From an uncultured Pseudomonadales bacterium (GTDB lineage Bacteria; Patescibacteriota; Microgenomatia; UBA1400; UBA12108): a DNA stretch of 64,000 bases. The stretch is from positions 45 through 64,044 of the forward strand of contig CAZGNX010000001.1 in assembly GCA_964527065.1 (NCBI GenBank), written 5' to 3'. Below the pieces are notes generated by a model. It had not been told where the DNA came from. It ran no database searches and was given only the letters and a program-made list of their open reading frames with translations. A program made the translations under genes and the position numbers. This document shows, one piece after another, positions 1 through 64,000 of this stretch (positions are counted from its first letter, which is position 1; each line of letters begins with the position of its first letter).

Positions 1-72
1 ACTTATACAAATGTTTGCTATTATGAAGAATGCGTATTATACTCGAGTCGAGATTAGGCTAGAATCCGGCGG

Positions 73-573
73 ATGAGTGAGAAGAATTTTGCAACCAGTG
101 GAGAAGCAAAGGTTTTTATTGAGGAGCTTGAGTGGGTAATGCTTGAGGCACTAGGAAATAGGGGAAGTAATTACTTACCCAAGTATCTGTCTTTTGAGGC
201 AATGATCCACTCTTTAACCTTAATGATTGACGAGGCTGTAAGAACGATATCTCCGGAGGAAGTTAGACCATTACGCTCAAGTGCTGTGGTAATTGACATG
301 GGTCTTGAATCTTGGCGAACTAGTTTGTGGGGGCCACTAAACATGGAACCTGAGAAAAATATGCATGAGCTTGAGAATGTGGCACGAATAGAATCAATAT
401 TAAAAGTTAGGGCTATACGAATACTGCTGGGGGAGAAGTTTGGGTTACGAGGATCTAGCGGTTTCGATGAGAGCTCTCAAGTATCCGCTCGCGCCCTGCC
501 CCGACTCCTCCCCCATTTTTTTGACGTATTGCTCCTGGGAGCTGGTGAGGAAGAGATTAAAGCGCCGGGATAG
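73..573 (+). CDS. hypothetical protein; the 3' end overlaps the opposite-strand ORF 445..1008
   Basis: 166-codon ORF with balanced, helical-looking composition. No recognisable motif. ~130 nt overlap with the convergent ORF leaves the true extent unclear. Confidence 0.35.
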   Translation: MSEKNFATSGEAKVFIEELEWVMLEALGNRGSNYLPKYLSFEAMIHSLTLMIDEAVRTISPEEVRPLRSSAVVIDMGLESWRTSLWGPLNMEPEKNMHELENVARIESILKVRAIRILLGEKFGLRGSSGFDESSQVSARALPRLLPHFFDVLLLGAGEEEIKAPG

Positions 574-1008
574 CAAGTCTTTTTTGGCCTGGGAGAGGAA
601 ATCCTCAATTATCACGTCGATTGAGGCGCGATTGTACTTGCCAGCGTGGAAATAGCGATTGTTAATTTTCTGACTAAAATCTTCGTGAATCGAGAGACAC
701 AGCACGTGCTTTTTGGCCTGCATGGCGAGGGTGGCCTCGTGACCGAGCTGAAAATCCTCGTGACTATTTTCGATAATGACAGCATCGGCCCACAAGATGC
801 CGCGACGGATGGCCTCGTAGTGCAGTAAGTCTGGTTGACTCTCTAGCTTGGCGCGGATGGTGGGAGGCAAGATGTCCTTATAGTTCCCCTTTTCGGTAGC
901 GACTACTTCTGAGTCTGGCTGCGCATCGATCGCCCTTCCTACCATGTCGTAGTATTTTTGATACTTTTGTTTGCCGTGATAGCTGGCGGTCCAGAAGATT
1001 TTGAGCAT
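445..1008 (-). CDS. hypothetical protein (possible nucleoside 2-deoxyribosyltransferase-like fold; tentative)
   Basis: 187-aa ORF with coherent globular composition ('ILWADAVIIENSHEDFQLGHEATLAMQAKKHVLCL'). No firm family assignment. Confidence 0.45.
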   Translation of the reverse strand: MLKIFWTASYHGKQKYQKYYDMVGRAIDAQPDSEVVATEKGNYKDILPPTIRAKLESQPDLLHYEAIRRGILWADAVIIENSHEDFQLGHEATLAMQAKKHVLCLSIHEDFSQKINNRYFHAGKYNRASIDVIIEDFLSQAKKDLLSRRFNLFLTSSQEQYVKKMGEESGQGASGYLRALIETARSS

Positions 1009-1104
1009 ATTATGTATATATGTATATCATACTATTGCCTATTTATCAATATAATTGTATGATTGTGGATAATTGTGTGTATAATTTGTGTAAAGGAGAG
1101 ACAA

Positions 1105-1556
1105 TGATTAAATCTATCGGAACACATATTAAGGCGAGGGATTATGCCAAAAGTCGGGCATTTTATGAGGGGTTTGGGTTCCCGGTCATCTTTGAGTACG
1201 GACCTAACAAAGAGGTCAAGGAAGACTATAGTGGGGTGACGTTTGCGGTGGGCAGTGCCAAGCTCGAGATCGCAGATGGACACAGGGCGGTAAAACGCGA
1301 GACTTTTCTGGAAGAAGTGAAGTCAAGCAAAATTTCTTTGATGGTCGAGGTGGAGTCGCTGTCGGAGATTATCGCTAGGGCCCAAAAGATGGGACTCTCC
1401 CCTACCACCCCCGTACGACACTACTACTGGGGTAAGTTAGAAGTCGTATACCGAGATCCAGACGGGGTGATTGTGGTTTTTACGCAAGCCTATAATGAGG
1501 ATGATGCTAAAAAGTTGGGGGCAGATGAGAAGTTTGGCAAGCCACCTAGCGCCTAA
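1105..1556 (+). CDS. VOC / glyoxalase-bleomycin resistance family protein
   Basis: 'MIKSIGTHIKARDYAKSRAFYEGFGF' N-terminus typical of the VOC fold. GGAGAG RBS 6 nt upstream of the ATG at 1105. AT-rich promoter-like tract 1010-1100. Confidence 0.65.
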
Positions 1557-1577
1557 ACCTTTTGTTATACTAATTCT

Positions 1578-1958
1578 GTGAAACAGAAAGTTTTAACTGA
1601 TAAAGCCCCCCAACCTGGTGCAATGCCATTTTCACAAGCAATTGTGGCAGACAAACTGGTGTTTACGGCGGGACAGATTTATCTCACGCCCGAGGGTAAG
1701 TTGCTTGAGGGTACGCTAGAGGAACAGATCCACCAGGTGATGAGAAATTTGCAGGCAATCCTAGAGGCGGCGGGGGTGACATTTGCCGAGGTGGTCAAGA
1801 CGACAATCTATGTGAGCGATATGAGTATTTACGGCAAAGTAAACGAAATTTATGGTAGCTATATGTCTGATCCCTACCCTGCGCGGGAGACGGTGTGCGT
1901 GAAAGAGCTCCCCCTGGGAGCAAAACTCGAGATTTCGATGGTAGCGGTCAAGAAGTAG
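1578..1958 (+). CDS. ridA: RidA/YjgF family reactive-intermediate deaminase
   Basis: 126 aa. 'PFSQAIVADKLVFTAGQI...TIYVSDMSIYGKVNEIY...PARETVCVKELPLGAKLEI' matches the YjgF/chorismate mutase-like family along its length. GTG start. Confidence 0.8.
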   Translation: MKQKVLTDKAPQPGAMPFSQAIVADKLVFTAGQIYLTPEGKLLEGTLEEQIHQVMRNLQAILEAAGVTFAEVVKTTIYVSDMSIYGKVNEIYGSYMSDPYPARETVCVKELPLGAKLEISMVAVKK

Positions 1959-1962
1959 CTGG

Positions 1963-2493
1963 TTAGATTAATTTGAGCAGCTTGGGAAATTGTTTGTAGC
2001 CGTCGGAGTCCATAAAGTGACCGCCTTGGCGGATAAAGACAAACTCGGCCTTGAGCCGACCGGCCATGTCTCCAGCAATCAACTTGGTCACATAGGGGTC
2101 GTTATCGGAATGGACGACAAAGCGCTTGGAGGTATTCTTGATTATTTTACTGTGGTTAAGAGGTGTAGGCCAAAATGATTCGATACCGGCGGTTAAATCG
2201 TTAAAGTCCCATCCGCCAACGAGAATCATGGTTTTGTAGGCGTGCCTCTCAGCAAGACGCATGGCTAGCTGGGTGCCCAAGCTGTGACCAATAATAACCG
2301 TGTCTTTGTCGATCTTTAGTAGTTTTTCGAGATATTTGAGCTGGGTGGGCATGTGTGGGGTTTTGCTGTACATGGTAGGGATGACGGGAAGGTAGACTTG
2401 GTAGCCCTTTTGCTTTAACTCTTTTTTGAGCCAGGGATACCAGTGGGAGGTGGTTTTTTGGGGCCACCCTTGGAGGATTAGGGCTTGTTTCAT
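1963..2493 (-). CDS. YdeN/RBBP9-family serine hydrolase (alpha/beta fold)
   Basis: 'MKQALILQGW' start, nucleophile elbow 'GHSLG', 'HSDNDPYV', C-terminal 'GGHF'. ~176 aa from the internal Met at 2493. The ORF extends upstream to 2598. Confidence 0.6.
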   Translation of the reverse strand: MKQALILQGWPQKTTSHWYPWLKKELKQKGYQVYLPVIPTMYSKTPHMPTQLKYLEKLLKIDKDTVIIGHSLGTQLAMRLAERHAYKTMILVGGWDFNDLTAGIESFWPTPLNHSKIIKNTSKRFVVHSDNDPYVTKLIAGDMAGRLKAEFVFIRQGGHFMDSDGYKQFPKLLKLI

Positions 2494-2574
2494 GGGGGTA
2501 TTATACCAACTGGGCGAGTTTGGCGCGGGAGAAGGCGAAGGCAACTTGACAAGCCATAGGTAACATGTTACTTT

Positions 2575-2835
2575 GTGCCTATGCAAACACTTACACATAG
2601 AACAAATGTATTATTTTCATCTGATGAATATAGGTTGTTATCCACGCTCGCGAGGCAGAATAAAAAAACATTAGGTGAGTTGATCCGCCACGCTGTCAAA
2701 AAAACCTATGCTGGTAATACGAGAGACTCATTTGAGGCATCGCTGGCGCGTATCCGTCAATTGACCAAGGGCGTCAAGATCAAGAAATCTGAGTATCGAT
2801 CTCTTGTGATTGAGGGTCGTAAGTATGAAGACTAG
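2575..2835 (+). CDS. ribbon-helix-helix antitoxin (VapB/CopG-like)
   Basis: 86 aa. N-terminal 'VLFSSDEYRLLSTLARQNKKTLGELIRHAV' RHH pattern. Overlaps the downstream PIN gene. Confidence 0.5.
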   Translation: MPMQTLTHRTNVLFSSDEYRLLSTLARQNKKTLGELIRHAVKKTYAGNTRDSFEASLARIRQLTKGVKIKKSEYRSLVIEGRKYED

Positions 2836-3181
2836 AGTTGTGGTAGATGCCTCTTACGTCCTGAGCTGGCTCATGCCAGACGAAAACCATCCCAAAACAA
2901 AGGTTGGACAGAAAATAGCCCCTACCCTACTACCGTACGAGGTAGTTAATGCACTAAAATCGGCAGTTGCTCAAAGAAGAATCACAGAGGAGCTGGCGCA
3001 GAGCTTGCTTGGCGAGTTTTTGGGTTGGCAGATTGATTACCAAGAGATTGATGCGGCAGGTGTGCTCCAGATTGCGGTTGCACATAAGTTGTCAAGCTAT
3101 GATGCGAGTTATGTGTATTTAGCAAGAAAGATGAAAAGTGCGCTACTAACCTGGGATAAGAAGCTCGAGAAGTTGGTTTGA
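2825..3181 (+). CDS. vapC: PIN-domain toxin (VapC-like)
   Basis: 'VVVDASYVLSWL' N-terminal acidic motif and 'SYDASYVYLA' C-terminal motif of PIN nucleases. Start codon overlaps the antitoxin gene. Confidence 0.6.
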   Translation: MKTRVVVDASYVLSWLMPDENHPKTKVGQKIAPTLLPYEVVNALKSAVAQRRITEELAQSLLGEFLGWQIDYQEIDAAGVLQIAVAHKLSSYDASYVYLARKMKSALLTWDKKLEKLV

Positions 3182-3225
3182 ACTAGCGTGGGGGTAGGCA
3201 CAGGTATCTGCGATATAATGGACTT

Positions 3226-4119
3226 ATGCAAGCGATAGATTTGAAACAGTTGGGCTATCAGATTAAGCAAGTATTTCTTGAGCAAGATACCTACGTCTTT
3301 GGCAAGCTGGTGACAGAGTTTGAGAAAGACGGCAAGTTTGGAGGGGATTTTGTCTACTTTGCCATGATTGATCCCTCAACAACACCCGCTACTTTTTATG
3401 AAGTTACCTCTCCATTTGATCTGGTTTCGGGCAAGGCGCCGCAGTTGGCTCTCGTGTTCCGCCACGGCAAGTGTGTTTTGAATACTGATTACACGGACTA
3501 TGCCGCGATGCGGACAGGAATAATGGACGGAGTGGTGATCGCACAAACCCAAATGGATAAAAAGGTGAGGGTGTTACTTTTTGGTTCCGGCAAGACGGCT
3601 AGCTGGTCAATACGCGGGCTGGCAGAGCTCACCCCGTGGATCAAACGAATAGACTACTATTCAAAAAGCGGCAAGAAGGCATCATTTGAAAGCCTGGGTA
3701 AAGAGGTGGGGATTGAGCTCGTATATACACAGGCTTGGCGTGAACAGTTGTCTAGCTACGATGTCATCATTTGTCACACTAACGCGAGCGAGCCAATTCT
3801 CACGGCAGCTGATATGGCAAGCGTGAAAAAGGGTGCTCAAATCCATAGTTTTATAGGGAGTACCGAGCACGGGGAGCTAGCGGATCAGTTTTATAGTGCG
3901 CAGGCTCAAATTGTCAGTGATTGGCCTAAGATCCTGGCAGACAACAAAATTATGCAGCGAGCAACAACTACGGGTGGGGTGGAGCCAGGGAAAATCGTTT
4001 ACCTCAAAGAGTTTTTTGGTAACAACTATCAATTCAAGGCCGGAGCCCCTTACACTATTTTTCAGTTTGGCGGGACGCCACTACAAAATCTGGCAGTTTT
4101 GCAGCTGTTGACCGGGTAG
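3226..4119 (+). CDS. hypothetical protein (possible Rossmann-fold, ornithine cyclodeaminase/mu-crystallin-like; tentative)
   Basis: 297 aa. 'VRVLLFGSGKTASWSIRGL' resembles a dinucleotide-binding loop. Otherwise no firm match. Confidence 0.45.
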   Translation: MQAIDLKQLGYQIKQVFLEQDTYVFGKLVTEFEKDGKFGGDFVYFAMIDPSTTPATFYEVTSPFDLVSGKAPQLALVFRHGKCVLNTDYTDYAAMRTGIMDGVVIAQTQMDKKVRVLLFGSGKTASWSIRGLAELTPWIKRIDYYSKSGKKASFESLGKEVGIELVYTQAWREQLSSYDVIICHTNASEPILTAADMASVKKGAQIHSFIGSTEHGELADQFYSAQAQIVSDWPKILADNKIMQRATTTGGVEPGKIVYLKEFFGNNYQFKAGAPYTIFQFGGTPLQNLAVLQLLTG

Positions 4120-4131
4120 TATACTCAACCA

Positions 4132-4611
4132 ATGAAAAAGACTGGTTCTTTCTGGCAGAGTCTTGAGATTTACACGTGGAAAGTAGTGGAGCGCAGTCCC
4201 CTCCCCTGGTCTTGGATAGGAATAGGAACAGTTGTTCTTATACTGTTGGCGTCTCTACTTAACAGGCAAAATAGTGTGGTTTCGGTGGGGAATATGCGGG
4301 AAGTGATTGTAAAAGCGGCGGAGCGAGGAGATTATGGACTGGCAAGAAAACTATTGGACCATTACACCAGTGAACCATTAGACCATTTAGTGCTGGGGGT
4401 GCAGAGCGAATTGGAGGACAAGGTTTACCCTGAGCGAGTGGTGGAGCGCAGGACACTCGAGCTGGAGACAAAACTAGGAGAGTATCCCGGGAACAGACAG
4501 ATTTACCTCATGCTGAGCGAGCTGTATCGACAATTGGAGAACCCAACTAAAGAAAGTGAATATCGTGAAAAGGCACGGGTTTTGGATCCGAACAATCTAG
4601 AATATCGGTGA
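4132..4611 (+). CDS. membrane-anchored hypothetical protein with helical repeat
   Basis: 159 aa. One TM segment ('IGIGTVVLILLASLL') followed by a charged helical region. Confidence 0.5.
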   Translation: MKKTGSFWQSLEIYTWKVVERSPLPWSWIGIGTVVLILLASLLNRQNSVVSVGNMREVIVKAAERGDYGLARKLLDHYTSEPLDHLVLGVQSELEDKVYPERVVERRTLELETKLGEYPGNRQIYLMLSELYRQLENPTKESEYREKARVLDPNNLEYR

Positions 4612-4620
4612 ATCACAAAA

Positions 4621-4671
4621 GTTCCGATCTCCTGCCTGCGCAGGCAGGCTCGCTCCGACAAGGATCGGAAC
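4621..4671. terminator. nested inverted repeat (bidirectional terminator candidate) between convergent genes
   Basis: GTTCCGATC(4621-4629)...GATCGGAAC(4663-4671) outer stem enclosing the perfect palindrome CCTGCCTGCGCAGGCAGG (4631-4648). Confidence 0.5.
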
Positions 4672-4684
4672 TAGGAACGGGAAA

Positions 4685-5386
4685 TTATTCTTTTTTAGCT
4701 TCTTTTTTCGGTGCCTCAGTAGGCTCGGCAGGTTTGGCACCCTCCCCTTCTGGTTTGGCATCACCCTCAACTGGTGCGGCACCTTCGGCGCCTCCGGCGG
4801 GCTCAGGGGCTACAACCACCTCTTCTTTGGCGGGCTCTTGGATGGTCGCGATCACCTCGTCGTCGCCCACGGTGAGGGTCACTTTGGTGCGATCAAGCTT
4901 GAGATCTCCCGCATGTATGGTGTTGCCTAGCTCTTTTAAGGCTGAAATATCTACTTCGATGAGGTCGGGAAGATCGGTGGGGAGTGCCTCTACGTCTAGA
5001 GCGTTCTTTTGCATAACCAAGACTAGCCCTGATTTGACGGCTTCGGACTCGCCCACAGCGCGTAATGGTACGGTCGCGGTGGTTTTTTGGGTCAAGTCGA
5101 CCTCGTGAAAATCGACGTGGAGCATAGCACCTGTCACTGGATCTTGGGCATAACCTGAAACCAGCACAGGATGCGGCTTGGTCTCACCCTTGATCATGAG
5201 CTCGATCAGTCCGGTTTCCCCTGCCAAGCGCATAGTGTCGAGGAGTTTGGCACTTGCAACTTCGATCGCAAGCGATTTGATTTTTTTGCCAAAAATATTG
5301 GCGGGGATGATGCCCCTTGCTCGGAGTTGTTTGGTCTTGCGACCCAGGAGGGTGCGGGGTGCAGCATCTAATGAGTAGGTAGTCAT
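4685..5386 (-). CDS. rplY: 50S ribosomal protein L25 / general stress protein Ctc
   Basis: 233 aa. N-terminal L25 beta-barrel region ('KTKQLRARGIIPANIFG', 'LHVDFHEV') plus an Ala/Glu/Pro/Lys-rich C-terminal tail typical of Ctc-form L25. Confidence 0.85.
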   Translation of the reverse strand: MTTYSLDAAPRTLLGRKTKQLRARGIIPANIFGKKIKSLAIEVASAKLLDTMRLAGETGLIELMIKGETKPHPVLVSGYAQDPVTGAMLHVDFHEVDLTQKTTATVPLRAVGESEAVKSGLVLVMQKNALDVEALPTDLPDLIEVDISALKELGNTIHAGDLKLDRTKVTLTVGDDEVIATIQEPAKEEVVVAPEPAGGAEGAAPVEGDAKPEGEGAKPAEPTEAPKKEAKKE

Positions 5387-5439
5387 AGAGGGATTATACC
5401 ACCCTTCGCCCTGTCGGGCTACGCAGTGGCGCAGCCATA

Positions 5440-8187
5440 TTATTGAGAGAATTTGACGGTGAGGCGACGATCCTTGTCGTTGGCCATATTAAATTTGAGC
5501 TGTTGAGTGGTGAGCTCGGCCAGGGGAGAAACAATCTCTGGTTTGAGGTAGAGAGGGTGGTTGAGATAGACAGTAAGTGGGTCAGTTGCGAAAGTTCCTG
5601 GTTGTTTTTGCCAGTACCAAGAATAGACAAACTCCCCTGACTCGGCTATTTGGGGTGTGGTATAGGTGACCTCTACGAGAACACTACTGCTTACAGGCAC
5701 TGTCATTAGGTGGCTGAGTACGACATAGTTTTGTTGTGAGCTGAGGGTGATCTCGGGGTTGGTAAGTATACGACCATCGACTTTGATTTCGCTGACATTG
5801 GTGCCTTGTGGCAAGTAGAGACGCTGATAATTTTTGTATGCTCCAGCGGGCCATGCGCTTGAGGTGGATGTGTTGTTGTAGCGGAGGCGGAGCGTATGGT
5901 TGACCAAGAGGTCTTTGTCAAAAGTAATAACTTGTTCGATGTTCCTTGTTACAAAATAGTTGGCTTTGTTGACTCCAAAGTTATTATCGACAACCATGGC
6001 ATAATCTTTGTGACAATGGTCGAGGGCTGGACATGGGAGATCGACAAGCGCACCATCCCAACCAAGGACTTCAAAGGCGTGCGCAGAGACGGGATTGATG
6101 AGTGAAATCAGTGTGTCTTTGGCTTCGATTGACTGGGCAAGCGCCATCATGAGTTTGATGCCCTCCCCCGATGAGACATGTGGCAAGCGGGCAAAGAGCG
6201 CGCTTGCGACGGTGCTAAGAAACTCTTTTTTTTGGGTCGAACCAGGGAAAAAATTGACTTCGGCGTGGAATTGAGCGCGCTCGTAGAGATTGCTTTCGCT
6301 AATTGTTTCTTCGTAATCAGGGATCTCCAGTGGTCCGGTGGCTTTGAGGATAGCCTTCAGGCTATTGACATTGACGGCTATGGTGCCGTCTAGTGTTTGT
6401 CCCAGTGATTTTTGGATAAACCATTCTGCTCGCCTGGCACTCGTGGGAAAATCTGGATCAAAGTTGCTGTCGCGTAGGTACCAATTGGCTTCTCCCAAAA
6501 TATCGCGGATGGGAGGAGGTGGTTCGACATGCCCCTTAAGTTGGCCATCGGCTTCGTAGACGTCAAAGATGGGCATATCGTAGAGTTTGCCGTTTTCAAA
6601 ACTCAAGAGCGCGAAGGAGCCGATAAACCCCCCCGTCGATCTAAGCTCCATATTGTTCTGAAACAAAACCACATATTTGCGCCGGCCGCCGAGGGCTATC
6701 ACGTCGGGAGCGCTCGCCAACAAAGCTTTGGCAGTCACCACTGAGCGTTTGAGATCGGCGAGCTTGGCTCTTCCTGCTTGGTAGTCCAGATCATAGCGCG
6801 TGGCAAGGACGTGGGGAGTTTGGGTGGGTAGGAGTCCTTCTAAAAGTGAGAGTTGGCTGTAGAGCTCCTCGGTAGCGAGCCGGCTTTGACTAAGCAATTG
6901 CACTGGATCGGCCTCACCACTTCCAAAAACGTAGTGCGCCAACTCTTTGGTTGAATTCTCTAGTGTTTGGGTGGTAGAGAGCGCGCGTAAGGCCTGCTCA
7001 TAGGCATCAAGGAGGAGGCTGATTTCTGACACAGGGCGTTGAGGCTTAATTCCTGGTAGTGAGCCGATTAGTGCCCAGTTGGCTCTGACGTAAGTGAGTG
7101 CAAAACTATTGAGCCCAGTAACGTGAGGAACCTCATTGTTGCTGAACTCCCGCAGGATGTAGCGGAGTGTCAACCCTGTTATGGTGGCAAAACAGGCTAG
7201 GGATCCTAGGTAAAGTGCGAAGGCGATTACCATCCCTCGACCAATAATCCATAACAAACGAGGGGGACTAGATTTGGGTGCTGGACGTTTGGGCCAGAGA
7301 AGCCTGGGCTTTGGCTTGGGGGTGGATAGGGGGACAAAGACAGGCGCCCTAGATTTGAGTGGGGCTAATTTGGGATTAGTCTCAGTTGCACTTGGTGGCG
7401 GTACGGGGACAGTAGGAGGAGTGGGTGGTTTGGCGTGTGTCTTGAAATATTTTTTGAGTAAGTCTTGGGGAAAATCATCTGGATGGTGGGACACTTTGTC
7501 GGGACTGGGTCTTGTGCTTGGTCTTTGTAGACGATAATCTTCTTGTTTGACGTTCTCAAACACGAGTTGAATTTTGAAGAGTAGACTCGTGCGGACAAGA
7601 TAAGCGAGATTGAGTAAAGAGGCAGAGGCACCTAGTATGGCACGGGACTCCCCCATTCGTTTTGAAGGCTCTAAGATGGCGGCGACTATTTGTCCCGCAA
7701 GCTCTCTGACCCCCAAGATGCTAACTTCTTGCAACCCATCCTCAGGGATGATTAAGGGCTTGCCACGATTGATGTCGTCTAACCATGATTGTAATTGTGG
7801 TGAGCACAGCTCCCTCTCTCCAACATAATCAGGGTAAAGTAGGTGCTTGGTAACAGGGGCCAGGTCTTGCGGCGGATGGTTGTATTGAGCGTGAGTAAGA
7901 GTGAATAGTTGAGAAGCGCCTGATTGGATGAGGGGAAGTAATGCCGCGATTAACTCTCTCCCCTCCCCCGCAAGCCAAGTAGGAGTCAGCGTGTCTGACA
8001 AGAGGATGACGTAGTCTGGATCGTGCGTCTTGCTCATGGCCTCAAGATCAAAAATACTCTCGAGCTGTTGCGCGTATACCCCCTTTGATTTGAGACTCAT
8101 AACCAAGGCCTGGGTAAGTTCGGTAGTTGCGCCTAAAACCACGGCGGCTTGTTCACGTGTTTCGACGGTAAAGCGTTGGGCAGTCAT
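5440..8187 (-). CDS. DUF4012-domain envelope protein: N-terminal cytoplasmic Rossmann-like region, Pro-rich linker, one TM helix, extracytoplasmic DUF4012
   Basis: 915 aa. 'LFQNNMELRSTGGFIGSFALL' motif characteristic of DUF4012. Pro/Lys-rich linker 'PPTPPTVPVPPPS...KPKPRLLWPKRPAPK'. TM 'MVIAFALYLGSLACFATITGL'. Confidence 0.55.
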   Translation of the reverse strand: MTAQRFTVETREQAAVVLGATTELTQALVMSLKSKGVYAQQLESIFDLEAMSKTHDPDYVILLSDTLTPTWLAGEGRELIAALLPLIQSGASQLFTLTHAQYNHPPQDLAPVTKHLLYPDYVGERELCSPQLQSWLDDINRGKPLIIPEDGLQEVSILGVRELAGQIVAAILEPSKRMGESRAILGASASLLNLAYLVRTSLLFKIQLVFENVKQEDYRLQRPSTRPSPDKVSHHPDDFPQDLLKKYFKTHAKPPTPPTVPVPPPSATETNPKLAPLKSRAPVFVPLSTPKPKPRLLWPKRPAPKSSPPRLLWIIGRGMVIAFALYLGSLACFATITGLTLRYILREFSNNEVPHVTGLNSFALTYVRANWALIGSLPGIKPQRPVSEISLLLDAYEQALRALSTTQTLENSTKELAHYVFGSGEADPVQLLSQSRLATEELYSQLSLLEGLLPTQTPHVLATRYDLDYQAGRAKLADLKRSVVTAKALLASAPDVIALGGRRKYVVLFQNNMELRSTGGFIGSFALLSFENGKLYDMPIFDVYEADGQLKGHVEPPPPIRDILGEANWYLRDSNFDPDFPTSARRAEWFIQKSLGQTLDGTIAVNVNSLKAILKATGPLEIPDYEETISESNLYERAQFHAEVNFFPGSTQKKEFLSTVASALFARLPHVSSGEGIKLMMALAQSIEAKDTLISLINPVSAHAFEVLGWDGALVDLPCPALDHCHKDYAMVVDNNFGVNKANYFVTRNIEQVITFDKDLLVNHTLRLRYNNTSTSSAWPAGAYKNYQRLYLPQGTNVSEIKVDGRILTNPEITLSSQQNYVVLSHLMTVPVSSSVLVEVTYTTPQIAESGEFVYSWYWQKQPGTFATDPLTVYLNHPLYLKPEIVSPLAELTTQQLKFNMANDKDRRLTVKFSQ

Positions 8188-8480
8188 TCTTTAATCCTAA
8201 CACGAGAGTTGTGCCTAGGTTTTTATATCTTTTTTTGTCTTATATAGTTACTGTTTTTACAATTCCTTTTTGTTTGTACGTTTTTTTGCGTCTTTTTTAT
8301 CTTGTCTTTTTTATATATTATTTCACCTGTTTCGTGTTCGTACTTTTTTTGCACGTTTTTTACCTGTCTTATTATCTCCTCGTACCTACAAAATTTCTCT
8401 CCACTATTTTGAGTCCTATAACTTATGATAATCAGACAACTCAGAGAGTCGGTAAATCAGAAGATTAGAGAATCGGAGAA
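8188..8480. repeat. ~290-bp strongly strand-biased pyrimidine-rich (T/C on +) low-complexity spacer with degenerate direct repeats
   Basis: e.g. 'cgtttttttgcgtcttttttatcttgtcttttttatat' and 'cgtactttttttgcacgttttttacctgtc'. Lies between rnhA and the DUF4012 gene, both on the minus strand, so it is a purine-rich leader on their mRNA strand. Confidence 0.5.
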
Positions 8481-8481
8481 G

Positions 8482-8889
8482 TTAGACTTGATGTGCATCG
8501 AGGGTCTGGTTGACGAGTTCATCTGCCTGGGCATTTTGGGCGCGGGGAACGTAAGAAATAGAATATTTTGGTAGTCGAGCAAGGAAAACCATTGCTTCCC
8601 GGTAACGAGGGATTATATCTGGATGTTTGACTTTGAACTCCCCTTTTATCTGGTTTACGATCAGCAATGAGTCCATCTGGATTGTCAGTTCTGCGAGGGG
8701 GTGGTGGTCGACAACCCACCTAACTCCCGCGATGAGACCAGCATATTCTGCTTGGTTGTTAGTAGTGACACCAAGATAATTACCGCATTTATCCAGAATG
8801 ATTCCCGCAGAGTCTTGGATGACAAAGCCGTAGGCGGCGGGGCCGGGATTGCCACGCGAGCCGCCGTCGCAATTGAGTAACAGTTTCAT
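8482..8889 (-). CDS. rnhA: ribonuclease HI
   Basis: 135 aa. 'CDGGSRGNPGPAAYGFV' (first Asp of the DEDD catalytic set) and 'NNQAEYAGLIAG' (catalytic Glu) of RNase H type 1. Confidence 0.8.
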   Translation of the reverse strand: MKLLLNCDGGSRGNPGPAAYGFVIQDSAGIILDKCGNYLGVTTNNQAEYAGLIAGVRWVVDHHPLAELTIQMDSLLIVNQIKGEFKVKHPDIIPRYREAMVFLARLPKYSISYVPRAQNAQADELVNQTLDAHQV

Positions 8890-8907
8890 AGATTTATGAT
8901 TCTCGAT

Positions 8908-10116
8908 TTAAGATTTATGAGTCGAATTGAATGAATAATACAGGAGGCCGGTGAGAATGAATAGTTCGGTGAGCCCTGTGTTGAGCGCGGCCACGGGAGC
9001 GCCAAAGCGGGGGATAAGGATTAAATTGAGGAAACCATTTAGAATAGCGGCTACGAAGTAAACTTGCAAAACCACCTTCTCTCGTTGTGCACTAATTAAA
9101 CCCCACATCAGGGGGGCGGTCATAAAAAAGACAGGGAGCGAAAGGGAGAGGAGTCGAAGAGAAGTAACTGACAGAGAGAGTCCTGGGCGGATAGACAAGA
9201 TCCAGGGTGCGGCCAGGTAGGTGAGGAGCGCAAAGGCGAGGCCAAATACAGCCAGACTAGTAAGTGATTGTTTGATGAGGCGGCTGGCTGTGGCAAGGTT
9301 GGCCTTGACTAGTTGTGGATACATTGCGTTCATAACAAAAACGGGTAAAACTAGGAGCACGTCAAAGATGCGATAGGCAAAACCATATTCTCCTACTTCT
9401 GCCGAGGAGCGAAACACGCCCAGGATAATTGTGTCCAATTTGCTGGCTATTACGCTCGCAAGCAAAATCCCCCCCAGCGTGAGGGAGTCTTTGAGCAGCC
9501 CTAGGATGCGCGCAAGGGAAAAGGTGAGGGTGACCAACCTTTTGGCAAACGCGACCGAGAGAAGGGAGCTAGTTGCATAACCGAGCGTGTAGGCGAGGAG
9601 GTAATGGAGGAGGGAGGGGGCTACGTAGGTGTAATAAGTCGTCAAACCCGCAACAATGAGGGCACCTGTGATGGTGGCAACAGTTGTAAACCAATAGTTC
9701 TGTCGATACTGAAAGTAGGCATTCATCGAAGTGCAGACGCCCTGGAAGAATATGGCCAAACTACCGACCCAAAAAACAGACTTGATCTCTGTGGAGTAAC
9801 CTCCGGGCAATACAAGAACAAAGGCGTTGAGTATGAGTATTGTCACGAGCGAAAGCGTGAGTCTAGTGTTGATAATGTCGGTGAGGATGGGGCGGGGGGA
9901 GGGGTTGCTGGCGAAAAGACGGACACCTGTGGCGTTGAGGCCAAAGTCGATAACTGTGAAACCAACGGCAACTAGTACGAGTGACTTGGTTAAATCTCCG
10001 TAGGCAGAGGGACCTGCTAAGCGGATGATAAAAAGCGTGGTAATAAAAGAGAGTCCTGCCCCCACAAATTTGGCAACTAGTTGGGCGAGGGTGTTACTTG
10101 CGATTATTTTGAACAT
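8908..10116 (-). CDS. polysaccharide/oligosaccharide flippase (Wzx/MOP superfamily)
   Basis: 402 aa, ~12 predicted TM helices. N-terminal 'ASNTLAQLVAKFVGAGLSFITTLFIIRLAGPSAYGD' typical of Wzx/MurJ-like flippases. Confidence 0.65.
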   Translation of the reverse strand: MFKIIASNTLAQLVAKFVGAGLSFITTLFIIRLAGPSAYGDLTKSLVLVAVGFTVIDFGLNATGVRLFASNPSPRPILTDIINTRLTLSLVTILILNAFVLVLPGGYSTEIKSVFWVGSLAIFFQGVCTSMNAYFQYRQNYWFTTVATITGALIVAGLTTYYTYVAPSLLHYLLAYTLGYATSSLLSVAFAKRLVTLTFSLARILGLLKDSLTLGGILLASVIASKLDTIILGVFRSSAEVGEYGFAYRIFDVLLVLPVFVMNAMYPQLVKANLATASRLIKQSLTSLAVFGLAFALLTYLAAPWILSIRPGLSLSVTSLRLLSLSLPVFFMTAPLMWGLISAQREKVVLQVYFVAAILNGFLNLILIPRFGAPVAALNTGLTELFILTGLLYYSFNSTHKS

Positions 10117-10200
10117 GAGAGTAGTTTAGCACTGGGGTGGGTACCCAAAGGGTCTGACCTTCCCGCCGTTGAGTCTGCGGGTTGGGCACTTCCTTTAAGG

Positions 10201-11451
10201 TCAGACCCTCTGATGGCGCGTTTTTTGCTCACTTGGTCGTTGCAGTCTGACCAGCCTTAGATACAGTAAAATTACAAACAATCCTTGAGGTGAGGTAAGG
10301 AAGTAGTGGTCTAGGAGGAGGAGGGGAATAAGAGGAATTAGAAAGTAGAAATTAGGAATTAGGTGGCGCAAGGTATATATAATCGCTAGCGCGCCGAGCA
10401 CGCCGAACCAGCTCAAGAAGAGAGTGAAGCTATTATGGTCTGGCTGGAGAAGGCGCGTGTTGGGTGCGACGGCTGGGTAGGTAGAAATACTAGCTTGGGC
10501 ACCCGTGCCAAATATGGGAAGTGACCGCATAACGGACAGCGAGACTCTCTGCAAAGTGCGGCGCTCAGAGAAGGATAGATCGGAGCGAGAGGGTGAGAGT
10601 AAAGTAGGAAATAGGAAATAGGAAATAGGAATAACTAGGAGGACAAAATACATAATTTTAGATTTTGGCGTTTTAATAAGATAGAAGGGGATCACGATAC
10701 CAAAGAGAGCAAGCGCGGCGGCGCGAGACTGGGTGAGGAGAACGCCAGCGACAGTTGCACTCGTTGAAATAATCAATAACCAATTACCAATAAGCAATTT
10801 TTTTGTTGGGGCTATTTTGATAAGTATAAGAAGTGAGACAACAAGCCAGCCTGCGAGAGTGTTGGGGTGAGAAAAGGTACCGTAAGCGCGGAGTACGACA
10901 GAGTCCATAAACGTGCCTAGGGCGACGGCAGGTTGACCCACAGCTATGGTTCGCTCGCCCAAGTAGTACAACAGTCTGTCGACGGAATGCCCGAGTGTAA
11001 CTTGGGTCGTGGCGAGGACGAGTTGGAATATCATGGAGGCGCCAAGAGGAATTAGGAAGTAGGAACTAGTAAAGAGGCGCAAGGAGAGGGTGTTAACAAA
11101 TAGCGTATAGAGTAAAAGGTGGAGTGACCAGGAGAGGGTGGAGAGAGCATTACTCGTGAACAGCAAGTTCACGAGTAAAACAATCAATAACCAATCATCA
11201 ATAATCAATTGTTGAACATTTTTATTGATAAAAAAATACACTAGAATTAACAAATCTAGAAAATATAGAGTGGGAGAGAGATAGTCGACGCGGATGCCGT
11301 ATACGAGACTAGTTTGGGGCCAGAAGTGTAGACCCAGCTGGGTCGCAGAAAAGAAAATAATCAGGCCGAGGAGGATGTTAGACAGTTTTGGTGGCGATAA
11401 ATAGCCGCCTGTCTTGTCCGTAGCCTTCGGAATAACTCGTGAATTCTGCAT
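10201..11451 (-). CDS. O-antigen ligase-like (Wzy_C family) polytopic membrane protein; start uncertain
   Basis: Polytopic membrane protein carrying 'LLTQSRAAALALFG' (the S-R-G/A...L motif region of the O-antigen ligase family). The upstream ORF extension overlaps jag, so the true start may be non-ATG. Contains an in-frame heptanucleotide repeat. Confidence 0.5.
   Translation of the reverse strand: MQNSRVIPKATDKTGGYLSPPKLSNILLGLIIFFSATQLGLHFWPQTSLVYGIRVDYLSPTLYFLDLLILVYFFINKNVQQLIIDDWLLIVLLVNLLFTSNALSTLSWSLHLLLYTLFVNTLSLRLFTSSYFLIPLGASMIFQLVLATTQVTLGHSVDRLLYYLGERTIAVGQPAVALGTFMDSVVLRAYGTFSHPNTLAGWLVVSLLILIKIAPTKKLLIGNWLLIISTSATVAGVLLTQSRAAALALFGIVIPFYLIKTPKSKIMYFVLLVIPISYFLFPTLLSPSRSDLSFSERRTLQRVSLSVMRSLPIFGTGAQASISTYPAVAPNTRLLQPDHNSFTLFLSWFGVLGALAIIYTLRHLIPNFYFLIPLIPLLLLDHYFLTSPQGLFVILLYLRLVRLQRPSEQKTRHQRV
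10607..10634. repeat. (GGAAATA)3 + GGAATAA heptanucleotide tandem repeat inside coding sequence
   Basis: Read directly from sequence. Encodes 'ISYFLFP' on the minus strand. The same repeat recurs at 31712-31746. Confidence 0.9.
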
Positions 11452-11830
11452 CGTCCTGGAGCATGACGTGAATCTGCCTTCGTTCAGTGGCTGAGAGGGG
11501 AGGGAGGGCACAGGGTAGGCCTGATATGCGCGCTTGTTCTTTGGCGTTTTTCATCATGGAGGCTAGAGTTTCGAGGCGGCGAGTGCGGTAGCCGGCAACG
11601 TCGAGCAAGACGTGGCGGTGTACGTCGCCGTGGTTGAGCATGAGCGAGATAATGAGCTGGAGCGAGTCAAGGGTTTGGGCAAAGCGACCGATTAAACGGC
11701 CGGCCTCGGTTTCTTCCATTTCGATCGTTACTTTGATGACATCCTCTTCTTCGACTACGCTGATTTGGGCGGCACTGATGTCAAAATAGGCTAGTAGTTG
11801 TTCAATTTTAGCTAAATCACTTGATTGCAT
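11378..11830 (-). CDS. jag: Jag/KhpB-like RNA-binding protein (KH + R3H domains)
   Basis: 150 aa. Sits immediately downstream of yidC in the conserved rnpA-yidC-jag arrangement. C-terminal 'SYSEGYGQDRRLFIA' resembles the R3H motif. Confidence 0.75.
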   Translation of the reverse strand: MQSSDLAKIEQLLAYFDISAAQISVVEEEDVIKVTIEMEETEAGRLIGRFAQTLDSLQLIISLMLNHGDVHRHVLLDVAGYRTRRLETLASMMKNAKEQARISGLPCALPPLSATERRQIHVMLQDDAEFTSYSEGYGQDRRLFIATKTV

Positions 11831-11839
11831 AAGGCCCCT

Positions 11840-12583
11840 TTATTTAAATAATTTAAACTTTCTGGCATATAGTGGGATGGCGCCTGGGCCAGAGACGAGG
11901 AGCTGTTGAATGAGAGAAAAGGCTGTGGTGATGACCCAATAGAGAGCGAGCCCTGAGGGGAACTGGAGTGAAAAAATCACCGTCATAATGGGCATCATAT
12001 AGACCATTTGTTGTTGCATAGAGGTAGCCATTTCGGCAATGTCTTGTTTGTCGTCTTTGGTGCCCTCGCGCCCAGCTGGCTCGTTCTCTACGGCAGGAAG
12101 AAGCGTGAGAGACATAACAAACTGGAGTATTCCAGCCAGGACCGGGAGAATATAGGTTTTGTCCTTGACTTTGAGGTCCCAGAGCAAAAAGTTTGTGATT
12201 ACTTCGCCCATACCATTGCCGCCGAGGGTGTTCATAAACACTTGATAGAGAGCGATGAGCACAATAAATTGAGCAATAAAGGGGAGACACCCGGCGGCAG
12301 GATTGACCCCGTGAGTTTTGTAGAACTCTAATTGTTTCTGCTGGAAGAGCTTGGCGTCATGTCCGTGCTTGCGCTTGAGAGCATCGAGCTCGGGTTTAAG
12401 TAAAGTCATCTTTTTGGCAGACTTGAGTTGCGGAAGCGTAAAGGGGATAAGCACGACGCGGACGAGCAGAGTGAGCACAATGATGGCTAGCCCTAAATTG
12501 TTGCCCAAGACACCATAAAGCCAGAGGAGAGTGTTAAGAATGGGTTGGTAAATGAATTGGTGATACATGCTGTTAATAATCAA
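11840..12583 (-). CDS. yidC: membrane protein insertase YidC (short form)
   Basis: 247 aa. 'LAIIVLTLLVRVVLIPFTLPQLKSAKKM...LKPEL' and 'GCLPFIAQFIVLIALYQ' conserved YidC/Oxa1 core. Confidence 0.9.
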   Translation of the reverse strand: MIINSMYHQFIYQPILNTLLWLYGVLGNNLGLAIIVLTLLVRVVLIPFTLPQLKSAKKMTLLKPELDALKRKHGHDAKLFQQKQLEFYKTHGVNPAAGCLPFIAQFIVLIALYQVFMNTLGGNGMGEVITNFLLWDLKVKDKTYILPVLAGILQFVMSLTLLPAVENEPAGREGTKDDKQDIAEMATSMQQQMVYMMPIMTVIFSLQFPSGLALYWVITTAFSLIQQLLVSGPGAIPLYARKFKLFK

Positions 12584-12607
12584 TAATCAAATAACAATAA
12601 TCAAACA

Positions 12608-12820
12608 TTATGGCACGGGGTCAAATCCGCCTGCAGACCATGGATGACATTTTAACAGTCTTTGTGCAGATAACCAAGCGCCAAAGATAAGGCCGTGTTT
12701 GTGGAGAGCCTCACGGGCATAGCGCGAGCAGGTGGGAGAGTAGCGGCAGCGGCCATGGGAGAGACCAAGATTGATGGCTATGGCTTTACTAATTTTCAAA
12801 ATCCATTTTACAATTTTCAT
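12608..12820 (-). CDS. yidD: membrane protein insertion efficiency factor YidD
   Basis: 70 aa. '[17 protein letters not shown]' conserved YidD core. Position between rnpA and yidC. Confidence 0.85.
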
Positions 12821-12827
12821 TTAATCT

Positions 12828-13154
12828 TCAATTGCCAAATTTCAAATTGCCCAATTCGGAAATGATTAATTGTTTGGTGGCGAGAGATTTTTTGAGCAGG
12901 AGCGGTTTGTAGATGATTACTACGTCGAGTTTTTTGTCTATTATTTGTGGCCAGAGGGTATCATAGGTCAGGCGCTTGAGCCAATTGCGTGAAGAGGCTA
13001 ACTTGGAAAGTTTTTTGGGGACGACGACCGCGAGGCGGGAAGGGGAGTGGGGCGCAAATAATGTGCGGAAATGAGGGGCGGCTGTTTGTTTGGCGCTTGT
13101 GCGGAAGCGCAGTAGCTCAGTGCGGAGGGGGAATTTACTTGATTTGGGGATCAT
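12828..13154 (-). CDS. rnpA: ribonuclease P protein component
   Basis: 108 aa, basic. 'RLKRLTYDTLWPQI' region. Synteny rpmH-rnpA-yidD-yidC. Confidence 0.8.
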   Translation of the reverse strand: MIPKSSKFPLRTELLRFRTSAKQTAAPHFRTLFAPHSPSRLAVVVPKKLSKLASSRNWLKRLTYDTLWPQIIDKKLDVVIIYKPLLLKKSLATKQLIISELGNLKFGN

Positions 13155-13192
13155 AAGACAATATTAAACCAATGCACCATTAAACCATTTGG

Positions 13193-13327
13193 TTAAACGG
13201 TGAGCTTGGCGCGGCCCGTGGCGCGGCGGCGGGAGATGACCAGGCGGCCTTTGTGGGTGGACATCCGCTTCATAAAACCGTGGACGTTGCGACGCTTGAT
13301 TTTTTTGGGCTGATATGTGCGTTTCAT
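13193..13327 (-). CDS. rpmH: 50S ribosomal protein L34
   Basis: Not in the ORF track (44 aa). Hand translation gives [44 protein letters not shown], canonical L34. Confidence 0.85.
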
Positions 13328-13457
13328 AAAGTAATTTACAAATTGTAATTTACAATTTACAAGTAAAGTGTATTTTAGCAGGGGAGAGGGGATTTGTCAC
13401 GGTGGGAGGTAGTTTGGATATATTGTGGTGTGTGGAAAAGTTGTGGATAATAAAGAT
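13328..13457. promoter_or_regulatory. rpmH/dnaA divergent promoter region with AT-rich direct repeats and a DnaA box (oriC part I candidate)
   Basis: 'aatttaca' x3 AT-rich repeats at 13330-13362. TGTGGATAA (complement of TTATCCACA) at 13441-13449, just upstream of the likely dnaA start at 13458. Confidence 0.5.
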
Positions 13458-14804
13458 ATGGATATCCTATCAGTATGGAAGGCGGTTTTAAGTGAGCTTG
13501 AACTCTCTATATCGCCCGTCTATTTCCCCACTTGGATTAAACCACTTTCGCTTGCATCGATTGAGCAACTCAGCGAGGAGACAATCCTGGTCACAATAAT
13601 GTGTCCGTCGGGCTATCACCAGTCAATGGTGTCCCAGCGATATCGCGGGCAAATTCAGAGGAGTTTAGAGCGAATTTGTGGGGGAGGGGTAGAGCTTGCA
13701 TTTGTAGTTGGTCGAGACGATCCTGGTCCCAGATCCTTGCCGAGTGCGCCTTTGTTTGCTGAACCCCTGGCGAAGGAAGTGGGTGCGGGGTCACATAATC
13801 TCAACCCCCGCATGACTTTTGAGGCTTATGTCGTTGGGGGGTCAAATAACTTTGCCTATGCGGCCGCGCAGGGAGCGGCCAAGAGCCCAGGTACAAGACA
13901 TAACCCGCTCTTTATCTATGGTGGGGTGGGGCTTGGGAAAACACACCTAATGCAGGCAGTGGGGCATGCGATCTACCACGACCACCCTGACTGGAACATT
14001 ATGTACATCTCGGCAGAGACGTTTGGCAGTGATTTGATTGCGAGCTTACAGAACAAAAAAACTCCAGCCTTTAAGAAAAAATACCGCGCGCCCAATGTTT
14101 TGCTTGTTGACGATATTCAGTTTATTGCCGGCAAAGAGTATATTCAAGAAGAATTTTTTCACACTTTTAATCAACTCTATATGTCTCAGCGCCAGGTGAT
14201 TTTGACCTCTGACCGGCCTCCGCAGGAGATTGTCAAGCTCGAGGAGAGGCTTTCGTCCCGCTTTATGGGAGGACTAATGGTAGACGTCCAGTCCCCCGAC
14301 TTTGAAACCAGGGTGGCGATCCTTACTCAAAAAAGCGAGACGCTAAAGATTTCTATTCCGAAGGAGGCGATTGCCTTGATTGCAGAGCGCACAACAACCA
14401 ATATCCGCGAACTGGAGGGCGCCCTCCAGGGAATTTATGCAAAGGCCTTGCCCGGCGGGGGAGAGATTACGAGCGACCTAGTGCGAGAGTATTTTGGTGC
14501 AGAGCGGGAGAGGCGAACCCAGCGGATTCGCCCCCAAAGCGTGATTGCCAAAACTGCCCAGTACTTTTCTTTTAAACCCTCCGAGCTCTTGGGGAGTAGC
14601 CGCAAGGCCCCTCTGATCGCTGCGCGACACGCGGCCATGTATGTCCTCTATAGCGACCTACGCTTGCCTTATGAGCAGGTAGGGAGGCTAATGGGGGGGA
14701 GAGACCACACCACAGCGATCCACGCGGTCGAGAAAATCACCCAACAACTCAAAACTGACCCCGCGATGGCAAAAATTATTGCCGACATCAAACATGGATT
14801 ATAA
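13458..14804 (+). CDS. dnaA: chromosomal replication initiator DnaA
   Basis: Walker A 'GGVGLGKTHL', Walker B 'LLVDDIQFIAGKE', sensor/box VII region, C-terminal DNA-binding 'AARHAAMYVLYSDL...IGRLMGGRDHTTAIHA'. N-terminus 'MDILSVWKAVL' is typical. The ORF extends to 13425. Confidence 0.95.
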   Translation: MDILSVWKAVLSELELSISPVYFPTWIKPLSLASIEQLSEETILVTIMCPSGYHQSMVSQRYRGQIQRSLERICGGGVELAFVVGRDDPGPRSLPSAPLFAEPLAKEVGAGSHNLNPRMTFEAYVVGGSNNFAYAAAQGAAKSPGTRHNPLFIYGGVGLGKTHLMQAVGHAIYHDHPDWNIMYISAETFGSDLIASLQNKKTPAFKKKYRAPNVLLVDDIQFIAGKEYIQEEFFHTFNQLYMSQRQVILTSDRPPQEIVKLEERLSSRFMGGLMVDVQSPDFETRVAILTQKSETLKISIPKEAIALIAERTTTNIRELEGALQGIYAKALPGGGEITSDLVREYFGAERERRTQRIRPQSVIAKTAQYFSFKPSELLGSSRKAPLIAARHAAMYVLYSDLRLPYEQVGRLMGGRDHTTAIHAVEKITQQLKTDPAMAKIIADIKHGL

Positions 14805-14965
14805 CTATGGGGAAAACTATGGTAAAAAATAGTTATCCACAACACTTAGGAGTTTTCCACATTGTTGTCCACTGGATTTTCCCCGAACCCTGCAGAGAAT
14901 TGTTCGACAATCCACCGGCTCTACTACTAATACCATTTAACTTAAGATATATTTAGTATTAGCTT
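14805..14965. promoter_or_regulatory. oriC candidate: DnaA-box cluster plus AT-rich unwinding element in the dnaA-dnaN intergenic region
   Basis: Perfect TTATCCACA at 14833-14841. Near-boxes TTTTCCACA (14855-14863) and TTGTCCACT (14867-14875). AT-rich 'taataccatttaacttaagatatatttagtattagctt' at 14925-14965. Confidence 0.55.
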
Positions 14966-16063
14966 ATGAAGATAGAAGTACTCCAGGAACAAATGATGTC
15001 GGGCATGACGACCGTGGCGCGGGCTGTGGCTAACCGCGCTCAACTGCCAGCACTTAGCCATATCCTGATTGAAGCAAAAAGGGAGGGGTTGATACTCTCC
15101 GCGACTGACCTGGAGGTGGGAATGCGCGTGAAGGTGGCGGCAAAGGTTGTAGTCGAAGGGAGGGTGGCTGTACCCGCCAAAATGCTCCTAGAGTTTTTGG
15201 GCTCGTTGAACCCGGGGCGCGTGGAGATTGTAACTCAAGGAGACTCCTTGTTGGTTTCTGCCCCTGGGTATAGCGCCAAGTTTCAGACCATAAGCCCCGA
15301 AGAGTTCCCTGCATTGCCTGAGATAGTGGGTGACACAGAGACGTGCGTACTCGAAGGGAAAGCCTTGGCAGAGGGGGTTGAGCGCGTAGCTTTTGCAAGT
15401 GCGCGCGATACACTGAGGCCCGTACTAACTGGCGTATTATGGGAAGTCTCCAAGAAAAAGGTGCGCTTGGTAGCGACCGACGGGTTTCGCTTGGCAATTG
15501 AGGAGATTGTAGCCGAAAACAAGGGAGAGGTCGGGGCCTTTTTAATTCCCTCCAGGGCCTTGGTGGAGGTTGTGAGATTGCCCACCGAAGGGAAGATCAG
15601 GGTGGGCAAGTTGAGTGCGACTAACCAGCTCTTTTTTGAGGTGGGGGACGTTCAGCTGATGTCGCAGTTATTGGATGGCAACTTCCCCGACTACCAAAAA
15701 ATCATACCCAAAGAATTTAGTACAGAGATTAAAGTAAATAGAGAGGAGCTAACGCAAGCAATTAAGGCAATGTACATTTTCGCCCGAGAGAACTCGAACA
15801 TGGTGCGCTTCCAGATTGAGAGAAACAAATTGGTACTTCTTGCCAGCTCGAGTGAGCGTGGTGAGTCGAGGGCGGAACTCCCCATAACTCTCTCTGGAGA
15901 GCCCCTTGAGATCATCTTTAATGCGCGATATGTGCTTGACTATCTATCAATTGTCGAAGGCGAGCAGGTTGAGATAGCGATGGGAGGGAAGCTCGCGCCG
16001 GGATTGTTTTGTCAATCTAATCGCGAAGGTGGGCAATACATTGTAATGCCGATTAACGCCTAA
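14966..16063 (+). CDS. dnaN: DNA polymerase III beta sliding clamp
   Basis: 365 aa. Three-domain clamp architecture. 'LLDGNFPDYQKIIPKE' conserved motif. Follows dnaA. Confidence 0.95.
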   Translation: MKIEVLQEQMMSGMTTVARAVANRAQLPALSHILIEAKREGLILSATDLEVGMRVKVAAKVVVEGRVAVPAKMLLEFLGSLNPGRVEIVTQGDSLLVSAPGYSAKFQTISPEEFPALPEIVGDTETCVLEGKALAEGVERVAFASARDTLRPVLTGVLWEVSKKKVRLVATDGFRLAIEEIVAENKGEVGAFLIPSRALVEVVRLPTEGKIRVGKLSATNQLFFEVGDVQLMSQLLDGNFPDYQKIIPKEFSTEIKVNREELTQAIKAMYIFARENSNMVRFQIERNKLVLLASSSERGESRAELPITLSGEPLEIIFNARYVLDYLSIVEGEQVEIAMGGKLAPGLFCQSNREGGQYIVMPINA

Positions 16064-17982
16064 TTTTTTTCTTTTGGAGCGGCAGGTAAACTTTGAGCAT
16101 TTAGAGGAGGAGGGGGTTGCTGAGCGTCAGCAGGAGGAGTAAGGGGCGACCTGGGAACACTATTTAACTTGGCAGTTAATGCATTTTGTTTGTCGAGCAA
16201 CTCTTGTGGGTTGGTGGTGATGAGCGCGTGTTCTTCGGGCGAGGCGACCACTTTCATGGCGACGTGGTTCTGACCGGCAAAGAAGAGGGCCTCTCCCACG
16301 TCGGCCGTGAGAAGGAGATGTCGCTCTCCTTGAGAGAGGAAAAAGGTGGTTGCCAGCTTTTCGATGGCGCTACTGCTCTGTTTCATGAGGACCTGAATAC
16401 TGGAGTTGCTGACTATGGCTTTGCCATGGTCGCTCTTGAGGAAGTCTTCAACATCCTGAGTAATGGTGGTTAAACCAAGGAAATATTTGCGGGCGCGTTT
16501 GGCGATGCCATAGAGAAAGGTGGCGGAGTCCTCTGATTTCATGAGGTACCAAGCCTCATCCACCACCAGGAGTCGGCGCTTTAGATCCCGCTTGACCTTG
16601 GTCCAGATGTAGTCGAGGATGATAAAAATGGCGGTGGGGCGGAGCTCATCCTGGAGATTTTTGATCCCAAAAACTGTGAGCTGGGTACCAAAATTGACGT
16701 TGGATTTTTGGGAGAAGATGCCCTGAAACGAACCCTTGACGTATTTCTCTAGGCGATCAGCGAGCCCGCGGGCCACGGCCTCTTCCATGCCGTTGAGAAC
16801 CTTGTAGAGATCTTCCATGAGCGGTGGCTCGAGGGTGTGGGTTGAGGGATCGCGAGTAATCCCCTTCATTTGATAAGTCATCACAAGGGCGCGGTCGAGG
16901 AGCGCTTCTTCTTGGGGCGTCATATCGCCCATCATAATTTTGAGAAGTGAGTGAAGGCTAATAATCTTCATGGCGAGCTCATTTTCGTCGGGCTCTTTCA
17001 TTTGGGGGAGTTCGAAGGGGTTGATGCGGTTGGGGGAGCTAAAGGAGAAGTCAATGTAAGTTCCCTTGATGGCGGAGGAGAGCTTGCGGTACTCGTCCTC
17101 GGGGTCGATGACGATAACCTCCGTGTCAAAGAGGAGCGAGCGCAAGATCTCGAGCTTGACCATGTAGGACTTGCCTGAGCCTGACTTGGCAAACACAACC
17201 ATGTTGGCATTTTCGAGGGTAAAGCGATCAAATACCACAAGACTATCATTGTGTTCGTTGATGCCATACATGAGGCCTTCATTTTGGGTGAGTTCACTAC
17301 TAGTAAAGGGGAAGGTGGTGGCGAGGGAGGTGGTGTCCATGTTGCGGTTCATTTTGAGCTTGTCGAGGCCGGTGGGGAGCGTGGTCTTAAAGCCATCCTC
17401 GATCTGGAGACTCGCGGTTTTGGCGACGATTAAGAGAGCGCCGAGCGCGGACTTGACGTGGTTGGTGACGCGGTCCAAGATATCTTTTTTGTCGTCGCGG
17501 ATCGTGATGTAGAGCCCAAACTGGAAAAAGCGCTCCGATCCTTTGGCCAGTTGTTCTTGGAGTGAGCGGGCGTCTTCGAGTTTGACTTGCGTATCAATAT
17601 TGATAATGCGACCCCGCTGAATGTCTCCTTGGAGCTCGGCCTCCATCTCGGCGATTTTGCGCCGCAAGTCTTCGATAACGCCCTTGCCGTCGACGGGGTA
17701 GATAAACATGGAGATCGAGAGGGAGTGGGGGAAGTTGATGAGCGGGGAGAGCCAGTTGGCGTTCACAAATCTGGGGTAGCCTGCGACGAAGAGAGTGCGG
17801 TAGTAGGTGTCGTTGATTTTGAGATCTGAGAAATCGACCTCGATGGCTTCGGGGGCGATGATATCTTTGACGTTGGTGGTGCCTTGGGACAAGATGGTGA
17901 CGGCGGGAGAGACCTGGGGGCCAGCATCTTTGTCACTCCCCTTTTTGGCACCAAAAAATGACGGCAGGTTCAGTTTGGGCAT
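16060..17982 (-). CDS. virB4: VirB4/TraE/PrgJ-family type IV secretion ATPase
   Basis: 640 aa. Walker A 'VVFAKSGSGKSY', 'NPFE', Walker B 'RLLVVDEAWYLM', C-terminal Pro-rich tail. The stop overlaps the dnaN stop. Confidence 0.85.
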   Translation of the reverse strand: MPKLNLPSFFGAKKGSDKDAGPQVSPAVTILSQGTTNVKDIIAPEAIEVDFSDLKINDTYYRTLFVAGYPRFVNANWLSPLINFPHSLSISMFIYPVDGKGVIEDLRRKIAEMEAELQGDIQRGRIINIDTQVKLEDARSLQEQLAKGSERFFQFGLYITIRDDKKDILDRVTNHVKSALGALLIVAKTASLQIEDGFKTTLPTGLDKLKMNRNMDTTSLATTFPFTSSELTQNEGLMYGINEHNDSLVVFDRFTLENANMVVFAKSGSGKSYMVKLEILRSLLFDTEVIVIDPEDEYRKLSSAIKGTYIDFSFSSPNRINPFELPQMKEPDENELAMKIISLHSLLKIMMGDMTPQEEALLDRALVMTYQMKGITRDPSTHTLEPPLMEDLYKVLNGMEEAVARGLADRLEKYVKGSFQGIFSQKSNVNFGTQLTVFGIKNLQDELRPTAIFIILDYIWTKVKRDLKRRLLVVDEAWYLMKSEDSATFLYGIAKRARKYFLGLTTITQDVEDFLKSDHGKAIVSNSSIQVLMKQSSSAIEKLATTFFLSQGERHLLLTADVGEALFFAGQNHVAMKVVASPEEHALITTNPQELLDKQNALTAKLNSVPRSPLTPPADAQQPPPPLNAQSLPAAPKEKN

Positions 17983-18134
17983 AATAGTCTCAGTATATCA
18001 GCTAGCTGGCAAGTCGGTAACTCAGTGAAATCGGTAGATTATTATTCAGTAAGCCAGCAGATCAGTGTTTCTGTTTTGCTGATGCACGGGGTGGCTGATT
18101 TGCCGAAAAACCGAATAACTGGTTTCACAGCTCA

Positions 18135-18776
18135 TTACTTTGCGGCGACGTTGGGGGCGACGATAGCCTGCTCGTAATCTGAGGCAGTGGTGAATTTTTG
18201 ACCCTTGACCGTGGAGTTGTAAAAACTGTGGAAGAGCTTCATCAAGCTCTGGGAGTTGATTTGTTGGGCGGTTAACCCAATGCGGGTGAGTTGTTTGATG
18301 AGATGATCGCGTTTGGGTTCAAGGTCGGTTTTGGCTTTGAGGATTAAGTCCTCGGTGATTTCGACTTTGCCGGAGAGGGTGACGAGTTGATAGGAGACGA
18401 CAATATAGAATTTTTTATCGAGCACGTTTTGTTCGGTGATTGTCGTTTCAATAAAACTGCGATATTGTTTCATGCGCTCCTTAAGGACTTCGTCTTTGAG
18501 TTTTTTCTCCTGGAGAGAAAGGAGTTCGATATAGGCGCTGATGTCTTTTTTCTCTGATTTGATCACGATTTGGATAGGGAAGGAGAGCGAATTGAGTAGG
18601 CCCGCGTAGGCATAGATGGTCGCGTCCTGCTCTTCTTCGGATAGGAGGCCAAAGTTGATGGCAGAGGTTTGGATGACCAGGCTACAAATGCCGTTTTTGA
18701 GAATGACCAAGTCGTCTTGAACAGTTTCGATGTCGAGATGATCTTGGGTGGTGGCGACAATGACTGATTCGGGCAT
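18135..18776 (-). CDS. hypothetical T4SS-associated protein
   Basis: 213 aa, no TM segment or signature recognised. Its position immediately upstream of virB4 in the same operon supports the call. Confidence 0.5.
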   Translation of the reverse strand: MPESVIVATTQDHLDIETVQDDLVILKNGICSLVIQTSAINFGLLSEEEQDATIYAYAGLLNSLSFPIQIVIKSEKKDISAYIELLSLQEKKLKDEVLKERMKQYRSFIETTITEQNVLDKKFYIVVSYQLVTLSGKVEITEDLILKAKTDLEPKRDHLIKQLTRIGLTAQQINSQSLMKLFHSFYNSTVKGQKFTTASDYEQAIVAPNVAAK

Positions 18777-18944
18777 GAAGCTAGTATAGCGGTTGTTCTC
18801 GCAATCTGCACGACCCCAAACGCAAAAGCGGTCTATCTGCGTCTGCTGACGCAGCGACCTAGAACTCGGCCTAACACGGCCTGCGTAGTTTTTGCAACTT
18901 GTGGCGCGCAGATCACTCGAACAATCTCTTATTAAGAAGGAGAT

Positions 18945-19946
18945 TCAACTACTTGCCCTGAGCTCAATTGGAGATAGGATGGTATTGTTAACGGCGAGCT
19001 GTTGAGGCGGGAAACTGAACCCATCTTTGTCGACCTCGATGACATAGGTCCCAGGACCAAGGGGGGTGGAGGTGTAGAACTGGCCGAGCGAGTTAGTCTT
19101 CATGGCCCTTTGGGGAATGCCGTCGCCGCTGACAATTTGGACGATTGCGTCTGGCACCAATTTGTCTCCTGCATCCACAACCACTCCGGTCACGAGGTTG
19201 GCAACCTTGGGGGAGGCGGGGAGGGTGATGTGTTTGGCAGAGCTAATCGGCACCGTCGCCGCTGATCTGGGGGCAGTGGGCTTGGAAGCGAAGACTATGT
19301 TTTCGGTGGTAGGGGGCGCAGAGACAGTGGTTGGGTTGGGCGCGGACTTGGGTATAGAGATCGGGACAGTTTTTGGAGTTTGGACGATCCGGTTGACCAC
19401 GGCTGACTGTGGGTTGAGTTTGCGGACAACAATTGAGGGCTTGACGACATCAACTGTTTTGGGGGGAGCTGGGGCGGTAGGGGTGACAGGAAGGGAGGTA
19501 AAGAGCGAGTCGAGAGAGGTAATCTTTGTTGATTCTTCAGCGCTCAAGTCTGAGATAGGCGTGCCTACCACTTGAGAGCTGGGAGCTTTGATGGTTTTGG
19601 TAATGGTGGTGACTAGGTCGGGGGGGTGGGCAGTGAAGAGAAACAAACTAGGGATTTTGTTGGTTTTTTGCCAGGTGAAGCGAGTGGGAGCATAAATTGC
19701 TTTGATAAAGTTGACAATCCACTGGTCAAGTGGGCGGTCTTCGATGGGGAAGAAGGCGAGGCCCACCCCCAAGAGGAGCGAGAGAATGACAAGTGGCCAC
19801 TTGAAGATGAAGATAAGGTTGCTGGCAAAGAAGAGGTAGGCAAGCACCATGCCCAGGGCCAGCTCCAAAAATTGCTTGAGCGTCATGTCTCCCACCAGGC
19901 GGAACTGGTACTGGGTCACGTTTTGGGGGATGGGGTGCTGCTGCAT
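18945..19946 (-). CDS. PrgI-like (VirB3-analogue) membrane protein with Pro/Thr-rich linker and C-terminal CarboxypepD_reg-like beta-sandwich
   Basis: 333 aa. TM 'FKWPLVILSLLLGVGLAFFP' + 'IEDRPLDQWIVNFIKAIYAPTRFTW' resembles the PrgI family. C-terminal 'VVDAGDKLVPDAIVQIV...GQFYTSTPLGPGTYVIEVDKDGFSF'. Confidence 0.45.
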   Translation of the reverse strand: MQQHPIPQNVTQYQFRLVGDMTLKQFLELALGMVLAYLFFASNLIFIFKWPLVILSLLLGVGLAFFPIEDRPLDQWIVNFIKAIYAPTRFTWQKTNKIPSLFLFTAHPPDLVTTITKTIKAPSSQVVGTPISDLSAEESTKITSLDSLFTSLPVTPTAPAPPKTVDVVKPSIVVRKLNPQSAVVNRIVQTPKTVPISIPKSAPNPTTVSAPPTTENIVFASKPTAPRSAATVPISSAKHITLPASPKVANLVTGVVVDAGDKLVPDAIVQIVSGDGIPQRAMKTNSLGQFYTSTPLGPGTYVIEVDKDGFSFPPQQLAVNNTILSPIELRASS

Positions 19947-19991
19947 ACAGTTTGAGTATACGGTATGCGGTAGAGAGTATGAAGTATGGGA

Positions 19992-20618
19992 TCAAGGAGA
20001 TGGAGACGGACTGGCAATAACATACCTGTGGGCTTCGGCGTCACCGCCCATGCTCTTTACCCACTCCTTGATTTCGTCAATGGCTTCTTGCGAAGTTATA
20101 TTGAGATTTTTGAGGGTGATCTCTAGTGTCATGGGGGAGGAGTAGACCACGCGGTAGAGTGGGGTGGTGTAGGGGGTGGATTGGGCAAGAGGATAGTCGC
20201 GCGCTAGCTCATCCTTCATGTTTTTGATGAGCAGCGGGTCGGTTTGAGAAGCTTGGGTGGTGAAGGAGTAGTCAGGAAGCTTTTGGTCTTTCCACTTGAT
20301 TTGCAGGAGATATTTTGTTTGTGGTTGAAGAAGAAGAGCAGGCTGTGCTCGTAGGCTTGTGGGGCTGCTTTGACTAAGCGTCCAGGAGATGCTTGGAACA
20401 GAGGCGAGTGTAAAATCAGCCGCAAAAACCTCTTCATCAAAAGTCAATAATGGTTTGATCTCGAGGCTTACGGCAAGGGCATTATGTGTGGGATTAGCTG
20501 CTACAATTTGGGGAGGGCTCGCCATCGACTTGTTCAAAAACACAAAAATAGCCAAAACGACCCCTAGGCCAACAGCCATGATTACATATAAGAGCCTTGA
20601 TCGTAAAAAGCGCTGCAT
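19992..20618 (-). CDS. membrane-anchored hypothetical protein (T4SS locus)
   Basis: ~208 aa. N-terminal TM 'LLYVIMAVGLGVVLAIFVFL', then a Ser/Thr-rich extracytoplasmic region. Translationally coupled to the upstream 945-aa gene. Confidence 0.5.
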   Translation of the reverse strand: MQRFLRSRLLYVIMAVGLGVVLAIFVFLNKSMASPPQIVAANPTHNALAVSLEIKPLLTFDEEVFAADFTLASVPSISWTLSQSSPTSLRAQPALLLQPQTKYLLQIKWKDQKLPDYSFTTQASQTDPLLIKNMKDELARDYPLAQSTPYTTPLYRVVYSSPMTLEITLKNLNITSQEAIDEIKEWVKSMGGDAEAHRYVIASPSPSP

Positions 20619-23455
20619 CATATTCTTCTTAGGTGTCCTGCCACACCAGTTTTAGGGAGACAATTATTGGCGCTAACACAACCATTGCACACTTGGTTGG
20701 CGTCTACCAGACAGACTAAGGCTCCCGCATCTTGCGACATTATACCAATATGGCCCGGGGCGCCGTCGCTACAAGTGCCTGAAGAATTAAAGACAATGGG
20801 GTCTCCGGGCCTGGCCCCACTGAGACCAGACACAAACTGGTATCCTGCGGCACCGCTTGTGTAGTTGCATGCATTTTTCCCTTCGAGACTCCCCCCAGCG
20901 CAGGCGATAGAAGCTTGGACAAAACCAACACATTGGAGATAGGTATAGGAGGTGGCAGAACGCTCGATGATTGCGGCAACTTCTGGTGCGACGGCCTTAG
21001 CGAGGAGGCAACCGATTCCTGTGGTTTGGATTCTTGCGCCTGTTACTGCGGGTCCGTAGCAGGCAGTAAGATAGTCGACGAGACAATTAGCACAACTCAA
21101 GACAGAGTTCCCTGGTGATTGTTCCACGGGGGCGGTCGTCTCTGCGCTTGCTTCGTCATCGTTACAAAAGATGGCGGCGAATAGTTCTGGTCCTGAATCG
21201 ATGTGAGAAGTTATGTTGAATACCTGGAAGAGTAGAAACACCCCTGCAATTAGGGCGCCAACGGCGATGAGAGCAGGGAGAAAAACAGTGGAGAAGAGGG
21301 TTGTTACTAATGTCCCAATAGCACCGATTAAGGCCGAGCCTGTGGCAATTACCCAGGCAACTACGGCGGCGGGAATTGCGACAACTGCGGAGGAAGCAAT
21401 GGATAAGATGGCTGGTAGGCGGCGGATGATCTTGTCTCGGAAGCCGTTTTGGTTGGTGATGAATTCCCAAATGCCCTTGAGACCTGCCCCAATCGCCATA
21501 AGCCCAGCTTGGATCAAAATAGTGGTTCCACCGGAAAGAGTTCCTGCCAGGAAAGACGCTACAACTTTGCCGATTGCGCCATTACTCAGCTTGGTGGCAA
21601 TCCCTGGTGCTATTTTTGTAAACCCACTCCATAACTTGGAGGCTACGGCGGCTTTGACAGCGGTAATGTCCTTTTTATTGAGTATCGTGCGCGCGCTCCA
21701 ATCTAAGATGTTTCCCCACTTTTTTTCGACAAAGTTAAAACTGGCATGACTCCAACTGCCGCCGGCCTGTACGAACCCTTTGGAAAAATCTGAGATGTGG
21801 GTAAAGATGCCGGCATACCACTTGCCGCTTGTACTGGCCTTGGTGGCGACCCCCGTAGACCAGTTAAGGATTTTGTCGGCGATCCAGAGCTGTCCAAGCG
21901 TTGTTTTGTCGGAGATAAGCCTGGCGGGGTTGAGCAGAGGAATCTTTTCTTCGAGCTGTTCCCACTTTTCTGCTAAGTAGTTGAAGGGAGAATGGATAAA
22001 ATCATCGACAGCCCAGATAGTTTTGCCGATTTTTTGAGAGAAACGATCGATGGGAGCTTTGGTGGCGGCATACGTCCCCCTGGCCCGACCAATCTTGTCC
22101 CGCACAGAGAAGAGCACGTCATGATCCAAGGCATATTTGTAGCGCTCGTATTCCGAGCGATATTTAAAGTGATGAACAATCTCAATAATGGCTTCAAAAT
22201 TGGCGTCTTTGCCTTCTTTTGCAAGCTCGGCTTGTAAGAATGCTGTGAGATCTTTGGTTTTATACTTCTCCTCTAGCATGAGACCACTACGGTCTAGGTC
22301 TTTACGCGACCGCCAAGGAGTGTCAAGGGAGACCCCAATGTCTCTGGTTAAACTAAGTGTATGGAGGAGGCGCGGATCACTTTCGAGTACGTTGCCACCT
22401 AAGATTTTGGCCACTTCGTTTTGACGCACTTCTTCGATCAGGGGAGCGAGTGAGGAGAGCTGGTCGAAGGCGGTATCAGGGAAACCGGCCGACTTGAGTG
22501 ACTCCCGGATAAGGACTTCGCCGGAGACAAATCCTGAGGTGGTGGTTGCGATGATGTTTTTACGAAGTGATTCAACGAGCTTGTCCTTGTTTAGATCATG
22601 ACCGGCGACAAGATCAACTAGAGTGGGGATGTCGGCAATGGTTGTTAGCTGGGGGAGGGAGGATAAGCGGGACATATCATCACGGAAGGCTTTTTGTCCT
22701 TCGGGACTACCCCCATACTCCTTTTGAATGACCGCCTCAATGGCGCTCGTGAGTTCGGGTAGCTCTTGATCGGCCTTGGCAGAGTAAGCAAGGTGGCTAG
22801 CATTGTTCAAGGCACCATCACCGGATCTCAGCTGGATTAACTGGGTAATCTCCTCGGCGATAGCGATGGTGCTCTTGCCTGGCGCCGGGCGCAGATTGGC
22901 GGCATCGGCTGCAAGGAGTGCTGAGAGCACCGAAAAAGTGTAGGGGTCTCCTGCAAAGCGCTTTAAGTACTGAGTTTGCTGGATGGCGGTCGTGAGTTTG
23001 CCGAGGATTTTGTCGTTGATTAACTTATATTGCAGATTACGGAGTTCGTTGGCTTTTTTATATGTCTGTCCTTCAGCTGTCTCAGGGCGTAAGTTCTTGA
23101 GAGGGGTGTCTTTGGCTGAGTCAAGAATGGAGCGGAAGTTAGCGGCGGCTTCGCGTGACTTGCCTTGTACGTTGATCTCGAGATAGTTAAGCAGTCGCGA
23201 TGCCCTGATTTTACGCGAGCCCCGGTCGCCCATTGGTAGACTAACCTCGTTGTCCCTTGCCCAAGCCGTAATCTCTTGCCAGGCTTCTTCGGGGGAGAGT
23301 TTGAGTTTTGTTTTATCTGGTAAGTCGAGTTCTAAGGGACGGTTGCTGAGGATGAGCTTGAGGTAGTAGGTGAGGAGCTGGTGGTTACTATTTAAGTCTC
23401 GAGCCAAGAGATCTTGGAGATAGCGACGTTGAACTTGTGAGATTGTACTGGCCAT
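20618..23455 (-). CDS. T4SS-associated membrane protein with C-terminal CHAP-domain peptidoglycan hydrolase (VirB1 functional analogue)
   Basis: 945 aa. ~640-aa N-terminal helical domain, then a TM cluster ('LPAILSIASSAVVAIPAAVVAWVIATGSALIGAIG...'). C-terminal 'YTYLQCVGFV' (catalytic Cys) and 'GAPGHIGIM' (His) of CHAP. Confidence 0.65.
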   Translation of the reverse strand: MASTISQVQRRYLQDLLARDLNSNHQLLTYYLKLILSNRPLELDLPDKTKLKLSPEEAWQEITAWARDNEVSLPMGDRGSRKIRASRLLNYLEINVQGKSREAAANFRSILDSAKDTPLKNLRPETAEGQTYKKANELRNLQYKLINDKILGKLTTAIQQTQYLKRFAGDPYTFSVLSALLAADAANLRPAPGKSTIAIAEEITQLIQLRSGDGALNNASHLAYSAKADQELPELTSAIEAVIQKEYGGSPEGQKAFRDDMSRLSSLPQLTTIADIPTLVDLVAGHDLNKDKLVESLRKNIIATTTSGFVSGEVLIRESLKSAGFPDTAFDQLSSLAPLIEEVRQNEVAKILGGNVLESDPRLLHTLSLTRDIGVSLDTPWRSRKDLDRSGLMLEEKYKTKDLTAFLQAELAKEGKDANFEAIIEIVHHFKYRSEYERYKYALDHDVLFSVRDKIGRARGTYAATKAPIDRFSQKIGKTIWAVDDFIHSPFNYLAEKWEQLEEKIPLLNPARLISDKTTLGQLWIADKILNWSTGVATKASTSGKWYAGIFTHISDFSKGFVQAGGSWSHASFNFVEKKWGNILDWSARTILNKKDITAVKAAVASKLWSGFTKIAPGIATKLSNGAIGKVVASFLAGTLSGGTTILIQAGLMAIGAGLKGIWEFITNQNGFRDKIIRRLPAILSIASSAVVAIPAAVVAWVIATGSALIGAIGTLVTTLFSTVFLPALIAVGALIAGVFLLFQVFNITSHIDSGPELFAAIFCNDDEASAETTAPVEQSPGNSVLSCANCLVDYLTACYGPAVTGARIQTTGIGCLLAKAVAPEVAAIIERSATSYTYLQCVGFVQASIACAGGSLEGKNACNYTSGAAGYQFVSGLSGARPGDPIVFNSSGTCSDGAPGHIGIMSQDAGALVCLVDANQVCNGCVSANNCLPKTGVAGHLRRI

Positions 23456-23498
23456 GGGGTTATTCTAGCATTGTGCTTGCCTCTGGTGTGATAGAATT

Positions 23499-26400
23499 AT
23501 GCCTATGGGTGAACATCTACAAGTTGGTATATCAGACAAACTGCGCGCTCTGGTTGAGAAAGCGAGAGGTGAGAAAAAACCCAGAGACAACGAAGATGCG
23601 CCGATTGGAGAAAAGAAGAAAAACATCCTCGAGTGGGCATTGACAGCGGCGGCAACGAGAATCGTGTTGGCTCGTGATGTAGGAGAACTTTCTGTTCAAT
23701 TGAAGGATATACAGAGTAGTTTGGCAGGTGGAAAAGATACTGCCGAAGTGGATAGGTTGCGAGCCGCCGTCATGGACAAGATGGATGAGCTCGTTCATGG
23801 GGAGGACTTGATTGAGGCGAACACCGCGATGAAGGGGTATATTTATAGCGGCAAAGTTGGGGATGCGGTTGCGCTATTGGAAAAAATGGCTAAACAGGAT
23901 AGGTATAAACTAACCACTGCTCAGCACAAAGAGGTTGACGAGTTGTTGGGGTCAGTGAAAGATCTCGATACTGAGAAGAGCGCGAATGATGCTGTAATAG
24001 AAGCCAAGATTAAGCAAGTTGAACAAAAGGGTGGCGCACTCAGCAAGACAGTGGACAAAGAACTGACATCTATCAGAGACAGCAGCAACGAGATAGAGAC
24101 GAGCGTGTCGGCAAAGAATTTGGAAAATGAAAAATTAAAACTAATCCCGAAGAAGCTAACTAAGAAGAAGATAGAGATCAAGCAGGCAGAGGTGGTAGAA
24201 ATAGCTCAACAAGCCGACAAAGTGGCCGACAAACACGACAAGGCCACGAAACATGATAATAGATTTATCAAAAAACTATTAGAAGGTGGAAATGATGGGT
24301 TTGGGGTAGTGGATGCAAGCGGGAATCTGGTTATTGAAATCGATAAATTGAGCCATCCTAAGGCAGAATATTTGTATGGTCGTGTGAGTACGGCTTTAGG
24401 GAGATATCAGAGCAAGCTAGGAAGTCCCGATAACGCTGAACTGAAGGCCTATCTAGAAGAAGTGGAGTTTGAATTGCGGGGGCGGCTCCATGACTTAGAG
24501 GACATAGATCGGGAGAAGTGGAGAGTAGAAGGTAAGACAGAGGATGAAATGAAGTGGGAAAAATTGCCAGCCATAGAAAAATCAAGGATTATAGAAAACT
24601 TTGACTTCATTGACAAGAATATGTCGGCAGAGCAGATGTTGCAACATGCAATGCGAGAGCGTCAGAATCAGGGTATTAGCATGAAGCGTAGTGAGGTGGC
24701 TTTACAAAATCTATTACGCGAGCACCCAGAAATCCGGGCAAAGTTTAATGAGAAGGGAGAGTGGGTGGGGACGGCGGAAGAGTTTTTTGAACTTTGCCGA
24801 CTCGAAATTTACAAAATTAGAGATAGTGTCCCTGAGGAGCGCTTGGGCAATTTGGTGTTTGAGGAAACGGCTGATATATATCTTGCCCTGATGGGAATTA
24901 GTACCAAGAATAACCCCGAGCTAAAAAACATGAAGGATGCGGTAACCAAGACTCTTTATCTGGAGTTTGTGGTTAAGTCTCTATGGAAAGCTGGGGGTAA
25001 CCATGAGGCCTGGCAGAGAGCGGCAGCACTCATTTTGAGAGAAGGGGCAGACACCAACTTTTTCTTGACAATGAAGGTCAGGGAAAAATTGCGCGGGAAG
25101 GATAAAAGGGGGAACGATATTCCTCCACTGCCAGGATTTAATATCGATGACATGATGACGCTTGGTGAGCTGAGGGCACCCAATGGTCAATCATGGCTGG
25201 CCTATATTTCTACTAACAATATTCAGCTGAATGAATCTAGATTACAGGAGATGGGTAATGCCCTAGCAAAACTTACCCTTGAAAAGGCAAAATTGCGCAA
25301 GAACAAGGACAGAAAGATGGAGATCTCTAGCGCTGACTACTCTACGTACCTGGCGATGTTAACTAATAAGGAAATCAAGTTTGACAAGGAACAGCTTGAT
25401 TGGGTGCGTAACTATATGCAGTATATCCATGTTGCCACCCTCAACGTCGGAGAGAAACTATGGCTGATGGATGGGACAGTCCCTGGTAGAAAAGGATTTG
25501 ATTACGCTAGTCTCCCAGGGGGCCAGTTTGCACAAAAGTCGGGGTTGTGGCCTATCTTATATTTTGCTAAATACAACGTGACGAAATATGGCTTTGAAGG
25601 GCTTGGTAAGTTGTTTATCCCTAACCCAGGCCTGTTGTCGTACGCAAGAGGAGAAACTTTAAGACACTTTATGTCGGCGAATGGGAGTGAGGACTGGTTA
25701 AGAGATCCAGAGGGGGATTTGTATAAACCGGGAGGAGGAGCGAGAGACTTTTTCTTTGAAGGGAAGACAAAGACCGATCAGGAAATGAAGGTGTTTACTG
25801 ACTTTTGGGAAGAGATATGGCTTGATTCGCGTACAGGAACTTCTTTTAAATCTAAAGGGATGCGCTCACTCCAGAATTCAAGAGATGTAGGGATGGAGCT
25901 GATTAAACTGAACAAACACAAAGATTTTATCGATGACATGAAGTTTGATCAATTAGAGAGACTCGTTGGTCACGAAATACCGGGTGCTACTAACGAGGAA
26001 AAACTTACTTGGGTAGTTGGAAACTTGGATTACGACATGATGGAGATGAGCACGATGCCATCTAAGCGGGAGGGAGACTGGGTAAATAAGTATTCTAAGA
26101 TTTATGTAGAAACGGTGAAGGCATTCCAAGACTTTTTGGATGCACCCACTTTGACTAACAAAATGAAGATCATTACATCAGTTGCACAATACAATAGTGA
26201 AGCTGTGTCCAACCTCTCGAAACAGTTGAATGATTTTATTGAGAATAAAAGTAAGTATAAAATCGGTCTTTTGAAGAGAAAGAATCCTAAAACTGGCCAA
26301 ATTGAGCTGGGGAACCCACTAAATCCTTTTCATTGGATCGGGCCAAAAACAGTGAGTGACGACCAGAAGGATCTCGTGCGATCGGCGGATGGGGACAATA

Positions 26401-26798
26401 TGGAGATGCCTGTCATGGGGAAAAGCGCCACAGATGGATGGTACCTAGGGAGAGGACTGAAATTCTCATTGGAAGAGGCCAAAGAGGGTAGGCGTAATCC
26501 CATGGTGATGAAGAAGATTGAGATCCAAAATGAGATTGCTTGGGGGATAGTGTCTCCGCAGGAAGGCGGCCAGAAAATGCGAGACTGGCAGAAAATGATA
26601 TATTTTGGCGATCAAATAGTCCTAGGAAAACTAAAACTGAGGCCTGGGATGATCCCCTTTTTGACCCCGTACTTTTTACTGCGAGGCTACTGGGTAGACA
26701 GGATGGGTTTTGATTGGGAGGACTTTAAGATGATTATGGCCAAGCAAAATGAAGAGACGTGGGAAAAGCTGAAGAAGTTACTGGGGATTGAAATATAG
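23499..26798 (+). CDS. large orphan protein (1099 aa), Lys/Glu-rich helical N-terminus, no recognisable domain
   Basis: Long uninterrupted ORF with protein-like composition. No TM, signal peptide, Walker or HUH motifs found. Embedded between the two T4SS operons. Confidence 0.7.
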   Translation: MPMGEHLQVGISDKLRALVEKARGEKKPRDNEDAPIGEKKKNILEWALTAAATRIVLARDVGELSVQLKDIQSSLAGGKDTAEVDRLRAAVMDKMDELVHGEDLIEANTAMKGYIYSGKVGDAVALLEKMAKQDRYKLTTAQHKEVDELLGSVKDLDTEKSANDAVIEAKIKQVEQKGGALSKTVDKELTSIRDSSNEIETSVSAKNLENEKLKLIPKKLTKKKIEIKQAEVVEIAQQADKVADKHDKATKHDNRFIKKLLEGGNDGFGVVDASGNLVIEIDKLSHPKAEYLYGRVSTALGRYQSKLGSPDNAELKAYLEEVEFELRGRLHDLEDIDREKWRVEGKTEDEMKWEKLPAIEKSRIIENFDFIDKNMSAEQMLQHAMRERQNQGISMKRSEVALQNLLREHPEIRAKFNEKGEWVGTAEEFFELCRLEIYKIRDSVPEERLGNLVFEETADIYLALMGISTKNNPELKNMKDAVTKTLYLEFVVKSLWKAGGNHEAWQRAAALILREGADTNFFLTMKVREKLRGKDKRGNDIPPLPGFNIDDMMTLGELRAPNGQSWLAYISTNNIQLNESRLQEMGNALAKLTLEKAKLRKNKDRKMEISSADYSTYLAMLTNKEIKFDKEQLDWVRNYMQYIHVATLNVGEKLWLMDGTVPGRKGFDYASLPGGQFAQKSGLWPILYFAKYNVTKYGFEGLGKLFIPNPGLLSYARGETLRHFMSANGSEDWLRDPEGDLYKPGGGARDFFFEGKTKTDQEMKVFTDFWEEIWLDSRTGTSFKSKGMRSLQNSRDVGMELIKLNKHKDFIDDMKFDQLERLVGHEIPGATNEEKLTWVVGNLDYDMMEMSTMPSKREGDWVNKYSKIYVETVKAFQDFLDAPTLTNKMKIITSVAQYNSEAVSNLSKQLNDFIENKSKYKIGLLKRKNPKTGQIELGNPLNPFHWIGPKTVSDDQKDLVRSADGDNMEMPVMGKSATDGWYLGRGLKFSLEEAKEGRRNPMVMKKIEIQNEIAWGIVSPQEGGQKMRDWQKMIYFGDQIVLGKLKLRPGMIPFLTPYFLLRGYWVDRMGFDWEDFKMIMAKQNEETWEKLKKLLGIEI

Positions 26799-26801
26799 TG
26801 C

Positions 26802-28376
26802 TTAGGCTGATTTTTTTGGTTTGCCACTGCCTTCTTCTTCGTATTTCTTCATAGCATCGACGTTGGCACGAGCTTGGAATTCTGCCATTGAGCGTTGCTC
26901 GCGGAGCGAACGAGCTTGCTTGCCCCAGCCCACAGGATAGCCCACACCGGTTGAAACAACCCCACCAAAGGCTTTGAGAGCCTCGGCACCATAGGGAGAT
27001 TCTTTGACTTGTAGCCATTCCTGAGCCATCTTGGCAGCTGAAGGGGTCATGAGGAAAACAAAAAACCCGATCAAGGCCAGGATATCCAGACTTTGGACAT
27101 CAGCGTTGGGACCTAAGGCATCGGTCAAGGTGAAGGGGGGGACCCAGACTTCTGTACGTCCAGCAATATCTCTCACCCCAAAAGGATTCTGTTGGCCGAT
27201 TGTGGAGGGACCGCCGTCGCCTGGCCACAGGTCATTGGCGACAATGGCGCTCGTGGGATTGCCAATCAAGATGGCAGAGAAAATAAACATACTCGCCACA
27301 ACGGGGAAGGGAATGAGGTAGCTAGCTGTGGTTTTGATCCAGGTAGAGAAGGCCTTACTCCCGGGCATGGCGTTCATCAAGATTTGAAGTGGGGCGGTGA
27401 TGGTTTGGACGATGAGCATGACGTAGGATTTAATGAGAGCAACCATTAATTTAAGCATAGCTATGATAAAACTAACCACCACAAACAAATAAAGGGGCGA
27501 AACCATTCCGAGAGTTAAAAACTGCGTGGCAGTGTCGAGAAAGTTGACGAGACCACCAACAATGCCAATACCACCAGTACCAAGGCTACCCAGTACTCCC
27601 TGAAGAGACCCAGTAACGGCTAGGATAATGCTGTTGCGGCCAGCAAAGACCACATTCCAGGCAGAATGAGTCATCAACCTTTCGATGGAGGCGCTTGCAT
27701 CAATGATCCCTACTGAGGCAATGAGATACACGACAAAGTAGATGAGAAAATACATGAGGTCGATCATAAAACCGACGATAGCGTAGGAGAAGGTGATGAG
27801 CAAGAGTGTCACGAGGAGGTTGGGGATGGCACTCTGAATGGTAATCACTGTCTGGGCATTCACCTTAGTGCGGAGCATAATCATGACGCCCACAACCACG
27901 AACATGATGATGTAGAGTGAGTAGGCGACATTGCGGAAGACTTTCCAGAATTCGAGAAATGGTTGCATTGCTGTGTAGCCCGTGCCTTGGGCGTAGGCCC
28001 GACTGACAGAGGGAATGCCAATGTTGTCAAGCAGATCGGCAACATATTCTCGGCTGGAGATTTGGTTGTTATAGATCATGGCGACAACCTTGCCTTGTGT
28101 GCCCAAAACACCGGGGCTGTAAATATAGCCGAGACCATCAGCCGAAGGGAGCTTGCCACCCAAAAAAGCAAATTGATTTTGTGGTACTGAGCTCAGGCGA
28201 TCTTTGATACAGGGATCTTCTGGGGTATTGGCAACGTTAAAGCTGGTGATAGTTAGGTTGCTGTTGATAGCGCAGATAAAGCCATTCAGTAGTCCAGGAG
28301 TGGCCTCTACGGCAGAGGCAGGGGTGGGACTGGTGAGGAAGAGAAACATAAGAAAGACGAGCAAGAGCTTTTTCAT
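26802..28376 (-). CDS. VirB6/TrbL-like polytopic membrane protein
   Basis: 524 aa. Signal peptide 'MKKLLLVFLMFLFLTSPTPASA', ≥6 TM helices, hydrophilic C-terminus. Placement within a T4SS-like operon. Confidence 0.5.
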   Translation of the reverse strand: MKKLLLVFLMFLFLTSPTPASAVEATPGLLNGFICAINSNLTITSFNVANTPEDPCIKDRLSSVPQNQFAFLGGKLPSADGLGYIYSPGVLGTQGKVVAMIYNNQISSREYVADLLDNIGIPSVSRAYAQGTGYTAMQPFLEFWKVFRNVAYSLYIIMFVVVGVMIMLRTKVNAQTVITIQSAIPNLLVTLLLITFSYAIVGFMIDLMYFLIYFVVYLIASVGIIDASASIERLMTHSAWNVVFAGRNSIILAVTGSLQGVLGSLGTGGIGIVGGLVNFLDTATQFLTLGMVSPLYLFVVVSFIIAMLKLMVALIKSYVMLIVQTITAPLQILMNAMPGSKAFSTWIKTTASYLIPFPVVASMFIFSAILIGNPTSAIVANDLWPGDGGPSTIGQQNPFGVRDIAGRTEVWVPPFTLTDALGPNADVQSLDILALIGFFVFLMTPSAAKMAQEWLQVKESPYGAEALKAFGGVVSTGVGYPVGWGKQARSLREQRSMAEFQARANVDAMKKYEEEGSGKPKKSA

Positions 28377-28399
28377 AGTTCACCTGATTTTATCATATA

Positions 28400-28909
28400 T
28401 TAGGGCTTGAGCTTGAGAGCGGTAATCCAGGCTTGGGTAGTATGTCTCACATATTCTTTGTCGCCGTAGATGAAAATGAGTTTTTTGGGATCAATATTTT
28501 GACCTTCAAGCATCTCCATAGCCTTGAGATAACTTTCTTTGAACGCTGTGACGTTGGGGTTCTTTTTTTCGTCTGCATCCGCGTTGAGATATGAGAGGCC
28601 GTAGATCTCGAGACGTACAATCTCGGCTTCGTCGTCGTCAAGGCGATAGAGGTTGATAGAAGTGGTGATGCCCACGGAGGTCTCGAAGGACTCGAGGTAG
28701 AGTGGGAGCTTGTTTTCAATCGAAGCAACATACACCATAGTGTCGCGGCGTTTTTCGGCTGAGAGATCGGCGAGTTCGATGCGGCTGGGTCCAGTTGGGA
28801 CGGGTAGTTCTGCAGGGTTGCTGACATTTTTACTTGGCGAGAGAAGTAGTACTAGGACGAGGAGAGAGATCGAGATAGCGGCGGCGATAAGGAAGAATTT
28901 GTTGTTCAT
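28400..28909 (-). CDS. membrane-anchored hypothetical protein
   Basis: 169 aa. N-terminal TM 'FFLIAAAISISLLVLVLLL'. Translationally coupled (3-nt gap) to the upstream 879-aa gene. Confidence 0.5.
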   Translation of the reverse strand: MNNKFFLIAAAISISLLVLVLLLSPSKNVSNPAELPVPTGPSRIELADLSAEKRRDTMVYVASIENKLPLYLESFETSVGITTSINLYRLDDDEAEIVRLEIYGLSYLNADADEKKNPNVTAFKESYLKAMEMLEGQNIDPKKLIFIYGDKEYVRHTTQAWITALKLKP

Positions 28910-28911
28910 AC

Positions 28912-31551
28912 CTAGAACCCTGGTAGCTTGATAATATCACCCGCGACAATACGCAAAATCGAGACCGAGAAAATAAGGAAGAGGAGTCCGGTGACGGCGG
29001 CACCAAAGAGTTCTTTGCCTTTTTTGAGTTTCTCGTCATTGTCTCTGGCGGTCATGATTTGGAAGATGGCGATAAACATCACCACGATAGCGATACCGCC
29101 GGCTAGGCCGACCAAGAAAGCAAAAAGCGCGGTGCCAAAGGCCTCTCTCGTGTAGGGGATACAACCCAGGGCGGTGGAGAGTGATTGCGGGCCACAACTC
29201 GTGGGGAAGAAGCCGAAGGTGCCAGGCTCGTTGTCTGGTGTTGTGGGGGGGATTAGTGGGGCGGGAGGGGGAGAGGGGAGCTCGGTATTTTCATAACCAC
29301 CCTTGGTCATGTTGTTATACACGCTGAGAGCAACAGTAAACGAACCAGGTCTTTCAAAGATTTGAGGGGCGCAGGCGGTGCGGTCGGCACAGTAGAGGAG
29401 ATACATCGAATCGTGTTTGCCATCGAGGAAGCTGGTCGGGTAGGGATCGTCCTCGCCTTCAAAAGCGCGGGGACAGCCGCCATAGGGGATGGGATAAGGA
29501 TAACCGAGTTGACAGTTACTGTTGCCACCACCGTTGTAGCGGGAGAGAGCGGTGATGGCAGTCTGCGCATCCCCAATTGCCCCGCCCACCTTGCCTTTGA
29601 GATGTTCACCCGCATAGACGGCAGTCTCAAGGAGGGAGCGGAAGATCTTACCGCCCGCATCGGGCTCGGGAGTGCCGAGAGCCCGCCCAGAAACGAGTGA
29701 GCCATTGGGGTTATTGGCCGCCTCGACAAAGTGGATACCCGCCAAGATTTCACACGGTACGCCGGTCTCCTTTTCGGCGGCGGCATAGGTGTTCATTAGT
29801 TCGGCGCTCAAATTGGGTTGGATAAACGTCGAGAAGTAGCTCTCGCCCTTGGCGCTCGCGCTCTGATAATTACTACTGCCAAGCAGTTCACCAAACAGCC
29901 GTCCGTCACATTTACCTTCTGGTACCACCTGGGCGGTATCGCAGCCATTGCGGGTACCCAGAGCGTACGCCTCAACGCTAGTCTCAAGCTGAGCGGAAAA
30001 CATGTTGTCAGCACAGGTGTAGTAGCCATAATGACGCCTACCATCGGCGGGACCTGAGTATTTGCCTGCTTTGAGAAGATCAAGGTTGTCGTCTACGACA
30101 TTGCTGAGTTTAACATTAAACTCTTTGACTGATTCTAGCTCGGCCAAGGTATCGCGAGTGTCGTAGGTGTATTGCTTAATCTCTGCGATACTTTGACCCA
30201 TTGCGTCTGGAATTGTCAAGAGGTGATAAACGACAGGTTCAACGTCGTCAATCTGAGCGCCCCAAATGAGATTGATGAGAGCTTGTAGAAGGTTGCCGGT
30301 GGGGAATGCCGCGGCCTTTTCTTTTTGTACCTCTGGTTGGAGGCGGTAGCCAGGGCAGTTTTTATCTCCTCCGAGAAAAGATGGTGTTTCCAAATAGTCG
30401 TAGATTTGGTAAAAGGCGCCGTAGGAACCAAAGTGATATTTGAAACAGGGATTGCTCGCCATAAGCTCTGGAATGAGGCGTGCCTTAATCTTTTTGGCGG
30501 TGGCGTTTGGCGCCGCAGAGCCAGCAAAGCGAATTAGCTGGTTGGACGAGGCAAGGTCGCGAATTATTTTGCTTGCCTCATCTAGTGGATAGGTGAGAAG
30601 TAGATCGTCAAGGGCGGCGCCAAAGGCTTGGGAGATAGAGATGTCGCCGTAGAGCGCGTTGGAGTTGCCCTCCAACGCAAGGCTGCTAAAGGGGCAGTTT
30701 TCTCCGGGGCAACAGCGATCCCAGACGCAGATACTGGCGTGGACATACCCCTGGCGAAACGAGGGGCTATACATCGGGACTTGGGAGAGGTCCCTAAACC
30801 ACTCAGGTGGGGTAGTTTGTGAAGCTGCCTCTTCTATAGCGTCACAGGCTCGTTTACGGGAGCTTGAGGCATCGGAGACGGCATCGAGATTGCCGGCGTT
30901 TAAGAAAAAATCGTCCGTTGCTTCCACTATCACCTGTCCAGCCCCTGCCAATCCTCCAGGTATTTCGTCGCGGATCTCGAGTAAGGTTTTGCCGTTCTGG
31001 GTTGTGTAGCCCCAGTCGACCCAGCCAAGTGGCCACTGCCCAGTCTCAGCTAGAGTGTTCTTGGTTTGCTTGGCACGAATCACGACCATGAGCTGTTTGG
31101 TCATGATCTCGCACTGAGTAAGCCCGAGGAAGTGGGTACCCCAAGTGATCGCGTTATCTGTACCCATGTTGCCATACAAGAGGGCTTCGTTTTGGATTTT
31201 GGGGAAAACGAGGCGAGTGAGTGGACGAGCGCCCGTCTCAGCTCCCGTTTCTTGATTCAGTGTCCGATTCTCAGCGGAAAAGTCCGTAGCTTTGATATCG
31301 GAGCCAACGCGGGGTTTTTTCTTGTACTCACATTCGCCCACGCTAACCCCACTCTTGGTAGGATCTTTGATGGCGGTACAACTACCATTGCCTGAAGAGA
31401 CTGTACTATGATAATCACCTCTGCCATTGGCCACCTTGCGCTCACAGAGATCAACCTCTCCACCATCACAGCCGTCAATGAGCTCGCCTGATTGATTATC
31501 GCGCTCACAATAGTCATCTCTACGATCAGCACCTTCGTACTCACAGACCAT
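28912..31551 (-). CDS. giant secreted fusion protein: Cys-rich region + SLT-like lytic transglycosylase motif + C-terminal VirB2/TrbC-like pilin module. Preceded in frame by a signal-peptide ORF cut off by TAG
   Basis: 879 aa from the Met at 31551. 'ILAGIHFVEAANNPNGSLVSGRALG' resembles the SLT catalytic 'ESSFNPNA...GA.GLMQ'. The last ~80 aa ('LGCIP...GLAGGIAIVVMF...KKGKELFGAAVTGLLFLIFSVSILRIVAGDIIKLPGF') are nearly identical to ORF 38811..39248. Confidence 0.7.
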   Translation of the reverse strand: MVCEYEGADRRDDYCERDNQSGELIDGCDGGEVDLCERKVANGRGDYHSTVSSGNGSCTAIKDPTKSGVSVGECEYKKKPRVGSDIKATDFSAENRTLNQETGAETGARPLTRLVFPKIQNEALLYGNMGTDNAITWGTHFLGLTQCEIMTKQLMVVIRAKQTKNTLAETGQWPLGWVDWGYTTQNGKTLLEIRDEIPGGLAGAGQVIVEATDDFFLNAGNLDAVSDASSSRKRACDAIEEAASQTTPPEWFRDLSQVPMYSPSFRQGYVHASICVWDRCCPGENCPFSSLALEGNSNALYGDISISQAFGAALDDLLLTYPLDEASKIIRDLASSNQLIRFAGSAAPNATAKKIKARLIPELMASNPCFKYHFGSYGAFYQIYDYLETPSFLGGDKNCPGYRLQPEVQKEKAAAFPTGNLLQALINLIWGAQIDDVEPVVYHLLTIPDAMGQSIAEIKQYTYDTRDTLAELESVKEFNVKLSNVVDDNLDLLKAGKYSGPADGRRHYGYYTCADNMFSAQLETSVEAYALGTRNGCDTAQVVPEGKCDGRLFGELLGSSNYQSASAKGESYFSTFIQPNLSAELMNTYAAAEKETGVPCEILAGIHFVEAANNPNGSLVSGRALGTPEPDAGGKIFRSLLETAVYAGEHLKGKVGGAIGDAQTAITALSRYNGGGNSNCQLGYPYPIPYGGCPRAFEGEDDPYPTSFLDGKHDSMYLLYCADRTACAPQIFERPGSFTVALSVYNNMTKGGYENTELPSPPPAPLIPPTTPDNEPGTFGFFPTSCGPQSLSTALGCIPYTREAFGTALFAFLVGLAGGIAIVVMFIAIFQIMTARDNDEKLKKGKELFGAAVTGLLFLIFSVSILRIVAGDIIKLPGF

Positions 31552-31644
31552 TAGTGGTTGATAGTCACGAGTGAGATCGCGGTTTTCGTAGACTTTGAAA
31601 TATGGTGCTCGTATGAAACGAAAGAGACTGAATAGCTCAAACTA

Positions 31645-31773
31645 CTCCTCGCGCTCGGGGTTGCCTTCAATAGAGAAGGGGGGGAAGGGGTCGATGGCCA
31701 GGGAAAGAGGAGGAAATAGGAAATAGGAAATAGGAAATAGGAATAATACGAAAAAACGCAAGAGCTTTTTCAT
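31645..31773 (-). CDS. signal-peptide mini-ORF (43 aa) in frame with the 879-aa gene but separated by TAG (31642-31644). Possible pseudogene 5' part or readthrough site
   Basis: Hand translation: MKKLLRFFVLFLFPISYFLFPPLSLAIDPFPPFSIEGNPEREE*. 'LA|IDP' matches the cleavage context of the 145-aa paralogue ('AALAIDP'). Frame stays open from 31641 to the Met at 31551. Confidence 0.5.
31712..31746. repeat. (GGAAATA)4 + GGAATAA heptanucleotide tandem repeat within the signal-peptide ORF
   Basis: Read directly. Same unit as 10607-10634. Encodes 'FPISYFLFP'. Confidence 0.9.
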
Positions 31774-31775
31774 AG

Positions 31776-32072
31776 CTAGTTAAAGCCAAATCTAAACTCA
31801 GTGACACTGGCTCCTGTTGTATTTTGGATGAATAAGAGGATGAGCCAGGAGAGAATTGAGAGCGCGATACCCACCACTGCGAGAGTAATTGTCTGCTTGC
31901 CTCCGGCCATACCCTTGGGATCACCACCTGAGGTAAGAATCTTGAAACCGCCAATGAGGAGCATGATAAAGGCAACTATGCCAATGAGGGGGATCATGGC
32001 CTCAAGGATGTTGCCGAAGTAGTCGGAGAGACAAGATAGTTCGGCGGCGGAAGCGGTATCGTTGCATGGCAT
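31776..32072 (-). CDS. VirB2/TrbC-like pilin family small membrane protein (paralogue 1)
   Basis: 98 aa. Two hydrophobic helices flanking 'LTSGGDPKGMAGG'. Same architecture as its neighbours. Confidence 0.5.
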   Translation of the reverse strand: MPCNDTASAAELSCLSDYFGNILEAMIPLIGIVAFIMLLIGGFKILTSGGDPKGMAGGKQTITLAVVGIALSILSWLILLFIQNTTGASVTEFRFGFN

Positions 32073-32280
32073 ATGGGATGATTATAGCAAAGAGCAAGGG
32101 TCGGATGATCACATTAATTTTATCTCACTGACTAAAATTGATCTCAAATACGATTGCTCGCAGGCTTCTCGTCTGCACCTGTTCGACTAGACGGCATACT
32201 CGCATTTTCAGGCGAATTTTCGCTCAATTTCTTAACGTATGTTCGTAAAATTAACGATGATCATCCTCACGCTAGGAGTC

Positions 32281-32631
32281 TTAGTAGGCTTTGGGTGGGG
32301 TGATGTTGTCGTTCAATATGCTGATACCGAAGAAGTATTGAATGACAAGCATGATGGCCCAGGCGCTCGCCACAACCGCCAAGCCAACGAGAGCGGCAGT
32401 GATACGATCACGAGCTTCCTGCGTTTTGCCTTTGTCACCGCCGGAGGTGATCCATTGGATGCCACCCCAAATAAGATACATGAAGACGAGCAGGGCAGAT
32501 ATAAGTAGAGCACCCTGGACAGCCCCTTTGATGAGCGTGCCAATGTTGGTGATGGCGACGTTTTCGGGTTTGCCAATTGAGAGTTCTGGAGCGCCTGGGG
32601 CTTGAGCGTAAACTTTGATTGAATCAAACAT
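32281..32631 (-). CDS. VirB2/TrbC-like pilin family small protein (paralogue 2)
   Basis: 116 aa. 'GGIQWITSGGDKGKTQEARDRI' loop between two hydrophobic helices. Confidence 0.55.
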   Translation of the reverse strand: MFDSIKVYAQAPGAPELSIGKPENVAITNIGTLIKGAVQGALLISALLVFMYLIWGGIQWITSGGDKGKTQEARDRITAALVGLAVVASAWAIMLVIQYFFGISILNDNITPPKAY

Positions 32632-32680
32632 ATCTTTCTCCTTATTTGTACTATCTAGTTATAGTGTAGTCAATTATTGA

Positions 32681-33049
32681 TTATTGTGCAATACCTATTC
32701 CAAAGAAATAATCTAGCAGGAGATAGACTGCCCAAGCAGAGGCGACAATGGCGAGTCCAATGATGCCGTTGGTGATTTTGGCGCGCGCTTCGTCCAGTTT
32801 GCCCTTGTCACCACCGGAACTAATCCACTGCAGACCTCCATAGATAAGATAGAGGAGCGTGGCAAGGCCAGCCACAAGAATAATGGCAGAGATGGTTTTG
32901 CTGACGAATGAGCCAAGATCGGTGTTGATGGCGACGCGTGATTCGACCTGATCACCTATACTGACGTTGAATGAGCCGGCTTGGGCATGAGCTGAGCTAG
33001 GAAAGAGGAAAGAGGAAAGAGGAAATAGATACAGTAAAATTTTTTTCAT
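32681..33049 (-). CDS. VirB2/TrbC-like pilin family small protein (paralogue 3)
   Basis: 122 aa. Signal peptide 'MKKILLYLFPLSSFLFPSSAHA'. 'GGLQWISSGGDKGKLDEARAKI'. Confidence 0.55.
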   Translation of the reverse strand: MKKILLYLFPLSSFLFPSSAHAQAGSFNVSIGDQVESRVAINTDLGSFVSKTISAIILVAGLATLLYLIYGGLQWISSGGDKGKLDEARAKITNGIIGLAIVASAWAVYLLLDYFFGIGIAQ

Positions 33050-33053
33050 ATGC

Positions 33054-33443
33054 TCAGCCGGCAGTGGGCCAGATTATATTGAGTATATTCATCCCGATGG
33101 CCATCTCAATAAACTTGATAATGACATAAGAGGCAGCGAGGAGGGCGAGTCCCACGAGACCTTGGGTGATTTTGCCCCTAGCTTCGTCGATCTTGCCTTT
33201 GTCACCCCCGGCCGTGATCCACTGTAAGCCGCCGTGCAAAAAGTAGAGGATAAACGCGAGCCCACCTACAAGAATGATGGTCTGCCAAAGAGTAGCGATC
33301 GTGATAGCAAATTGTTGTGGGGAAGCATCGGGTGAGTCACCTCCTGGTACGGCGGTGTTGGTGATGGCGGCATGCGCCAGAGACGCTCTTGTATAAAGTA
33401 TGGAGTATAGGGTATATAGTATCGGGACTATTTTGTTTGTCAT
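33054..33443 (-). CDS. VirB2/TrbC-like pilin family small protein (paralogue 4)
   Basis: 129 aa. 'GGLQWITAGGDKGKIDEARGKI'. N-terminus 'ILYTLYSILYT' is encoded by a degenerate AGTATRG heptamer repeat (33395-33425). Confidence 0.55.
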   Translation of the reverse strand: MTNKIVPILYTLYSILYTRASLAHAAITNTAVPGGDSPDASPQQFAITIATLWQTIILVGGLAFILYFLHGGLQWITAGGDKGKIDEARGKITQGLVGLALLAASYVIIKFIEMAIGMNILNIIWPTAG

Positions 33444-33445
33444 TT

Positions 33446-33805
33446 TTAGTTCACTGTAAGGCCGTTAATAAGTGCGCCAGGGTTGAGGATGTCGAGCCCC
33501 AGTGCTTTGCCCACAATCCAGACGATAGCATAAGAAACAGTGACTACAATGATGCCTGTTGCGCCTCCTGTCATCATGCTTTTGGCTTTGTCGATCTTGC
33601 CTTTGTCACCACCGGCCGTGATCCAATTGAGGCCACCCAGGAGGAAATAGAGGGCGAAGGCTATGCCAGCCACGAGAGTGAGGATTACAAGAATATTGCT
33701 GATGAGTTTTTCCACGGCACTTGTTGACCCCTCGATGCCTGTCCCTGGTTGGTAGCCACCGGGAGTGGTGATGTTGCCAAATTGGAGCGCGAGGTATTTG
33801 TTCAT
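33446..33805 (-). CDS. VirB2/TrbC-like pilin family small protein (paralogue 5)
   Basis: 119 aa. 'GGLNWITAGGDKGKIDKAKSMM'. Confidence 0.55.
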   Translation of the reverse strand: MNKYLALQFGNITTPGGYQPGTGIEGSTSAVEKLISNILVILTLVAGIAFALYFLLGGLNWITAGGDKGKIDKAKSMMTGGATGIIVVTVSYAIVWIVGKALGLDILNPGALINGLTVN

Positions 33806-33809
33806 ATGT

Positions 33810-34148
33810 TTAGTTGGGTGATCCTGGTCCGACTATATTGGGGGAGAGAATTGCGGTCGCAGAACCAAAGAGGAGGAAAGAGACTATGCCAGTGACGGCA
33901 GCCGCGGCTACCATGATGGCGAGGCCGATGAGGGACATGTTGATTGAGTAGAGCGCTGACTCGATCTTTTTAGTATCTCCGGCGGCGCTAATATAACTAA
34001 AACCAGCTATCATGAGGTTGAAGAAAGCGAATAGTCCGGCGGCGGCAAAAATAATCGTAATAACATTGGTTATAAAAGTAGGGAGGCCAGACTCAACGGA
34101 ACCGTAGGCGGTGATGGGGGAATCGATACTACCAAATGTGCTTGGCAT
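33810..34148 (-). CDS. VirB2/TrbC-like pilin family small protein (paralogue 6, divergent)
   Basis: 112 aa. 'SYISAAGDTKKIESAL' between two hydrophobic helices. Confidence 0.5.
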   Translation of the reverse strand: MPSTFGSIDSPITAYGSVESGLPTFITNVITIIFAAAGLFAFFNLMIAGFSYISAAGDTKKIESALYSINMSLIGLAIMVAAAAVTGIVSFLLFGSATAILSPNIVGPGSPN

Positions 34149-34152
34149 AAGT

Positions 34153-34473
34153 TTATATATTACTGTTTAGTATTGATAGTCCTGTCACCACTTGGATTAG
34201 TTGGATAATCCAGTAAGAGGCGAAGAGGACTAACAGCCCCATTATAGCAGAGGTGATAGTTTTGGTACCGTCTTTGATTTTGTCAGTGTTGCCGGCATTG
34301 CTGATGATGGTAAAGCCGCCAAAGAGGATCATAAAGAAGATGACAATACCTCCGGCGATATAGACATTGGGGAGAATGTTGTTGATAAGGGAGCTCGTGT
34401 CTGGATACTGGGAACTGGCGGGGGTACCCTGGAATTTGAGTTTTTCACCAATATTGACGGTAGAAACTGGCAT
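34153..34473 (-). CDS. VirB2/TrbC-like pilin family small protein (paralogue 7, divergent)
   Basis: 106 aa. 'GGFTIISNAGNTDKIKDGTK' between two hydrophobic helices. Confidence 0.5.
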   Translation of the reverse strand: MPVSTVNIGEKLKFQGTPASSQYPDTSSLINNILPNVYIAGGIVIFFMILFGGFTIISNAGNTDKIKDGTKTITSAIMGLLVLFASYWIIQLIQVVTGLSILNSNI

Positions 34474-34510
34474 GTCTCAAGTATAGCGTATCCAGTATAA
34501 TGTATATAGT
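34474..34510. promoter_or_regulatory. 37-nt divergent promoter region between the pilin array and the ECF sigma operon; GTATA-type heptamer periodicity
   Basis: 'gtctcaagtatagcgtatccagtataatgtatatagt'. Contains a TATAAT-like hexamer and AGTATAG / CGTATCC / AGTATAA / TGTATAT / AGTATGG 7-mers. Confidence 0.4.
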
Positions 34511-35047
34511 ATGGAGGAATTGGTTGAGAAAGTCTTGAATGGTCAGAAGGGGGCGGCGACGCGGTTTTACCACACCCTTTCGCCTAGCGTAAAGCGATAT
34601 TTGGCAGGCAAACTACCTGGGCATGAGGAGGTGGAGGAGCTAACCCAAGAAGTGTTTTTGTCGGCACTTGACTCGCTATCACTCTACCGTGGTGAGTCCA
34701 GTCTCAAGACCTGGATACTCTCGATTGCCCGCCACGAAGTGGCGGACTATTACCGCAAGCGTTATGTACGTGCCGTCATTGAGCAGACCTCCCCATTATT
34801 TGATGCGATCGTGGCAGATATCCATACCCCAGAATTTGAGATGAAGAAGAGCAAGCTTAGAGCCCGGTTTATGCGGGCATATCATGGTCTGAGTGAGCAA
34901 TACCGAGATGTTTTGAGTTTTCGCTTTGAGCTAGGGATGAGCGTCAAAGAGATTGCAGAGAGAATGGAAATGAGCGTCAAGGCGACAGAGTCACTGCTCT
35001 TTAGAGCACGAACAGCATTTAGAGTGGCTTATGAAACCAGAGAATAG
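34511..35047 (+). CDS. ECF-type RNA polymerase sigma-70 family factor
   Basis: 178 aa. Region 2 ('EELTQEVFLSALDSLSLYRGESSLKTWILSIARHEVADYYR') and region 4 HTH ('MSVKEIAERMEMSVKATESLLFRAR'). Confidence 0.85.
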   Translation: MEELVEKVLNGQKGAATRFYHTLSPSVKRYLAGKLPGHEEVEELTQEVFLSALDSLSLYRGESSLKTWILSIARHEVADYYRKRYVRAVIEQTSPLFDAIVADIHTPEFEMKKSKLRARFMRAYHGLSEQYRDVLSFRFELGMSVKEIAERMEMSVKATESLLFRARTAFRVAYETRE

Positions 35048-35267
35048 ATTTATCGCTGAGTTGGAACAAAAAGCCAAAGAACAGCAAAAATTGGTGGATA
35101 CTCAGATCATTCCTGGTTGGGCACGCGGCTTAGGTAATTGGCTGGCGGTGAACCCTTGGCGACTGGTAATACCAGTCGCCGGTATTGTGTATGGAGTATT
35201 GCGTATAGTGTACGGGGAACAATTTAGAGAATTAATATTAGGACTGTTTGGGGGATTTGCCAGATGA
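35031..35267 (+). CDS. putative anti-sigma factor (single-pass membrane protein)
   Basis: 78 aa. Overlaps the sigma gene end. Cytoplasmic helical N-terminus then TM 'LVIPVAGIVYGVLRIV'. Confidence 0.4.
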   Translation: MKPENRFIAELEQKAKEQQKLVDTQIIPGWARGLGNWLAVNPWRLVIPVAGIVYGVLRIVYGEQFRELILGLFGGFAR

Positions 35268-35569
35268 AAACACTTGTTTTGTGGATGAGCTATGTGTGGA
35301 GCGTGACACTGGCCGGACTCGCGATCCATCCTTACCAGTCGGTGAGGAGGATGGTGTTGGATAAGCCAGTATTGCTGCCAGTTACGCTTTCGCCAGTTCT
35401 GGGTCTTGTGGGACTATTTGTGGTTGGGAGGGTGTTTAGCTATGCATTTACCCTTGGCCCCATAGGACGTGAGCTCGCGGCCCTCGTGCTGGGGAGTACA
35501 CTGATTGGGCTCTTGTTGTGGCAAGGACTTCTCATTGCACTGGTTCTACGGTTTTGGCGCGCCCGGTGA
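35264..35569 (+). CDS. small polytopic membrane protein (sigma operon)
   Basis: 101 aa, three hydrophobic helices. ATGA overlap with the upstream gene. Confidence 0.45.
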   Translation: MKTLVLWMSYVWSVTLAGLAIHPYQSVRRMVLDKPVLLPVTLSPVLGLVGLFVVGRVFSYAFTLGPIGRELAALVLGSTLIGLLLWQGLLIALVLRFWRAR

Positions 35570-35760
35570 ATGATTAGCTGGACTTTGGCGACAATAGGGT
35601 GTGGAGCGAGAGGGTTACAGCGTACCCAAGATTTGGCGTTGGCATCAGAAATTGTGGGAGCTGAATAGAGCGACTCTGCAACATCAGATGGAGGAGGACA
35701 AGAAAGATTTGGAGAGGACAAGCGCGAATGATTTAGGGATAAAAGACGACTGTATTGTTT

Positions 35761-36309
35761 ATGCAAAACAGGCAAGTGGTCCTCGTGGATGAGCAAGATC
35801 TGGAGATAGGGACGGCTGATATATACGAGGCACACCAGGGCAAAGGTCTTAAACACAGGGCATTGTCAGTGATTTTGTATCGGAAGAAAAATGGCAAGAT
35901 AGAATTACTACACCAAAAGCGGGCAGAGGCGAAGCCAGTGTTTAAAATGCTCTGGAGCAATACGTGTTGCACCAACATGCGGCCAGGTGATGAATATTTG
36001 CCGCGTGCAGCCAGTCGGCTCGAAGAGGAGATGGGAATCAAAATTGGTCGAGAGCAGTTAAGAATTTTGTATGCGTTTAGCTATGAAGCGCCTGATCCTG
36101 CACAACCAGGTTGGTGCGAGAATGAACTAGATACAGTCATTGTGGGCGAGTGGGATGGAGAAGTGAAGATAAACCCAGAAGAAGCGGCCGATTATAAGTG
36201 GATAGAGCGGGACGACTTGAAGCGGGATGCCGAGCAACATCCAGAGATTTATTCACCCTGGCACAAGATCATTGTTAATGATCCACGATTTGGGGAGGGG
36301 CTGGGGTGA
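35761..36309 (+). CDS. idi: isopentenyl-diphosphate delta-isomerase, type 1 (Nudix fold)
   Basis: 'VVLVDEQDLEIGTADIYEAH...LKHRALSVILY' and the conserved 'WSNTCC' cysteine motif of IDI-1. Confidence 0.8.
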   Translation: MQNRQVVLVDEQDLEIGTADIYEAHQGKGLKHRALSVILYRKKNGKIELLHQKRAEAKPVFKMLWSNTCCTNMRPGDEYLPRAASRLEEEMGIKIGREQLRILYAFSYEAPDPAQPGWCENELDTVIVGEWDGEVKINPEEAADYKWIERDDLKRDAEQHPEIYSPWHKIIVNDPRFGEGLG

Positions 36310-36806
36310 GTGAAAAATGGGGCGTGGGAGGGATTGGGGTGACTATTGCAGGGGAAATTCTGTTATTCCCCCCAAATCCTGAGAATGCAGGGAAGTTAGA
36401 AAAAATTGAAGGCAATAAATCTGTATACGAGGATATAGAATATCTTTGGGAATCTTTTGGGGGGGCGGTTGATGCGGGAGATTGGGTAGGACTTAACTCT
36501 GTATTACAGTTTGCATTGATACGTGAATCCCTGGAAGAAAGAGGGGTCGATCTATCTCCAGACCAGTTAACACAGATGACTGAGGGATTCGTGGTTGAGC
36601 AACATAGAGAAAACAGAGATGTAAGTTTTTTAGTTGCCTGCTTTATAATCAGGTTAAACCAGGATCAAGAGCACTTCCTACGAGACAAGGGAGCTACTGT
36701 CTTAACAGAGTTTAAGGATTTGAGACCAAGAGATAGAGAAATGGTCAGAATGTATAAAGAAACTATCGGAATTCCAGTCGAGATACAACAAATGGTGTAC
36801 GCATGA
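36306..36806 (+). CDS. hypothetical protein with degenerate Nudix box (operon with idi and IPK)
   Basis: 166 aa. 'GGAVDAGDWVGLNSVLQFALIRESLEERGV' retains the R-E-x2-E-E-x-G-u part of the Nudix signature. Confidence 0.4.
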   Translation: MSEKWGVGGIGVTIAGEILLFPPNPENAGKLEKIEGNKSVYEDIEYLWESFGGAVDAGDWVGLNSVLQFALIRESLEERGVDLSPDQLTQMTEGFVVEQHRENRDVSFLVACFIIRLNQDQEHFLRDKGATVLTEFKDLRPRDREMVRMYKETIGIPVEIQQMVYA

Positions 36807-37597
36807 AAAAACTCATCTTACTTAAAATTGGCGGGGGGGTAATCACTGACAAGAATGTGCAGTATGGGTTGCGGGATGATATCTTATCTAGATTGGCAAG
36901 TGAGATTAGTGAAGGATGGAGGGAGTTGAAAAACACAAAAATAATTATTGGGAATGGGGCGGGGTCATTTGCACATTTTTCGGCCCATAAATATCGAACT
37001 ATCGAAGGATTTGTGGATGAAAATAGTCGAGTAGGTCTTGGGTGGGTGAGATATGATGCGGTTAAGTTAAATCAAATAGTGCTGGAGCAATTATTGTTGA
37101 GAGGAATACCAACTTTCTCTTTTTCTCCTTCATCGATGATGAGTGTTAAAAATGGTAAAACAAAAAAAGTCTTCATGGAATCAATGGTTGATGCTATGGA
37201 GCTAGATATGGTGCCTCTGGTTTATGGAGATCCCGTCATAGATGAGTCCAAGGGCTGTGATATTTACTCGACAGAGAAAGTATTTGATGAGTTGGCAGCC
37301 TACTTTGCCAAAAAGTATGAGGTAAGAGTAATTCATATAAGCTCAGAGGAAGGTGTCTACAAAAAAGGACAGGCAAGTGTATTTAATGTAATCACGAGAG
37401 ATAATTTTGCGGAAGTAAAGAATCATTTGGGTGGGTCAAACGGCGTAGATGTCTCGGGGGGGATGTTGCACAAGGTGGAGGAATGTCTTGGTCTAGCTAA
37501 GCTAGGGATCACAAGCCAGATAATTAGCGGGATGGTCCCTGGACGAGTTTCTGATGCTATGCTTGGTAAGAAAATTATTGGGACAACTATATGCTAG
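36803..37597 (+). CDS. ipk: isopentenyl phosphate kinase (amino-acid kinase fold; archaeal-type mevalonate pathway)
   Basis: 264 aa. 'ILLKIGGGVITDK' N-terminal kinase motif, 'IIGNGAGSFAH', 'VSGGM'. Confidence 0.7.
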   Translation: MKKLILLKIGGGVITDKNVQYGLRDDILSRLASEISEGWRELKNTKIIIGNGAGSFAHFSAHKYRTIEGFVDENSRVGLGWVRYDAVKLNQIVLEQLLLRGIPTFSFSPSSMMSVKNGKTKKVFMESMVDAMELDMVPLVYGDPVIDESKGCDIYSTEKVFDELAAYFAKKYEVRVIHISSEEGVYKKGQASVFNVITRDNFAEVKNHLGGSNGVDVSGGMLHKVEECLGLAKLGITSQIISGMVPGRVSDAMLGKKIIGTTIC

Positions 37598-38346
37598 ACA
37601 AGAATCGAGTACCCAGCCACGTAGGCATCATAATGGACGGGAACCGGCGGTGGGCCAAGAAGCAGGGGCTCGCGGCGGTGGCGGGACACGCGTATGCGGT
37701 CGATAACGTGGTAGAACAATTGATAGAGCACGCGGGGGAATTGGGCATCAAATATTTAACACTCTGGGCTTTTAGTACCGAGAACTGGGGGAGAGAAAAG
37801 GGGGAGGTTACTGCGCTTATGAACTTGTTCCGAAAGGCACTCGTGACCAAAGTTCAGAAATTTATTGAGAGAGGGGCAAGGCTCCAGATGATCGGAGACG
37901 TAACAAGTTTTGCGCCAGATATCCAGGAAGGGATGAAAAATGCCATGAAGGAGAGCGAGAAAAATGACAAAATTACCGTAACTTTCGCGCTCAACTATGG
38001 CGGGAGAGATGAGATCGTTAGAGCAGTGAATAGGATGGTGAGGAACCATGAGGAGACACCTTCCGCCTCTGGCGTCCCGACTCGAGATTCTCTCGCGTCT
38101 CCTGTTAAGGAGTCTCCTCTAATCACAGAATCCGAACTAGAGGGGTACTTAGATTCGGCGGGGACGCCTGATCCGGATTTCATCATACGGACAGGAGGAG
38201 AGAAGCGGACGAGTGGGTTCTTGATGTGGAGTGCTGCTTATGCAGAGTGGTACTTTACCGAGACCTTGTTCCCTGATTTTGGGCCAGCGCAGTTTGATGA
38301 GGCGATAGAGGAGTATCTGCGGAGGCAGAGACGGTTTGGGAAATAA
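37591..38346 (+). CDS. uppS: undecaprenyl-diphosphate synthase (cis-prenyltransferase)
   Basis: 'HVGIIMDGNRRWAKK', 'LTLWAFSTENWGR', 'RTGGEKRTSGFLMWSAAYAEWYF'. Carries a ~50-aa insertion (Ser/Pro-rich) before the final motif. Confidence 0.9.
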   Translation: MLDKNRVPSHVGIIMDGNRRWAKKQGLAAVAGHAYAVDNVVEQLIEHAGELGIKYLTLWAFSTENWGREKGEVTALMNLFRKALVTKVQKFIERGARLQMIGDVTSFAPDIQEGMKNAMKESEKNDKITVTFALNYGGRDEIVRAVNRMVRNHEETPSASGVPTRDSLASPVKESPLITESELEGYLDSAGTPDPDFIIRTGGEKRTSGFLMWSAAYAEWYFTETLFPDFGPAQFDEAIEEYLRRQRRFGK

Positions 38347-38493
38347 TTGAGGAGGATCGGCCAGACATATTTTGCTTTTGTGAAGCTCACTTCAGGAAAA
38401 ATTTTCTCGTGATGGTGTTCTCGTCATTTTTCTTGAAAGGTTCGACCCTACAATGCGCAAAATAGTCCCGTCCTGCACCTCGTTATTTGCATT

Positions 38494-38808
38494 CTATGAG
38501 ATGATGTTGACTTTGAAGATGACCTGGAGGATTTGAGCGATCCAGTAGGCGAGGAAGATGACAAAGAAGCCGGTGAGGGCGCCGGTCACCATTTTTTTAC
38601 CTTTTTCTTGTGACTCTTTGTCGGCGGCACCGGCGAGCATGGTAAAGCCTCCAAAGACTAGCATTCCAAGTAAGATTAGTCCTGCGATCGTCAGTAGATA
38701 AGGAAGAAAGCCACCAATGATGCCACCAAGGCTATCGGTGTCTGCAAGACTGCCACTGCCCAAGCCGATTGCTTTATTGAGAGATGTATAGTCGATGAAT
38801 TCTGGCAT
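38494..38808 (-). CDS. VirB2/TrbC-like pilin family small protein (second locus)
   Basis: 104 aa. 'GGFTMLAGAADKESQEKGKKMV' between hydrophobic helices 'LLTIAGLILLGMLVF' and 'GALTGFFVIFLAYWIAQIL'. Confidence 0.5.
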   Translation of the reverse strand: MPEFIDYTSLNKAIGLGSGSLADTDSLGGIIGGFLPYLLTIAGLILLGMLVFGGFTMLAGAADKESQEKGKKMVTGALTGFFVIFLAYWIAQILQVIFKVNIIS

Positions 38809-38810
38809 AT

Positions 38811-39248
38811 TTAATTAATGAACCCTGGTAGTTTGATGATATCACCTGCAACTATTCGTAGAATAGACACGGAGAAGATAATAAACAAAAGTCCGGTGAT
38901 CGCTCCAGTAAATAATTCTTTGCCCTTTTTAACTTGTTCGGCATTATTGCCACCAGTCATAATCTGGATAGTTGCAATGAGCATAATGATGATGGAGATA
39001 CCTCCCGCTAAACCTGTAAGAAAGGTGAGGAGGGCGGAGGAAAATCCGGCAGTAGAGGTGGGGATACAGCCAAGACCCGTGTTGATCTGTGGGTTTGTGG
39101 CGGAGCTACCGGGGCACCCACTAGTGGGGTCGATGGCGAGGGCCGCAGGGGCGAGTATAAAGTATAGAGTATAGAGTATGGAGTATAGAGCTGGGCGAGC
39201 GTGTGTTAGGATATGGGTATGGTTTCTCTCTGGAAAAAGCTTGTTCAT
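38811..39248 (-). CDS. free-standing pilin module paralogous to the C-terminus of the 879-aa protein
   Basis: 145 aa. 'GLGCIPTSTAGFSSALLTFLTGLAGGISIIIMLIATIQIMTGGNNAEQVKKGKELFTGAITGLLFIIFSVSILRIVAGDIIKLPGFIN'. Signal-peptide codons lie on an (AGTATAG)5-type heptamer repeat (39153-39189). Confidence 0.6.
   Translation of the reverse strand: MNKLFPERNHTHILTHARPALYSILYTLYFILAPAALAIDPTSGCPGSSATNPQINTGLGCIPTSTAGFSSALLTFLTGLAGGISIIIMLIATIQIMTGGNNAEQVKKGKELFTGAITGLLFIIFSVSILRIVAGDIIKLPGFIN
39153..39189. repeat. AGTATAA/AGTATAG/AGTATAG/AGTATGG/AGTATAG heptanucleotide tandem repeat in a signal-peptide coding region
   Basis: Read directly. Encodes 'LYSILYTLYFIL' on the minus strand. Confidence 0.85.
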
Positions 39249-40922
39249 ATAGTCACCGCAGTCGTTCTGATACTAGGCATGATTCTATCATACGAAGCGG
39301 TAGTGAAGGCGGAATCGCTAGAAGAAATTGAGAAACAAATGGCTGACTTGCAGCAGCAAATGGAGCAGTCGGTCAAGGCCACAACGCCGCTCGAGTCAGA
39401 AGTGGCCAAGCTTAACAAACAAATTGGCGGGATACAGGCACAAATCAAGGAATCAGGAATTAGAATAGAGGAACTAGAGGTAAGTGTCGCGGAGCGAGAT
39501 AAGGCGATAGCCTCGCAGTATATTGTGCTGTCGGCAAAAGTCCGGGACTTGTACAAAAAGACCAGCTTATTTTCTCCCTTGCTCGTATTTGTGTCCTCGC
39601 GCTCGGCAGGAGAGCTAACACGAGGGCTAGCCTATAAGTCGGCAACGGCAGATGAAGACAAAAATCTGATTGTGACTATCACAAGAGACATACTCCAGCT
39701 GGAGGATGACAAACAGAAGATTGAGGCAGATCGTATACGGCTCGCAGGACTCCAAAAGAAACTTGATAGCCAAAAAGCTTTCTTTGACCGTGAGATTGCT
39801 GGGGCAAAGAAATATCAGGCAGAATTATCGGGCAAAATTGCTGCTCTCTCGGCTAAACAGCAGGCAATCTTGTCGGAGAAATCAGGGACGTTCCAGACTA
39901 CTGTAGGAGATGTGCCGCTAGCGGATGACTCCGCGAGCCGCCCTGACTATAATCCAGGTTTTTCGCCGGCTTTTGCCGCGTTCTCATTTGGGGCACCTCA
40001 CTTTAAAGGCATGAGCCAATACGGAGCGTTTGGGCGTGCAAAACAAGGGCAAAGTTTTGAGCAAATTCTCAAAGCCTATTACGGAGGAGGGATCGAGATT
40101 AAAGATCATAACCCCGAAGCGCAGATTGTGGTAGAGGGTTATGGTACTTACTCACTCGAAGAATATGCCAAGCGCATCTATGAAATGCCAGGGTCATGGG
40201 GAGACGAGGGCGGTATGGAAGCACTTAAAGCCCAGGCAATAGCGGCGCGGAGTTATGCACTGGCGCGGGGAGGATCTATTTGTGCGACTGAGGCCTGCCA
40301 AGTGTTTAAACCAGCTCCAAAAGGGGGGAGGTGGGAACAGGCAGTGAATGAGACTCGCGGAAAAGTGGTTTATGCGGGAGGTGGGCCTTTTTCGACCTGG
40401 TATGCTTCGACTTCGGGAGGGTATCAAGAATCGTACACTAGCAATGGACATAACACCCCCGGATTTTGGGATACCCCTTCGGGCCAAGGTGGATGGACTG
40501 GGCAGGCGTATGAAAAAGTGGCGGGGAGTCCGTGGTTCTACAAAGCATGGTACAAAACCAGATCAGGAGACGCCTGCGGACGTAGTCATCCATGGCTCAA
40601 CTCAGAAGAAATGGCCGATATTCTGAATGCATGGGTAGTTTTGTTTCAAGGTGGGGGAGACTCGGGACGGGTGACACCAGAATCATCTTGCTGGGGGGGC
40701 AATCCATATAGCAAGGCCGATCTCCAGGGGATTGGCGGATTCACCAGTGTTTCTGGGGTGAGCGTGACATATGGGAATAACGGAGTCACAGCCAATGTGA
40801 CGTTTGAGACGAATAAATGGAGTACGACAATCTCGGGGGTTGATTTTAAAAAAGCGTTTAATCTGAGAAGTCCAGGGAGGATATCGCTTAAATCTGGTCT
40901 TTTCAATATTGAAAAGAAATAA
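39213..40922 (+). CDS. SpoIID/LytB-domain protein with N-terminal TM and coiled coil
   Basis: 569 aa. 'GMEALKAQAIAARSYALARGG' matches the conserved SpoIID/LytB core. Coiled-coil-like residues 30-220. Confidence 0.65.
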   Translation: MGMVSLWKKLVHIVTAVVLILGMILSYEAVVKAESLEEIEKQMADLQQQMEQSVKATTPLESEVAKLNKQIGGIQAQIKESGIRIEELEVSVAERDKAIASQYIVLSAKVRDLYKKTSLFSPLLVFVSSRSAGELTRGLAYKSATADEDKNLIVTITRDILQLEDDKQKIEADRIRLAGLQKKLDSQKAFFDREIAGAKKYQAELSGKIAALSAKQQAILSEKSGTFQTTVGDVPLADDSASRPDYNPGFSPAFAAFSFGAPHFKGMSQYGAFGRAKQGQSFEQILKAYYGGGIEIKDHNPEAQIVVEGYGTYSLEEYAKRIYEMPGSWGDEGGMEALKAQAIAARSYALARGGSICATEACQVFKPAPKGGRWEQAVNETRGKVVYAGGGPFSTWYASTSGGYQESYTSNGHNTPGFWDTPSGQGGWTGQAYEKVAGSPWFYKAWYKTRSGDACGRSHPWLNSEEMADILNAWVVLFQGGGDSGRVTPESSCWGGNPYSKADLQGIGGFTSVSGVSVTYGNNGVTANVTFETNKWSTTISGVDFKKAFNLRSPGRISLKSGLFNIEKK

Positions 40923-40988
40923 TCAATAATCAAATTCCAATCATCAAACAAATTCTAAGATTTAATGACCTAATTAGGTGATTAGATA

Positions 40989-41705
40989 TTGTTTGGAGCT
41001 TGGTTATTGATGATTGGTGATTATGTTAAAATTCAGATTATGGCGGACATTTATGTGGGGAAGGCGAGCGCACACAAACAAGCGGAAGTGATGAAAGAGC
41101 GCCTTTCGGTGACACAACTCAAGACATTGCTCAAGAAAACCGGTTCGGGGGGCTTGTTTACTTGCTATGCGACATTTCCCCCCAGCACAACATTTGAATC
41201 TCAGGAGGAGGGTGAGGAGGTTGTGTTATTTTTGCGCCAACATCTAATTGTGAATGTGCCGTGGATACTCCTTACTGTTTTTTTGTTGACCCTCCCGTCA
41301 ATTTTTACTTTTTTCCCGCCGTTTATTGCACTCCCTACCAGTTTTCAGTTTCTGCTTATACTTATGTGGTATTTGTTTGTGAGTGGATATGCCCTCGCCA
41401 AGCTGATGGGGTGGTTTTTTAATATATACATACTGACAGATGAGCGGATTGTCGACATTGACTTTGTAAATGTTTTGTTTCGTAAAGTTTCAACGGCTAA
41501 GATAGACGAAATCCAAGATGTGAACGTGGAGGCAAGTGGAGCGTTTCAGACATTCTTTAATTACGGAGGCGTCTTTATACAAACGGCGGCAACGGTTCCA
41601 GAATTTGATTTTGTAAATGTACCTCACCCCGACAAGGTGGCAGAGATTATTCACCAAATGATTGATATGGAAGAACAGGAAAAAATTGAGGGAAGGGTGA
41701 AATGA
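40989..41705 (+). CDS. membrane protein with bacterial PH (bPH_2/YdbT-like) domain
   Basis: 238 aa. Two TM helices, then 'YILTDERIVDIDFVNVLFRKVSTAKIDEIQDV' bPH_2-like. Confidence 0.45.
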   Translation: MFGAWLLMIGDYVKIQIMADIYVGKASAHKQAEVMKERLSVTQLKTLLKKTGSGGLFTCYATFPPSTTFESQEEGEEVVLFLRQHLIVNVPWILLTVFLLTLPSIFTFFPPFIALPTSFQFLLILMWYLFVSGYALAKLMGWFFNIYILTDERIVDIDFVNVLFRKVSTAKIDEIQDVNVEASGAFQTFFNYGGVFIQTAATVPEFDFVNVPHPDKVAEIIHQMIDMEEQEKIEGRVK

Positions 41706-41929
41706 ACTTACTCACTCTGCTTGAATCCATTACTTTTTTGTTAATTATTAAATTGCTAGTCGTGGTTTTGCTTGTAGTCTATACAATTTTTGCGTTTTTG
41801 ATGATGAAACAGATTAGTGCTATGACGCGGGCGGTGAGCATGAAAGATGATTTTGTCATCCGCATGCTCGGGGGGTTGCACTTTGCCTTCGCAGTTCTCA
41901 CATTATTGTTAGCCATAATGATGTTGTGA
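41702..41929 (+). CDS. small two-helix membrane protein
   Basis: 75 aa hydrophobic. ATGA-coupled to both neighbouring genes. Confidence 0.4.
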   Translation: MNLLTLLESITFLLIIKLLVVVLLVVYTIFAFLMMKQISAMTRAVSMKDDFVIRMLGGLHFAFAVLTLLLAIMML

Positions 41930-41930
41930 T

Positions 41931-43658
41931 ATGGTGCAACTCTCGTGCGTAAAAATAGTGGGATCTTCATCAAATACAACGTGGTTTCAGGCACAATCTT
42001 TCACGTGGGTTGGTAGAGAAATAATAGTAGTTTTGCAGCTTTCAATGGACGATCCAGCCTCAATGCTTGATTTGGCAACAATAGGAGCTGAGATGTTGAG
42101 GGAAATTGAGAGCAAGGGTGAGAGAATTTTGAACAGCAATCAGCTAGTAGAATTGATAGTATCTTTGATACAAAGTGTTGGCGAAGGACTCAAGATAAAG
42201 ATTATCACTGGACTATGGCAGGGAGAGACCCTTTTCCTGTATGGAACAGGTGATGTAGAGGCGTTTTTGGCCAGAGAGGGGAAATTGGCACGACTGTGCG
42301 AGTCTTGGGGTGCGGGTAGTAGTGTTGAAGGTCAACTGCAGGCGAAAGACATTGTTGTCCTTTCAACGAGCGAGTTTGTGGCGGGTGTAGGCTTAGCTAA
42401 AATAAAGGAAATTTTGCTCAGTGACGAAGAGCCAGCTGAGCTATTGACTCCCTTGGTCCATACACAAACAGACTCAAGTGGTGTGGCGGCGTTAATAGCG
42501 ACGGTCAATCCAGAGAAAGAATCACATCTTTGGATCCCAATGAAAATAGTCACGAGTGTGCCACGTAAGCTGAACTTGTGGATAGGAGCTCTCATTCTTG
42601 TATTACTTATAGTAATGATTGGAGTGGGTATGGTGAGGCGGGTCAAGCTCGTGGCGGAACGTAACATAGTAGAACTCCAATCCAGTGTGGCGAACAAGGT
42701 TGCAGAGGTGGCCGCGGTGGGTGATTTGAACCCGGAGCGTGCTCGTCAACTACTGACACAAAGTACACAAGAAGTGAATACTTATTTAGCGACCGAACCC
42801 AAGAAAGAATACAAGTTGCAAGCTGAGAGGTTGTTGCGCACAATCGCTGAGGCAGAAGAGAGGGTATTTAATAAAAGTGAAATTACGTTGACTACCGTGA
42901 CGGAACTATCTGTTTTGTCAGCTGGGCTCAATGCTGAGAGCATGAAGGGGGATGGGAAAGGAAACGTGCTTTTACTAGATACTCAAAATAAGGAAGTTGT
43001 GTCAATGCACTTAGCGGATAGATCAAGGCGAGTCATAGAGACAACAAATGAAAACATCGTCGACATTGCTGTGAATGAAACCAAACAATTCGGAGTAGAA
43101 ATCGGTGGTGTGTTTGAGTATTTTTGGGACAAAAAACCGGCAGTCAAGGTCATTGAAGCTGATGAGTTTTGGAAGGAGCCGACTCAAATCGATGTATTTG
43201 CAGGAAATATCTATGTGTTTGATAAAGCGCAGAGTGAGATCTGGAAATACCCTACTCTGGGGGCGACATTTGGGGGGAGGCGGCGATGGCTTGCCGCGGG
43301 GATTACCCCTGACCTCTCCAAAGTGGTGGATATGAAGGTGGTGGGAGATATCTGGCTACTAACCTCAACCGGTAAACTGGAGCGCTATAGACAAGGGGCG
43401 CCGGTGGCTTTTCTTATGGAAGGATTCCCTTCTCAGGGAGAAGGGAAGTTGCTGAAGGGACCTACTGCCCTGTGGGTTACTGATAGCTTGGTCTATGTAC
43501 TAGAGAGTGGAGCGGGGCGGGTAGTGGTGTTTAATGTGGACGGTCAGTATGAGGCGCAGTACGCCAACTCGGAGTTTGCGAGGGCGAGCGATCTCGTAAT
43601 TATAGATGATAAGGGGTATGTGCTTGTGGATAATGCGGTAAAGGAATTCGGACTTTGA
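41931..43658 (+). CDS. hypothetical protein with central TM helix and C-terminal beta-propeller-like repeats; start uncertain
   Basis: 575 aa. TM 'LWIGALILVLLIVMIGVGMV'. C-terminal repeated 'GNIYVFD', 'LWVTDSLVYVLESGAGRVVVFN', 'LVIIDDKGYVLVDN' strands. Confidence 0.5.
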   Translation: MVQLSCVKIVGSSSNTTWFQAQSFTWVGREIIVVLQLSMDDPASMLDLATIGAEMLREIESKGERILNSNQLVELIVSLIQSVGEGLKIKIITGLWQGETLFLYGTGDVEAFLAREGKLARLCESWGAGSSVEGQLQAKDIVVLSTSEFVAGVGLAKIKEILLSDEEPAELLTPLVHTQTDSSGVAALIATVNPEKESHLWIPMKIVTSVPRKLNLWIGALILVLLIVMIGVGMVRRVKLVAERNIVELQSSVANKVAEVAAVGDLNPERARQLLTQSTQEVNTYLATEPKKEYKLQAERLLRTIAEAEERVFNKSEITLTTVTELSVLSAGLNAESMKGDGKGNVLLLDTQNKEVVSMHLADRSRRVIETTNENIVDIAVNETKQFGVEIGGVFEYFWDKKPAVKVIEADEFWKEPTQIDVFAGNIYVFDKAQSEIWKYPTLGATFGGRRRWLAAGITPDLSKVVDMKVVGDIWLLTSTGKLERYRQGAPVAFLMEGFPSQGEGKLLKGPTALWVTDSLVYVLESGAGRVVVFNVDGQYEAQYANSEFARASDLVIIDDKGYVLVDNAVKEFGL

Positions 43659-43851
43659 TGTTTGAGAATCTTGTCTACCGTTTTTTTGTAAAACACGGAA
43701 TAATCGCCGGCGGCGATTTTCCTCTCGTGCAGTCAGGCGACCCTTCGCTACGCTCAGGGGCCATGCTCGCCTGAGCTTTGCACAATGGTTTTCAAAAAAA
43801 GATAGTCAAGATTCTCTTATTTATCAGATCCTTATTACCCTAGGGTAGAAT

Positions 43852-44295
43852 ATGGGTATGATAGTTAATAAACTGGCCAAGAGAGAGTATCAGATATCCG
43901 ACACGTGGGTGGCGGGGGTGATGCTCACAGGTGCTGAGGTCAAGACTCTGCGGGGCGGGCGGGGGAGTCTGCGGGATGCCTACGCCAAGCTGATTGGGGG
44001 CGAGTTGTTCCTGGTTGGGGCTGATATTCCGCAATACAGCCATTTTGCGGGGCAAGAATATGACTCTAAGCGGTCGCGTAAACTCCTCCTTAAATCAAGT
44101 GAACTTATTAAGATCCAGCAGAAAGTTGAAGGGAAGAATCTAACTCTTGTGCCGCTGCGGTTATTCTTTAAGGGGAGATGGGCTAAGTGTGAGATAGGAA
44201 TAGGTAAGGGGAAGAAAGAGTGGGAGAAGCGGGAGGATATCAAGCGGCGGGACGTGAACCGAGAGTTGGCCAAGGCCATTAGAAAAAAAGTTTAG
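43852..44295 (+). CDS. smpB: SsrA-binding protein
   Basis: 147 aa. 'YQISDTWVAGVMLTGAEVKTLRGG', 'LVPLRLFFKGRWAKCEIGIGKGKK', basic C-terminal tail. Confidence 0.9.
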   Translation: MGMIVNKLAKREYQISDTWVAGVMLTGAEVKTLRGGRGSLRDAYAKLIGGELFLVGADIPQYSHFAGQEYDSKRSRKLLLKSSELIKIQQKVEGKNLTLVPLRLFFKGRWAKCEIGIGKGKKEWEKREDIKRRDVNRELAKAIRKKV

Positions 44296-44298
44296 TGT

Positions 44299-44744
44299 GG
44301 AGACGGAGGGCAATGAGCCCTCGTCCGCGTACCGCTACTAACATCATCTACATACTTAGATAATTTTGGCCCACCTTCGCCGAGGCTTCGGCGGGTAAAA
44401 TTTTAACCTCTTTTATCTTTGGTAATTATCTAACCATCAGACCTAGGAGGGTAGTCTATGATATGGCTCTGAGCGACAACCCCAGAGTTACGTCTCGTGT
44501 GTGTTTCCACCTACGTCTTCCCCACGAGCAAGTGGGACGTAAATGTCCTGTTAGGCTCTATAACCCGCAAAGGTGTAGTTACCGATCAAGGAAGCAAACG
44601 CAGCATCAGCTTTCGCCAATACTTTGTTTACTGTCTGTGCAATTTTATTGACAGATTTTTTTTGACGCTGTTTGACAACTTCTCTCGTCAAAGTTGGTAT
44701 GCAGATGTTAATGAGCTGGTACACGTCAAAGCAAGACGTCCCCA
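44299..44744 (-). ncRNA. ssrA: tmRNA (ssrA) candidate, convergent with smpB; boundaries approximate
   Basis: 3' end reads GGAC-GAGGG-CUCAUUG-CCCUC-CGUCUCC-A (tmRNA-style GGAC + T-arm + 7-nt acceptor strand + discriminator A), ending 3 nt after the smpB stop. 5' GGGGACG at 44744 pairs with it perfectly and is followed by ...GCUUUGAC... (cf. GGAUUCGAC). Possible tag ORF ending ...FAGYRA-UAA at 44551, followed by hairpins. Confidence 0.4.
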
Positions 44745-44969
44745 ATAGATCAAAATATATCACAGAATCAGGCTAAATGCAAGATTGAAACAACAATCTT
44801 GCCGTAATCGCACAGAAAAACAGCGTCGATTGGCCAGCGCCAATCGCGCTTCTAACTCGATTTGGCGACTCCGCATCTGGCGGGACCGACTCGCCATGAT
44901 CTCGTAATGTTTTCTTACGCGAACATCGGCAAATTTGTTTGCCATTTTTTATTGTGGTACTTTTGTGAT

Positions 44970-45647
44970 ATGAGCATTATTGACCTCATTTTTCCAAGGA
45001 TTTGTGTGGGGTGTGGGAGAGAGGGGCAGTATATTTGTTCTGAATGCCAGAAGAAGTTGGTAGCTGTTGAGCAAATATGCCCGATGTGTTGTAAGCCGAG
45101 TTTAGACGGGTGGACGCACACGCGCTGCAAGTCACGATACGGGATGGATCGATTACTTGTGGGGCTTTCGTACCGTGGCATGGTGCAGGATTGCCTGAAA
45201 AGGGTCAAGTACAAGAGCGCATGGGAAATAATCGAGTTTCTATTTTCACTTTGCATCTTTGATTTGAAGGGGGAGATTGTCACCGCAGTACCTATGTTTG
45301 CACAAAAGGCGCGGGAGCGAGGATTTGACCAGGCAGAAATACTTGGGAAATTGGTCGCCAAAATTCACCGTGGGCGATTTTTAACTATGCTAGAGCGTGT
45401 GCGAAAAACAAAACCGATGTTTGGACTCACCCGACAAGCACGATCTGAAAATATTAAGGACGCTTTTCGAATAATCAATAACCATATTCCAATAAACAAA
45501 CAAATTCAAAATTCCAATGCCCAAATACCTAAACAAGTAATTCTGGTGGATGATGTGTGGACCACGGGAGCGACCATGCGGGAGTGCGCACAAGTATTGA
45601 AGAGAGCGGGGGCTAGAGAGGTGTGGGGAGTGACCCTCTCAAGGTAG
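44970..45647 (+). CDS. comFC: ComF family protein (ComFC: double zinc ribbon + phosphoribosyltransferase domain)
   Basis: 'CVGCGREGQYICSECQKKL...CPMCCKPS...HTRC' zinc ribbons and PRTase loop 'VILVDDVWTTGATMRE'. The ORF extends upstream to 44862. Confidence 0.7.
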   Translation: MSIIDLIFPRICVGCGREGQYICSECQKKLVAVEQICPMCCKPSLDGWTHTRCKSRYGMDRLLVGLSYRGMVQDCLKRVKYKSAWEIIEFLFSLCIFDLKGEIVTAVPMFAQKARERGFDQAEILGKLVAKIHRGRFLTMLERVRKTKPMFGLTRQARSENIKDAFRIINNHIPINKQIQNSNAQIPKQVILVDDVWTTGATMRECAQVLKRAGAREVWGVTLSR

Positions 45648-45656
45648 TACAATAGG

Positions 45657-47144
45657 GTGATGAAGATTTTGTTTGTGACGGCGGAGGCGGGGCCATTTGT
45701 GTCCGTGGGGGGGCTCTCCCAAGTGTCATATTTTTTGCCCAATGCACTACTGCAAGCTGGGGATGATGTGCGGATTTTTACTCCCAAGTTTGGGGCGATG
45801 GATCAGTCGCGCAAAAAATGGAAACTCGAGATGGAAGTCGAGGGACTCAGAGTGCCACTCTCTGACAAACCAGACAAAGATGATCTAATTTGTAACATCA
45901 AATCATTTGAGCCCAAAGGGAGGGTAAAGACTTTTTTCTTGGAGAACCGTGAGTATTATGAACTGCGGGCCAATGTGTTTGGGTACAAGGACGACCACGT
46001 GCGGTTTATGCTTATGTGCAAAGGGTGCCTGGAATGGCTCCTGCTGCAGAAAGAAAAGGGCGAGTGGTTCCCCGAAGTGATCCACTGCAACGATTGGCAT
46101 AGTGCGTATTTGATTGAGCTTGCGCGTAGATCAACACGATATAGGAGTGCGCTCGCTGAGGTCAAGATAGTGCTAACTGTACATAACTTTGTCTTTCAAG
46201 GGAACTTTGACTATAAATATTGCAGTATCGAGGACCGCGATGACGGGAAAAGCCCACTTGGATCGATTTTGGACGAGAGGCTCCATATGCAGAATGCTCT
46301 TCTGCGAGGAATACTAAACGCAGACGCCATCACAACCGTTTCACCTACTCATGCCAGAGAAGTGGTGACAGAAGAATACGGAGAAGGACTACAAAAAGTG
46401 CTTACCAAGAGACAGAGTGTGTTGAGTGGCATACTAAATGGTCTAGATGTATTGTCATTTAACCCTGCTAAGGACAAAACTCTTAAGGCACGCTTTAGTC
46501 AGGACAGATTTGTGGAAGAGCGCGCTATTAACAAGCGAGAGCTCCAAAAATTATTTAGTTTGCCTTTTAAACAAGGGAGCTTTTTGCTAGCTTTTAGCGG
46601 ACGGCTGACAGAGCAAAAGGGGCTTACCATGCTCATTAAAGCTTTGCCTCATTTACTTGTGGAGTATTCTGATATCCAGGTGATTTTTATGGGGGGCGGA
46701 GACGATAGCTACCGCCGAGCTCTGACTTTGTTGCAATCCAAATATCCTGAGCGGGTGGGCTTGCATTTAGTGTCCAACTTCTCTCTTCCTAGAAAAATCT
46801 TTGCGGGGGCGGATGCTCTTCTTATGCCCAGTATTTTTGAACCAGGTGGGATTGTGGCGCTTGAGGCTCTGCGCTACGGGGCAGTCCCTATTGTACGACG
46901 GACAGGGGGGTTGAGTGATATTGTTGTTGATTTTGATCCTGTCACTGCTACTGGCAATGGGTTCTCGTTCCATGACCGTGATGCTTGGGCACTCTACGGG
47001 GCCGTGATTGAGGCCAAAACAACCTTTAAGAACAAATCCTTGTGGAACAAGCTCGTGGAGAACTGTTTGGTCTGTGACTTTTCTTGGGAAGCGAGTGCCA
47101 AAAAGTACCACAAATGGTATAGCCAAGTGAGGATCGTATCATGA
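45657..47144 (+). CDS. glgA: glycogen synthase (GT5)
   Basis: 'KILFVTAEAGPFVSVGGLSQV' N-terminal ADP-glucose-binding motif. C-terminal 'PSIFEPGGIVALEALRYGAVPIVRRTGGL'. Confidence 0.85.
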   Translation: MMKILFVTAEAGPFVSVGGLSQVSYFLPNALLQAGDDVRIFTPKFGAMDQSRKKWKLEMEVEGLRVPLSDKPDKDDLICNIKSFEPKGRVKTFFLENREYYELRANVFGYKDDHVRFMLMCKGCLEWLLLQKEKGEWFPEVIHCNDWHSAYLIELARRSTRYRSALAEVKIVLTVHNFVFQGNFDYKYCSIEDRDDGKSPLGSILDERLHMQNALLRGILNADAITTVSPTHAREVVTEEYGEGLQKVLTKRQSVLSGILNGLDVLSFNPAKDKTLKARFSQDRFVEERAINKRELQKLFSLPFKQGSFLLAFSGRLTEQKGLTMLIKALPHLLVEYSDIQVIFMGGGDDSYRRALTLLQSKYPERVGLHLVSNFSLPRKIFAGADALLMPSIFEPGGIVALEALRYGAVPIVRRTGGLSDIVVDFDPVTATGNGFSFHDRDAWALYGAVIEAKTTFKNKSLWNKLVENCLVCDFSWEASAKKYHKWYSQVRIVS

Positions 47145-48760
47145 GTCGTCCGATTGCGTATTTTTCGGCTGAGTATGCATTGTCTGATGATCTACAGATT
47201 TATGCGGGAGGGCTCGGGATCCTTGCCGGTGACTATGTGAGGGAGGCGGGAGACCAAGCGATCCCACTTGTGGCAGTGGGGATGTATTATGCAGAAGGTT
47301 TCACCCATACTGAACTCTCGCCCGAGGGCAAGGTCGTCAATCTACACGAAGGTAAAACACCGCAAGAAGTAGGTCTTAAGTTAGCACAGGACTCAAAAGG
47401 TAAACCACTTATTGTGACACTACCTATTGGTGAAGATAATGTGGGGGTACGTGCGTGGATTTGGGAGTACAAAACGGTCAAAGTGTATCTGCTGGATACC
47501 AAGGTTGAGGGTAATAGTGAGCAAGATGAGCACATTACCGATACGCTCTATACAACTGATAAGGAAACGCGACTTAAACAAGAGATGGTGCTTGGAATTG
47601 GAGGCTTGCGAATGTTATTTGCGGCGGGTTATCACCCAGGTTTCTACCACTTGAACGAGGGACATTCGGCATTTTTAATTTACGAACTCATCCACCATGA
47701 GATGGTGGCGCATAAACTTGATTTTGAGGGAGCAAAAGAAAGGGCTAAAAACCGTGTGTTGTTTACAAATCATACGCTTGTGGCGGCGGGCAACGATGTT
47801 TTTAGTAACGACTTGGTTGCGCTCCTTTTGACCAAATATAGTGAAGAGATTGCCGTTCCTGTTAAACAACTTGTAGATCTAGGGCTTGTACAACAGTCCT
47901 CGACCTTCTCCATGACTATGCTTGCCTTGAGGGCCGGCGGCATAATAAATGCAGTATCAAAGCTGCATGCTAAAAAAGCTAAAGAAATTTGGGCAGATCA
48001 CCCGATGGTGGCTATTACCAACGGTATCCATCTGCCGACTTGGGACAAAATAGGGGAGGGGGAGATCTGGAGTCAACATCGTGAGAACAAGCGCAAATTG
48101 CTCTTTCGGATTGCACAGATGACTGGGGTGGTGTGGGAAGAGAACGCCATTCTTTTGGGTTGGGGGAGACGAATTGTGCGCTACAAACGCCCGCTCGCCC
48201 TTGTTGAGCGACTCAAACAATTTGGGGAGATGGCGAGGAATAGTGAGCGGCCGGTACGGATAGTCTATAGCGGGATTGCCCACCCGGCCGATGAAGACGG
48301 GCACAAGCTCCTAGAGGAGTTGCAATATCGGCTTAATTCAGATCTCAAAGGAGTGGCGGTATATTTGCCGCACTATAACATGGAGTTGTCGGGACTAATG
48401 GTTGCTGGATGTGACGTATGGATCAATACACCCGTAGTAGGATTTGAGGCATGCGGGACGAGTGGGATGAAGGCGGCACTCAATGGCGTATTACCGCTCT
48501 CGACTCGGGACGGATGGGTGGATGAGATAGAACTACTAGGGGTGGGGTGGGGACTAAATGATAGTGATCTCACAGAACATATACTGGAAACACTCAAATC
48601 ACAAGTCTTACCACTTTACTATGCGCGCAATGACCTAGGTATCCCTGCGGATTGGGTCACTATGATGCAAAACGCGAGGCAATTGATCCAGCGTGAGTAC
48701 GGGATGGGTCGGGCTATGCGACAATACCTAGATTTGATTGGACCGATTGAAACAGAGTAA
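47141..48760 (+). CDS. glgP: alpha-glucan (glycogen) phosphorylase, short GT35 type
   Basis: 'IAYFSAEYALSDDLQIYAGGLGILAGD' start typical of GT35 phosphorylases. PLP-lysine region 'GFEACGTSGMKAALNG'. Confidence 0.85.
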   Translation: MSRPIAYFSAEYALSDDLQIYAGGLGILAGDYVREAGDQAIPLVAVGMYYAEGFTHTELSPEGKVVNLHEGKTPQEVGLKLAQDSKGKPLIVTLPIGEDNVGVRAWIWEYKTVKVYLLDTKVEGNSEQDEHITDTLYTTDKETRLKQEMVLGIGGLRMLFAAGYHPGFYHLNEGHSAFLIYELIHHEMVAHKLDFEGAKERAKNRVLFTNHTLVAAGNDVFSNDLVALLLTKYSEEIAVPVKQLVDLGLVQQSSTFSMTMLALRAGGIINAVSKLHAKKAKEIWADHPMVAITNGIHLPTWDKIGEGEIWSQHRENKRKLLFRIAQMTGVVWEENAILLGWGRRIVRYKRPLALVERLKQFGEMARNSERPVRIVYSGIAHPADEDGHKLLEELQYRLNSDLKGVAVYLPHYNMELSGLMVAGCDVWINTPVVGFEACGTSGMKAALNGVLPLSTRDGWVDEIELLGVGWGLNDSDLTEHILETLKSQVLPLYYARNDLGIPADWVTMMQNARQLIQREYGMGRAMRQYLDLIGPIETE

Positions 48761-48762
48761 GA

Positions 48763-49389
48763 CTACTCTTCGGCTGGGACCATGTTCCCATATTGTTCTT
48801 GGAGCTTTTTGTAGTCGATCTGACCACCTTCAGGAGTAGTTAGCTGTTGCATCATTTGAGTGGGGTCGGTGAAGGTGACGTCTGAGGGAGGAGTAAAAAC
48901 AGAGTCTCCTACACTGCTGGTATTGCAGTTGATGGTGTAGCCTTGGCTTTTGAAAGATTCATAGTCTGCCTCACCCTCGAATTTGGGGGCAGCTGCCTGA
49001 TATTCTTTGGCTTTGTCCACCGCGGCTTGGGAATCTTCTTCGGAGGGGATAGACATTTTGACACCTTGTTTCTGAGTGTCGCTCCAAGTATAGAGATAAC
49101 TACCATCGTTGATCATGTGGGACAGCGTAGTTTTACCTTCGATGGTGGTCGAGATATCAGCTGCCATCATTTTACCTTTGATGTGATATTCCATGGAATC
49201 TGCCCCTTTGGTGAGGGTACAGGTGGTGGGGCGACCAGAGTTTATTGCCTCGGCAAATTGCATAGCTTCGCTTTGGGCTGAGCTCGCACTTTGCTTACCT
49301 ATCATGGAGGAGGGTTTCATTTTGAGGTAGTAACCGACGCCAGCCAGGAACAAGAGGACAATAACAATGGGGACGATTTTTTTGTTCAT
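48763..49389 (-). CDS. secreted/membrane-anchored hypothetical protein
   Basis: 208 aa. N-terminal 'KKIVPIVIVLLFLAGVGYY' anchor. Confidence 0.5.
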   Translation of the reverse strand: MNKKIVPIVIVLLFLAGVGYYLKMKPSSMIGKQSASSAQSEAMQFAEAINSGRPTTCTLTKGADSMEYHIKGKMMAADISTTIEGKTTLSHMINDGSYLYTWSDTQKQGVKMSIPSEEDSQAAVDKAKEYQAAAPKFEGEADYESFKSQGYTINCNTSSVGDSVFTPPSDVTFTDPTQMMQQLTTPEGGQIDYKKLQEQYGNMVPAEE

Positions 49390-49411
49390 AGAACTATCTC
49401 CGTACTAGCTA

Positions 49412-50014
49412 TTATTTAGATAATAACATTTTTTCTACAACTGGTCGCACTGCGTCAAAAATCTTCTGGTGGCCCAGGGTGTTTGGATGTACACCGTCGT
49501 CTATATCTTCTAAAGTGAGATAGGATGACAAGTCTATATAAGCAAGATGGTGCTTAAGAGAGTGTCTTTTGATTGCGAGATCATATTGGTGAGTTTGACT
49601 GGCGACAAAAGTGTTTTCGTTGTCAAAGGGGTGGGTCACTCGCTCGTCAATAGGCGTGAGACCGACAAATATTATTTGGTTGGTATATACCCTAGCTTGC
49701 TGAGTGAGTTGGGTGAGATTAGCCTGAAAGGCTTTGATTGGGACTAGCTGTTGACCACCAACATTCCAAAAACAGGAATCGTTAATGCCAAGGGCAAATA
49801 TGACAATTTCTGGTTCACGGGCTTTAAATTCGAGTTTGAACCGGGGGAGCAGACTAGATGTTGTTTCACCGTTGATGCCGAGATTATAAACAGATTTATC
49901 GTTGAGTCTATCCCACTCCCGTTCGACATAGTTGCGTAACAAGGTAACCCACCCGCCATTAACTGGATCGTAGGCTCCCCAGGCTATACTGTCGCCAAAT
50001 ACACACACGCTCAT
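49412..50014 (-). CDS. SGNH/GDSL-family hydrolase
   Basis: Block I 'VCVFGDSIAWG', block III 'GINDS', block V 'DGVHPN'. Confidence 0.75.
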   Translation of the reverse strand: MSVCVFGDSIAWGAYDPVNGGWVTLLRNYVEREWDRLNDKSVYNLGINGETTSSLLPRFKLEFKAREPEIVIFALGINDSCFWNVGGQQLVPIKAFQANLTQLTQQARVYTNQIIFVGLTPIDERVTHPFDNENTFVASQTHQYDLAIKRHSLKHHLAYIDLSSYLTLEDIDDGVHPNTLGHQKIFDAVRPVVEKMLLSK

Positions 50015-50018
50015 GAGT

Positions 50019-50609
50019 TTATTTTAGCAAAGTCTGGACAACAGACTTGACCGTATCGAATATTTTCTTATGGCCATCGGTATTGGGGTGGAGGCCGTCT
50101 TCAGCAATGTCACCCGACAGTAGTAGACTATTAATGCTGATGAATGTCGCCTGGTGAGATGTACAAAATGTCTTCAGGGACTCATTGAACTGTTTGGCGC
50201 TCGCATTGGTGTAGTATTTCTCTTTGTCCCATGGGATGGGGGTGGTTTTACTTTCTATAACCGAAGTGGGGCCGATAAATATAATATGTTTCGTGAATTC
50301 TTGACCAATACTCAACAACTTAGTTAAGTTATCTTGGAATTTTTGGGGCGAGACACGGGGTCTTTGCTCAGGATCAATAAGGGCTGAATCATTGAGTCCG
50401 ATGGAGAAGATGATTACATCAGGTTTCCTCATTTTGGCCTCTGATTTTGCGCGGCTCACCATCTCGTTGGTGGTGTCACCAGATATACCGAGGTTATATG
50501 TATAGATACGCTGTGGAGCGAGTTGATTGCGGAGTAGAGTGACCCAACCGCCGTTTACGCTATCGTCTTCTCCCCAGGTAGCGCTACCGCCAAAGACGCA
50601 GATGTTCAT
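50019..50609 (-). CDS. SGNH/GDSL-family hydrolase (tandem paralogue)
   Basis: 'ICVFGGSATWG', 'GLNDS', 'DGLHPN'. Shares 'NGGWVTLLRN' with the neighbouring gene. Confidence 0.75.
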   Translation of the reverse strand: MNICVFGGSATWGEDDSVNGGWVTLLRNQLAPQRIYTYNLGISGDTTNEMVSRAKSEAKMRKPDVIIFSIGLNDSALIDPEQRPRVSPQKFQDNLTKLLSIGQEFTKHIIFIGPTSVIESKTTPIPWDKEKYYTNASAKQFNESLKTFCTSHQATFISINSLLLSGDIAEDGLHPNTDGHKKIFDTVKSVVQTLLK

Positions 50610-50872
50610 AGGTTATTGATCCACCACTTTTTGATGAAGGGGAGTGAGAGGGTAGAGAGGAGGAAACCGAGCGTGGGGACGAGAGCATTGATGAATGGTT
50701 TTTCGACTTTGATGGTGAAGAAGAAGATGAAAATAGTCAGGTAGGTGAGTACGGCAACAGTACATTTACGTGCAAGGCTAGTTTCCCAGGCTTTGTCTTG
50801 TTCCACCCGCCGGTTGCGGAGCTTAATAGCTTCAAGTTCGTTTTGGAGACGAGACAAGGTTGGCTTTGTCAT
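50606..50872 (-). CDS. small membrane protein
   Basis: 88 aa. Charged N-terminus then two hydrophobic helices. ATGA-coupled to the downstream SGNH gene. Confidence 0.45.
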   Translation of the reverse strand: MTKPTLSRLQNELEAIKLRNRRVEQDKAWETSLARKCTVAVLTYLTIFIFFFTIKVEKPFINALVPTLGFLLSTLSLPFIKKWWINNL

Positions 50873-50904
50873 ACTGGGCGGAGATGCTTTTACGCTATTA
50901 GAAC

Positions 50905-51651
50905 CTACTGGGAGGCAGAAATAGTCAAGGTGTCTAGCATTTGGTCATAGATATCTTCAAATTGTTCTTTGGTTAGAGTAAATACTAGAACTTTCTCTGA
51001 CATTTGGATTAGAGTGGTTTTGTAAAATTGTCCTTCAAGCATTCCGGGTCCAAATTTTCCGTTGAGTTGATAGGCTTTATGATTGCCAACAGCGATTTGT
51101 TTTTCTTGGATATTTTCACCATACACACTTTCCTTATATCTAGATAAGGCTTCTTCTACTGTAGTTTCTGTAAAGTGATAGGTATTATCTCTGGTATCCA
51201 TATATTCATTGAAGGCCAGACTGATGGTAGGCAAAAACTCTGTACCTTCTGGAATTACGAAATTGTGATCATCAAAAGCAGTATTAAACGACCAATCAGA
51301 TAGCGTTTGGTTGTACCAATTATGTGGGTATTTGATTGATACGCCATATTTATCGTTATTATATTTCTGCCAGTTGGCGGTTGAATTAGTGACAGGAGAT
51401 GGTTGAGTAGCTCTTGTGCTTTGTGTGGGAGTAGGGGAGGGTTGGCTAGTTAGCTGTTGTTTGAGCGATTGGGTTTGGATGTAGAAATATACGAATCCAG
51501 ACAAAGAGATGAGAGAGACTAGGACAAGAAGGATGACTGGGAGCTTGGAAGTATTTGGTTGTGGAGTCATCGTTGGAGTTGGGGGGACAGCTGATTGAAG
51601 AGGTGTTGGAGGGAGAGAAGTTGGTTGCTCGACTGGTTGATTTGGCTCCAT
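50905..51651 (-). CDS. membrane-anchored hypothetical protein with Pro/Thr/Gln-rich linker
   Basis: 248 aa. TM 'LPVILLVLVSLISLSGFVYFYI'. Globular C-terminal domain. Confidence 0.5.
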   Translation of the reverse strand: MEPNQPVEQPTSLPPTPLQSAVPPTPTMTPQPNTSKLPVILLVLVSLISLSGFVYFYIQTQSLKQQLTSQPSPTPTQSTRATQPSPVTNSTANWQKYNNDKYGVSIKYPHNWYNQTLSDWSFNTAFDDHNFVIPEGTEFLPTISLAFNEYMDTRDNTYHFTETTVEEALSRYKESVYGENIQEKQIAVGNHKAYQLNGKFGPGMLEGQFYKTTLIQMSEKVLVFTLTKEQFEDIYDQMLDTLTISASQ

Positions 51652-51736
51652 ATGGAGGTACTATCTCAAACTAGGTGAAATATATCAAGAGGATTTATAA
51701 CGGATTTATAAATTACTCTGGGGATTTTATAAACTG

Positions 51737-51820
51737 CGGAGGAGGTGGGATTCGAACCCACGAGACTCTTACGAGTCGAAGGTTAGCAACCTTCTCGAAT
51801 GGCCACTATCGGACTCCTCC
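51737..51820 (-). tRNA. tRNA-Ser (anticodon GCU), class II long variable arm
   Basis: Hand-folded: acceptor GGAGGAG/CUCCUCC, anticodon stem GAAGG/CCUUC, loop UUGCUAA, variable arm GACUCGUAAGAGUCUC, T-arm GUGGG-UUCGAAU-CCCAC, discriminator G. Confidence 0.85.
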
Positions 51821-51860
51821 AGTAGCAAGGATTATATCAGGGAAAAATAAATAAGAGGGG

Positions 51861-51948
51861 CGGAAGGGGAGGGATTCGAACCCTCGGTAGGCTATTAACC
51901 CACAGATGTTTAGTAGACATCGGCACTCGACCACTATGCGACCCTTCC
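51861..51948 (-). tRNA. class II tRNA (Ser-like, discriminator G) with anticodon loop CUACUAA, i.e. canonical anticodon ACU
   Basis: Hand-folded: acceptor GGAAGGG/CCCUUCC, D-stem GCAU/GUGC, anticodon stem GAUGU/ACAUC, loop C-U-A-C-U-A-A, long variable arm, T-arm GAGGG-UUCGAAU-CCCUC. Confidence 0.65.
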
Positions 51949-51959
51949 AGGTTTGAAAA

Positions 51960-52586
51960 TTATATCAGGCTGTGAGTGATCTGCTTTGATACCTGATCAT
52001 AGCAACCCATTATACGGATTAACAAACTGTAATCATGATATCTAAGGCCACACGTGCCATTGTATATTTTTCGATATCTCCCACCCTTTTTTATGGTTAT
52101 GTGGGGCTTAATAAATTGTTTTTCAGGAATATGTAATAGTTTTGACCAGTAGCCAATGGAGCTTTTTACATCATGAGTTGTATGTAATTGGAGAAATACT
52201 CTAAATTTACCTTCGTCAATTTCTCCTTTAAAGGCAAGTCTAAAGAGTTTAATAAACGTTGTTTGCATTCTTTCATCACTACTAACGAATTCTAGTGTGT
52301 TACTTCCGGGGTATTTGGCTCCTTCGCACCAATAGAATATCGATAGCAAGGTTTTGGCAGTATTCTGATCTAAACTATTTACTCGAAGCTTATCTAAGCT
52401 GTATAAATGGTTTCTTTTTCTCTCAAAGTGGTTTGTAGGTTCTTTCTGGTTATATATGCCAGGGGATTCTCGACACCAACGACTTATGTTGCTAGTGCTT
52501 TGACCTAGTTCTTTGGCGATTTCAAATTTTCTCTTTCCTGATTGATATAGGCCTTGTGCTTGTTCAACAATAGTTCGATTTCTCAT
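51960..52586 (-). CDS. HTH + LAGLIDADG-like homing-endonuclease-like protein (putative), AT-rich gene abutting the tRNA pair
   Basis: 208 aa. N-terminal HTH 'KFEIAKELGQSTSNISRW'. 'LLSIFYWCEGAKY' resembles a single LAGLIDADG motif. Visibly more AT-rich than its neighbours. 12 nt from the tRNA. Confidence 0.4.
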   Translation of the reverse strand: MRNRTIVEQAQGLYQSGKRKFEIAKELGQSTSNISRWCRESPGIYNQKEPTNHFERKRNHLYSLDKLRVNSLDQNTAKTLLSIFYWCEGAKYPGSNTLEFVSSDERMQTTFIKLFRLAFKGEIDEGKFRVFLQLHTTHDVKSSIGYWSKLLHIPEKQFIKPHITIKKGGRYRKIYNGTCGLRYHDYSLLIRIMGCYDQVSKQITHSLI

Positions 52587-52647
52587 ATCTCTATGCTAAT
52601 AAAACCCGAATAATATGTCAAGCAGGAAGGAAAAAGGACGAGATGGG

Positions 52648-52947
52648 CTATTTACGTGGAGGTTCGGCCAGCTGGCGGATGATGGACTCGAGGAGGACAC
52701 CAACAAAAGCATAGGTGATGAGGGCAAAGAGGGTGGAGATCTCAAGCACTAGACTGGTCGAGAGTGATGAGGTGGGGAACATACCCTCAAAGGGGGCAAG
52801 AAGTGGGTTTGTTGTCTCGTAGACCCACTGCACAAATGGCGCTTGGGTGGAGGCTCCAAAGAGTTTGAGAAGTATGCGGAGCGAGAGTAGGAATTCGATG
52901 ATACCAAGGACTGTATCGCTCAAGGTAAGGATATAGCGCTTGAACAT
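52648..52947 (-). CDS. YggT family membrane protein
   Basis: ~100 aa from the internal Met. 'LSDTVLGIIEFLLSLRILLKLF...NPLLAPFEGMFP' YGGT pattern. The upstream ORF extension overlaps the divergent FkbM gene. Confidence 0.6.
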   Translation of the reverse strand: MFKRYILTLSDTVLGIIEFLLSLRILLKLFGASTQAPFVQWVYETTNPLLAPFEGMFPTSSLSTSLVLEISTLFALITYAFVGVLLESIIRQLAEPPRK

Positions 52948-52965
52948 GGCTCTATAATAGCAGAG

Positions 52966-53670
52966 ATGGTCAAGTTGCAAAGCTCTAAGCTTGGTAAGTA
53001 CACCATGTGGTACGAGAACAGCGAGGAGTTCCATATACTCAAACGCGAAGTTTTTGGGCGCAATGATTACTATGTTCAGCTTGAGGGAGAGCACCCAGTG
53101 ATAGTGGATGCGGGGGCGTATATTGGAGACACAACTCTCTACTTTAAACTGCTGTACCCTAGTGCGCGGGTAATAGCGCTCGAGCCCTATCCCCACAGTT
53201 TTGAGTTGCTTAAGCGCAACGTAGAGGAGAATCAATTGACAGGAGTGGATCTGGTACAGGCGGCGCTCGCGCCCAAATCGGGTGAGGTGACACTACATGC
53301 GGACAACTCGGGACACGACTGGTTCACCACAGTCAGCGCTAGCCTAAGCGGGTGGGATAAGCGGCAGACAACAACACCTTTACAGGTGAGGGGAGTGACA
53401 TTGACAGAAGTGGTGCAAGGCGAGATAGACCTGTTAAAGATGGATATTGAGGGGATGGAGGGGACAATCCTCAAGTCGCTTAAAAGCGAATTCCCCCGCA
53501 TCAAAAATATCGTGATGGAACTACACCCCGTAGGAGGGAGGCTGCCCCAGGAGATACTGACACTGCTTACACAATCAGGGTACAGCGTCGAGGTGCGGGT
53601 AGAGGGACAGGTGGTAGAACACCCTGAACAGGTCAGGGAATTGGCGATCCTGACGGCGACGCGCCAATAA
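52966..53670 (+). CDS. FkbM-family SAM-dependent methyltransferase
   Basis: 'VIVDAGAYIGDTTLYF' SAM-binding motif, 'LLKMDIEGMEGTIL' FkbM signature. Confidence 0.8.
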   Translation: MVKLQSSKLGKYTMWYENSEEFHILKREVFGRNDYYVQLEGEHPVIVDAGAYIGDTTLYFKLLYPSARVIALEPYPHSFELLKRNVEENQLTGVDLVQAALAPKSGEVTLHADNSGHDWFTTVSASLSGWDKRQTTTPLQVRGVTLTEVVQGEIDLLKMDIEGMEGTILKSLKSEFPRIKNIVMELHPVGGRLPQEILTLLTQSGYSVEVRVEGQVVEHPEQVRELAILTATRQ

Positions 53671-54011
53671 TGTTGATGGTACACTATAGTTACGATATGA
53701 AGTGGCAGATGACGTTTAATCGGGTATCAACGAGCGGGGATACAAAAGAAAAGGTAATCAAAAAATTCGCAGGTCTTGAGACGTATTTGGGTCGCATGAA
53801 AACCAAGTTAGAGCGAGGATTTGTCACTCTTTCCCGCGGAGAGCGCTGGGGATATAGAGTTAAGACAATGTTCCGCCTGCCAGGTCGTGAAATTGTCGCG
53901 GAGGGGAAGAGTAAGACACTTCTCTCGGCTATTGATGAAGCGTATGGCAAGGCTGCCTCGGAAGTGAAAAAATATTTGGAGCGGCTACGGGATAAGCGTA
54001 GGCGTGGTTAG
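53670..54011 (+). CDS. hpf: ribosome hibernation promoting factor (HPF/RaiA family)
   Basis: 113 aa. 'GREIVAEGKSKTLLSAIDEAYGKAASEVKKYLERLRDKRR' matches the HPF beta-alpha-beta-beta-beta-alpha C-terminal consensus. Confidence 0.7.
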   Translation: MLMVHYSYDMKWQMTFNRVSTSGDTKEKVIKKFAGLETYLGRMKTKLERGFVTLSRGERWGYRVKTMFRLPGREIVAEGKSKTLLSAIDEAYGKAASEVKKYLERLRDKRRRG

Positions 54012-54297
54012 GGGAATTATGTCGCTACAACAGCTTTATAGTTGGGCAAAAAAAATTCACAAAATCGTGATGTGGGGCGTCGTGGCTCTAGGGTTGTGGA
54101 TGATGATCTCAGGATACCTCATGCACCACGAACTAGAGGGAGATCTGACACTCGCCGTTGATATGGACTTCGTCAGGTACTGGCACAATGGCATCTCCCA
54201 ATATTTCTTGGTGACGCTCCTCCTACAAATGATCACGGGGCTGACGATGTGGGTAGTGCCAAAAATGCTGAGTAGAAGTAGTTCTAATAGAGTCTGA
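54004..54297 (+). CDS. small membrane protein
   Basis: 97 aa, three hydrophobic helices. Confidence 0.4.
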   Translation: MVRGIMSLQQLYSWAKKIHKIVMWGVVALGLWMMISGYLMHHELEGDLTLAVDMDFVRYWHNGISQYFLVTLLLQMITGLTMWVVPKMLSRSSSNRV

Positions 54298-54313
54298 CTG
54301 ATACAATCCTGAT

Positions 54314-54922
54314 ATGAGATTGGTTGTTTTTGACGTGGAGACCAAGAAAGCATTTGATGAGGTGGGTGGATACTATCCAGCAAAGCTTGGAGTGTCGGTA
54401 TCGGGTGTGTGGTGGGGAGAGTATGACCCCACTTCGCCTGTGGCTTCGCTCGGAACAGGAGGGGAGCTCAGGGCATTCCGTGAAGAAGAGTTTGGCGAAA
54501 TGTTTAAGATTTTTGAGAGAGCAGACAGAATTGTTGGGTTTAATAGTATAGATTTTGATTTGCCAGCGCTCTCACCCTACTATGTGGGAGACCTCTTCAC
54601 GCTACCCAATTTTGATATTTTGCAAAAAGTCGAAGAACGAGTTGGCTATAGGGTCAAACTGGATGCACTGGTCAAAGAAACCCTTGGGCTACAAAAGGGA
54701 GGGAGCGGACTCGATGCCCTCACCTACTACCACGAGGGTAACTGGGACAAGTTGATCAATTATTGCTTGCAGGATGTCATGGTTACGCGTGACTTATATC
54801 TCCAAGGAGTCAGGACAGGAGAGCTCCAGTTTAAGAATAAATGGAATGAGCGAATCAACGTCCTCGTTGATTTTGGATACCAAGCTAAACAAGACACAAG
54901 TGTGCAAGTGACCCTGTTTTAG
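54314..54922 (+). CDS. DEDDy-type 3'-5' exonuclease (RNase D/YprB-like)
   Basis: Exo I 'LVVFDVET', Exo II 'VGFNSIDFDLPAL', Exo III 'YCLQDVMVTRDLY'. Confidence 0.55.
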   Translation: MRLVVFDVETKKAFDEVGGYYPAKLGVSVSGVWWGEYDPTSPVASLGTGGELRAFREEEFGEMFKIFERADRIVGFNSIDFDLPALSPYYVGDLFTLPNFDILQKVEERVGYRVKLDALVKETLGLQKGGSGLDALTYYHEGNWDKLINYCLQDVMVTRDLYLQGVRTGELQFKNKWNERINVLVDFGYQAKQDTSVQVTLF

Positions 54923-54957
54923 TGCTAGAATAGCCAGACTAATTGCTCTGGAGATAT

Positions 54958-55617
54958 ATGGCCTTGCTCAGTATCAAACAATTGAATGTCTGGGTAGGGG
55001 GTAAGCAGGTGCTGAGAGATTTTGACCTCCTGGTAGACAAGGGCGAGGTGCATGCTCTCATGGGTAGTAATGGAAGCGGAAAAAGCAGTTTGGCGAACGC
55101 CTTGATGGGCAATCCAAACTATGGAGTAGAGGGAGGTGTGATTACCTTCGCCGGGGAAGATCTACTGGGAATGACGAGCAATGAGCGTGCGCGGGCAGGG
55201 CTGTATGTAGCTTGGCAAACCCCGGTTATCATACCGGGCGTGTCAGTATTCAGTTTGTGCAAAGCAAGCTATGAGGCGCAGGGGAAGACGATCGGGAAAC
55301 TCACGCAGTTTAAGCAGACTCTAGAAAAGTTGGCAGTACGAGTAGGGCTGACTAAGGAATATGTAGGGAGGGGAGTCAACGAAGGATTCTCTGGTGGTGA
55401 GCGAAAGCGACTCGAACTGTTGCAGCTACTTCTCCTTGCGCCCAAACTTGCCATACTCGATGAGATAGACTCGGGACTTGACGCTCGTGGTGTGAAGATC
55501 CTGACTCAGATTGTGCAGGAGATGAGAGAACAAGGTACGAGTTTCCTCCTCATAACCCACAACAAACGATTACTCGAGTCAGTATTGGTTACAAAAGTAT
55601 GGAAGATTACCAACTAG
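54958..55617 (+). CDS. sufC: Fe-S cluster assembly ATPase SufC
   Basis: Walker A 'GSNGSGKSSL', ABC signature 'FSGGERKR', Walker B 'LAILDEIDSGLD'. Overlaps the sufB start. Confidence 0.85.
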   Translation: MALLSIKQLNVWVGGKQVLRDFDLLVDKGEVHALMGSNGSGKSSLANALMGNPNYGVEGGVITFAGEDLLGMTSNERARAGLYVAWQTPVIIPGVSVFSLCKASYEAQGKTIGKLTQFKQTLEKLAVRVGLTKEYVGRGVNEGFSGGERKRLELLQLLLLAPKLAILDEIDSGLDARGVKILTQIVQEMREQGTSFLLITHNKRLLESVLVTKVWKITN

Positions 55618-58094
55618 GCTTTAGCAGTGAGACAGGGGGCTACGCGTACAAAGCGAAGAAGGGCTTGTCGGAGAGCGTGGTGCGTGAGATCTCGGGACAA
55701 AAACACGAACCAGCATGGATGCTTGATTTACGCCTCGCGGCACTGAATCAATACGAGAGTATGCCGATCCCGCAGTGGGGTGCAGATCTGAGCGCTATCA
55801 ACTGGGACGATATCCACTACTACCTACGCCCAGTTGAAAAAGCGTATAAGAGTTGGGACGAAGTACCTGACTCGGTGCGACAAGTGTTTGATGCGATCGG
55901 AGTGCCTGAGGCTGAGAAGACCATGCTCGCGGGAGTGGGTGGGCAGTATGACAGCGAAGTGATCTACCATTCATTGCAAAAAGTATTGGCCAAGCGGGGG
56001 GTCGTGTTTCTCTCGATGGATGAAGGACTCAAACAATATCCCGAGATTGTTAAAAAATACTTTGGCACTGTCGTGCCATACGGTGACAATAAGCTCGCTG
56101 CGCTCAACGCGGCCGTATGGAGTGGGGGGAGCTTTGTGTATCTCCCAAAAGGAGTGGCGGTGGATCTGCCGCTACAAGCCTATTTCCGTATCAACGCAGA
56201 GAACGCGGGACAGTTTGAGCGAACGTTGATCATCGCGGAAGAGGGATCATCTGCTCACTATGTGGAGGGTTGCAGCGCTCCCGCCTTTACGAGCGCCTCA
56301 CTGCATGCGGCAGTTGTCGAAGTGATAGTGCACGACCGCGCCAAAGTGCGCTACACCACAGTGCAAAACTGGTATAAGACTGTCTACAACCTGGTGACTA
56401 AAAGAGCAAAAGTTGCGAAAGAGGCTAGAATGGAATGGGTGGACTGTAATCTAGGGTGTTTAACTGGCGATACTCAACTGCTCTCTCCATCTGACGGAGT
56501 AGTTAGGATGGACGAAATCAAGATGGGACAGACTGTTTTTGCATACGATTTCGACATATCTCAATTTGTAGAGCGTAAGGTTACTGGCTGGCAAAAAACT
56601 GGACATAGGAAGGTGTGGGGGGTGTTGTTAGAGGGTAGGCGGCTTCGGGCGACAGATAATCATCCATTTCTGGTTTTGGAGAGACAAGATAGGTTAGGAA
56701 GTAAAAGCAATGCCGGTGTTCGTTCTTTTGCCATGCAATGGAAACCACTGCGAGACTTATCTCGAGGAGATATGGTGGCGTATGTAGGAGGATTACCTGA
56801 TCTTGGTAAAACAAGAAAGTTAGAGTTTGAGTTTGTTAGTCGTGGCAGTGGTGGATATGTGAAATACCGTCCTCATTTGCCAAAAAAGACTAACGAAGAG
56901 TTGTTGTGGTTGCTCGGTGCGTATTTGGGCGATGGATATATGGAACGAGATTCCAAGACTAAAAGATTGCGAAGAGTTTACTTTGCTGTGCCTCCCAAAG
57001 ATAAAGCGCGTCAAAGATTAATTGATACACTTAACAAGTTATTTGGGGACGTGGTGACCACTAAGGGTATATGCGTGACGATTAACTCGACGGCGATAGC
57101 ACAGTTTTTTGAGTATCTGGGAATGAAGGGAAATGCTCATACAAAGCGCGTGCCTTCGTGGGTATTTACCTTGCCGTTTCAAGAACGGTTGGCCTTGCTT
57201 GAAGGATGCTTGGATACAGATGGCAACGTGCGGCGACTGACCCACCAAATAACCTTTACAAGCGCAGGGAAAGACTTGATGCTTGATCTACAGCAGTTGG
57301 CTATAAGTTGTGGACTCAAGATATACAAAATTCGCAAGCAGACCTTAGTTAGAACTCTGCCGCTTGGTAAAGAGCAAAAAGAATATACTTCGTATCAATT
57401 TTGCCTCTCAAACAGTGATTTAGGAGCCCTCAGGAGTCATCGAGTCAATAGTACAAGCAGATTGGTTTTTGCTCGCGTAACCAGTGTTGAAGTGATTGGA
57501 GAAGAGGATGTATACGACATTGAGGTAGAAGGGTCGCATAATTTTGTAGCTAACGGGATAGTCGTTCATAACAGCAAGGTCACCATGAAGTATCCCTCAT
57601 GCTTACTAGAAGGTGATAGAGCACATGGGGAGATGCTCTCGATTGCGGTGGCAGGAGTGGGCCAGCATCAAGATGCAGGTGCCAAGATGATCCATATGGC
57701 GCCCAACACCACGAGCAAAATCACCAGTAAGTCGATTAGTCGGGGCGGGGGGCGCAGTAGTTATCGGGGGCAAGTGAAGATCATTCCCACAGCCACAGGG
57801 TCGAGGAGCAAGGTGGTATGTGACGCGCTCATAATGGACGCGCAGAGCCGCTCCGATACCTATCCGACCAACCAGATTATGACAGGGGAGGCAACGCTCG
57901 AGCATGAGGCATATGTGTCACGGATCGGGGAGGAGCAGATACTCTACCTCATGTCGCGGGGACTAAGCGCCAAGGAAGCGGAGGGGATGATTATTCGTGG
58001 GTTTATAGAGCCAGTGATACAGGAGCTGCCGATGGAGTATGCGGTGGAGCTTAATCGTCTCGTGAAACTTGAAATGACAGGATCTGTAGGATGA
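55599..58094 (+). CDS. sufB: Fe-S cluster assembly protein SufB interrupted by an intein with LAGLIDADG homing endonuclease
   Basis: N-extein ends '...EWVDCNLG'. Intein starts 'CLTGDTQLL' and ends 'VVHN'. C-extein begins 'SKVT...' and carries SufB C-terminal motifs ('MSRGLSAKEAEGMIIRGF'). Exteins total ~459 aa. Confidence 0.9.
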   Translation: MEDYQLGFSSETGGYAYKAKKGLSESVVREISGQKHEPAWMLDLRLAALNQYESMPIPQWGADLSAINWDDIHYYLRPVEKAYKSWDEVPDSVRQVFDAIGVPEAEKTMLAGVGGQYDSEVIYHSLQKVLAKRGVVFLSMDEGLKQYPEIVKKYFGTVVPYGDNKLAALNAAVWSGGSFVYLPKGVAVDLPLQAYFRINAENAGQFERTLIIAEEGSSAHYVEGCSAPAFTSASLHAAVVEVIVHDRAKVRYTTVQNWYKTVYNLVTKRAKVAKEARMEWVDCNLGCLTGDTQLLSPSDGVVRMDEIKMGQTVFAYDFDISQFVERKVTGWQKTGHRKVWGVLLEGRRLRATDNHPFLVLERQDRLGSKSNAGVRSFAMQWKPLRDLSRGDMVAYVGGLPDLGKTRKLEFEFVSRGSGGYVKYRPHLPKKTNEELLWLLGAYLGDGYMERDSKTKRLRRVYFAVPPKDKARQRLIDTLNKLFGDVVTTKGICVTINSTAIAQFFEYLGMKGNAHTKRVPSWVFTLPFQERLALLEGCLDTDGNVRRLTHQITFTSAGKDLMLDLQQLAISCGLKIYKIRKQTLVRTLPLGKEQKEYTSYQFCLSNSDLGALRSHRVNSTSRLVFARVTSVEVIGEEDVYDIEVEGSHNFVANGIVVHNSKVTMKYPSCLLEGDRAHGEMLSIAVAGVGQHQDAGAKMIHMAPNTTSKITSKSISRGGGRSSYRGQVKIIPTATGSRSKVVCDALIMDAQSRSDTYPTNQIMTGEATLEHEAYVSRIGEEQILYLMSRGLSAKEAEGMIIRGFIEPVIQELPMEYAVELNRLVKLEMTGSVG
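56457..57572 (+). mobile_element. SufB intein (372 aa) with Hint block A/B and G residues plus LAGLIDADG motifs
   Basis: Cys1 (TGT at 56457-56459), 'ATDNHPFLV' block B (Thr-x-x-His), LAGLIDADG-1 'LLGAYLGDGYM', LAGLIDADG-2 'LLEGCLDTDGNV', terminal 'HN' + Ser(+1). In frame. Confidence 0.8.
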
Positions 58095-58266
58095 AAATAA
58101 TAATGTTGGAGACCCTCCTTAGCTCTATCGAGCTTCGGCGGGGCAAGGTGGTGGGGAGTGTAGGATGATATGCAAATAATCAATAATCAAATTCCAAACA
58201 TCAAACAAATCCAAAATTCTAATTGCCAAAAGTTTAATTATTTTGTTATTAATTATTGTTTGAATA

Positions 58267-58758
58267 TTGGTTATTGTTGATTGGATGTTTATGAAACGAG
58301 AAGTAGTCAAAATAAGTAATCCAGGTGTATATAACTTTGTTGTGAATTTTGACAGAGTAGGTCAGGAGATAGAGTGGGTGGGGATAGTTGATGGGAGAGA
58401 ACCAGGTGAGTATGAGCTACGAGTGACAGCTGACCACAGCGCAGTAGGCACCAGCGGGCGGATCACTGTGCGGGGTGTGGCGGGGCCAGGATCGGTCGTG
58501 AAAGTGTATGGCATGATTAAGATCTACAATGTGGCACAGAGGACCGACGACTTCCTCGAACTGCGCGTGCTGACGCTTGATAAAACCGCGCGGGCGGTGG
58601 CAGAGCCCATGCTTGAAATTGAAGCCAATGATGTGAAAGCGTCGCACGCGGCCAGTGTGGGAATGGTAGATAAAGAACAGGTACTCTATCTAATGAGTAG
58701 AGGATTGAGTGAGGGCAAGGCCCAGGATGAAATAGTACGGGGATGGTTGAGCGTATAA
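58267..58758 (+). CDS. sufD: minimal SufD-like protein (SufBD C-terminal domain only)
   Basis: 163 aa (start may be Met at 58285/58291). C-terminal 'VDKEQVLYLMSRGLSEGKAQDEIVRGW' parallels the SufB C-terminus. Confidence 0.55.
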   Translation: MVIVDWMFMKREVVKISNPGVYNFVVNFDRVGQEIEWVGIVDGREPGEYELRVTADHSAVGTSGRITVRGVAGPGSVVKVYGMIKIYNVAQRTDDFLELRVLTLDKTARAVAEPMLEIEANDVKASHAASVGMVDKEQVLYLMSRGLSEGKAQDEIVRGWLSV

Positions 58759-59993
58759 TCACTACTATGATTGATCCAAAGGTAGTTAAGAAAGATTTTC
58801 CAATTCTTTCGCGCGAAATAAATGGTAAGCCACTGGCGTATCTCGATAGTGGAGCGACGAGTCAGAAGCCGAGACAAGTATTGGATGCTGAGCGAAGTTA
58901 CTACGAACAGCACAACGCTAATGTACATCGCGGAGCTCATACGCTTGGAGATGAATCGACTAAGGTGTATGAAGAAGCACGGCACAAAGTGGCACATTTT
59001 ATCGGTGCTCCACGAGTAGAAGATGTTATATTTGTCCGTAATACCACGGAAGCAATTAATCTGGTTGCGTGTGCATGGGGAGTGGATAACATCAAAAAAG
59101 GTGATGTGGTGATATCAACTCTCATGGAGCACCATGCCAACATGGTGCCGTGGCAAGAAGTAGTGCGAGGGCTTGGGGCACGACTTGAACTGATAGGATT
59201 GACTGAGGACGGACAGCTCGATATGGGTGACTACAAGGCAAAGCTCAAACTAAAACCGAAGATGGTGGCGTTTACCCATGTGTCAAATGCGCTGGGCACC
59301 ATTAACCCAGTGGTGGTAATGACAAAATTAGCACACAGAGTAGGGGCACTAGTCCTGATTGACGGAGCTCAGGCGGTGCCGCATATGCGGGTGGATATCA
59401 AGGCAATTGGGTGTGACTTTTATGCATTCTCTGGTCATAAAATGCTTGGTCCAATGGGGATCGGGGTCTTGTGGGGGAGAAAAGAGCTACTTGAGAAGAT
59501 GTCTCCATTCCTTACGGGAGGTGGGATGATCAGCGAGGTCTACACTGACCACGCCACGTGGGCGGAGCTGCCTGACAAGTTTGAAGCTGGGACACCAAAC
59601 GTAGCAGGGGCGGTAGGACTGGCGGCTGCGATAGACTACCTCGAAAAACTGGGATTAGAAAATGTGAGGGAGCATGACAAAATGATTGTCAAATATGCAC
59701 TGCAGGAACTTTGCAAGGTACGGAACCTTGTAATACTTGGACCTACGGATTCGAGCGTGAGATCGGGATCTGTGAGCTTCACCTACACTGGCGTACATGC
59801 GCATGATGTGGCGACCATCCTGGACTCGGAGGGGGTGGCAATCCGGTCCGGCCACCACTGCACGATGCCACTCCACAACCACATGCATGTGATGGCCTCG
59901 ATCCGCGCAAGTTTTAATGTGTATAGCACCAAGGAGGATATAGATCAGCTGGTAAGGGCACTCGCAAAAGTTAAAGCAGTTTTCAAGAAATAG
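58743..59993 (+). CDS. sufS: cysteine desulfurase SufS (class V aminotransferase)
   Basis: 'NANVHRGAHTLG', PLP-lysine 'FSGHKMLGPMGIGVLWG', active-site Cys 'RSGHHCTMP'. Confidence 0.9.
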   Translation: MVERIITTMIDPKVVKKDFPILSREINGKPLAYLDSGATSQKPRQVLDAERSYYEQHNANVHRGAHTLGDESTKVYEEARHKVAHFIGAPRVEDVIFVRNTTEAINLVACAWGVDNIKKGDVVISTLMEHHANMVPWQEVVRGLGARLELIGLTEDGQLDMGDYKAKLKLKPKMVAFTHVSNALGTINPVVVMTKLAHRVGALVLIDGAQAVPHMRVDIKAIGCDFYAFSGHKMLGPMGIGVLWGRKELLEKMSPFLTGGGMISEVYTDHATWAELPDKFEAGTPNVAGAVGLAAAIDYLEKLGLENVREHDKMIVKYALQELCKVRNLVILGPTDSSVRSGSVSFTYTGVHAHDVATILDSEGVAIRSGHHCTMPLHNHMHVMASIRASFNVYSTKEDIDQLVRALAKVKAVFKK

Positions 59994-59994
59994 T

Positions 59995-60372
59995 ATGGAT
60001 TTGTACAAAGAAGAAGTGATGGATCACTATAATAACCCGAGGAACCGGGGGAAGCTCTCGGGTGATGATGTGGTGACAGGCAAGGAAAATAACGCTAGTT
60101 GTGGGGATATGGTCGAGTTCTATCTCAAGATCAAAGAGGGGAGGATAGTTGAAGTGAAGTGGGAGGGGGCAGGATGTGCCATTACGACAGCGAGTGCGAG
60201 CAAGCTGAGTGAGTATCTGCATGGTCGATCCCTCAAGGAGTTGCAGAAAATGGATGAGAAGGGGTTGGCGAGAGAGGGAGTGGGATTTGAGGTGAATGCA
60301 GGGAGAAGCAAGTGTTTAATGTTGCCAGTTACAGCAGTGGAGAAGCTTTTGACCCACACGCCAAAAATTTGA
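59995..60372 (+). CDS. sufU: SufU/IscU-like Fe-S scaffold / sulfur acceptor
   Basis: 'MDHYNNPRNRG', 'NASCGDMVEF', 'GAGCAI' conserved Cys motifs. Confidence 0.85.
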   Translation: MDLYKEEVMDHYNNPRNRGKLSGDDVVTGKENNASCGDMVEFYLKIKEGRIVEVKWEGAGCAITTASASKLSEYLHGRSLKELQKMDEKGLAREGVGFEVNAGRSKCLMLPVTAVEKLLTHTPKI

Positions 60373-60409
60373 CTTGGCGCTTTGTAGGCTTATTCAGCCA
60401 TATCGCCAT

Positions 60410-61477
60410 TCAGATTTTGACGAGGGGCGACAAAGTTGTATCAGGTTTGTCGAAATTGAGGTTAGGCAGGCGGTCTAGTTTGGCTGAGTTGGCAAAATCT
60501 TGGCGAAGATATTGATAGTAGGCGCTGATGCCGATCATGGCGGCGTTATCGGTGATGAGTTTCTGGGAGTAGGGGATGTGAACAGGGAGACCATATTCTG
60601 CCGCGACGGATCTGGTCAGGGTACGAAGTGCGACATTGGAGACGACTCCACCCCCGAGGAGAATCATGCGCGGTGAGTAGAGATCGATGGCGCGGCGGAA
60701 CCGTTTCATCAGATGCTTAAACACAGCCTTTTGAAAACTGGCGGCAAAGTCGGCGATAAACTCATGGGTTAGCTCGGGTTTTTCTGTTTCGAGAAAATAG
60801 CGGGCTTTGGTTTTTAAACCGGAAAAAGAGAAATTGAGATCTTTGCGCATCGTCATGGGCTCGGGGAGGTGGTACTTGGGGGTGCCCGCCTTGGCCATTT
60901 CTGCCAAGATGGGACCGCCAGGGTAGCCAAGCAGCAACATGCGGGCGACTTTGTCGTAGGCCTCCCCGGCCGCATCGTCGAGTGTCTCACCCAAAAGTTC
61001 ATAGTCACCGATGCCTCGCATAAGCACGAGCTGCGTGTGGCCGCCGGAGATGAGGAAGCCGAGCGCGGGGTATTGTGGATTTTTGAGCCCGCGCGTACCC
61101 GTTTTGGCTTGGGCAAAACTAGACAGCAGATGCCCCTCCATGTGGTTGACGGCGATTATGGGAAGGTTATAGCTTTTGGCTAATAGCTTGCAGTAAGCAA
61201 TACCTTGTTCGAGTGAAGGGGCGAGGCCGGGACCTACGGTGACGGCAATGGTGTCCAGATTGGGCGAGCCAGCTTGACGGAGGGCACGGTCGACAACTCT
61301 AGGTAACCATTCTTGGTGCAGCCGCTTGGCAATGTCTGGTACGGTTCCCCCCCAGTCTGCGTGGTAGGACGCTTGGGAGGAGACGATGTTGCTGATGACG
61401 CGCAGCCCGCGCGTGACTGCAGCGCAAGTGTCGTCGAGGCTGGTTTCGATTGCGAGGATGGTTGGGTCGCTTGGCAT
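60410..61477 (-). CDS. tsaD: tRNA N6-adenosine threonylcarbamoyltransferase TsaD (Kae1/Gcp family)
   Basis: ~355 aa from the internal Met ('MPSDPTILAIETSLDDTCAAV'). 'HMEGHLL' metal-binding, 'SGGVVSN'. The ORF extends 50 codons further upstream. Confidence 0.85.
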   Translation of the reverse strand: MPSDPTILAIETSLDDTCAAVTRGLRVISNIVSSQASYHADWGGTVPDIAKRLHQEWLPRVVDRALRQAGSPNLDTIAVTVGPGLAPSLEQGIAYCKLLAKSYNLPIIAVNHMEGHLLSSFAQAKTGTRGLKNPQYPALGFLISGGHTQLVLMRGIGDYELLGETLDDAAGEAYDKVARMLLLGYPGGPILAEMAKAGTPKYHLPEPMTMRKDLNFSFSGLKTKARYFLETEKPELTHEFIADFAASFQKAVFKHLMKRFRRAIDLYSPRMILLGGGVVSNVALRTLTRSVAAEYGLPVHIPYSQKLITDNAAMIGISAYYQYLRQDFANSAKLDRLPNLNFDKPDTTLSPLVKI

Positions 61478-61509
61478 GTCTGGTATTATACCTGTAGAAG
61501 GGAAAATGT

Positions 61510-61875
61510 ATGACTGACTGTATCTTTTGTAAGATAATCGCGGGGGAGCTACCAAGCTACAAGATCTATGAGGACGAGAAATATCTCGCATTCTTGGATA
61601 TCTTTCCTTCTGCCGAAGCCCATACACTGGTGATACCTAAACAACATACGGAGTGGGTTTGGGATCATGATGATGTTGAGGGGTATTTTGCACTGGTGGC
61701 AAAGATAGCGCGGCACTACAGAGAATTGAGTGGCGAGGTGGTGCGCTCAAACATTGATGGATGGCAGGTGCCACATGCACACATTCACCTCAAAATAGGG
61801 AAGGTTAGTGATCCTAACCCAAAGCAGGGTGATCCGGTTAGACTTCAAGCTACTTGTGAAAAATACCGACTTTAG
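61510..61875 (+). CDS. HIT (histidine triad) family protein
   Basis: 'CIFCKIIAGELPSYKIYEDEKYLAFLDIFP' and triad 'HAHIHL'. Confidence 0.8.
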   Translation: MTDCIFCKIIAGELPSYKIYEDEKYLAFLDIFPSAEAHTLVIPKQHTEWVWDHDDVEGYFALVAKIARHYRELSGEVVRSNIDGWQVPHAHIHLKIGKVSDPNPKQGDPVRLQATCEKYRL

Positions 61876-62957
61876 GTCCACTCGGGTATGGAAAGTGAGT
61901 ATTGAATAGTCCTGGTATTTTCGTCTAATTCTTTGATATCGATCAATAAAACTGGATAGTCAATTTTGTATTGATCGAGATAGCTTTTGGCTTTGCCGGC
62001 CCATTCGATTGTGACGATATTTCCCGGTCTAAGCAGCTTGGAGAAGTGTAGCGTGGACTCCAGCTCCGAAATGTCGGCAAGCCGCCAAGTATCGAGATGA
62101 TAGAAAACGCCGGAATATTTGGGTAAGGGAAAAGGATATTCTCTGAGGAGAGTATAGGTGGGTGAGGTGATAGTGTTGGTGATACCAAGTGCTTGAGCGA
62201 TGCCTTTACTAACTACTGTTTTGCCGGCGCCGAGCTCACCCTGAAGAGCAATGATGAGCGGATAGCGGTGGAGGAGATTGAGGTGACGGCTCACTAAGCT
62301 TTTGGCAAACTCCTGGGTTGCAGCGGGTGAGGTGGAGGTAAAGGTGGGAGCAGAAGAGGGAAGAACGAGCTCGCCCTGGCGCAAGATCACTGGATCGTTG
62401 AGGGTCGTGTCGACGACGGTACTGGTCGGGCGCTCCAGGAGCTTGCCAGCATCGAGAAAAAGGGCGACCATGTGTTGTTTGCTCTTGCTTGTATATTTTT
62501 GCCAGTCGGTGAGGCTATATGGCTCTTTTTTACCACTGGTATTGGCGCTTGTAGCCGTGATAGGTTTTCCATACACTTGGATAAGCTCAAGTGCAAAGTC
62601 ATGCTTAGGAATACGGACACCGAGCGTGCCGGTTGTGGATTCCAGACGCTGATCTACGGCGTGTTTTGACTCTGAAATGACCGTGATGGGGCCAGGGAGG
62701 AAGTGAGTGTAGAGATTGTCTGCTATCTCATTGATCAATACATATCGTTGTGCCATTGCACGGTCTGCGACCGCAATCGACACTTGGCGGTGGCGGTCAC
62801 CTTTGTAGGCGAGGAGATTGGAGACGGCATTGTTATGAGTGGCATCCACGGCAATACCGTAGCAAGTTTCGGTAGGGTAGATCACTAGCTCGCCACGAGA
62901 CAATGCCAAACATGCAGAATCGATGGCGGAGGGATTGTCAGTTTGGATAATTTGCAT
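61872..62957 (-). CDS. fused TsaC/Sua5 (YrdC domain) - TsaE (P-loop) t6A biosynthesis protein
   Basis: N-terminus: YrdC motifs 'YPTETCYGI', 'LPGPITVI', 'GVRIPKH', 'TSANTSG'. C-terminus: TsaE 'ALQGELGAGKTVVSKGIAQALGI', 'TSPTYTLLREY', 'YHLDTWRL', 'IEWA'. Confidence 0.75.
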   Translation of the reverse strand: MQIIQTDNPSAIDSACLALSRGELVIYPTETCYGIAVDATHNNAVSNLLAYKGDRHRQVSIAVADRAMAQRYVLINEIADNLYTHFLPGPITVISESKHAVDQRLESTTGTLGVRIPKHDFALELIQVYGKPITATSANTSGKKEPYSLTDWQKYTSKSKQHMVALFLDAGKLLERPTSTVVDTTLNDPVILRQGELVLPSSAPTFTSTSPAATQEFAKSLVSRHLNLLHRYPLIIALQGELGAGKTVVSKGIAQALGITNTITSPTYTLLREYPFPLPKYSGVFYHLDTWRLADISELESTLHFSKLLRPGNIVTIEWAGKAKSYLDQYKIDYPVLLIDIKELDENTRTIQYSLSIPEWT

Positions 62958-63022
62958 GAGGTGGATTATACAAGGTAGGATGAAAGCATATGCACAAAAT
63001 TGTTTTCCCTCATCTCAGCAGT

Positions 63023-64000
63023 ATGTGGCTACGGGTAGGGCCATTCCTCGTTGTCATGTTTTTTATCCTGCTCTCCGACGCCATTCTCTCTGATTTTGTC
63101 CCTGGCTATATCCAGGAGATTGTAGGATCTCCCCTTGGCATGGGACTCGTAATGGCGACTTCCTCGGTTGTTGGATTGCTGGTGGATCTGGTCTTTCCAC
63201 AACTTTTGAGAAGTACTAGTGTAAGCAAATTGGCACTTATGGCGATGTTTTTTGCGAGCTTATTCCTCATAACACTCTTGGTCTCAACCTGGATACCCTA
63301 TGTGTGGCTGTTGGTTATTGGGATGGCAGCGTGGGGAATCTACTACGAACTTGATGCGTTTATGACCAGACAGTTTGTGACCGATGTGGCTCCCTCACAT
63401 AGTCGAAGCTCGGTGTGGGGAGTGGTGGGGACCTTCCGCAATCTCGCCTATTTCTTGGGTCCTCTTCTTGGTGCCCAGATTATATGGAGTGGAAATCGGG
63501 GAGTTGTGATAGTGGCGGGTGTCGTTTTGATTGTGGCTTATGTGTTCTTTTTGTGGATGAGACTTGCGCAGTTGGAGAGCGATGATGATACTCCACACGG
63601 AGTGCATCTCTTAGCCGAAATTCAGCACTGGGTTAGCCTCGAACAACATGTTTGGCCAGTCCTCATTATGAGTTTTATGGCTGGGCTCATTGATGCTAGT
63701 TTTTGGACCACCGGAACAGTGGTCACAGATGTACTAGCTGAGACACACCCTGCTGGAGGGTGGTTTTTGTCACTGTATATGCTACCCTCACTCTTTATCG
63801 GATTTATTATCGCCAAGTGGGGTGTTTATCAGGGAAAGAAGCGGTGGGCAGAAGTGTTTTTGGCACTAGGTGGGTTAGTACTCATGGGGGTTAACTTAGT
63901 AGACTCTCTGTGGTGGGTACTCAGCGTGGTTTTGTTATCAAGCGCCCTCTTTGGTATGTCGTGGCCACTGGTCGATGCCGTCTACTCCGACTTTATGGCG
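63023..64000 (+). CDS. MFS-type transporter (partial, runs off the window end)
   Basis: Hand-translated from the ATG at 63023: polytopic 'MWLRVGPFLVVMFFILLSDAIL...'. No stop before 64000. Absent from the ORF track because it is incomplete. Confidence 0.55.
   Translation, partial: MWLRVGPFLVVMFFILLSDAILSDFVPGYIQEIVGSPLGMGLVMATSSVVGLLVDLVFPQLLRSTSVSKLALMAMFFASLFLITLLVSTWIPYVWLLVIGMAAWGIYYELDAFMTRQFVTDVAPSHSRSSVWGVVGTFRNLAYFLGPLLGAQIIWSGNRGVVIVAGVVLIVAYVFFLWMRLAQLESDDDTPHGVHLLAEIQHWVSLEQHVWPVLIMSFMAGLIDASFWTTGTVVTDVLAETHPAGGWFLSLYMLPSLFIGFIIAKWGVYQGKKRWAEVFLALGGLVLMGVNLVDSLWWVLSVVLLSSALFGMSWPLVDAVYSDFMA

Follow-up and report, generated by a model that had tools for sequence, protein, structure and literature searches.

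Can a conjugative-type pilin carry a wall-cutting enzyme? The question is raised by one gene in the 64,000-nucleotide stretch of DNA analysed here (the window), where a putative muralytic domain is encoded within, and conserved with, a type IV secretion system (T4SS) gene cluster. The T4SS genes of Patescibacteria and their VirB2-like arrays are essential for the epibiotic growth of Ca. Southlakia epibionticum, the one Patescibacterium tested genetically (PMC10633639); how the system acts, and whether a pilus is built, have been left open (PMC10633639, PMC12857230). Most VirB2-bearing Patescibacteria have no detectable VirB1, and it has been suggested that other glycosidases may substitute for it; in addition, the T4SS components of Microgenomatia are too divergent for HMMs (PMC12102498). 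Published surveys report small pilins only (Wang et al. 2023, PMC10633639; Quinonero-Coronel et al. 2025, PMC12102498), and we found no description of an enzyme-pilin fusion in the papers on Patescibacteria T4SSs.

The initial annotation described an 879-aa protein at positions 28912-31551 of the minus strand. This ORF exists, but it is a truncated call: the full fusion gene spans 28912-31773 (-), about 952 codons, and is called as 879 aa because a single in-frame TAG interrupts it in this assembly. In the same frame, an ATG at 31773, located 2 nt past the stop codon of the upstream pilin gene, encodes MKKLLRFFVLFLFPISYFLFPPLSLA-IDPFPPFSIEGNPEREE before the TAG is reached at codon 44 (31642-31644), and 30 more in-frame codons separate this TAG from the called Met. 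Orthologues of 920-977 aa align through the whole stretch upstream of that Met, which contains a conserved N-terminal motif in the same frame as the signal peptide, and the DNA alignment of the gene with orthologue L003 stays in frame throughout. The first segment (31696-31773) is a Sec-type signal peptide with an equivalent N-terminus in all aligned orthologues, its cleavage after SLA having been placed by eye and not by a prediction tool. Such fusions recur in related genomes, with at least 68 homologues of this length range in Microgenomatia, sharing 43-77% identity.

From one end to the other, the protein consists of the signal peptide, a Cys-rich beta domain, a helical region, a lysozyme-like domain, a Pro-rich tether and a VirB2-like hairpin. 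The Cys-rich, beta-rich domain (31312-31551, ORF residues 1-80), delimited by conservation in alignment A1 and by the AF2 model, has six invariant or near-invariant cysteines in A1 (C3, C15, C28, C36, C58 and C74) and is confidently modelled as beta strands (pLDDT 69-90), with no fold or family match. The Cys/Asp/Gly-rich segment had been quoted correctly but taken for the N-terminus; since the native protein extends upstream of the called Met, it is internal (native residues ~75-155). The central, mostly helical region (29911-31143, ORF residues 137-547) is strongly conserved (for example, WPLGWVDWGY) and adds further conserved cysteines. The ORF has 24 of them, many invariant, a composition that fits an extracytoplasmic protein. 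Profile searches returned neither an enzymatic signature nor a fold match for ~540 conserved residues of this ectodomain, and the protein has no sequence or fold similarity to the VirB5-family helical bundle. A flexible Pro-rich linker (TELPSPPPAPLIPPTTPDNEPGTFGFF; 29206-29286; pLDDT below 50 for residues 765-782) leads from the lysozyme-like domain to the pilin module.

The C-terminal ~97-110 residues form a complete mature VirB2-like T4SS pilin (28912-29205, ORF residues 783-879 plus the stop). This region had been proposed to be a near-copy of the free-standing 145-aa pilin encoded at 38811-39248 (-), and the comparison bears this out: the two share 60-63% identity over 110 residues (60%, E 2e-38, in a composition-adjusted BLASTP; 69/110 identical in a separate local alignment), and the mature free pilin, counted from IDPTSGCPG, matches the fused module over its full length. 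The match is not confined to low-complexity transmembrane (TM) sequence, also covering the pre-TM Cys loop (PTSCGP...LGCIP), the charged KKGKELF loop and the AGDIIKLPGF tail. At the DNA level, the identity is only 63%, with different codons at 39 of the 69 identical residues, a dN of 0.30 and a saturated dS of 2.6; because of these values, the earlier view of an old duplication held under purifying selection is well founded. Across the family, the fused and free modules are ~54% identical, versus 21-23% to the eight other pilins of the window, and the free LPGF copies have a mean identity of 77% among themselves and ~22% to the array pilins. Judged by these alignments, the fused module is a true paralogue of the free pilin.

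The module comprises a disulfide loop (C786/C797, LGCIP), TM helix 1 (802-833), the charged loop, TM helix 2 (839-873) and an invariant ...LPGF C-terminus, and the AF2 model folds the two helices into a hairpin around the basic loop ...RDNDEKLKKGKE.... Its description as pilin-like was correct and can be narrowed, as it is specifically a VirB2-like T4SS pilin of the PF18895 type and not a type IV pilin. The module aligns in register with nine other pilins. The window copy matches Pfam PF18895 below threshold (E 0.003, 18 bits against a cut-off of 26.6), a precomputed PF18895 hit exists for several orthologues, among them P0003, P0004, P0014 and P0034, and hhalign of the module profile against the array PF18895 pilins gave 95.8% (E 8e-9, 87 columns). 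Since the signal peptide and the module are ~770 residues apart, unlike in a small canonical pilin, the protein must be regarded as a pilin-domain fusion. Moreover, in another genome (L001) the orthologue of the free LPGF pilin carries a Cys-rich insert of ~125 aa N-terminal to the same module; thus, the LPGF pilin subtype tolerates N-terminal cargo.

What, then, is the cargo? Fold comparison of the predicted model identified a lysozyme-like (GH23/SLT-like) alpha+beta fold in ORF residues 548-755 (29287-29910). The segment HFVEAANNPNGSLVSGRALG, quoted in the initial annotation as transglycosylase-like, is present as given, and the structural similarity to lysozyme-like folds exists; the SLT resemblance is detectable by fold only and is backed by no sequence profile. 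Pfam gave no SLT or GH23 match for the whole protein and no hit at all for eight domain sequences even at E<=10, NCBIfam and PHROGs profile searches gave no GH23/SLT link, and three progressively broader alignments, used in PDB HMM searches, returned only noise. Neither E-S nor GLMQ, the canonical SLT motifs, is present (E610 is followed by A or G), and YNGGGN is the sole motif resembling the AYNAG of SLT. E610 (codon at 29722-29724) is a candidate catalytic Glu by its conservation and secondary structure. This residue occurs in every sequence of A2 and of the broad family alignment A3 and in 57/61 of A1; the family alignment in which it is invariant has a mean column identity of 33%, and D701 and Y704 are likewise invariant across this broad, very divergent family. 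It also sits at the C-terminal end of a helix (600-611 in the full-length model, 56-66 in the domain-only model), just before the beta region, whose short strands come after it. From this secondary-structure position, and not from a superposition, we infer that E610 may be equivalent to the catalytic Glu of GH23. The lysozyme-like family comprises 279 clusters at 50% identity, lies outside Pfam and, in other architectures, places the same domain beside GH5-like, NAGPA and Peptidase_C39_2 domains. In the divergent homologues P0064-P0066, the lysozyme region is occupied by another sequence containing an SLT-looking 'AIWIHESGASNY', for which neither hhalign against the domain profile nor phmmer against the PDB returned anything.

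The genomic setting is that of a secretion system. In the window, as in L001 and L002, the fusion gene closes a tandem array of VirB2-like pilin genes within a locus that also encodes VirB4 and PrgI; family-wide, it follows such an array in a monoderm-type T4SS locus near dnaA. Directly upstream are seven divergent VirB2-like pilin genes (31776-34473, -), recognized by PF18895 hits and alignment and found also in L001 and L002. Downstream (26802-28909, -) are genes for a 169-aa protein (28400-28909) and a 524-aa polytopic membrane protein (26802-28376), which keep their order in L001 and L002 and have no family match in Pfam, NCBIfam or PHROGs, the latter protein being a possible VirB6 analogue. 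Indeed, the order ECF sigma, seven pilins, fusion, 180 aa, ~500-aa polytopic protein, 1093 aa, ~920 aa and PrgI is conserved in L001 and L002 with 43-47% identity. The T4SS core (16060-23455, -) has five genes, encoding VirB4 (16060-17982; NCBIfam CD1110-type, E 6e-119), a TrsD-like protein (18135-18776; NCBIfam TrsD, E 3e-5), a PrgI/VirB3-like protein (18945-19946; PrgI E 5e-7), a Big_5 protein (19992-20621) and a 945-aa protein (20618-23455) with a weak, sub-threshold C-terminal CHAP match (E 3e-4). The first three of these genes lie 9-15 kb from the fusion on the same strand. The 945-aa protein has no similarity to the fusion, and we discarded a paralogy between them. We also rejected the idea that VirB4 is split and signals general gene decay, as the 213-aa ORF has its match in TrsD, a separate family, and three stops lie between it and VirB4. 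The free LPGF pilin, on the other side of the array, is directly followed by a 104-aa PF18895 pilin (38494-38808, -; E 1.3e-9), and a SpoIID-domain gene (39213-40922, +; PF08486, E 4e-13) is divergent from it and overlaps its start, an adjacency also seen in L001.

The best reading of this protein is that of a VirB1-like muralytic enzyme on a VirB2-like pilin. With a confidence that falls somewhat short of even, we propose that the fusion is a minor pilin of ~950 aa that is secreted, bears an enzymatic head and belongs to a T4SS of Patescibacteria (Microgenomatia/Woesebacteria). Once the protein has been exported by Sec and its signal peptide removed, the C-terminal hairpin would insert like any VirB2 pilin, with the Lys-rich loop in the cytoplasm and the N-terminus exposed outside together with the disulfide-bonded ectodomain of ~770 aa. 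Because it has kept all the extramembrane features of the free LPGF pilin, the T4SS pilin-assembly machinery would treat the hairpin as a pilin and could build it in small numbers into the pilus, where it would most likely be the first subunit, at the tip. The tethered lysozyme-like domain would then cut the glycan strands of peptidoglycan where the pilus or channel crosses the wall, its own on the way out and possibly that of the host upon contact, making the protein the functional equivalent of a VirB1 analogue covalently joined to VirB2. The purifying selection on the pilin module, non-membrane motifs included, is consistent with this scheme. The protein would presumably reside on the pilus or at its base, and the pilus-tip hydrolase or adhesin first suggested is plausible. 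Several points weigh against an enzyme-bearing pilin. Filament packing may not tolerate an N-terminal load of 770 aa, the 945-aa protein with the weak CHAP match could be the VirB1 analogue instead, and pilus formation by the VirB2-like proteins of Patescibacteria is itself putative; to these, the sequences add the lack of a GH23/SLT profile link, the missing E-S and GLMQ motifs, the ~540 ectodomain residues that match no fold or function and the premature stop of the window copy.

A smaller yet serious possibility is that the fusion is a membrane-anchored autolysin of the VirB1 type, whose hairpin is only an anchor or docking tag that is never extracted into a filament and whose enzyme opens the producer's own peptidoglycan beside the T4SS. 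The system is of the monoderm (MPF-FATA-like) type (PMC12102498), and the hydrolases of monoderm systems are membrane-anchored. The ectodomain is also ~8 times the size of the pilin module, and the flexible Pro-rich tether suits a reach from the membrane into the wall. However, a plain anchor needs no conserved extramembrane loop, disulfide loop or invariant LPGF tail, nor 54% identity to a free pilin family-wide; the terminal place in the pilin array and the N-terminal insert of the L001 free pilin likewise point to a pilin-like fate, though not decisively.

It is also conceivable, though less likely than not, that the gene is a dead pseudogene in this genome with no functional product, as the TAG strips the signal peptide from the 879-aa ORF. 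The stop occupies a position where orthologues have Tyr (TAT in the closest one), and TAG is an ordinary stop in the window, ending 12 of the 37 long ORFs, including the upstream pilin gene; for the same reasons, stop-codon reassignment or programmed readthrough is unlikely. Just upstream lies a slippage-prone, perfect heptanucleotide tandem repeat (AGGAAAT x4.7; 31711-31743) within signal-peptide codons 11-21. This repeat is missing from the orthologous loci of L001 and L002, which rules it out as a conserved phase-variation device. On the other hand, the lesion is a single third-position change, with no other stops or frameshifts across 2.86 kb, and both flanks of the TAG are as conserved as the remainder, the 5' end having 89% nucleotide identity to L003. 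Such a pattern would be expected if a metagenome assembly contained a sequencing or consensus error, or if the mutation were very recent or still polymorphic, so the copy in the window is either freshly inactivated or a consensus mis-call, and the question has no bearing on the function of the family. Least probable is a non-catalytic adhesin, in which the lysozyme-like fold binds glycan or peptidoglycan and forms, with the Cys-rich and helical domains, a host-recognition head on a pilin with a role like the VirB5/CagL tip adhesins: the ~540 conserved residues devoid of enzymatic signature, the missing SLT motifs and the lack of any identified adhesin among Patescibacteria T4SS loci (PMC12102498) would suit it, but an invariant Glu at the canonical helix end, with D701 and Y704, in so divergent a family is a typical active-site pattern, and the glycosidase- and peptidase-type partners of the domain elsewhere also argue against it.

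The fusion is a candidate for the missing wall-cutting enzyme of these systems, invisible to sequence profiles and seen by fold alone. As a natural chimera that ties putative wall lysis to a pilin, it offers a testable handle on whether these pilins leave the membrane, and it supplies an orphan lysozyme-like domain family absent from Pfam. It also suggests how ultrasmall (CPR/Woesebacteria-type) episymbionts could place a wall-cutting enzyme at a secretion pilus; were the head to reach the host wall, this would be a new way for them to attack their hosts. It is tempting to go further and speculate, although we think it improbable, that the Microgenomatia T4SS pilus has a tip warhead, a VirB2-type subunit carrying a cryptic muralytic domain and a host-recognition head that breaches the host wall in episymbiosis. 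If this is true, the fusion would be the first known case of an enzyme carried by a conjugative-type pilin, and it would explain the apparent absence of VirB1 from these T4SSs.

In Gram-positive conjugation, PrgK, TraG(pIP501), TcpG and CwlT are membrane-anchored hydrolases that open the peptidoglycan of the producer. Compared with VirB1-type hydrolases (A. tumefaciens VirB1, PrgK of pCF10, TraG of pIP501, TcpG, CwlT and Tn916-type Orf17), the fusion has no detectable similarity to the SLT/PF01464 or TrsG/CD419 profiles; it carries a full VirB2-like pilin where they have a single N-terminal TM anchor, and it adds ~540 conserved residues with no NlpC/P60 or CHAP partner in the chain. Other machines combine wall lysis and assembly, such as FlgJ (a flagellar rod cap with a muramidase) and EtgA-EscI (a T3SS lytic transglycosylase bound to the inner rod). 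However, these belong to the flagellum and the T3SS, not to a T4SS, and combine unrelated partner modules; FlgJ carries its enzyme on the C-terminal side of the cap domain, whereas the fusion has it N-terminal to a polymerising-type pilin. Phage tail-tip lysins (T7 gp16, phi29 gp13 and Andhra gp10) and type IV minor pilins (PilY1- and CofB-type tip proteins) are parts of unrelated filaments, the tip location of the fusion being only presumed. Close relatives are the VirB2/TraA/TrbC pilins and the PF18895 arrays of Patescibacteria, with which the fusion shares the two-helix hairpin with a basic loop, the operon, the signal peptide and homology to the array pilins. It differs from them by the ~770 residues inserted between signal peptide and pilin, and from the array pilins by a module that represents a distinct, much more conserved subtype (LGCIP...LPGF).

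The domain architecture, homologies, conservation and operon position of the fusion gene (28912-31773, minus strand) are established, and the initial annotation proves largely right once the gene model is corrected: the observation is real. The 879-aa ORF that it described exists (28912-31551, minus strand) and is the public annotation P0001, but it is a truncated call that lacks a signal peptide. Further upstream, an in-frame ATG at 31773, 2 nt beyond the stop codon of the preceding pilin gene, opens a stretch encoding MKKLLRFFVLFLFPISYFLFPPLSLA-IDPFPPFSIEGNPEREE, which is followed by one TAG (31642-31644, minus strand, codon 44) and then by 30 in-frame codons up to the called Met, the TAG separating the signal peptide from the remainder of the gene. 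At least 68 homologues are found in the database, most of them of 920-977 aa with 43-77% identity, the named ones coming from Woesebacteria/Microgenomates; all 13 that were aligned have both the signal peptide and the conserved motif PFPPFS.EGNP, and the three closest of these have a Tyr at the TAG position. The closest orthologue, 89% identical over the 5' stretch in the DNA alignment, has GAA TAT TTT in place of the window's GAG TAG TTT, with flanks in frame on either side. All three stop codons are in use in the window (TAA 16, TAG 12, TGA 9). The upstream extension, the homologue alignment and the orthologous TAT indicate that the native protein is ~952 aa, with a Cys-rich domain that is internal and not, as first described, N-terminal. 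The window copy carries either one nonsense change or a consensus error, and its functionality depends on the TAG being real.

As had been claimed, the C-terminus is a near-copy of the free LPGF pilin, the separate 145-aa ORF at 38811-39248 (minus strand): the last 110 residues are 60% identical to it (composition-adjusted BLASTP, E 2e-38). The alignment begins at the mature N-terminus of the free pilin (IDPTSGCPG... vs FFPTSCGPQ...), ends at its final residue and includes both hydrophobic helices; since it also spans the two-Cys loop (LGCIP), the KKGKELF basic loop and the AGDIIKLPGF tail, it cannot be put down to low-complexity TM similarity. With 63% DNA identity, different codons at 39 of the 69 identical residues, and a dN of 0.30 against a dS of 2.6 (saturated), the two modules confirm the proposed old duplication under purifying selection. 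Matches to Pfam PF18895 (T4SS_pilin) fall below threshold for the fusion, with E 0.003, and for the 145-aa protein, with E 1e-4. Of four further small pilins that were scanned, three exceed the threshold and 33054-33443 falls just short at 24.1 bits (cut-off 26.6); several fusion orthologues have precomputed matches. By hhalign, the profile of fused and free modules aligns with that of 16 array pilins (probability 95.8%, E 8e-9, 87 columns), and in the AF2 model the module forms a long hairpin of helices 802-833 and 839-873. Mean identity is 77% among free copies, 62% among fused copies and 54% between the two, and either module shares 21-23% with the other pilins of the window. Free copies occur commonly among Woesebacteria and Collierbacteria, and the 94 that were compared are monophyletic in a neighbour-joining tree. 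Judged by these comparisons, the fused and free modules are a special pilin subtype.

Free LPGF pilins vary much less between genomes than the array pilins do among themselves (~20-30% identity), a contrast that suggests a conserved core role for the subtype, as against variable, possibly host-facing array pilins. In L001, an orthologous locus of another genome, the syntenic counterpart of the free pilin (1448-2245, plus strand; 265 aa) has the same signal-peptide start, a module 70% identical to that of the window and, between the two, a Cys-rich insert of ~125 aa, so that the subtype accepts about 0, 125 or 770 residues of cargo at its N-terminus. About a dozen relatives of 168-241 aa were also found by database search.

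Ahead of the pilin module, ORF residues 1-80, a beta-rich domain in which six Cys are conserved, and ~137-547, a conserved, mostly helical region, gave no specific match; the ORF contains 24 Cys, as would fit a disulfide-bonded protein outside the cytoplasm. A Pro-rich linker of low model confidence (756-782) connects the predicted enzyme domain with the pilin. This lysozyme-like domain was recognized by none of the sequence methods applied (Pfam, NCBIfam, PHROGs, PDB HMM searches). Its model has a pLDDT of about 90 over residues 550-760 (AF2, 61-sequence alignment), and modelling the domain only (545-765) gave a pLDDT of 90.8 and a pTM of 0.90. Foldseek matches of the full model in the PDB were nearly all GH23 (goose-type lysozyme, MltE, MltF, MltC, Slt, phiKZ gp144), though none was significant (best E 0.55). 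Comparison scores for the domain were 9.3 with MltF, 9.2 with goose-type lysozyme, 7.8 with SltB1, 7.2 with Slt70, 7.1 with MltD, 6.8 with FlgJ, 6.7 with MltE, 6.6 with MltC, 6.1-6.3 with T6SS effectors, 6.1 with EtgA and 5.9 with Tn916-type Orf17. In the model, E610 lies at a helix end, ahead of a short-strand region, which would be the canonical position of the GH23 catalytic Glu and makes it a candidate catalytic residue. All 22 sequences of the family alignment have it, and in a 31-sequence alignment of highly diverse relatives it is one of just seven invariant columns (E610, G622, G676, C680, D701, Y704, M716). The sequence 'SRYNGGGN' is similar to the AYNAG motif of SLT enzymes, but their E-S and GLMQ motifs are absent; the SLT resemblance first proposed shows in the fold and in no sequence profile.

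By exhaustive profile search, 279 clusters (at the 50% identity level) contain the domain, in architectures of 200 to 2400 aa where it is usually C-terminal and occasionally has GH5-like, NAGPA or Peptidase_C39_2 partners. As delimited by this search, it is a modular orphan family of which the pilin fusion is one branch. In three orthologues of 43-47% identity (P0064-P0066), unrelated-looking sequence replaces the equivalent of ORF residues ~545-765 and contains 'AIWIHESGASNY', resembling the canonical SLT E-S motif; as this region has no match by profile or in the PDB, a domain swap is possible.

The window has dnaA and dnaN at 13425-16063, after which comes a monoderm-type T4SS. On the minus strand lie VirB4 (CD1110 family, 16060-17982, E 6e-119), a TrsD-like ORF (18135-18776), a PrgI/VirB3-like gene (18945-19946), a 945-aa protein with a weak CHAP match (20618-23455), a 524-aa polytopic protein (26802-28376), a 169-aa protein (28400-28909), the fusion gene, seven tandem pilin genes (31776-34473) and two further pilins (38494-39248); a 1099-aa protein (23499-26798), a putative sigma-factor-like gene (34511-35047, 178 aa, syntenic with Sigma70_r2 genes of L001 and a second such locus, L002) and a SpoIID-domain gene (39213-40922) are on the plus strand. 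L001 and L002, whose fusion proteins are just 43-47% identical, preserve the order sigma, seven pilins, fusion, ~180 aa, ~500 aa polytopic, 1093 aa, ~920 aa, PrgI; the pilin-fusion junction is likewise preserved in L003, the locus of the closest orthologue.

Several neighbours deserve mention. The 213-aa TrsD-like ORF (TrsD/TraD family, E 3e-5) is similar to an N-terminal VirB4 segment that the 640-aa VirB4 lacks; the two share a frame with three stops between them, which has the look of a natural pair of genes and not of decay. Neither the 524-aa nor the 1099-aa protein matches a Pfam/NCBIfam family, and the former has no match in PHROGs either; it may represent the VirB6 that is 'missing' in Microgenomatia. 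The putative sigma gene and two small membrane-protein ORFs downstream (78 and 101 aa; 34511-35569, plus strand) are divergent from the pilin array, as in L001 and L002, where the Sigma70_r2 match is found, and they are a candidate sigma/anti-sigma regulator dedicated to the pilin-fusion operon. The two pilin clusters are separated by isoprenoid-related genes (35755-38346, plus strand) which, judged by their synteny with L001 and L002, are NUDIX-type, AA_kinase-type (possibly isopentenyl phosphate kinase) and prenyltransferase (UppS-like); L002 adds genes for HMG-CoA reductase, HMG-CoA synthase and thiolase. SpoIID proteins are a family of peptidoglycan lytic transglycosylases. The SpoIID gene is divergent from the free LPGF pilin gene, their 5' ends overlapping, and in L001 it (1-1477, minus strand) is likewise divergent from and overlaps the pilin; the LPGF subtype is thus twice linked to wall-lytic enzymes, adjacent once and fused once.

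All but one of the window's five strongest tandem repeats are heptanucleotide repeats of 3.9-5.4 copies. These four lie in the signal-peptide-coding 5' ends of the fusion gene (31711-31743, perfect), of pilin 32681-33049 (32999-33025, perfect) and of the free LPGF pilin (39153-39190, 87% matches), and at 10605-10631 (perfect); the fusion-gene repeat is absent from the orthologues in L001 and L002. In Neisseria, the sequences for opa signal peptides contain pentamer repeats whose copy-number change shifts the frame. Because a change in copy number would alter the frame here too, phase variation is conceivable.

VirB2 topology is the basis on which we place the parts of the protein: after signal-peptide cleavage, the N-terminal ectodomain would lie outside, the hairpin in the membrane and the basic loop in the cytoplasm. 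The pilin-assembly pathway would then handle the fusion protein and build it in as a low-copy subunit, probably at the tip, which would bring a peptidoglycan-cleaving head to the site at which the filament passes through a wall. We tentatively favour such incorporation, and would hold it at just under an even chance, because the module retains every extramembrane feature of the free pilin and the gene ends the pilin array. The main rival, in which the fusion is purely a membrane-anchored VirB1-like autolysin, is possible and somewhat less probable. That it is a non-catalytic adhesin is improbable, the invariant Glu making this less likely.

Published T4SS of Patescibacteria are MPF-FATA-like and near dnaA, with VirB2 arrays of 2-11 genes, particularly abundant in Microgenomatia, and few detectable VirB1 or VirB6 homologues (PMC12102498); the T4SS and pilin array are essential in Ca. 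Southlakia epibionticum (PMC10633639; review PMC12857230). In keeping with the initial annotation, which knew of no such fusion, we found no description of a VirB2 pilin joined to a hydrolase or other large domain in these three papers (PMC12102498, PMC10633639, PMC12857230) or by full-text searching. The window locus agrees with the published systems in being dnaA-proximal, of monoderm type and equipped with a pilin array. The fusion is part of an already known system, the T4SS of Patescibacteria and its VirB2-like pilins, and brings to it a component for which we found no earlier description: a pilin with a predicted cryptic lysozyme-like enzyme covalently attached, conserved across Microgenomatia.

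Follow-up and report, generated by a model that had tools for sequence, protein, structure and literature searches.

Does the in-frame TAG that separates the signal peptide of a giant pilin-fusion protein from the rest of its gene mark a lost gene, a faulty base call, or a stop codon that ribosomes pass? The question arises on the minus strand of the 64,000-nucleotide stretch of DNA analysed here (the window), for which the initial annotation proposed four explanations, namely a recent nonsense mutation, a sequencing error, programmed stop-codon readthrough and reinitiation at an internal methionine. Our analysis indicates that the interruption is not programmed recoding. Because a 99.9%-identical strain (L002) and 54 of 54 relatives keep the gene intact, it is an ordinary knock-out allele or an assembly error. 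The reading that we favour, and to which we give an even chance, is that the TAG is a very recent, allele-specific T>G point mutation and a genuine null allele segregating beside the intact one.

The layout described by the initial annotation is present in the sequence (Table 1). The upstream 98-aa pilin ORF stops with TAG at 31778-31776, and the spacer CT and the ATG at 31773-31771 follow directly, so that the 43-codon ORF opens 2 nt after the pilin stop. The same coupled junction, with an in-frame MK.. start, recurs in the orthologous loci L001 (the nearest orthologue), L002, L003, L006 and L010, with the spacer CT in all of them except L006, which has GCT. The 43-codon ORF translates as MKKLLRFFVLFLFPISYFLFPPLSLAIDPFPPFSIEGNPEREE and consists of MKKLLR, a hydrophobic core and an SLA/IDP signal-peptide end, then the first 17 mature residues, before the TAG at 31644-31642. 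A like cleavage context had been attributed to a 145-aa paralogue, and the minus-strand ORF at 38811-39248 does read ...APAALAIDPTSG.... The shared frame with the 879-aa ORF was likewise confirmed: 222 nt, or 74 codons, separate ATG 31773 from ATG 31551, the internal Met is codon 75 (31551-31549), the downstream frame is open back to 31641, and all 909 codons downstream of the TAG are open. When the TAG is read through, the precursor measures about 954 aa. The core of the earlier reading, a signal peptide and conserved N-terminal segment cut from the rest of this precursor by an in-frame TAG, was thus right. A gene of similar length to the downstream 169-aa gene (169-180 aa), matched by position and length only, occupies the same place in orthologous loci.

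Table 1 Features of the interrupted locus and its surroundings (positions are those of the window).
Feature	Position	Strand	Remarks
Upstream 98-aa VirB2-like pilin (PF18895)	31776-32072	-	Last of a seven-gene pilin array, 31776-34473
Full-length gene, reconstructed	28912-31773	-	953 sense codons, TAG position counted as one; one interruption, codon 44
True start ATG	31771-31773	-	2 nt past the upstream pilin's TAG; translational-coupling junction
Signal-peptide ORF, 43 codons plus stop	31642-31773	-	N-termini of all homologues align here
Perfect heptanucleotide array (TTCCTAT) x 4.7	31711-31743	-	33 nt, 11 codons, in frame
Second T>G	31648	-	6 nt upstream of the TAG variant base; codon 42 GAG (Glu) in the window, GAT (Asp) in L002
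In-frame TAG, codon 44	31642-31644	-	TAT (Tyr) in L002 and L001; variant base 31642
Orphaned in-frame codons (n = 30)	31552-31641	-	FELFSLFRFIRAPYFKVYENRDLTRDYQPL; same frame into ATG 31551
879-aa ORF	28912-31551	-	P0001, NCBI-sourced protein collection; begins at codon 75 (Met); no signal peptide
Downstream 169-aa gene	28400-28909	-	ATG 2 nt past the TAG stop of the giant gene

The product of the interrupted gene joins a lysozyme-like domain to a VirB2-like pilin, and the gene belongs to a Patescibacteria type IV secretion system (T4SS) cluster. From the N-terminus, the protein is made up of a signal peptide, a Cys-rich region, helical domains, the lysozyme-like domain and a C-terminal VirB2-like pilin hairpin. 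PF18895 was detected at E <= 0.01 in 34 of 45 family members (best 8e-8); the giant protein of the window scores 18 bits against a gathering cut-off of 26.6, and its C-terminus is 60% identical to the 145-aa paralogue, itself a PF18895 pilin. Four genes of the neighbouring pilin array were scanned and match PF18895 at E = 4e-5 to 5e-9, while two of the other three have a weak precomputed call on L002 and the 119-aa one has none. The cluster near the array includes a VirB4/TraG-type ATPase, a PrgI-family protein and a CHAP-domain protein and lies beside dnaA and dnaN, with about 14 kb between the pilin array and the ATPase gene. The gene is thus situated in a pilin array near VirB4 and other T4SS genes. 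The predicted fold of part of an orthologue matches MltF, goose-type lysozyme, SltB1, MltD, Slt70 and MltE, and in this model the domain appears lysozyme-like. An invariant Glu lies in the conserved PCEILAGIHF.EA motif, and both E675 and E684 are invariant. Scans of the window protein and family members returned no Pfam domain beyond the pilin hairpin, and the family profile gave no significant match in the PDB; for the large domain, a result came from the fold comparison alone. The fusion of a lysozyme-like domain to a VirB2-like pilin may be worth more than the TAG itself.

On the evidence of alignment, the continuity of the frame across the TAG is not due to chance, because 54 homologues (908-977 aa, most covering 97-100%) align with the readthrough translation from one end to the other. 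All 54 are uninterrupted at the TAG position. Column counts over 44 homologues gave Tyr in 16, Phe in 14, Gln in 6 and His in 3 at this position (Tyr or Phe in 30 of the 44) and never a stop. The rest of the gene is undegraded, and the 909 downstream codons display no further stops, frameshifts or lost invariant residues. If real, the interrupting event would be very recent, because the window ORF keeps every family-invariant residue. The 30 orphaned codons between the TAG and ATG 31551 are a conserved mature-protein segment rather than an untranslated leader: they include the invariant residues E63, N64, R69 and Y71 (numbered with Tyr at codon 44), and residues 31-60 of the orthologue model have a pLDDT of about 90.

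A frame kept perfectly across the TAG and an intact downstream ORF are also what would be seen if the codon were read, by programmed readthrough or by reassignment to Tyr, Gln, pyrrolysine or another residue, to give full-length protein at a regulated level. We regard this as very unlikely, since the stop is private to the window allele, occurring in none of the 54 homologues and replaced by TAT in the 99.9%-identical L002. TAG is moreover a normal terminator here, closing 16 of 63 long ORFs in the window, the interrupted gene itself and its upstream neighbour among them, and no tRNA-CUA occurs in the 64-kb window. The 121-nt segment spanning and following the TAG (31660-31540, minus strand) folds no better than shuffles (z = 0.11), and this comparison revealed no readthrough-stimulating RNA structure after the stop.

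Reinitiation at Met 31551 fared little better. Under this explanation the 879-aa product from Met75 would be the functional protein of this strain and, lacking a signal peptide, would be inserted by way of its C-terminal hairpin; the protein collection does list this ORF, and ATG 31551 is the first in-frame start codon past the TAG. An exact look-up of the 879-aa product gave no record. Just 8 of 44 homologues have Met in this column, where Glu is the commonest residue, and no Shine-Dalgarno-like or purine-rich ribosome-binding site precedes the ATG. Starting there also discards the signal peptide together with a segment that holds invariant residues and is predicted to be ordered. An extracytoplasmic region of about 780 residues, with its many invariant cysteines and lysozyme-like fold, would presumably need export. 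These observations make a functional Met75 product highly improbable.

The initial annotation also noted a heptanucleotide repeat nearby that could separately switch the frame. The array is real, though it occupies 31711-31743 rather than 31712-31746, and it encodes FLFPISYFLFP, the hydrophobic core of the signal peptide. Its unit is perfect, not divisible by three and located in the 5' coding region, which is the repeat layout of phase variation as in the neuO heptanucleotide switch (PMC3046976), and perfect arrays with other units recur at the same place in orthologues. A slippage switch that turns the gene off is possible in principle, but the array here shares its frame with the start codon as well as with the downstream ORF, it has only 4-5 copies, and the base substitution that interrupts the gene lies 67 nt further downstream and does not involve the repeat. 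The repeat-unit count, a check that had been proposed, is identical in the window, L002 and L003, as it is between L007 and L008; the L001 array is degenerate with its length unchanged, and nine of nine arrays inspected are in frame. Within this small sample no copy-number difference or out-of-frame allele was seen, and we give the array very little chance of being the cause of the OFF state.

Signal peptides built from heptanucleotide repeats may, as an observation in their own right, be worth more than the TAG. Further repeat arrays in the window lie at 32999-33025, 39153-39190 and 10605-10631. Four homologues with short N-termini (P0016, P0020, P0024 and P0048) were considered as phase-OFF alleles and rejected: each has an upstream MK.. 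start in frame, and the gene caller had placed the start at an ATG within the repeat or a little downstream of it. A VirB6-like gene in L006 likewise has an in-frame upstream start where the caller chose a later ATG.

Comparison with near-identical assemblies locates the change. L002 is an independent assembly from another sample (SRR31850038) and is 99.90% identical to the window over 7.1 kb, differing at 7 of 7098 positions. Its version of the interrupted ORF is open for 325 codons, up to the contig end. Where L002 reads GAT GAG TAT the window reads GAG GAG TAG, two T>G differences 6 nt apart, the one at 31642 being A>C on the plus strand. The sense codon that the initial annotation had proposed to seek in orthologues or strain variants therefore exists, as TAT in both L001 and L002, and a one-step change from TAT to TAG is what a nonsense allele displays. 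A single-base change separates the interrupted allele from an intact one in a near-identical strain, and it carries no signature of recoding. Exact-pattern scans of public genome and metagenome collections for the TAG region, in which one or both variant bases were left as N, gave no hits and thus no further strains. A scan of the window for stops flanked by long open frames turned up same-frame neighbouring genes and some short extensions upstream, and nothing else. A diversity-generating retroelement was considered and rejected, the window holding no template-like second copy of the region.

Contigs from a further sample, SRR8893623, match the window at 100% identity across 5.9 kb. One of them (L003) breaks off at 31649, a single base short of the first variant at 31648. 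Both alleles at the codon 42/44 site seem to be present in the SRR8893623 reads, because the contig stops at 31649 yet the contigs of this sample run straight through three other sites at which the window and L002 differ.

Of the four original explanations, a recent nonsense mutation and a sequencing error both survive this comparison. That the G calls are real and have a functional consequence is what we infer. The sequence of events on a genuine null allele would be as follows. A T>G would turn the conserved Tyr codon TAT into TAG, with the second T>G 6 nt upstream changing Asp GAT to Glu GAG. Initiation at ATG 31773 would be coupled to termination of the upstream pilin, and ribosomes would produce the signal peptide and 17 residues before ending at codon 44. 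The remaining 909 codons would be translated only by rare near-cognate readthrough or inefficient reinitiation at Met75, and the Met75 product would not be exportable, because it would lack the signal peptide and 48 conserved mature residues. The net outcome would be loss of function, possibly with polarity on two coupled downstream genes; the 169-aa gene may be affected in this way if the nonsense allele is real. Assemblers generally retain whichever branch of a graph has more coverage, and the assembled consensus has G at both positions, which favours a real and abundant allele.

The competing explanation is that the organism truly carries GAT GAG TAT and an intact gene, and that two T>G miscalls or an error-bearing graph branch entered the consensus. 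We hold this to be a serious contender, a little short of an even chance. A pair of T>G changes separated by 6 nt, in sequence that does not differ otherwise, resembles clustered Illumina miscalls; with 7 SNPs spread over 7.1 kb, a rough calculation gives p ~0.035 for two of them falling so close together by chance. T>G and A>C are the commoner types of Illumina miscall, and errors that depend on sequence context occur in runs (PMC3141275); a GGC does lie 19 nt upstream on the coding strand, but this is beyond the <=10 nt described for such a trigger (PMC3141275). The SRR8893623 contig breaks here and not at the three other strain SNP sites, and a second break in this sample (gap 32853-32844) likewise starts and ends on a coding-strand T. 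A systematic error and a new mutation account equally well for heterogeneity that is limited to this site and has no linked SNPs. The pristine state of the remainder of the gene agrees with an artefact, and a real null would be a costly loss in a conserved part of a secretion system whose essential role has been reported for a related epibiont (PMC12102498). Against an artefact stands, besides the consensus choice of G at both sites, the absence of a general A>C excess in the window. Such an excess was considered on account of a third A>C-type difference from L002, at 37538, and rejected: the window keeps the conserved Pro there, and by this comparison the change lies on the L002 side.

A more ambitious reading of the favoured null allele would be that TAT and TAG alleles at comparable frequency form a selected ON/OFF polymorphism of a surface lysozyme-pilin fusion of the T4SS, and that the perfect 33-nt heptanucleotide arrays found repeatedly in signal peptides of this family and of neighbouring genes are neuO/opa-like contingency repeats in Patescibacteria. 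We consider this unlikely; if true, it might provide, for example, escape from phage or host defence in a population of ultrasmall episymbionts. The main value of the present results concerns annotation. The 879-aa protein as deposited is only part of the 954-aa precursor. Its entry needs a flag for the interruption, whether as pseudogene or possible sequence error, and is unsuitable as evidence of recoding in Patescibacteria. Should the allele be real, it would represent a natural loss of a conserved secretion-system surface component in a population, which is mildly interesting for episymbiont ecology.

Neisseria opa genes carry CTCTT repeats in their signal-peptide region. The array described here resembles them as a tandem repeat, with a unit that is not a multiple of three, in the signal-peptide region of a surface protein gene, and it shares with the neuO heptanucleotide VNTR (PMC3046976) a tandem unit of this kind in the 5' coding region. 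Unlike these switches, it has 4.7 copies only, displays no copy-number variants among the arrays seen, and did not cause the interruption. At the level of the protein, VirB1-type lytic transglycosylases, goose-type lysozyme and SLT domains share the predicted fold of part of the orthologue, whereas the present family, which matches none of the Pfam or PDB lysozyme families in sequence, carries a pilin hairpin as fusion partner and has a catalytic role that is only putative. The locus shares the layout of the VirB2-like pilin arrays found near dnaA in Patescibacteria T4SS clusters (PMC12102498), with seven tandem small ORFs of which six have PF18895. The interruption itself is most like an ordinary nonsense polymorphism, an incipient pseudogene or a consensus error in a metagenome-assembled genome, with the same one-base change from TAT to a stop, intact relatives, no recoding signal and an undegraded gene. 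It differs from these in its second same-type change 6 nt away and in a site that seems heterogeneous within one sample.

The interruption of the giant-protein gene is either a nonsense allele due to a single-base change or an error in the consensus, an ordinary event in a gene that is otherwise intact and conserved, and it is neither recoding nor a repeat-driven switch. The gene appears as two ORFs in a common frame. A 43-codon ORF encoding a signal peptide starts 2 nt after the stop of the preceding pilin gene and ends at the TAG (31642-31644). From 31641 the frame is open once more and leads into the 879-aa ORF; a distance of 222 nt between the two ATGs makes the internal Met codon 75. All of these features, together with the ALA-IDP junction of the 145-aa pilin paralogue, were found again, and the observations of the initial annotation are therefore all correct. 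The heptanucleotide repeat is also real, although it had been placed at 31712-31746 and was measured at 31711-31743.

Coordinates of the features discussed (window positions unless another locus is named)
Feature	Position	Strand	Remark
98-aa pilin ORF	31776-32072	minus	stop is TAG, 2 bases before ATG 31773
43-codon ORF	ATG 31773 to TAG 31644-31642	minus	MKKLLRFFVLFLFPISYFLFPPLSLAIDPFPPFSIEGNPEREE
In-frame open codons	31641 to ATG 31551	minus	30 codons
879-aa ORF	ATG 31551 to 28912	minus	frame common to 43-codon ORF
145-aa pilin paralogue	38811-39248	minus	...ALAIDP... junction also present
TAG-NN-ATG junctions	28909-28914; 31773-31778		2-nt spacer
L009	35599-32854		SRR8893623 contig
L003	32843-31649		SRR8893623 contig
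L004	29014-27020		SRR8893623 contig
Gap between L009 and L003	32844-32853	minus	10 nt, tctatcttat
Period-7 arrays, window	10333-10363; 10605-10631; 10768-10798; 11182-11209; 12575-12605; 31711-31743; 32999-33025; 39153-39190
Period-7 arrays, other loci	L005 445-478; L006 1490-1521 and 4826-4863; L007/L008 1489-1521
Late public gene-call starts	L005 458; L006 1501 and 5164; L007/L008 1501; L010 141
VirB4/TraG-type ATPase	16060-17982
PrgI-family protein	18945-19946
CHAP-domain protein	20618-23455
Seven-gene small-ORF array	31776-34473		6/7 match PF18895 (VirB2-like pilin)
tRNA-Ser(ACT)	51858-51949	minus	92 nt, ARAGORN
tRNA-Ser(GCT)	51736-51820		normal

A homologue search using the readthrough translation (X placed at the stop codon) returned the window's own 879-aa ORF and 54 homologues, between 908 and 977 aa long; coverage of the query, including its N-terminus, was 97-100% for most of them. 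In the N-terminal alignment every homologue displayed a signal peptide, and the motifs PFPPFS.EGNP, LF.YIRP and YENRDRSR.Y, which the TAG splits from the 879-aa ORF, were conserved across the homologues. Among 45 aligned full-length proteins (window codon 44 entered as Tyr), conservation in the segment upstream of Met75 equals or exceeds that of the remaining protein (mean top-residue frequency 0.70 versus 0.62), and this segment contains the invariant residues P39, E63, N64, R69 and Y71. The AlphaFold model of the nearest intact orthologue, P0002, has a pLDDT of ~90 for residues 31-60. Reinitiation at the internal Met had been proposed initially, but this position is Met in just 8 of 44 homologues (Glu in 18), no purine-rich ribosome-binding site was found upstream of ATG 31551, and in orthologous loci the stop and start are coupled and the MK.. 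start is in frame. These results and the conserved N-terminus show that ATG 31773 is the genuine start codon and that the collection's 879-aa protein is a truncated reading. The main consequence of the TAG finding is one of annotation.

The column of the family alignment that holds the TAG is occupied by Tyr (16), Phe (14), Gln (6) or His (3) and never by a stop; the codon is TAT in the P0002 locus L001 (77% protein identity). A look-up of the upstream pilin protein supplied the decisive comparison, with L002, a Logan assembly of SRR31850038, which corresponds to window 37896-30799 and differs at 7 of 7098 positions (99.90% identity). Its ORF from the same ATG is uninterrupted for 325 codons, as far as the contig extends, and its codons 42-44 read GAT GAG TAT (Asp-Glu-Tyr) in place of the window's GAG GAG TAG. 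Relative to L002, the window therefore carries two coding-strand T>G changes, one at 31648 (Asp to Glu, homologues having either residue) and one at 31642 (Tyr to stop). Of the remaining five differences, four are transitions. The fifth, at 37538, is a change on the L002 side, because, of three solved isopentenyl-phosphate kinases with alignments displayed, two have the window's Pro.

A second sample, SRR8893623, yielded three contigs (L009, L003 and L004), each 100% identical to the window. L009 spans three of the window-versus-L002 variant sites without a break, so the L002-type strain did not enter the assembly of that sample. L003 terminates at 31649, one base short of the variant at 31648. 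In a de Bruijn graph a contig stops where the following base is ambiguous, and we estimate the chance of an end at exactly this base at ~1 in 1000 for contigs of 1-3 kb. Because an accidental end is so improbable, the SRR8893623 reads very probably contain two versions of the short stretch at 31648. Both the nonsense mutation and the sequencing error of the initial annotation are still standing as sources of such versions. A new double substitution segregating within an otherwise clonal population has about an even chance of being correct; the consensus has G at both 31648 and 31642, and assemblers normally keep the better-covered branch. Recurrent miscalls are a serious possibility that falls short of even, favored by two changes of identical type only 6 nt apart and by the known bias of Illumina miscalls towards T>G and A>C and their clustering behind particular motifs (PMC3141275). 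Also on the side of miscalls, the second break between SRR8893623 contigs (gap 32853-32844) starts and ends on a coding-strand T; this gap may be a second two-site heterogeneity like that at the TAG, or a coverage gap. Under either explanation the event would be very recent, since the 909 remaining codons are open and every family-invariant residue is kept.

The suggestion that the heptanucleotide repeat could separately switch the frame does not explain this interruption. The array comprises 4.7 perfect copies, is in frame with the start codon and the downstream ORF, and is identical in repeat count and sequence in the window, L002 and L003 (in L001 it is of equal length and degenerate); it plays no part in the interruption. 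Period 7 is the sole short period with perfect tandem arrays of at least 3 copies in the window (3 arrays), with none for periods 4-6 and 8-12 and none in shuffles, and TRF detected eight period-7 arrays. Seven of these eight lie within coding sequence, six of the seven encoding clearly hydrophobic stretches, and the array at 12575-12605 precedes, for nearly all its length, the TTG annotated as the start of its ORF. Three occupy signal peptides (the giant protein and two pilins) and four a Wzy_C-like membrane protein (10201-11511), in which one array has the giant gene's unit, (TTTCCTA)n, encoding IPISYFLFP. At the corresponding points of the signal peptide, orthologues elsewhere have (GTACTAT)n or (CTCTATA)n as the repeat unit, with perfect arrays of ~4.6-4.7 copies (32-33 nt, ~11 codons). 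None of the arrays was out of frame, and variation in copy number was not observed. Several homologues with short annotated N-termini were considered as out-of-frame alleles and rejected, all being in frame; the ATG chosen in their public gene calls lies within the (GTACTAT)n array, just past it or further along, losing part or all of the signal peptide, with the MK.. start in frame upstream.

Programmed readthrough, also raised initially, and reassignment are effectively excluded because TAG is an ordinary terminator (it ends 16 of the window's 63 long ORFs, the interrupted gene and its upstream neighbor among them), no tRNA with a CUA anticodon occurs within the 64-kb window, the RNA surrounding and following the stop shows no folding advantage over shuffles (z = 0.11), and the 99.9%-identical strain lacks the stop. 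A separate tRNA-Ser call in the window has the anticodon ACT and adjoins tRNA-Ser(GCT). An unmodified A34 would be unusual in a Ser tRNA, and the call may reflect a mis-placed anticodon.

If the TAG is real, ribosomes starting at ATG 31773 would produce a peptide of 43 residues, and the remainder would be made only by infrequent near-cognate readthrough or weak reinitiation at Met75. From a Met75 product, the signal peptide and 48 mature-protein residues would be missing, while the large region, given its extracytoplasmic character, many invariant cysteines and lysozyme-like fold, would need export; the allele is consequently expected to be null. The 169-aa gene has its ATG 2 nt past the giant gene's stop, and polarity could extend to it and to the following gene for a 524-aa membrane protein. 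TAG-NN-ATG junctions join consecutive genes of the operon, with coupled junctions in orthologous loci too, which suggests translational coupling along the chain from pilin to giant protein to 169-aa gene.

The interrupted gene would end in a PF18895-type hairpin, since 34 of 45 family members match PF18895 and its C-terminus shares 60% identity with the 145-aa pilin. This identity extends over 110 residues (giant C-terminus, 28912-29250), the last 25 being identical, and the shared ...LAIDP junction includes a 17-nt DNA match (39126-39142 versus 31687-31703); the 145-aa pilin resembles the two ends of the giant protein copied as a separate gene. The giant protein is best described as a predicted secreted enzyme of lysozyme-like type that is either anchored by a VirB2-like pilin or part of one, and its only named homologue is from a Candidatus Woesebacteria genome. 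A putative VirB1-like function is plausible. A recent survey found VirB1 homologues mostly missing where genomes have VirB2 homologues (PMC12102498), and in Microgenomatia a VirB1-type component may have gone unrecognised in the form of this fusion of a lysozyme-like domain with a VirB2-like pilin. The window carries a Patescibacteria-type type IV secretion cluster that includes the seven-gene small-ORF array, with the VirB4/TraG P-loop, PrgI-family and CHAP-domain genes (13425-23455) directly beside dnaA and dnaN. This layout has been described for Patescibacteria, pilin arrays being especially common in Microgenomatia, and the position of the window's secretion genes matches the reported origin-proximal placement (PMC12102498).

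Follow-up and report, generated by a model that had tools for sequence, protein, structure and literature searches.

A tandem array of seven T4SS_pilin paralogues from Microgenomatia, each conserved as a separate orthologue

The seven small genes found at 31776-34473 on the minus strand of the stretch of DNA analysed here (64,000 nucleotides, referred to as the window) encode pilin-like paralogues, named A-G in the order of transcription. Each paralogue is ancient and has been held as a 1:1 orthologue in a fixed order by purifying selection, and each has conserved tails of its own. The host is an ultrasmall Patescibacteria bacterium of the Microgenomatia (CPR), and the array is a real and ordinary member of the kind already published for Patescibacteria, from which it differs in nothing essential. 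What is new is that every array copy is an old, individually conserved part of a machine, not a fast-changing surface disguise.

Orthology and expression signals of the array genes

Exactly seven collinear 1:1 orthologues are found in eight related loci from six independent genomes. The orthologues display 62-88% identity, compared to 28-56% for the paralogues, and the median dN/dS is 0.08-0.14 in every orthogroup. All ten orthogroups, which include those of the three pilin modules found outside the array, are monophyletic without any mixing of paralogues. Neither gene conversion nor lineage-specific duplication is apparent in the related loci, and their copy number is constant. An earlier note on this DNA had suggested either antigenic diversification of a surface filament or a stoichiometric set of major and minor pilins. 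Collinear orthologues, low dN/dS, and monophyly argue against the former and in favour of non-redundant subunits that form a fixed set; that this set comprises major and minor subunits is consistent with the data.

The seven open reading frames, all on the minus strand and of 98-129 aa, lie exactly where the earlier note had placed them, and their core identity is 20-50%. Orthologues of A (34153-34473, 106 aa) are 62-79% identical and occupy the same position in eight loci. Those of B (33810-34148, 112 aa) are 63-81% identical with a dN/dS of 0.13 and share the C-tail AILSP.ITGPGS, those of C (33446-33805, 119 aa) are 74-82% identical with a dN/dS of 0.08, and those of G (31776-32072, 98 aa) 70-73%. 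For D (33054-33443, 129 aa) 233 homologues were found, the best 120 of these 233 being 67-100% identical, and many D orthologues are already labelled PF18895 in precomputed annotation. E is encoded at 32681-33049 (122 aa). The most conserved copy is F (32281-32631, 116 aa), whose orthologues are 84-87% identical and which has the lowest pN, 0.116. Conservation inside each orthogroup extends to the tails, as exemplified by ITNTAVPGG..SP.QFAIT in D and NITPPKAY in F. In Gottesmanbacteria-level relatives the gene order A-B-C-(E/F)-F-G is still recognisable, and across orders the array contains from 6 to 11 copies (loci L007-L011).

The signals for expression differ between the copies. A -10-like box, TATACT, is found by consensus match at 34480-34485 on the minus strand, 6 nt before the start codon (ATG) of A, and the seven genomes compared all have GCTATA(A/C)T there. 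It lies in the 37-bp spacer between A and a divergent sigma-factor gene, which also contains the -10 box of the latter. This implies a putative near-leaderless promoter for the tightly packed genes A-E. F is the only array gene with a canonical Shine-Dalgarno sequence (AAGGAG, 32638-32643, minus strand), and a 208-bp spacer upstream of G contains the extended -10 box TGCTATAAT (32081-32089, minus strand); both are conserved in seven of the seven genomes compared. From its match to the consensus, this box may be a second near-leaderless promoter, serving G, H, and the downstream VirB8- and VirB6-like genes. The layout thus appears to have three parts (A-E, F, and G-H) conserved across seven genomes, with promoters that are consensus matches; a generic promoter scan gave no enrichment over shuffles. 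Conserved but differing expression signals point to fixed roles for the copies, and its ribosome-binding site and conservation make F the candidate major subunit.

Family, fold, and topology of the modules

The window contains ten pilin modules, i.e., A-G, the separate copies X and Y, and the C-terminus of the large protein H, and all ten match Pfam PF18895 (T4SS_pilin) with E-values from 1.3e-9 to 3e-3. The gathering score of this family, 26.6 bits, is exceeded by six of them, namely five of the seven array genes (A, 30.6 bits; B, 29.2 bits; E, 28.7 bits; F, 36.5 bits; G, 33.5 bits) and Y, which has the best score of the ten (38.4 bits). C (25.4 bits) and D (24.1 bits) fall 1-2.5 bits short, and X (22.5 bits) and the H module (18.0 bits) are also below; these four match the same region of the profile as the others, at E 1.5e-5 to 3e-3. 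When array members from six lineages were considered, 47 of 47 matched PF18895.

The only other family that recurs is TrbC/VirB2 (PF04956), matched by 14 of these 47 at E <= 0.1, the best E-value being 1.7e-5. No module of the window reaches its gathering score of 27.9 bits. The best is X (15.9 bits, E 0.016), E scores 13.7 bits (E-value 0.075), and two relatives obtain 26.4 and 25.7 bits. The profile matches indicate that PF18895 and TrbC are probably related families, with the modules scoring below the level of TrbC membership. The earlier note had called these proteins VirB2/TrbC-like pilins, and the call is borne out by PF18895 in all ten modules, by TrbC as the sole recurrent second family, and by the context of a type IV secretion system (T4SS) cluster. 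Six of the ten modules also match NF045849 (Mbov_0395, from ICEs of Mollicutes) at E 1e-3 to 1.3e-6 over nearly all of its 80 profile positions, but all score 13-28 bits, the best being 28.0 bits (E 1.3e-6), and are thus below the cut-off of 40 bits.

Direct comparisons tie the modules only weakly to VirB2. When aligned by hhalign with eight annotated VirB2/TrbC proteins both helices are in register, but with an E-value of 0.07 and a probability of 0.8%, and an HMM of the family profile retrieved no solved pilin from the PDB sequences. A Foldseek search with the model of D gave nothing significant; the T-pilus (8exh_A) was found at rank 32 with E 9.3, and ATP-synthase c-subunit-like and other hairpins matched as well as the T-pilus.

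Every module is a hairpin of about 70 residues in which two Kyte-Doolittle hydrophobic segments are separated by a short polar loop. In the AlphaFold model of D, a helical hairpin (pLDDT 80), the helices comprise residues 38-77 and 82-116 and the loop residues 78-81, with a pLDDT of 90-95 in the hairpin. The two-helix hairpin proposed in the earlier note is thus upheld by hydropathy for all modules and by the model for D. The same note had started each protein with a signal peptide or a first helix. The hairpin is present in each, but among the seven only D and E have a signal peptide that looks cleavable. Leader-like N-termini ending in AxA are found in D, E, X, and H, but not in A, B, C, F, G, and Y, and the array genes without a signal peptide begin with a polar tail of 25-40 residues. 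In this genome the leader of D ends in SLAHA and is followed by AITNT, and that of E is encoded by a 7-nt tandem repeat at 32999-33025; an alignment of the orthologues shows that most of those of D and of E lack the respective leader.

The loops of C, D, E, and F all follow GG[LI][QN]WI[TS][AS]GGDKGK[ILT][DQ][EK]A. These are the four that had been grouped earlier, though the pattern then given missed the DKA of C, and the three divergent loops had been quoted correctly (SNAGNTDKIKDG in A, SAAGDTKKIESA in B, and that of G). The density of K+R is 0.11-0.28 in the loop, compared to 0-0.07 and 0-0.17 in the N- and C-tails, respectively. In H a signal peptide and an ectodomain with 24 Cys precede helix 1, which gives an outside-inside-outside orientation. 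From the positive-inside distribution and the fused architecture of H, both termini are predicted to be outside and the Gly-rich, K/R-rich loop to face the cytoplasm, or the lumen if the pilus is of VirB2 type, and not the surface. It was the diversity of this loop that the earlier note had stressed.

The secretion locus and the modules outside the array

The pilin genes are found within a chromosomal T4SS cluster of monoderm type, with VirB4, PrgI/VirB3, a CHAP hydrolase, and a VirB6-like protein, beside dnaA. According to Pfam, dnaA and dnaN (13425-16063) lie directly upstream of the T4SS genes at 16060-23455. These, all on the minus strand, encode a VirB4-like ATPase (16060-17982; TraG P-loop, 2.3e-28, and CagE_TrbE_VirB; Walker A motif at residue 265), a 213-aa protein (18135-18776), a PrgI/VirB3-like protein (18945-19946; PrgI, 5e-7), a Big_5 membrane protein (19992-20621), and a 945-aa protein with a CHAP domain (20618-23455). 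The distance from virB4 to the start of the array is 14 kb, and the whole is one cluster that is mostly co-oriented. Downstream of H, also on the minus strand, are a 169-aa protein that is bitopic according to its hydropathy (28400-28909) and a protein of 524 aa (26802-28376) that combines a signal peptide with about seven hydrophobic helices. A Pfam scan gave no match for either of these candidates for VirB8-like and VirB6-like roles, respectively. Relatives show synteny for both genes, and the array is followed directly by the 524-aa gene in distant loci. No relaxase or T4CP was found among the Pfam-scanned ORFs of the window of at least 150 aa, which comprise all of that length except seven, several being overlapping or antisense, and the overlapping 150-aa ORF at 11378-11830.

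Divergent from the array is a three-gene unit (34511-35569, plus strand) encoding an ECF sigma factor with Sigma70_r2 and r4_2 domains (34511-35047), a 78-aa protein with a single hydrophobic helix that is a possible anti-sigma factor (35031-35267), and a membrane protein of 101 aa with hydrophobic segments (35264-35569). These neighbours of the array recur in every close locus, and the sigma factor is found in the distant loci L009-L011 too.

H (28912-31773, minus strand) begins 2 nt after the stop of G and encodes about 953 aa when intact. A signal peptide is followed by the Cys-rich ectodomain, which carries a lysozyme/lytic-transglycosylase-like domain, and then by the C-terminal pilin module; no sequence profile of the SLT or lysozyme families matched H. 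An in-frame TAG at 31642-31644 separates the signal-peptide exon from the remainder in this assembly, so that either H is dispensable or the assembly is wrong. The earlier note was thus right about a copy fused to an 879-aa protein (28912-31551, with the module at residues ~785-879), but the 879-aa frame is a part of the longer, interrupted one. The two further copies it had noted at 38494-39248 are real, and a check of the window ORFs with 60 aa or more found none besides these. X (38811-39248, minus strand, 145 aa), which has both a signal peptide and a pair of Cys residues, is the closest paralogue of the H module in the identity matrix (67% in the core), and adjoins a SpoIID-like gene, an arrangement conserved in relatives. 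Y (38494-38808, minus strand, 104 aa) has orthologues of 65-75% identity.

Possible assemblies and known systems

On balance A-G, X, Y, and the H module probably represent ten different members of PF18895, which is the counterpart of VirB2/TrbC in Patescibacteria, and belong to an MPF-FATA-like T4SS. The hairpins would be inserted so that their two ends face outwards and the K/R-rich loop faces the cytoplasm, extracted from the membrane by the VirB4 ATPase and the VirB6-like platform, and assembled into a single heteromeric pilus or conduit. F might be the abundant major subunit and the other modules minor, positional, or initiating, and H would set its wall-cutting lysozyme-like domain on the structure via its own pilin module. 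The structure may serve host-cell contact or exchange, by analogy with Southlakia epibionticum, whose six-gene pilin array is essential (PMC10633639, PMC12857230). That no relaxase or coupling protein was found among the scanned ORFs of the window speaks for contact or exchange rather than conjugation.

A more detailed version can be put forward only tentatively. It holds that there is one obligately heteromeric VirB2-type filament or tube, with F as major subunit, A-E, G, X, and Y as positional minors, and H as a pilin-anchored muramidase that opens the cell's own or the host's wall, under dedicated ECF sigma/anti-sigma control. If true, this would be the first VirB2-type structure of fixed multi-subunit composition, arranged like the major-minor sets of type II/type IV pili. 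In type IV pili and type II secretion (GspG with GspH-K) an ordered operon of distinct paralogues is conserved across species, and one subunit is abundant while the others are initiating or at the tip. The analogy would be functional only, since a type IV pilin consists of one N-terminal helix and a globular head and depends on a prepilin peptidase and a PilB-type ATPase; fold and machinery are unrelated, and the division into major and minor is here suggested by the ribosome-binding site alone.

It is possible, but in our view doubtful, that the hairpins instead never leave the cytoplasmic membrane, where they would form a heteromeric ring or line the channel of the T4SS, and that no pilus is extruded. 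Monoderm MPF-FATA systems are normally without a pilus (PMC12102498, PMC12857230), membrane complexes typically have a fixed multi-subunit stoichiometry, and a resident state would fit the generic fold with its c-subunit-like matches, the lack of a cleaved leader in most copies, and the weak matches to NF045849 (E down to 1.3e-6). The nearest family, TrbC/VirB2, however, polymerises, the extracellular domain of H (~780 aa) is easier to understand if the modules leave or project from the membrane, and the extracellular tails, which are conserved on every paralogue, point to contacts outside. Most of the facts shown are common to the resident hairpins and to the heteromeric pilus or conduit, which differ only in the final state of assembly.

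Quite unlikely is a set of interchangeable major pilins, expanded and diversified for antigenic or host-range variation of a surface filament. Such diversification has been suggested for the Patescibacteria arrays (PMC12102498), and according to the same paper the virB2 arrays found in Bartonella and Anaplasma have been interpreted as antigenic or host-interaction variation. The high divergence of the paralogues, the varying array size between orders, and the tails, which are predicted to be outside and differ most among paralogues, would all agree with it. Within the clade, however, the number of copies is exactly seven and their order constant, with low dN/dS for all seven, orthogroups that do not mix, and tails that are themselves conserved in each orthogroup; the loop that had been highlighted is predicted to be cytoplasmic, and the distinct expression signals imply fixed roles. 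Tandem, divergent VirB2-type genes in the T4SS locus of a host-dependent bacterium are shared with Bartonella and Anaplasma, but here they are fixed 1:1 orthologues under purifying selection without turnover within the clade. That the modules are unrelated small membrane proteins (holins, bacteriocin-immunity proteins, or toxin-like peptides) mimicking a pilin hairpin is effectively refuted, for although two-helix hairpins are common, Foldseek was non-specific, and sporadic weak Pfam matches to assorted membrane families occur, all members match PF18895, only TrbC recurs as a second family, the PHROGs gave no match to holins or phage families, and the T4SS cluster with VirB4, VirB3, and VirB6-like genes is conserved in all relatives.

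Among the closest systems compared are the Patescibacteria arrays. They have been defined as 2-11 highly divergent PF18895/PF04956 genes in tandem or one gene apart, which accompany a Patescibacteria-type VirB4 and MPF-FATA-like parts, in many cases close to dnaA, and 441 such arrays were found in 383 assemblies, most often of Microgenomatia and Saccharimonadia (Quinonero-Coronel et al., 2025; PMC12102498). The window has seven in tandem and a pair, with VirB4-like (by Pfam domain), PrgI, and CHAP proteins, and it shares with the published arrays the family, the size range, a monoderm-type T4SS near dnaA, the lack of a relaxase (here among the scanned ORFs), and the lineage. The identity between paralogues is ~25% with a maximum near 50% here, compared to a published mean of ~25% and maximum of 54%. 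The locus SEML1_0006-0019 of S. epibionticum ML1 (Wang et al., 2023; PMC10633639) and the array of TM7x are also comparable. A term search of the Patescibacteria array papers did not find position-wise orthology or purifying selection across genomes, the A-E/F/G-H expression layout, a divergent ECF sigma unit, the fusion of a pilin module with a giant lysozyme-like protein, or the inference of a cytoplasmic loop.

The Mbov_0395 family of Mollicutes is encoded by a single gene, and we know of no pilus documented for NF045849; like the modules here, which score below its cut-off, its members are small hairpins of monoderm MPF-FATA-type systems. With the diderm VirB2/TrbC/TraA pilins (PF04956; T-pilus 8EXH, F-pilus) the modules share the ~70-residue hairpin with a short basic loop and the predicted topology with both termini outside. 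They differ in that most copies have no long cleaved leader, that there are ten modules and not one major pilin, that the host is monoderm without VirB5 (the tip protein), VirB7, VirB9, or VirB10, and that they score below the TrbC gathering score, align by hhalign at E 0.07, and find no support in a fold search. In both, the pilin genes accompany VirB4, VirB3, and VirB6-type genes and adjoin one for a lytic-transglycosylase-type protein. In the Ti-type plasmids examined virB1 is directly upstream of virB2, and compared to the VirB1-type lytic transglycosylases H is large (~953 aa), is rich in Cys, and has a pilin module covalently attached.

The pilin-like genes and their family

Seven consecutive pilin-like genes are found on the minus strand at 31776-34473. 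They are called A to G in order of transcription, from A at 34153-34473 to G at 31776-32072, and encode proteins of 98-129 aa. Two further copies, X (38811-39248) and Y (38494-38808), are also encoded on the minus strand, while a tenth module makes up the C-terminus of a large protein, H, for which the ORF list gives an 879-aa ORF at 28912-31551 (minus strand). The gene positions reported in the earlier note are all confirmed by this list, and a profile built from the ten modules finds no eleventh copy among the ORFs of at least 60 aa in the window. Each module contains two hydrophobic segments of about 20 residues on the Kyte-Doolittle scale with a short polar loop between them, which agrees with the two-helix hairpin originally described. 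The loop motifs quoted for the genes are reproduced by alignment; C-F have the common motif GG[LI][QN]WI[TS][AS]GGDKGK, and the loops of A, B, and G are divergent. The core identity among A-G is 20-50%, and X is 67% identical to the C-terminus of H.

All ten modules match the Pfam family PF18895 (Type IV secretion system pilin) with E-values from 1.3e-9 to 3e-3. Six of them score above its gathering threshold, which C and D narrowly miss. The same family is matched by all 47 array members examined from six lineages, while the TrbC family is matched by 14 of these, with a best E-value of 1.7e-5 and over almost the whole profile; no other family is recurrent, and two relatives end about 2 bits short of the TrbC threshold. 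The proposal that the genes are VirB2/TrbC-like was largely correct: judged by their sequences they are members of PF18895, and relatives, not members, of PF04956 (TrbC/VirB2), as they stay below its threshold. Direct comparison with VirB2 gives weaker support than these indirect profile matches. When aligned to eight annotated VirB2/TrbC proteins using hhalign, the family gives an in-register alignment of low probability (E 0.07, whether 10 or 112 family members are used); the VirB2 query is 99% identical to an annotated virB2. A Foldseek search of the PDB with a model of D gave nothing significant (best E 3.5), a consequence of the low specificity of helical hairpins, and when the family profile was run against PDB sequences no solved pilin was found, the sole match being a chance one to a transmembrane helix. 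Six of the ten modules also match the "pilin-like" family NF045849 of Mollicutes ICEs with E-values of 1e-3 or lower, but below its cut-off.

Orthology, selection and topology of the modules

Ten close copies of the locus were compared (L001-L006, L012-L014, and L023). Six independent related genomes remain when L001 (identical to the window), the sister strain L023 (99% identity), and L003 and L005 (duplicates of L002 and L004) are set aside. The close relatives were found by exact protein look-up, and a scan of genome contigs confirmed at least six loci. Five distant loci (L007-L011) represent Amesbacteria, Gottesmanbacteria, and others. Wherever a close locus covers the whole array, the tandem pilin genes number exactly seven, and each of these matches the window gene at the same position best, with 62-88% identity vs. 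28-56% for the next-best paralogue. As far as the contigs permit, the array is followed by an H orthologue of 914-960 aa, and X and Y are found as a pair.

A neighbour-joining tree of 112 modules recovers each of the ten orthogroups as monophyletic, and no paralogue falls within another group. The median dN/dS of each of A-G is 0.08-0.14 in seven genomes by the Nei-Gojobori method, values that are rough since dS is saturated, and F is the most constrained of the seven. The alignment further displays an N- and a C-terminal signature that is retained within each orthogroup, for instance ITNTAVPGG..SP.QFAIT and NILNI.WPTAG in D, APGAP.LSIGKP.NVAITNIGTLI and NITPPKAY in F, AILSP.ITGPGS in B, and VT.F.FGF in G. 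The one-to-one orthology, the monophyly, the low dN/dS, and the signatures thus indicate that the paralogues are old, do not exchange sequence, and are individually maintained. As read from these comparisons, this is the signature of non-redundant subunits, not that of an antigenic repertoire.

The distant loci contain 6-11 copies, in which the order A-B-C-(E/F)-F-G is still discernible. In two Amesbacteria-like loci (L007, 7207-11052; L008, 7706-12276) the X-like gene and the main array form one run of 10-11 pilin genes, which adjoins a SpoIID-like gene and carries extra E/F-like copies. Copy number therefore varies between orders, though it is fixed in the clade of the window.

When it comes to topology, the loop has 2-5 K/R in 18 residues, while the N-tails have 0-3 in 25-40 and the C-tails 0-1. 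By the positive-inside rule the loop is predicted to be cytoplasmic with both termini outside. The architecture of intact H orthologues gives independent support for this prediction: a signal peptide is followed by about 780 residues with 24 cysteines, and then by helix 1, the loop, and helix 2. The predicted topology is that of VirB2, and in VirB2-type pili the loop lines the lumen, as seen in the F- and T-pilus structures. The Gly-rich loop, which had been seen as the diversified element, is predicted to be cytoplasmic and is therefore not expected to be a surface epitope. Leader-like N-termini are found only in D, E, X, and H among the ten modules. Most orthologues of D and E begin directly at the mature N-terminus, so the leader seems to be evolutionarily optional.

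Expression layout and the adjacent sigma factor unit

The gaps within A-B-C-D-E are 2-4 nt, while spacers of 49 nt and 208 nt precede F and G, respectively, and the stop codon of G is found 2 nt from the start of H. In all seven genomes a -10 box, GCTATA[AC]T, often extended to TGnTATAAT, lies 6-8 nt ahead of the ATG of A. An extended -10 box is placed in the same way before G, as TGCTATAAT in four of the seven genomes and as TATAAT-containing variants in three. A canonical AAGGAG/AGGAGG, at a distance of 6-9 nt, precedes only F among A-G in these genomes. The -10 boxes are consensus matches recognised solely by their conservation across genomes; a generic promoter and terminator scan gave sites no more numerous than in shuffled sequence, and folding of the 208-bp F-G spacer as RNA revealed no unusual structure (z -1.35). 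From these signals we infer that the genes are expressed as three units. A-E would be near-leaderless, F would be strongly translated, and G, H, and the genes downstream would again be near-leaderless. F is the candidate for the major subunit.

A divergently transcribed unit at 34511-35569 (plus strand) encodes an ECF sigma factor, a 78-aa single-helix protein that is a possible anti-sigma factor, and a 101-aa membrane protein. It is separated from the array by 37 bp. This three-gene arrangement adjoins the array in all close loci, and a sigma factor with 31-35% identity is also found next to the array in three of the distant ones. The conserved array promoters resemble the sigma-70 type, with an extended -10 box.

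Arrays of four to six GTATNNN units occur at five sites, where none are expected from shuffled sequences, all beside or inside genes associated with the T4SS or the pilins: upstream of a PrgI-like gene (19956-19987), at the 5' end of D (33391-33429), in the spacer between A and the sigma factor gene (34474-34519), in the 78-aa gene (35175-35213), and at the 5' end of X, upstream of a SpoIID-like gene (39155-39186). A role as regulator-binding element was considered for them and set aside for the site between A and the sigma factor gene, which consists largely of two back-to-back -10 boxes and is kept in L004, L005, and L006 only.

The secretion system cluster, H and the proposed assembly

The array forms one end of a T4SS cluster that lies almost wholly on the minus strand. 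The genes dnaA and dnaN are found directly upstream of the gene for a 640-aa VirB4-like ATPase (16060-17982, minus strand; TraG P-loop 2e-28, CagE_TrbE_VirB, and a Walker A motif). Just upstream of the ATPase gene, a 213-aa ORF (18135-18776, minus strand) with a weak TraC_F_IV match may be a split-off N-terminal VirB4 domain. The cluster further encodes a PrgI/VirB3-like protein identified by Pfam (18945-19946, minus strand), a Big_5 membrane protein, a 945-aa membrane protein with a CHAP domain (20618-23455, minus strand), a 524-aa VirB6-like candidate with a signal peptide and about seven hydrophobic helices, and, before H and the pilin genes, a 169-aa bitopic protein. In the middle of the cluster the opposite strand encodes a predicted cytoplasmic protein of 1099 aa (23499-26798, plus strand), which is without a Pfam match, a PHROG match, or a Walker A motif and is kept at the same place in relatives (1089-1244 aa). 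A Pfam scan that covered the ORFs of at least 150 aa except for seven and the overlapping 150-aa ORF at 11378-11830 detected neither a relaxase nor a coupling-protein domain.

Such arrays have been described at scale. In a 2025 survey 3,035 Patescibacteria genomes were screened using PF18895 and PF04956, and 441 "VirB2 arrays" of 2-11 genes each were reported from 383 assemblies, especially of Microgenomatia and Saccharimonadia (PMC12102498). The within-array identity had a mean of 25% and a maximum of 54%, and the arrays belong to MPF-FATA-like T4SS clusters, many of which lie near dnaA and most of which lack a relaxase (PMC12102498). The array in the window matches this description in every respect and is thus of a kind already known; the earlier note was a correct observation of it. 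The divergent ECF sigma factor was not found in the survey by a word search for "sigma" (PMC12102498). What the window adds is not a new kind of system, and the gain is comparative.

In H, the frame upstream of the 879-aa ORF continues as MKKLLRFFVLFLFPISYFLFPPLSLA… plus one TAG, at 31642-31644 (minus strand). This codon lies inside 28912-31773 and severs the signal peptide. A 77%-identical orthologue (P0122) and the sister strain L023 both have Tyr (TAT) at this position and read on; L023 has a second T/G difference from the window 6 nt from the TAG. Nearly all of 68 H homologues are 908-977 aa long, about 70 aa more than the 879-aa ORF, and four shorter ones (592-854 aa) look partial. H should thus measure about 953 aa, and its reading frame is broken in this assembly, possibly through a real nonsense mutation, a polymorphism, or an error of assembly. 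With moderate confidence it is read as a wall-cutting, VirB1-like ectodomain with putative catalytic residues, borne on a pilin module.

Patescibacteria account for a large share of the bacteria not yet cultivated, live attached to other cells, and have an unusual T4SS. [quoted passage not shown] The reading that we favour, and consider fairly probable, is that the ten VirB2-like hairpins are a fixed set of subunits of one heteromeric pilus or conduit. The hairpins would be inserted in the membrane with their termini outside, and VirB4 and the VirB6-like protein would mobilise and extract them for polymerisation into a single structure. In its stoichiometry F would be the major subunit and H the muramidase-bearing member, and the structure would serve host contact or exchange, not conjugation. 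The analysis demonstrates the family assignment, the T4SS context, the fixed orthology, the selection, and the conserved signals; insertion, extraction, polymerisation, stoichiometry, and function are proposals. The main rival, which we regard as less likely while still worth considering, is that these proteins remain membrane-resident and form a heteromeric ring or channel there. Diversification for antigenic variety, one of the explanations first proposed, or for host range has a parallel in the suggestion by the survey authors, by analogy to Bartonella and Anaplasma, that the variety might aid adaptation to different hosts (PMC12102498), but it is contradicted by the fixed one-to-one orthologues, the monophyletic orthogroups, and the purifying selection across relatives, and appears improbable. 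An unrelated family, such as holins, can be dismissed given the PF18895 matches of all members, the recurrence of TrbC, and the lack of any PHROG match for F, H, the 524-aa protein, and the 1099-aa protein.

By the comparison with relatives, the pilin copies are a fixed parts list, with parts long conserved and a conserved expression layout, and not a variable repertoire. This turns attention from models of immune or host evasion to heteromeric assembly, with its major subunit, its nucleating subunits, and the role of the lysozyme-bearing fusion. Named candidates are F as the major subunit, H as a tip or base that cuts the wall, and, for regulation, the ECF sigma unit. The parts list, the expression layout, the ECF sigma neighbour, and the pilin-anchored lysozyme-like protein are offered as hypotheses to the small field of CPR T4SSs.

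Perfect or near-perfect 7-nt tandem repeats (AGGAAAT x4.7, AGGAAAG x3.9, TAGGAAA x3.9, and others) are found in coding regions at 31711-31743, 32999-33025, and 10602-10631, and also at 10333-10363, 10768-10798, 11047-11069, and 11182-11209. They encode hydrophobic stretches, namely the signal peptides of H and E, together with membrane helices of a 436-aa polytopic membrane protein (ORF 10201-11511), and the peptide PISYFLFP is common to two unrelated proteins. Most orthologues of E lack its signal peptide, which may therefore have been created by repeat expansion. Phase variation of H and E by slippage was considered and is unsupported, as the repeat number is the same in the 99%-identical L023, and what disrupts H is a T-to-G exchange (TAT to TAG) and no frameshift.

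The homologues of D and H that carry names are from "Candidatus Microgenomates" or "Woesebacteria", and judging by these names the window is part of a Microgenomatia (CPR/Patescibacteria) chromosome. The remaining genes of the window are housekeeping genes, including those for UppS, an isopentenyl-phosphate-kinase-like protein, SufB/S, TsaD, L25, and tmRNA. An intein that carries a LAGLIDADG homing-endonuclease domain interrupts the SufB gene (55599-58094, plus strand). Two adjacent tRNA-Ser genes are found at 51736-51949 (minus strand); ARAGORN gives one of them the unusual anticodon ACT (position 36), and this call is confirmed as a tRNA by Rfam.
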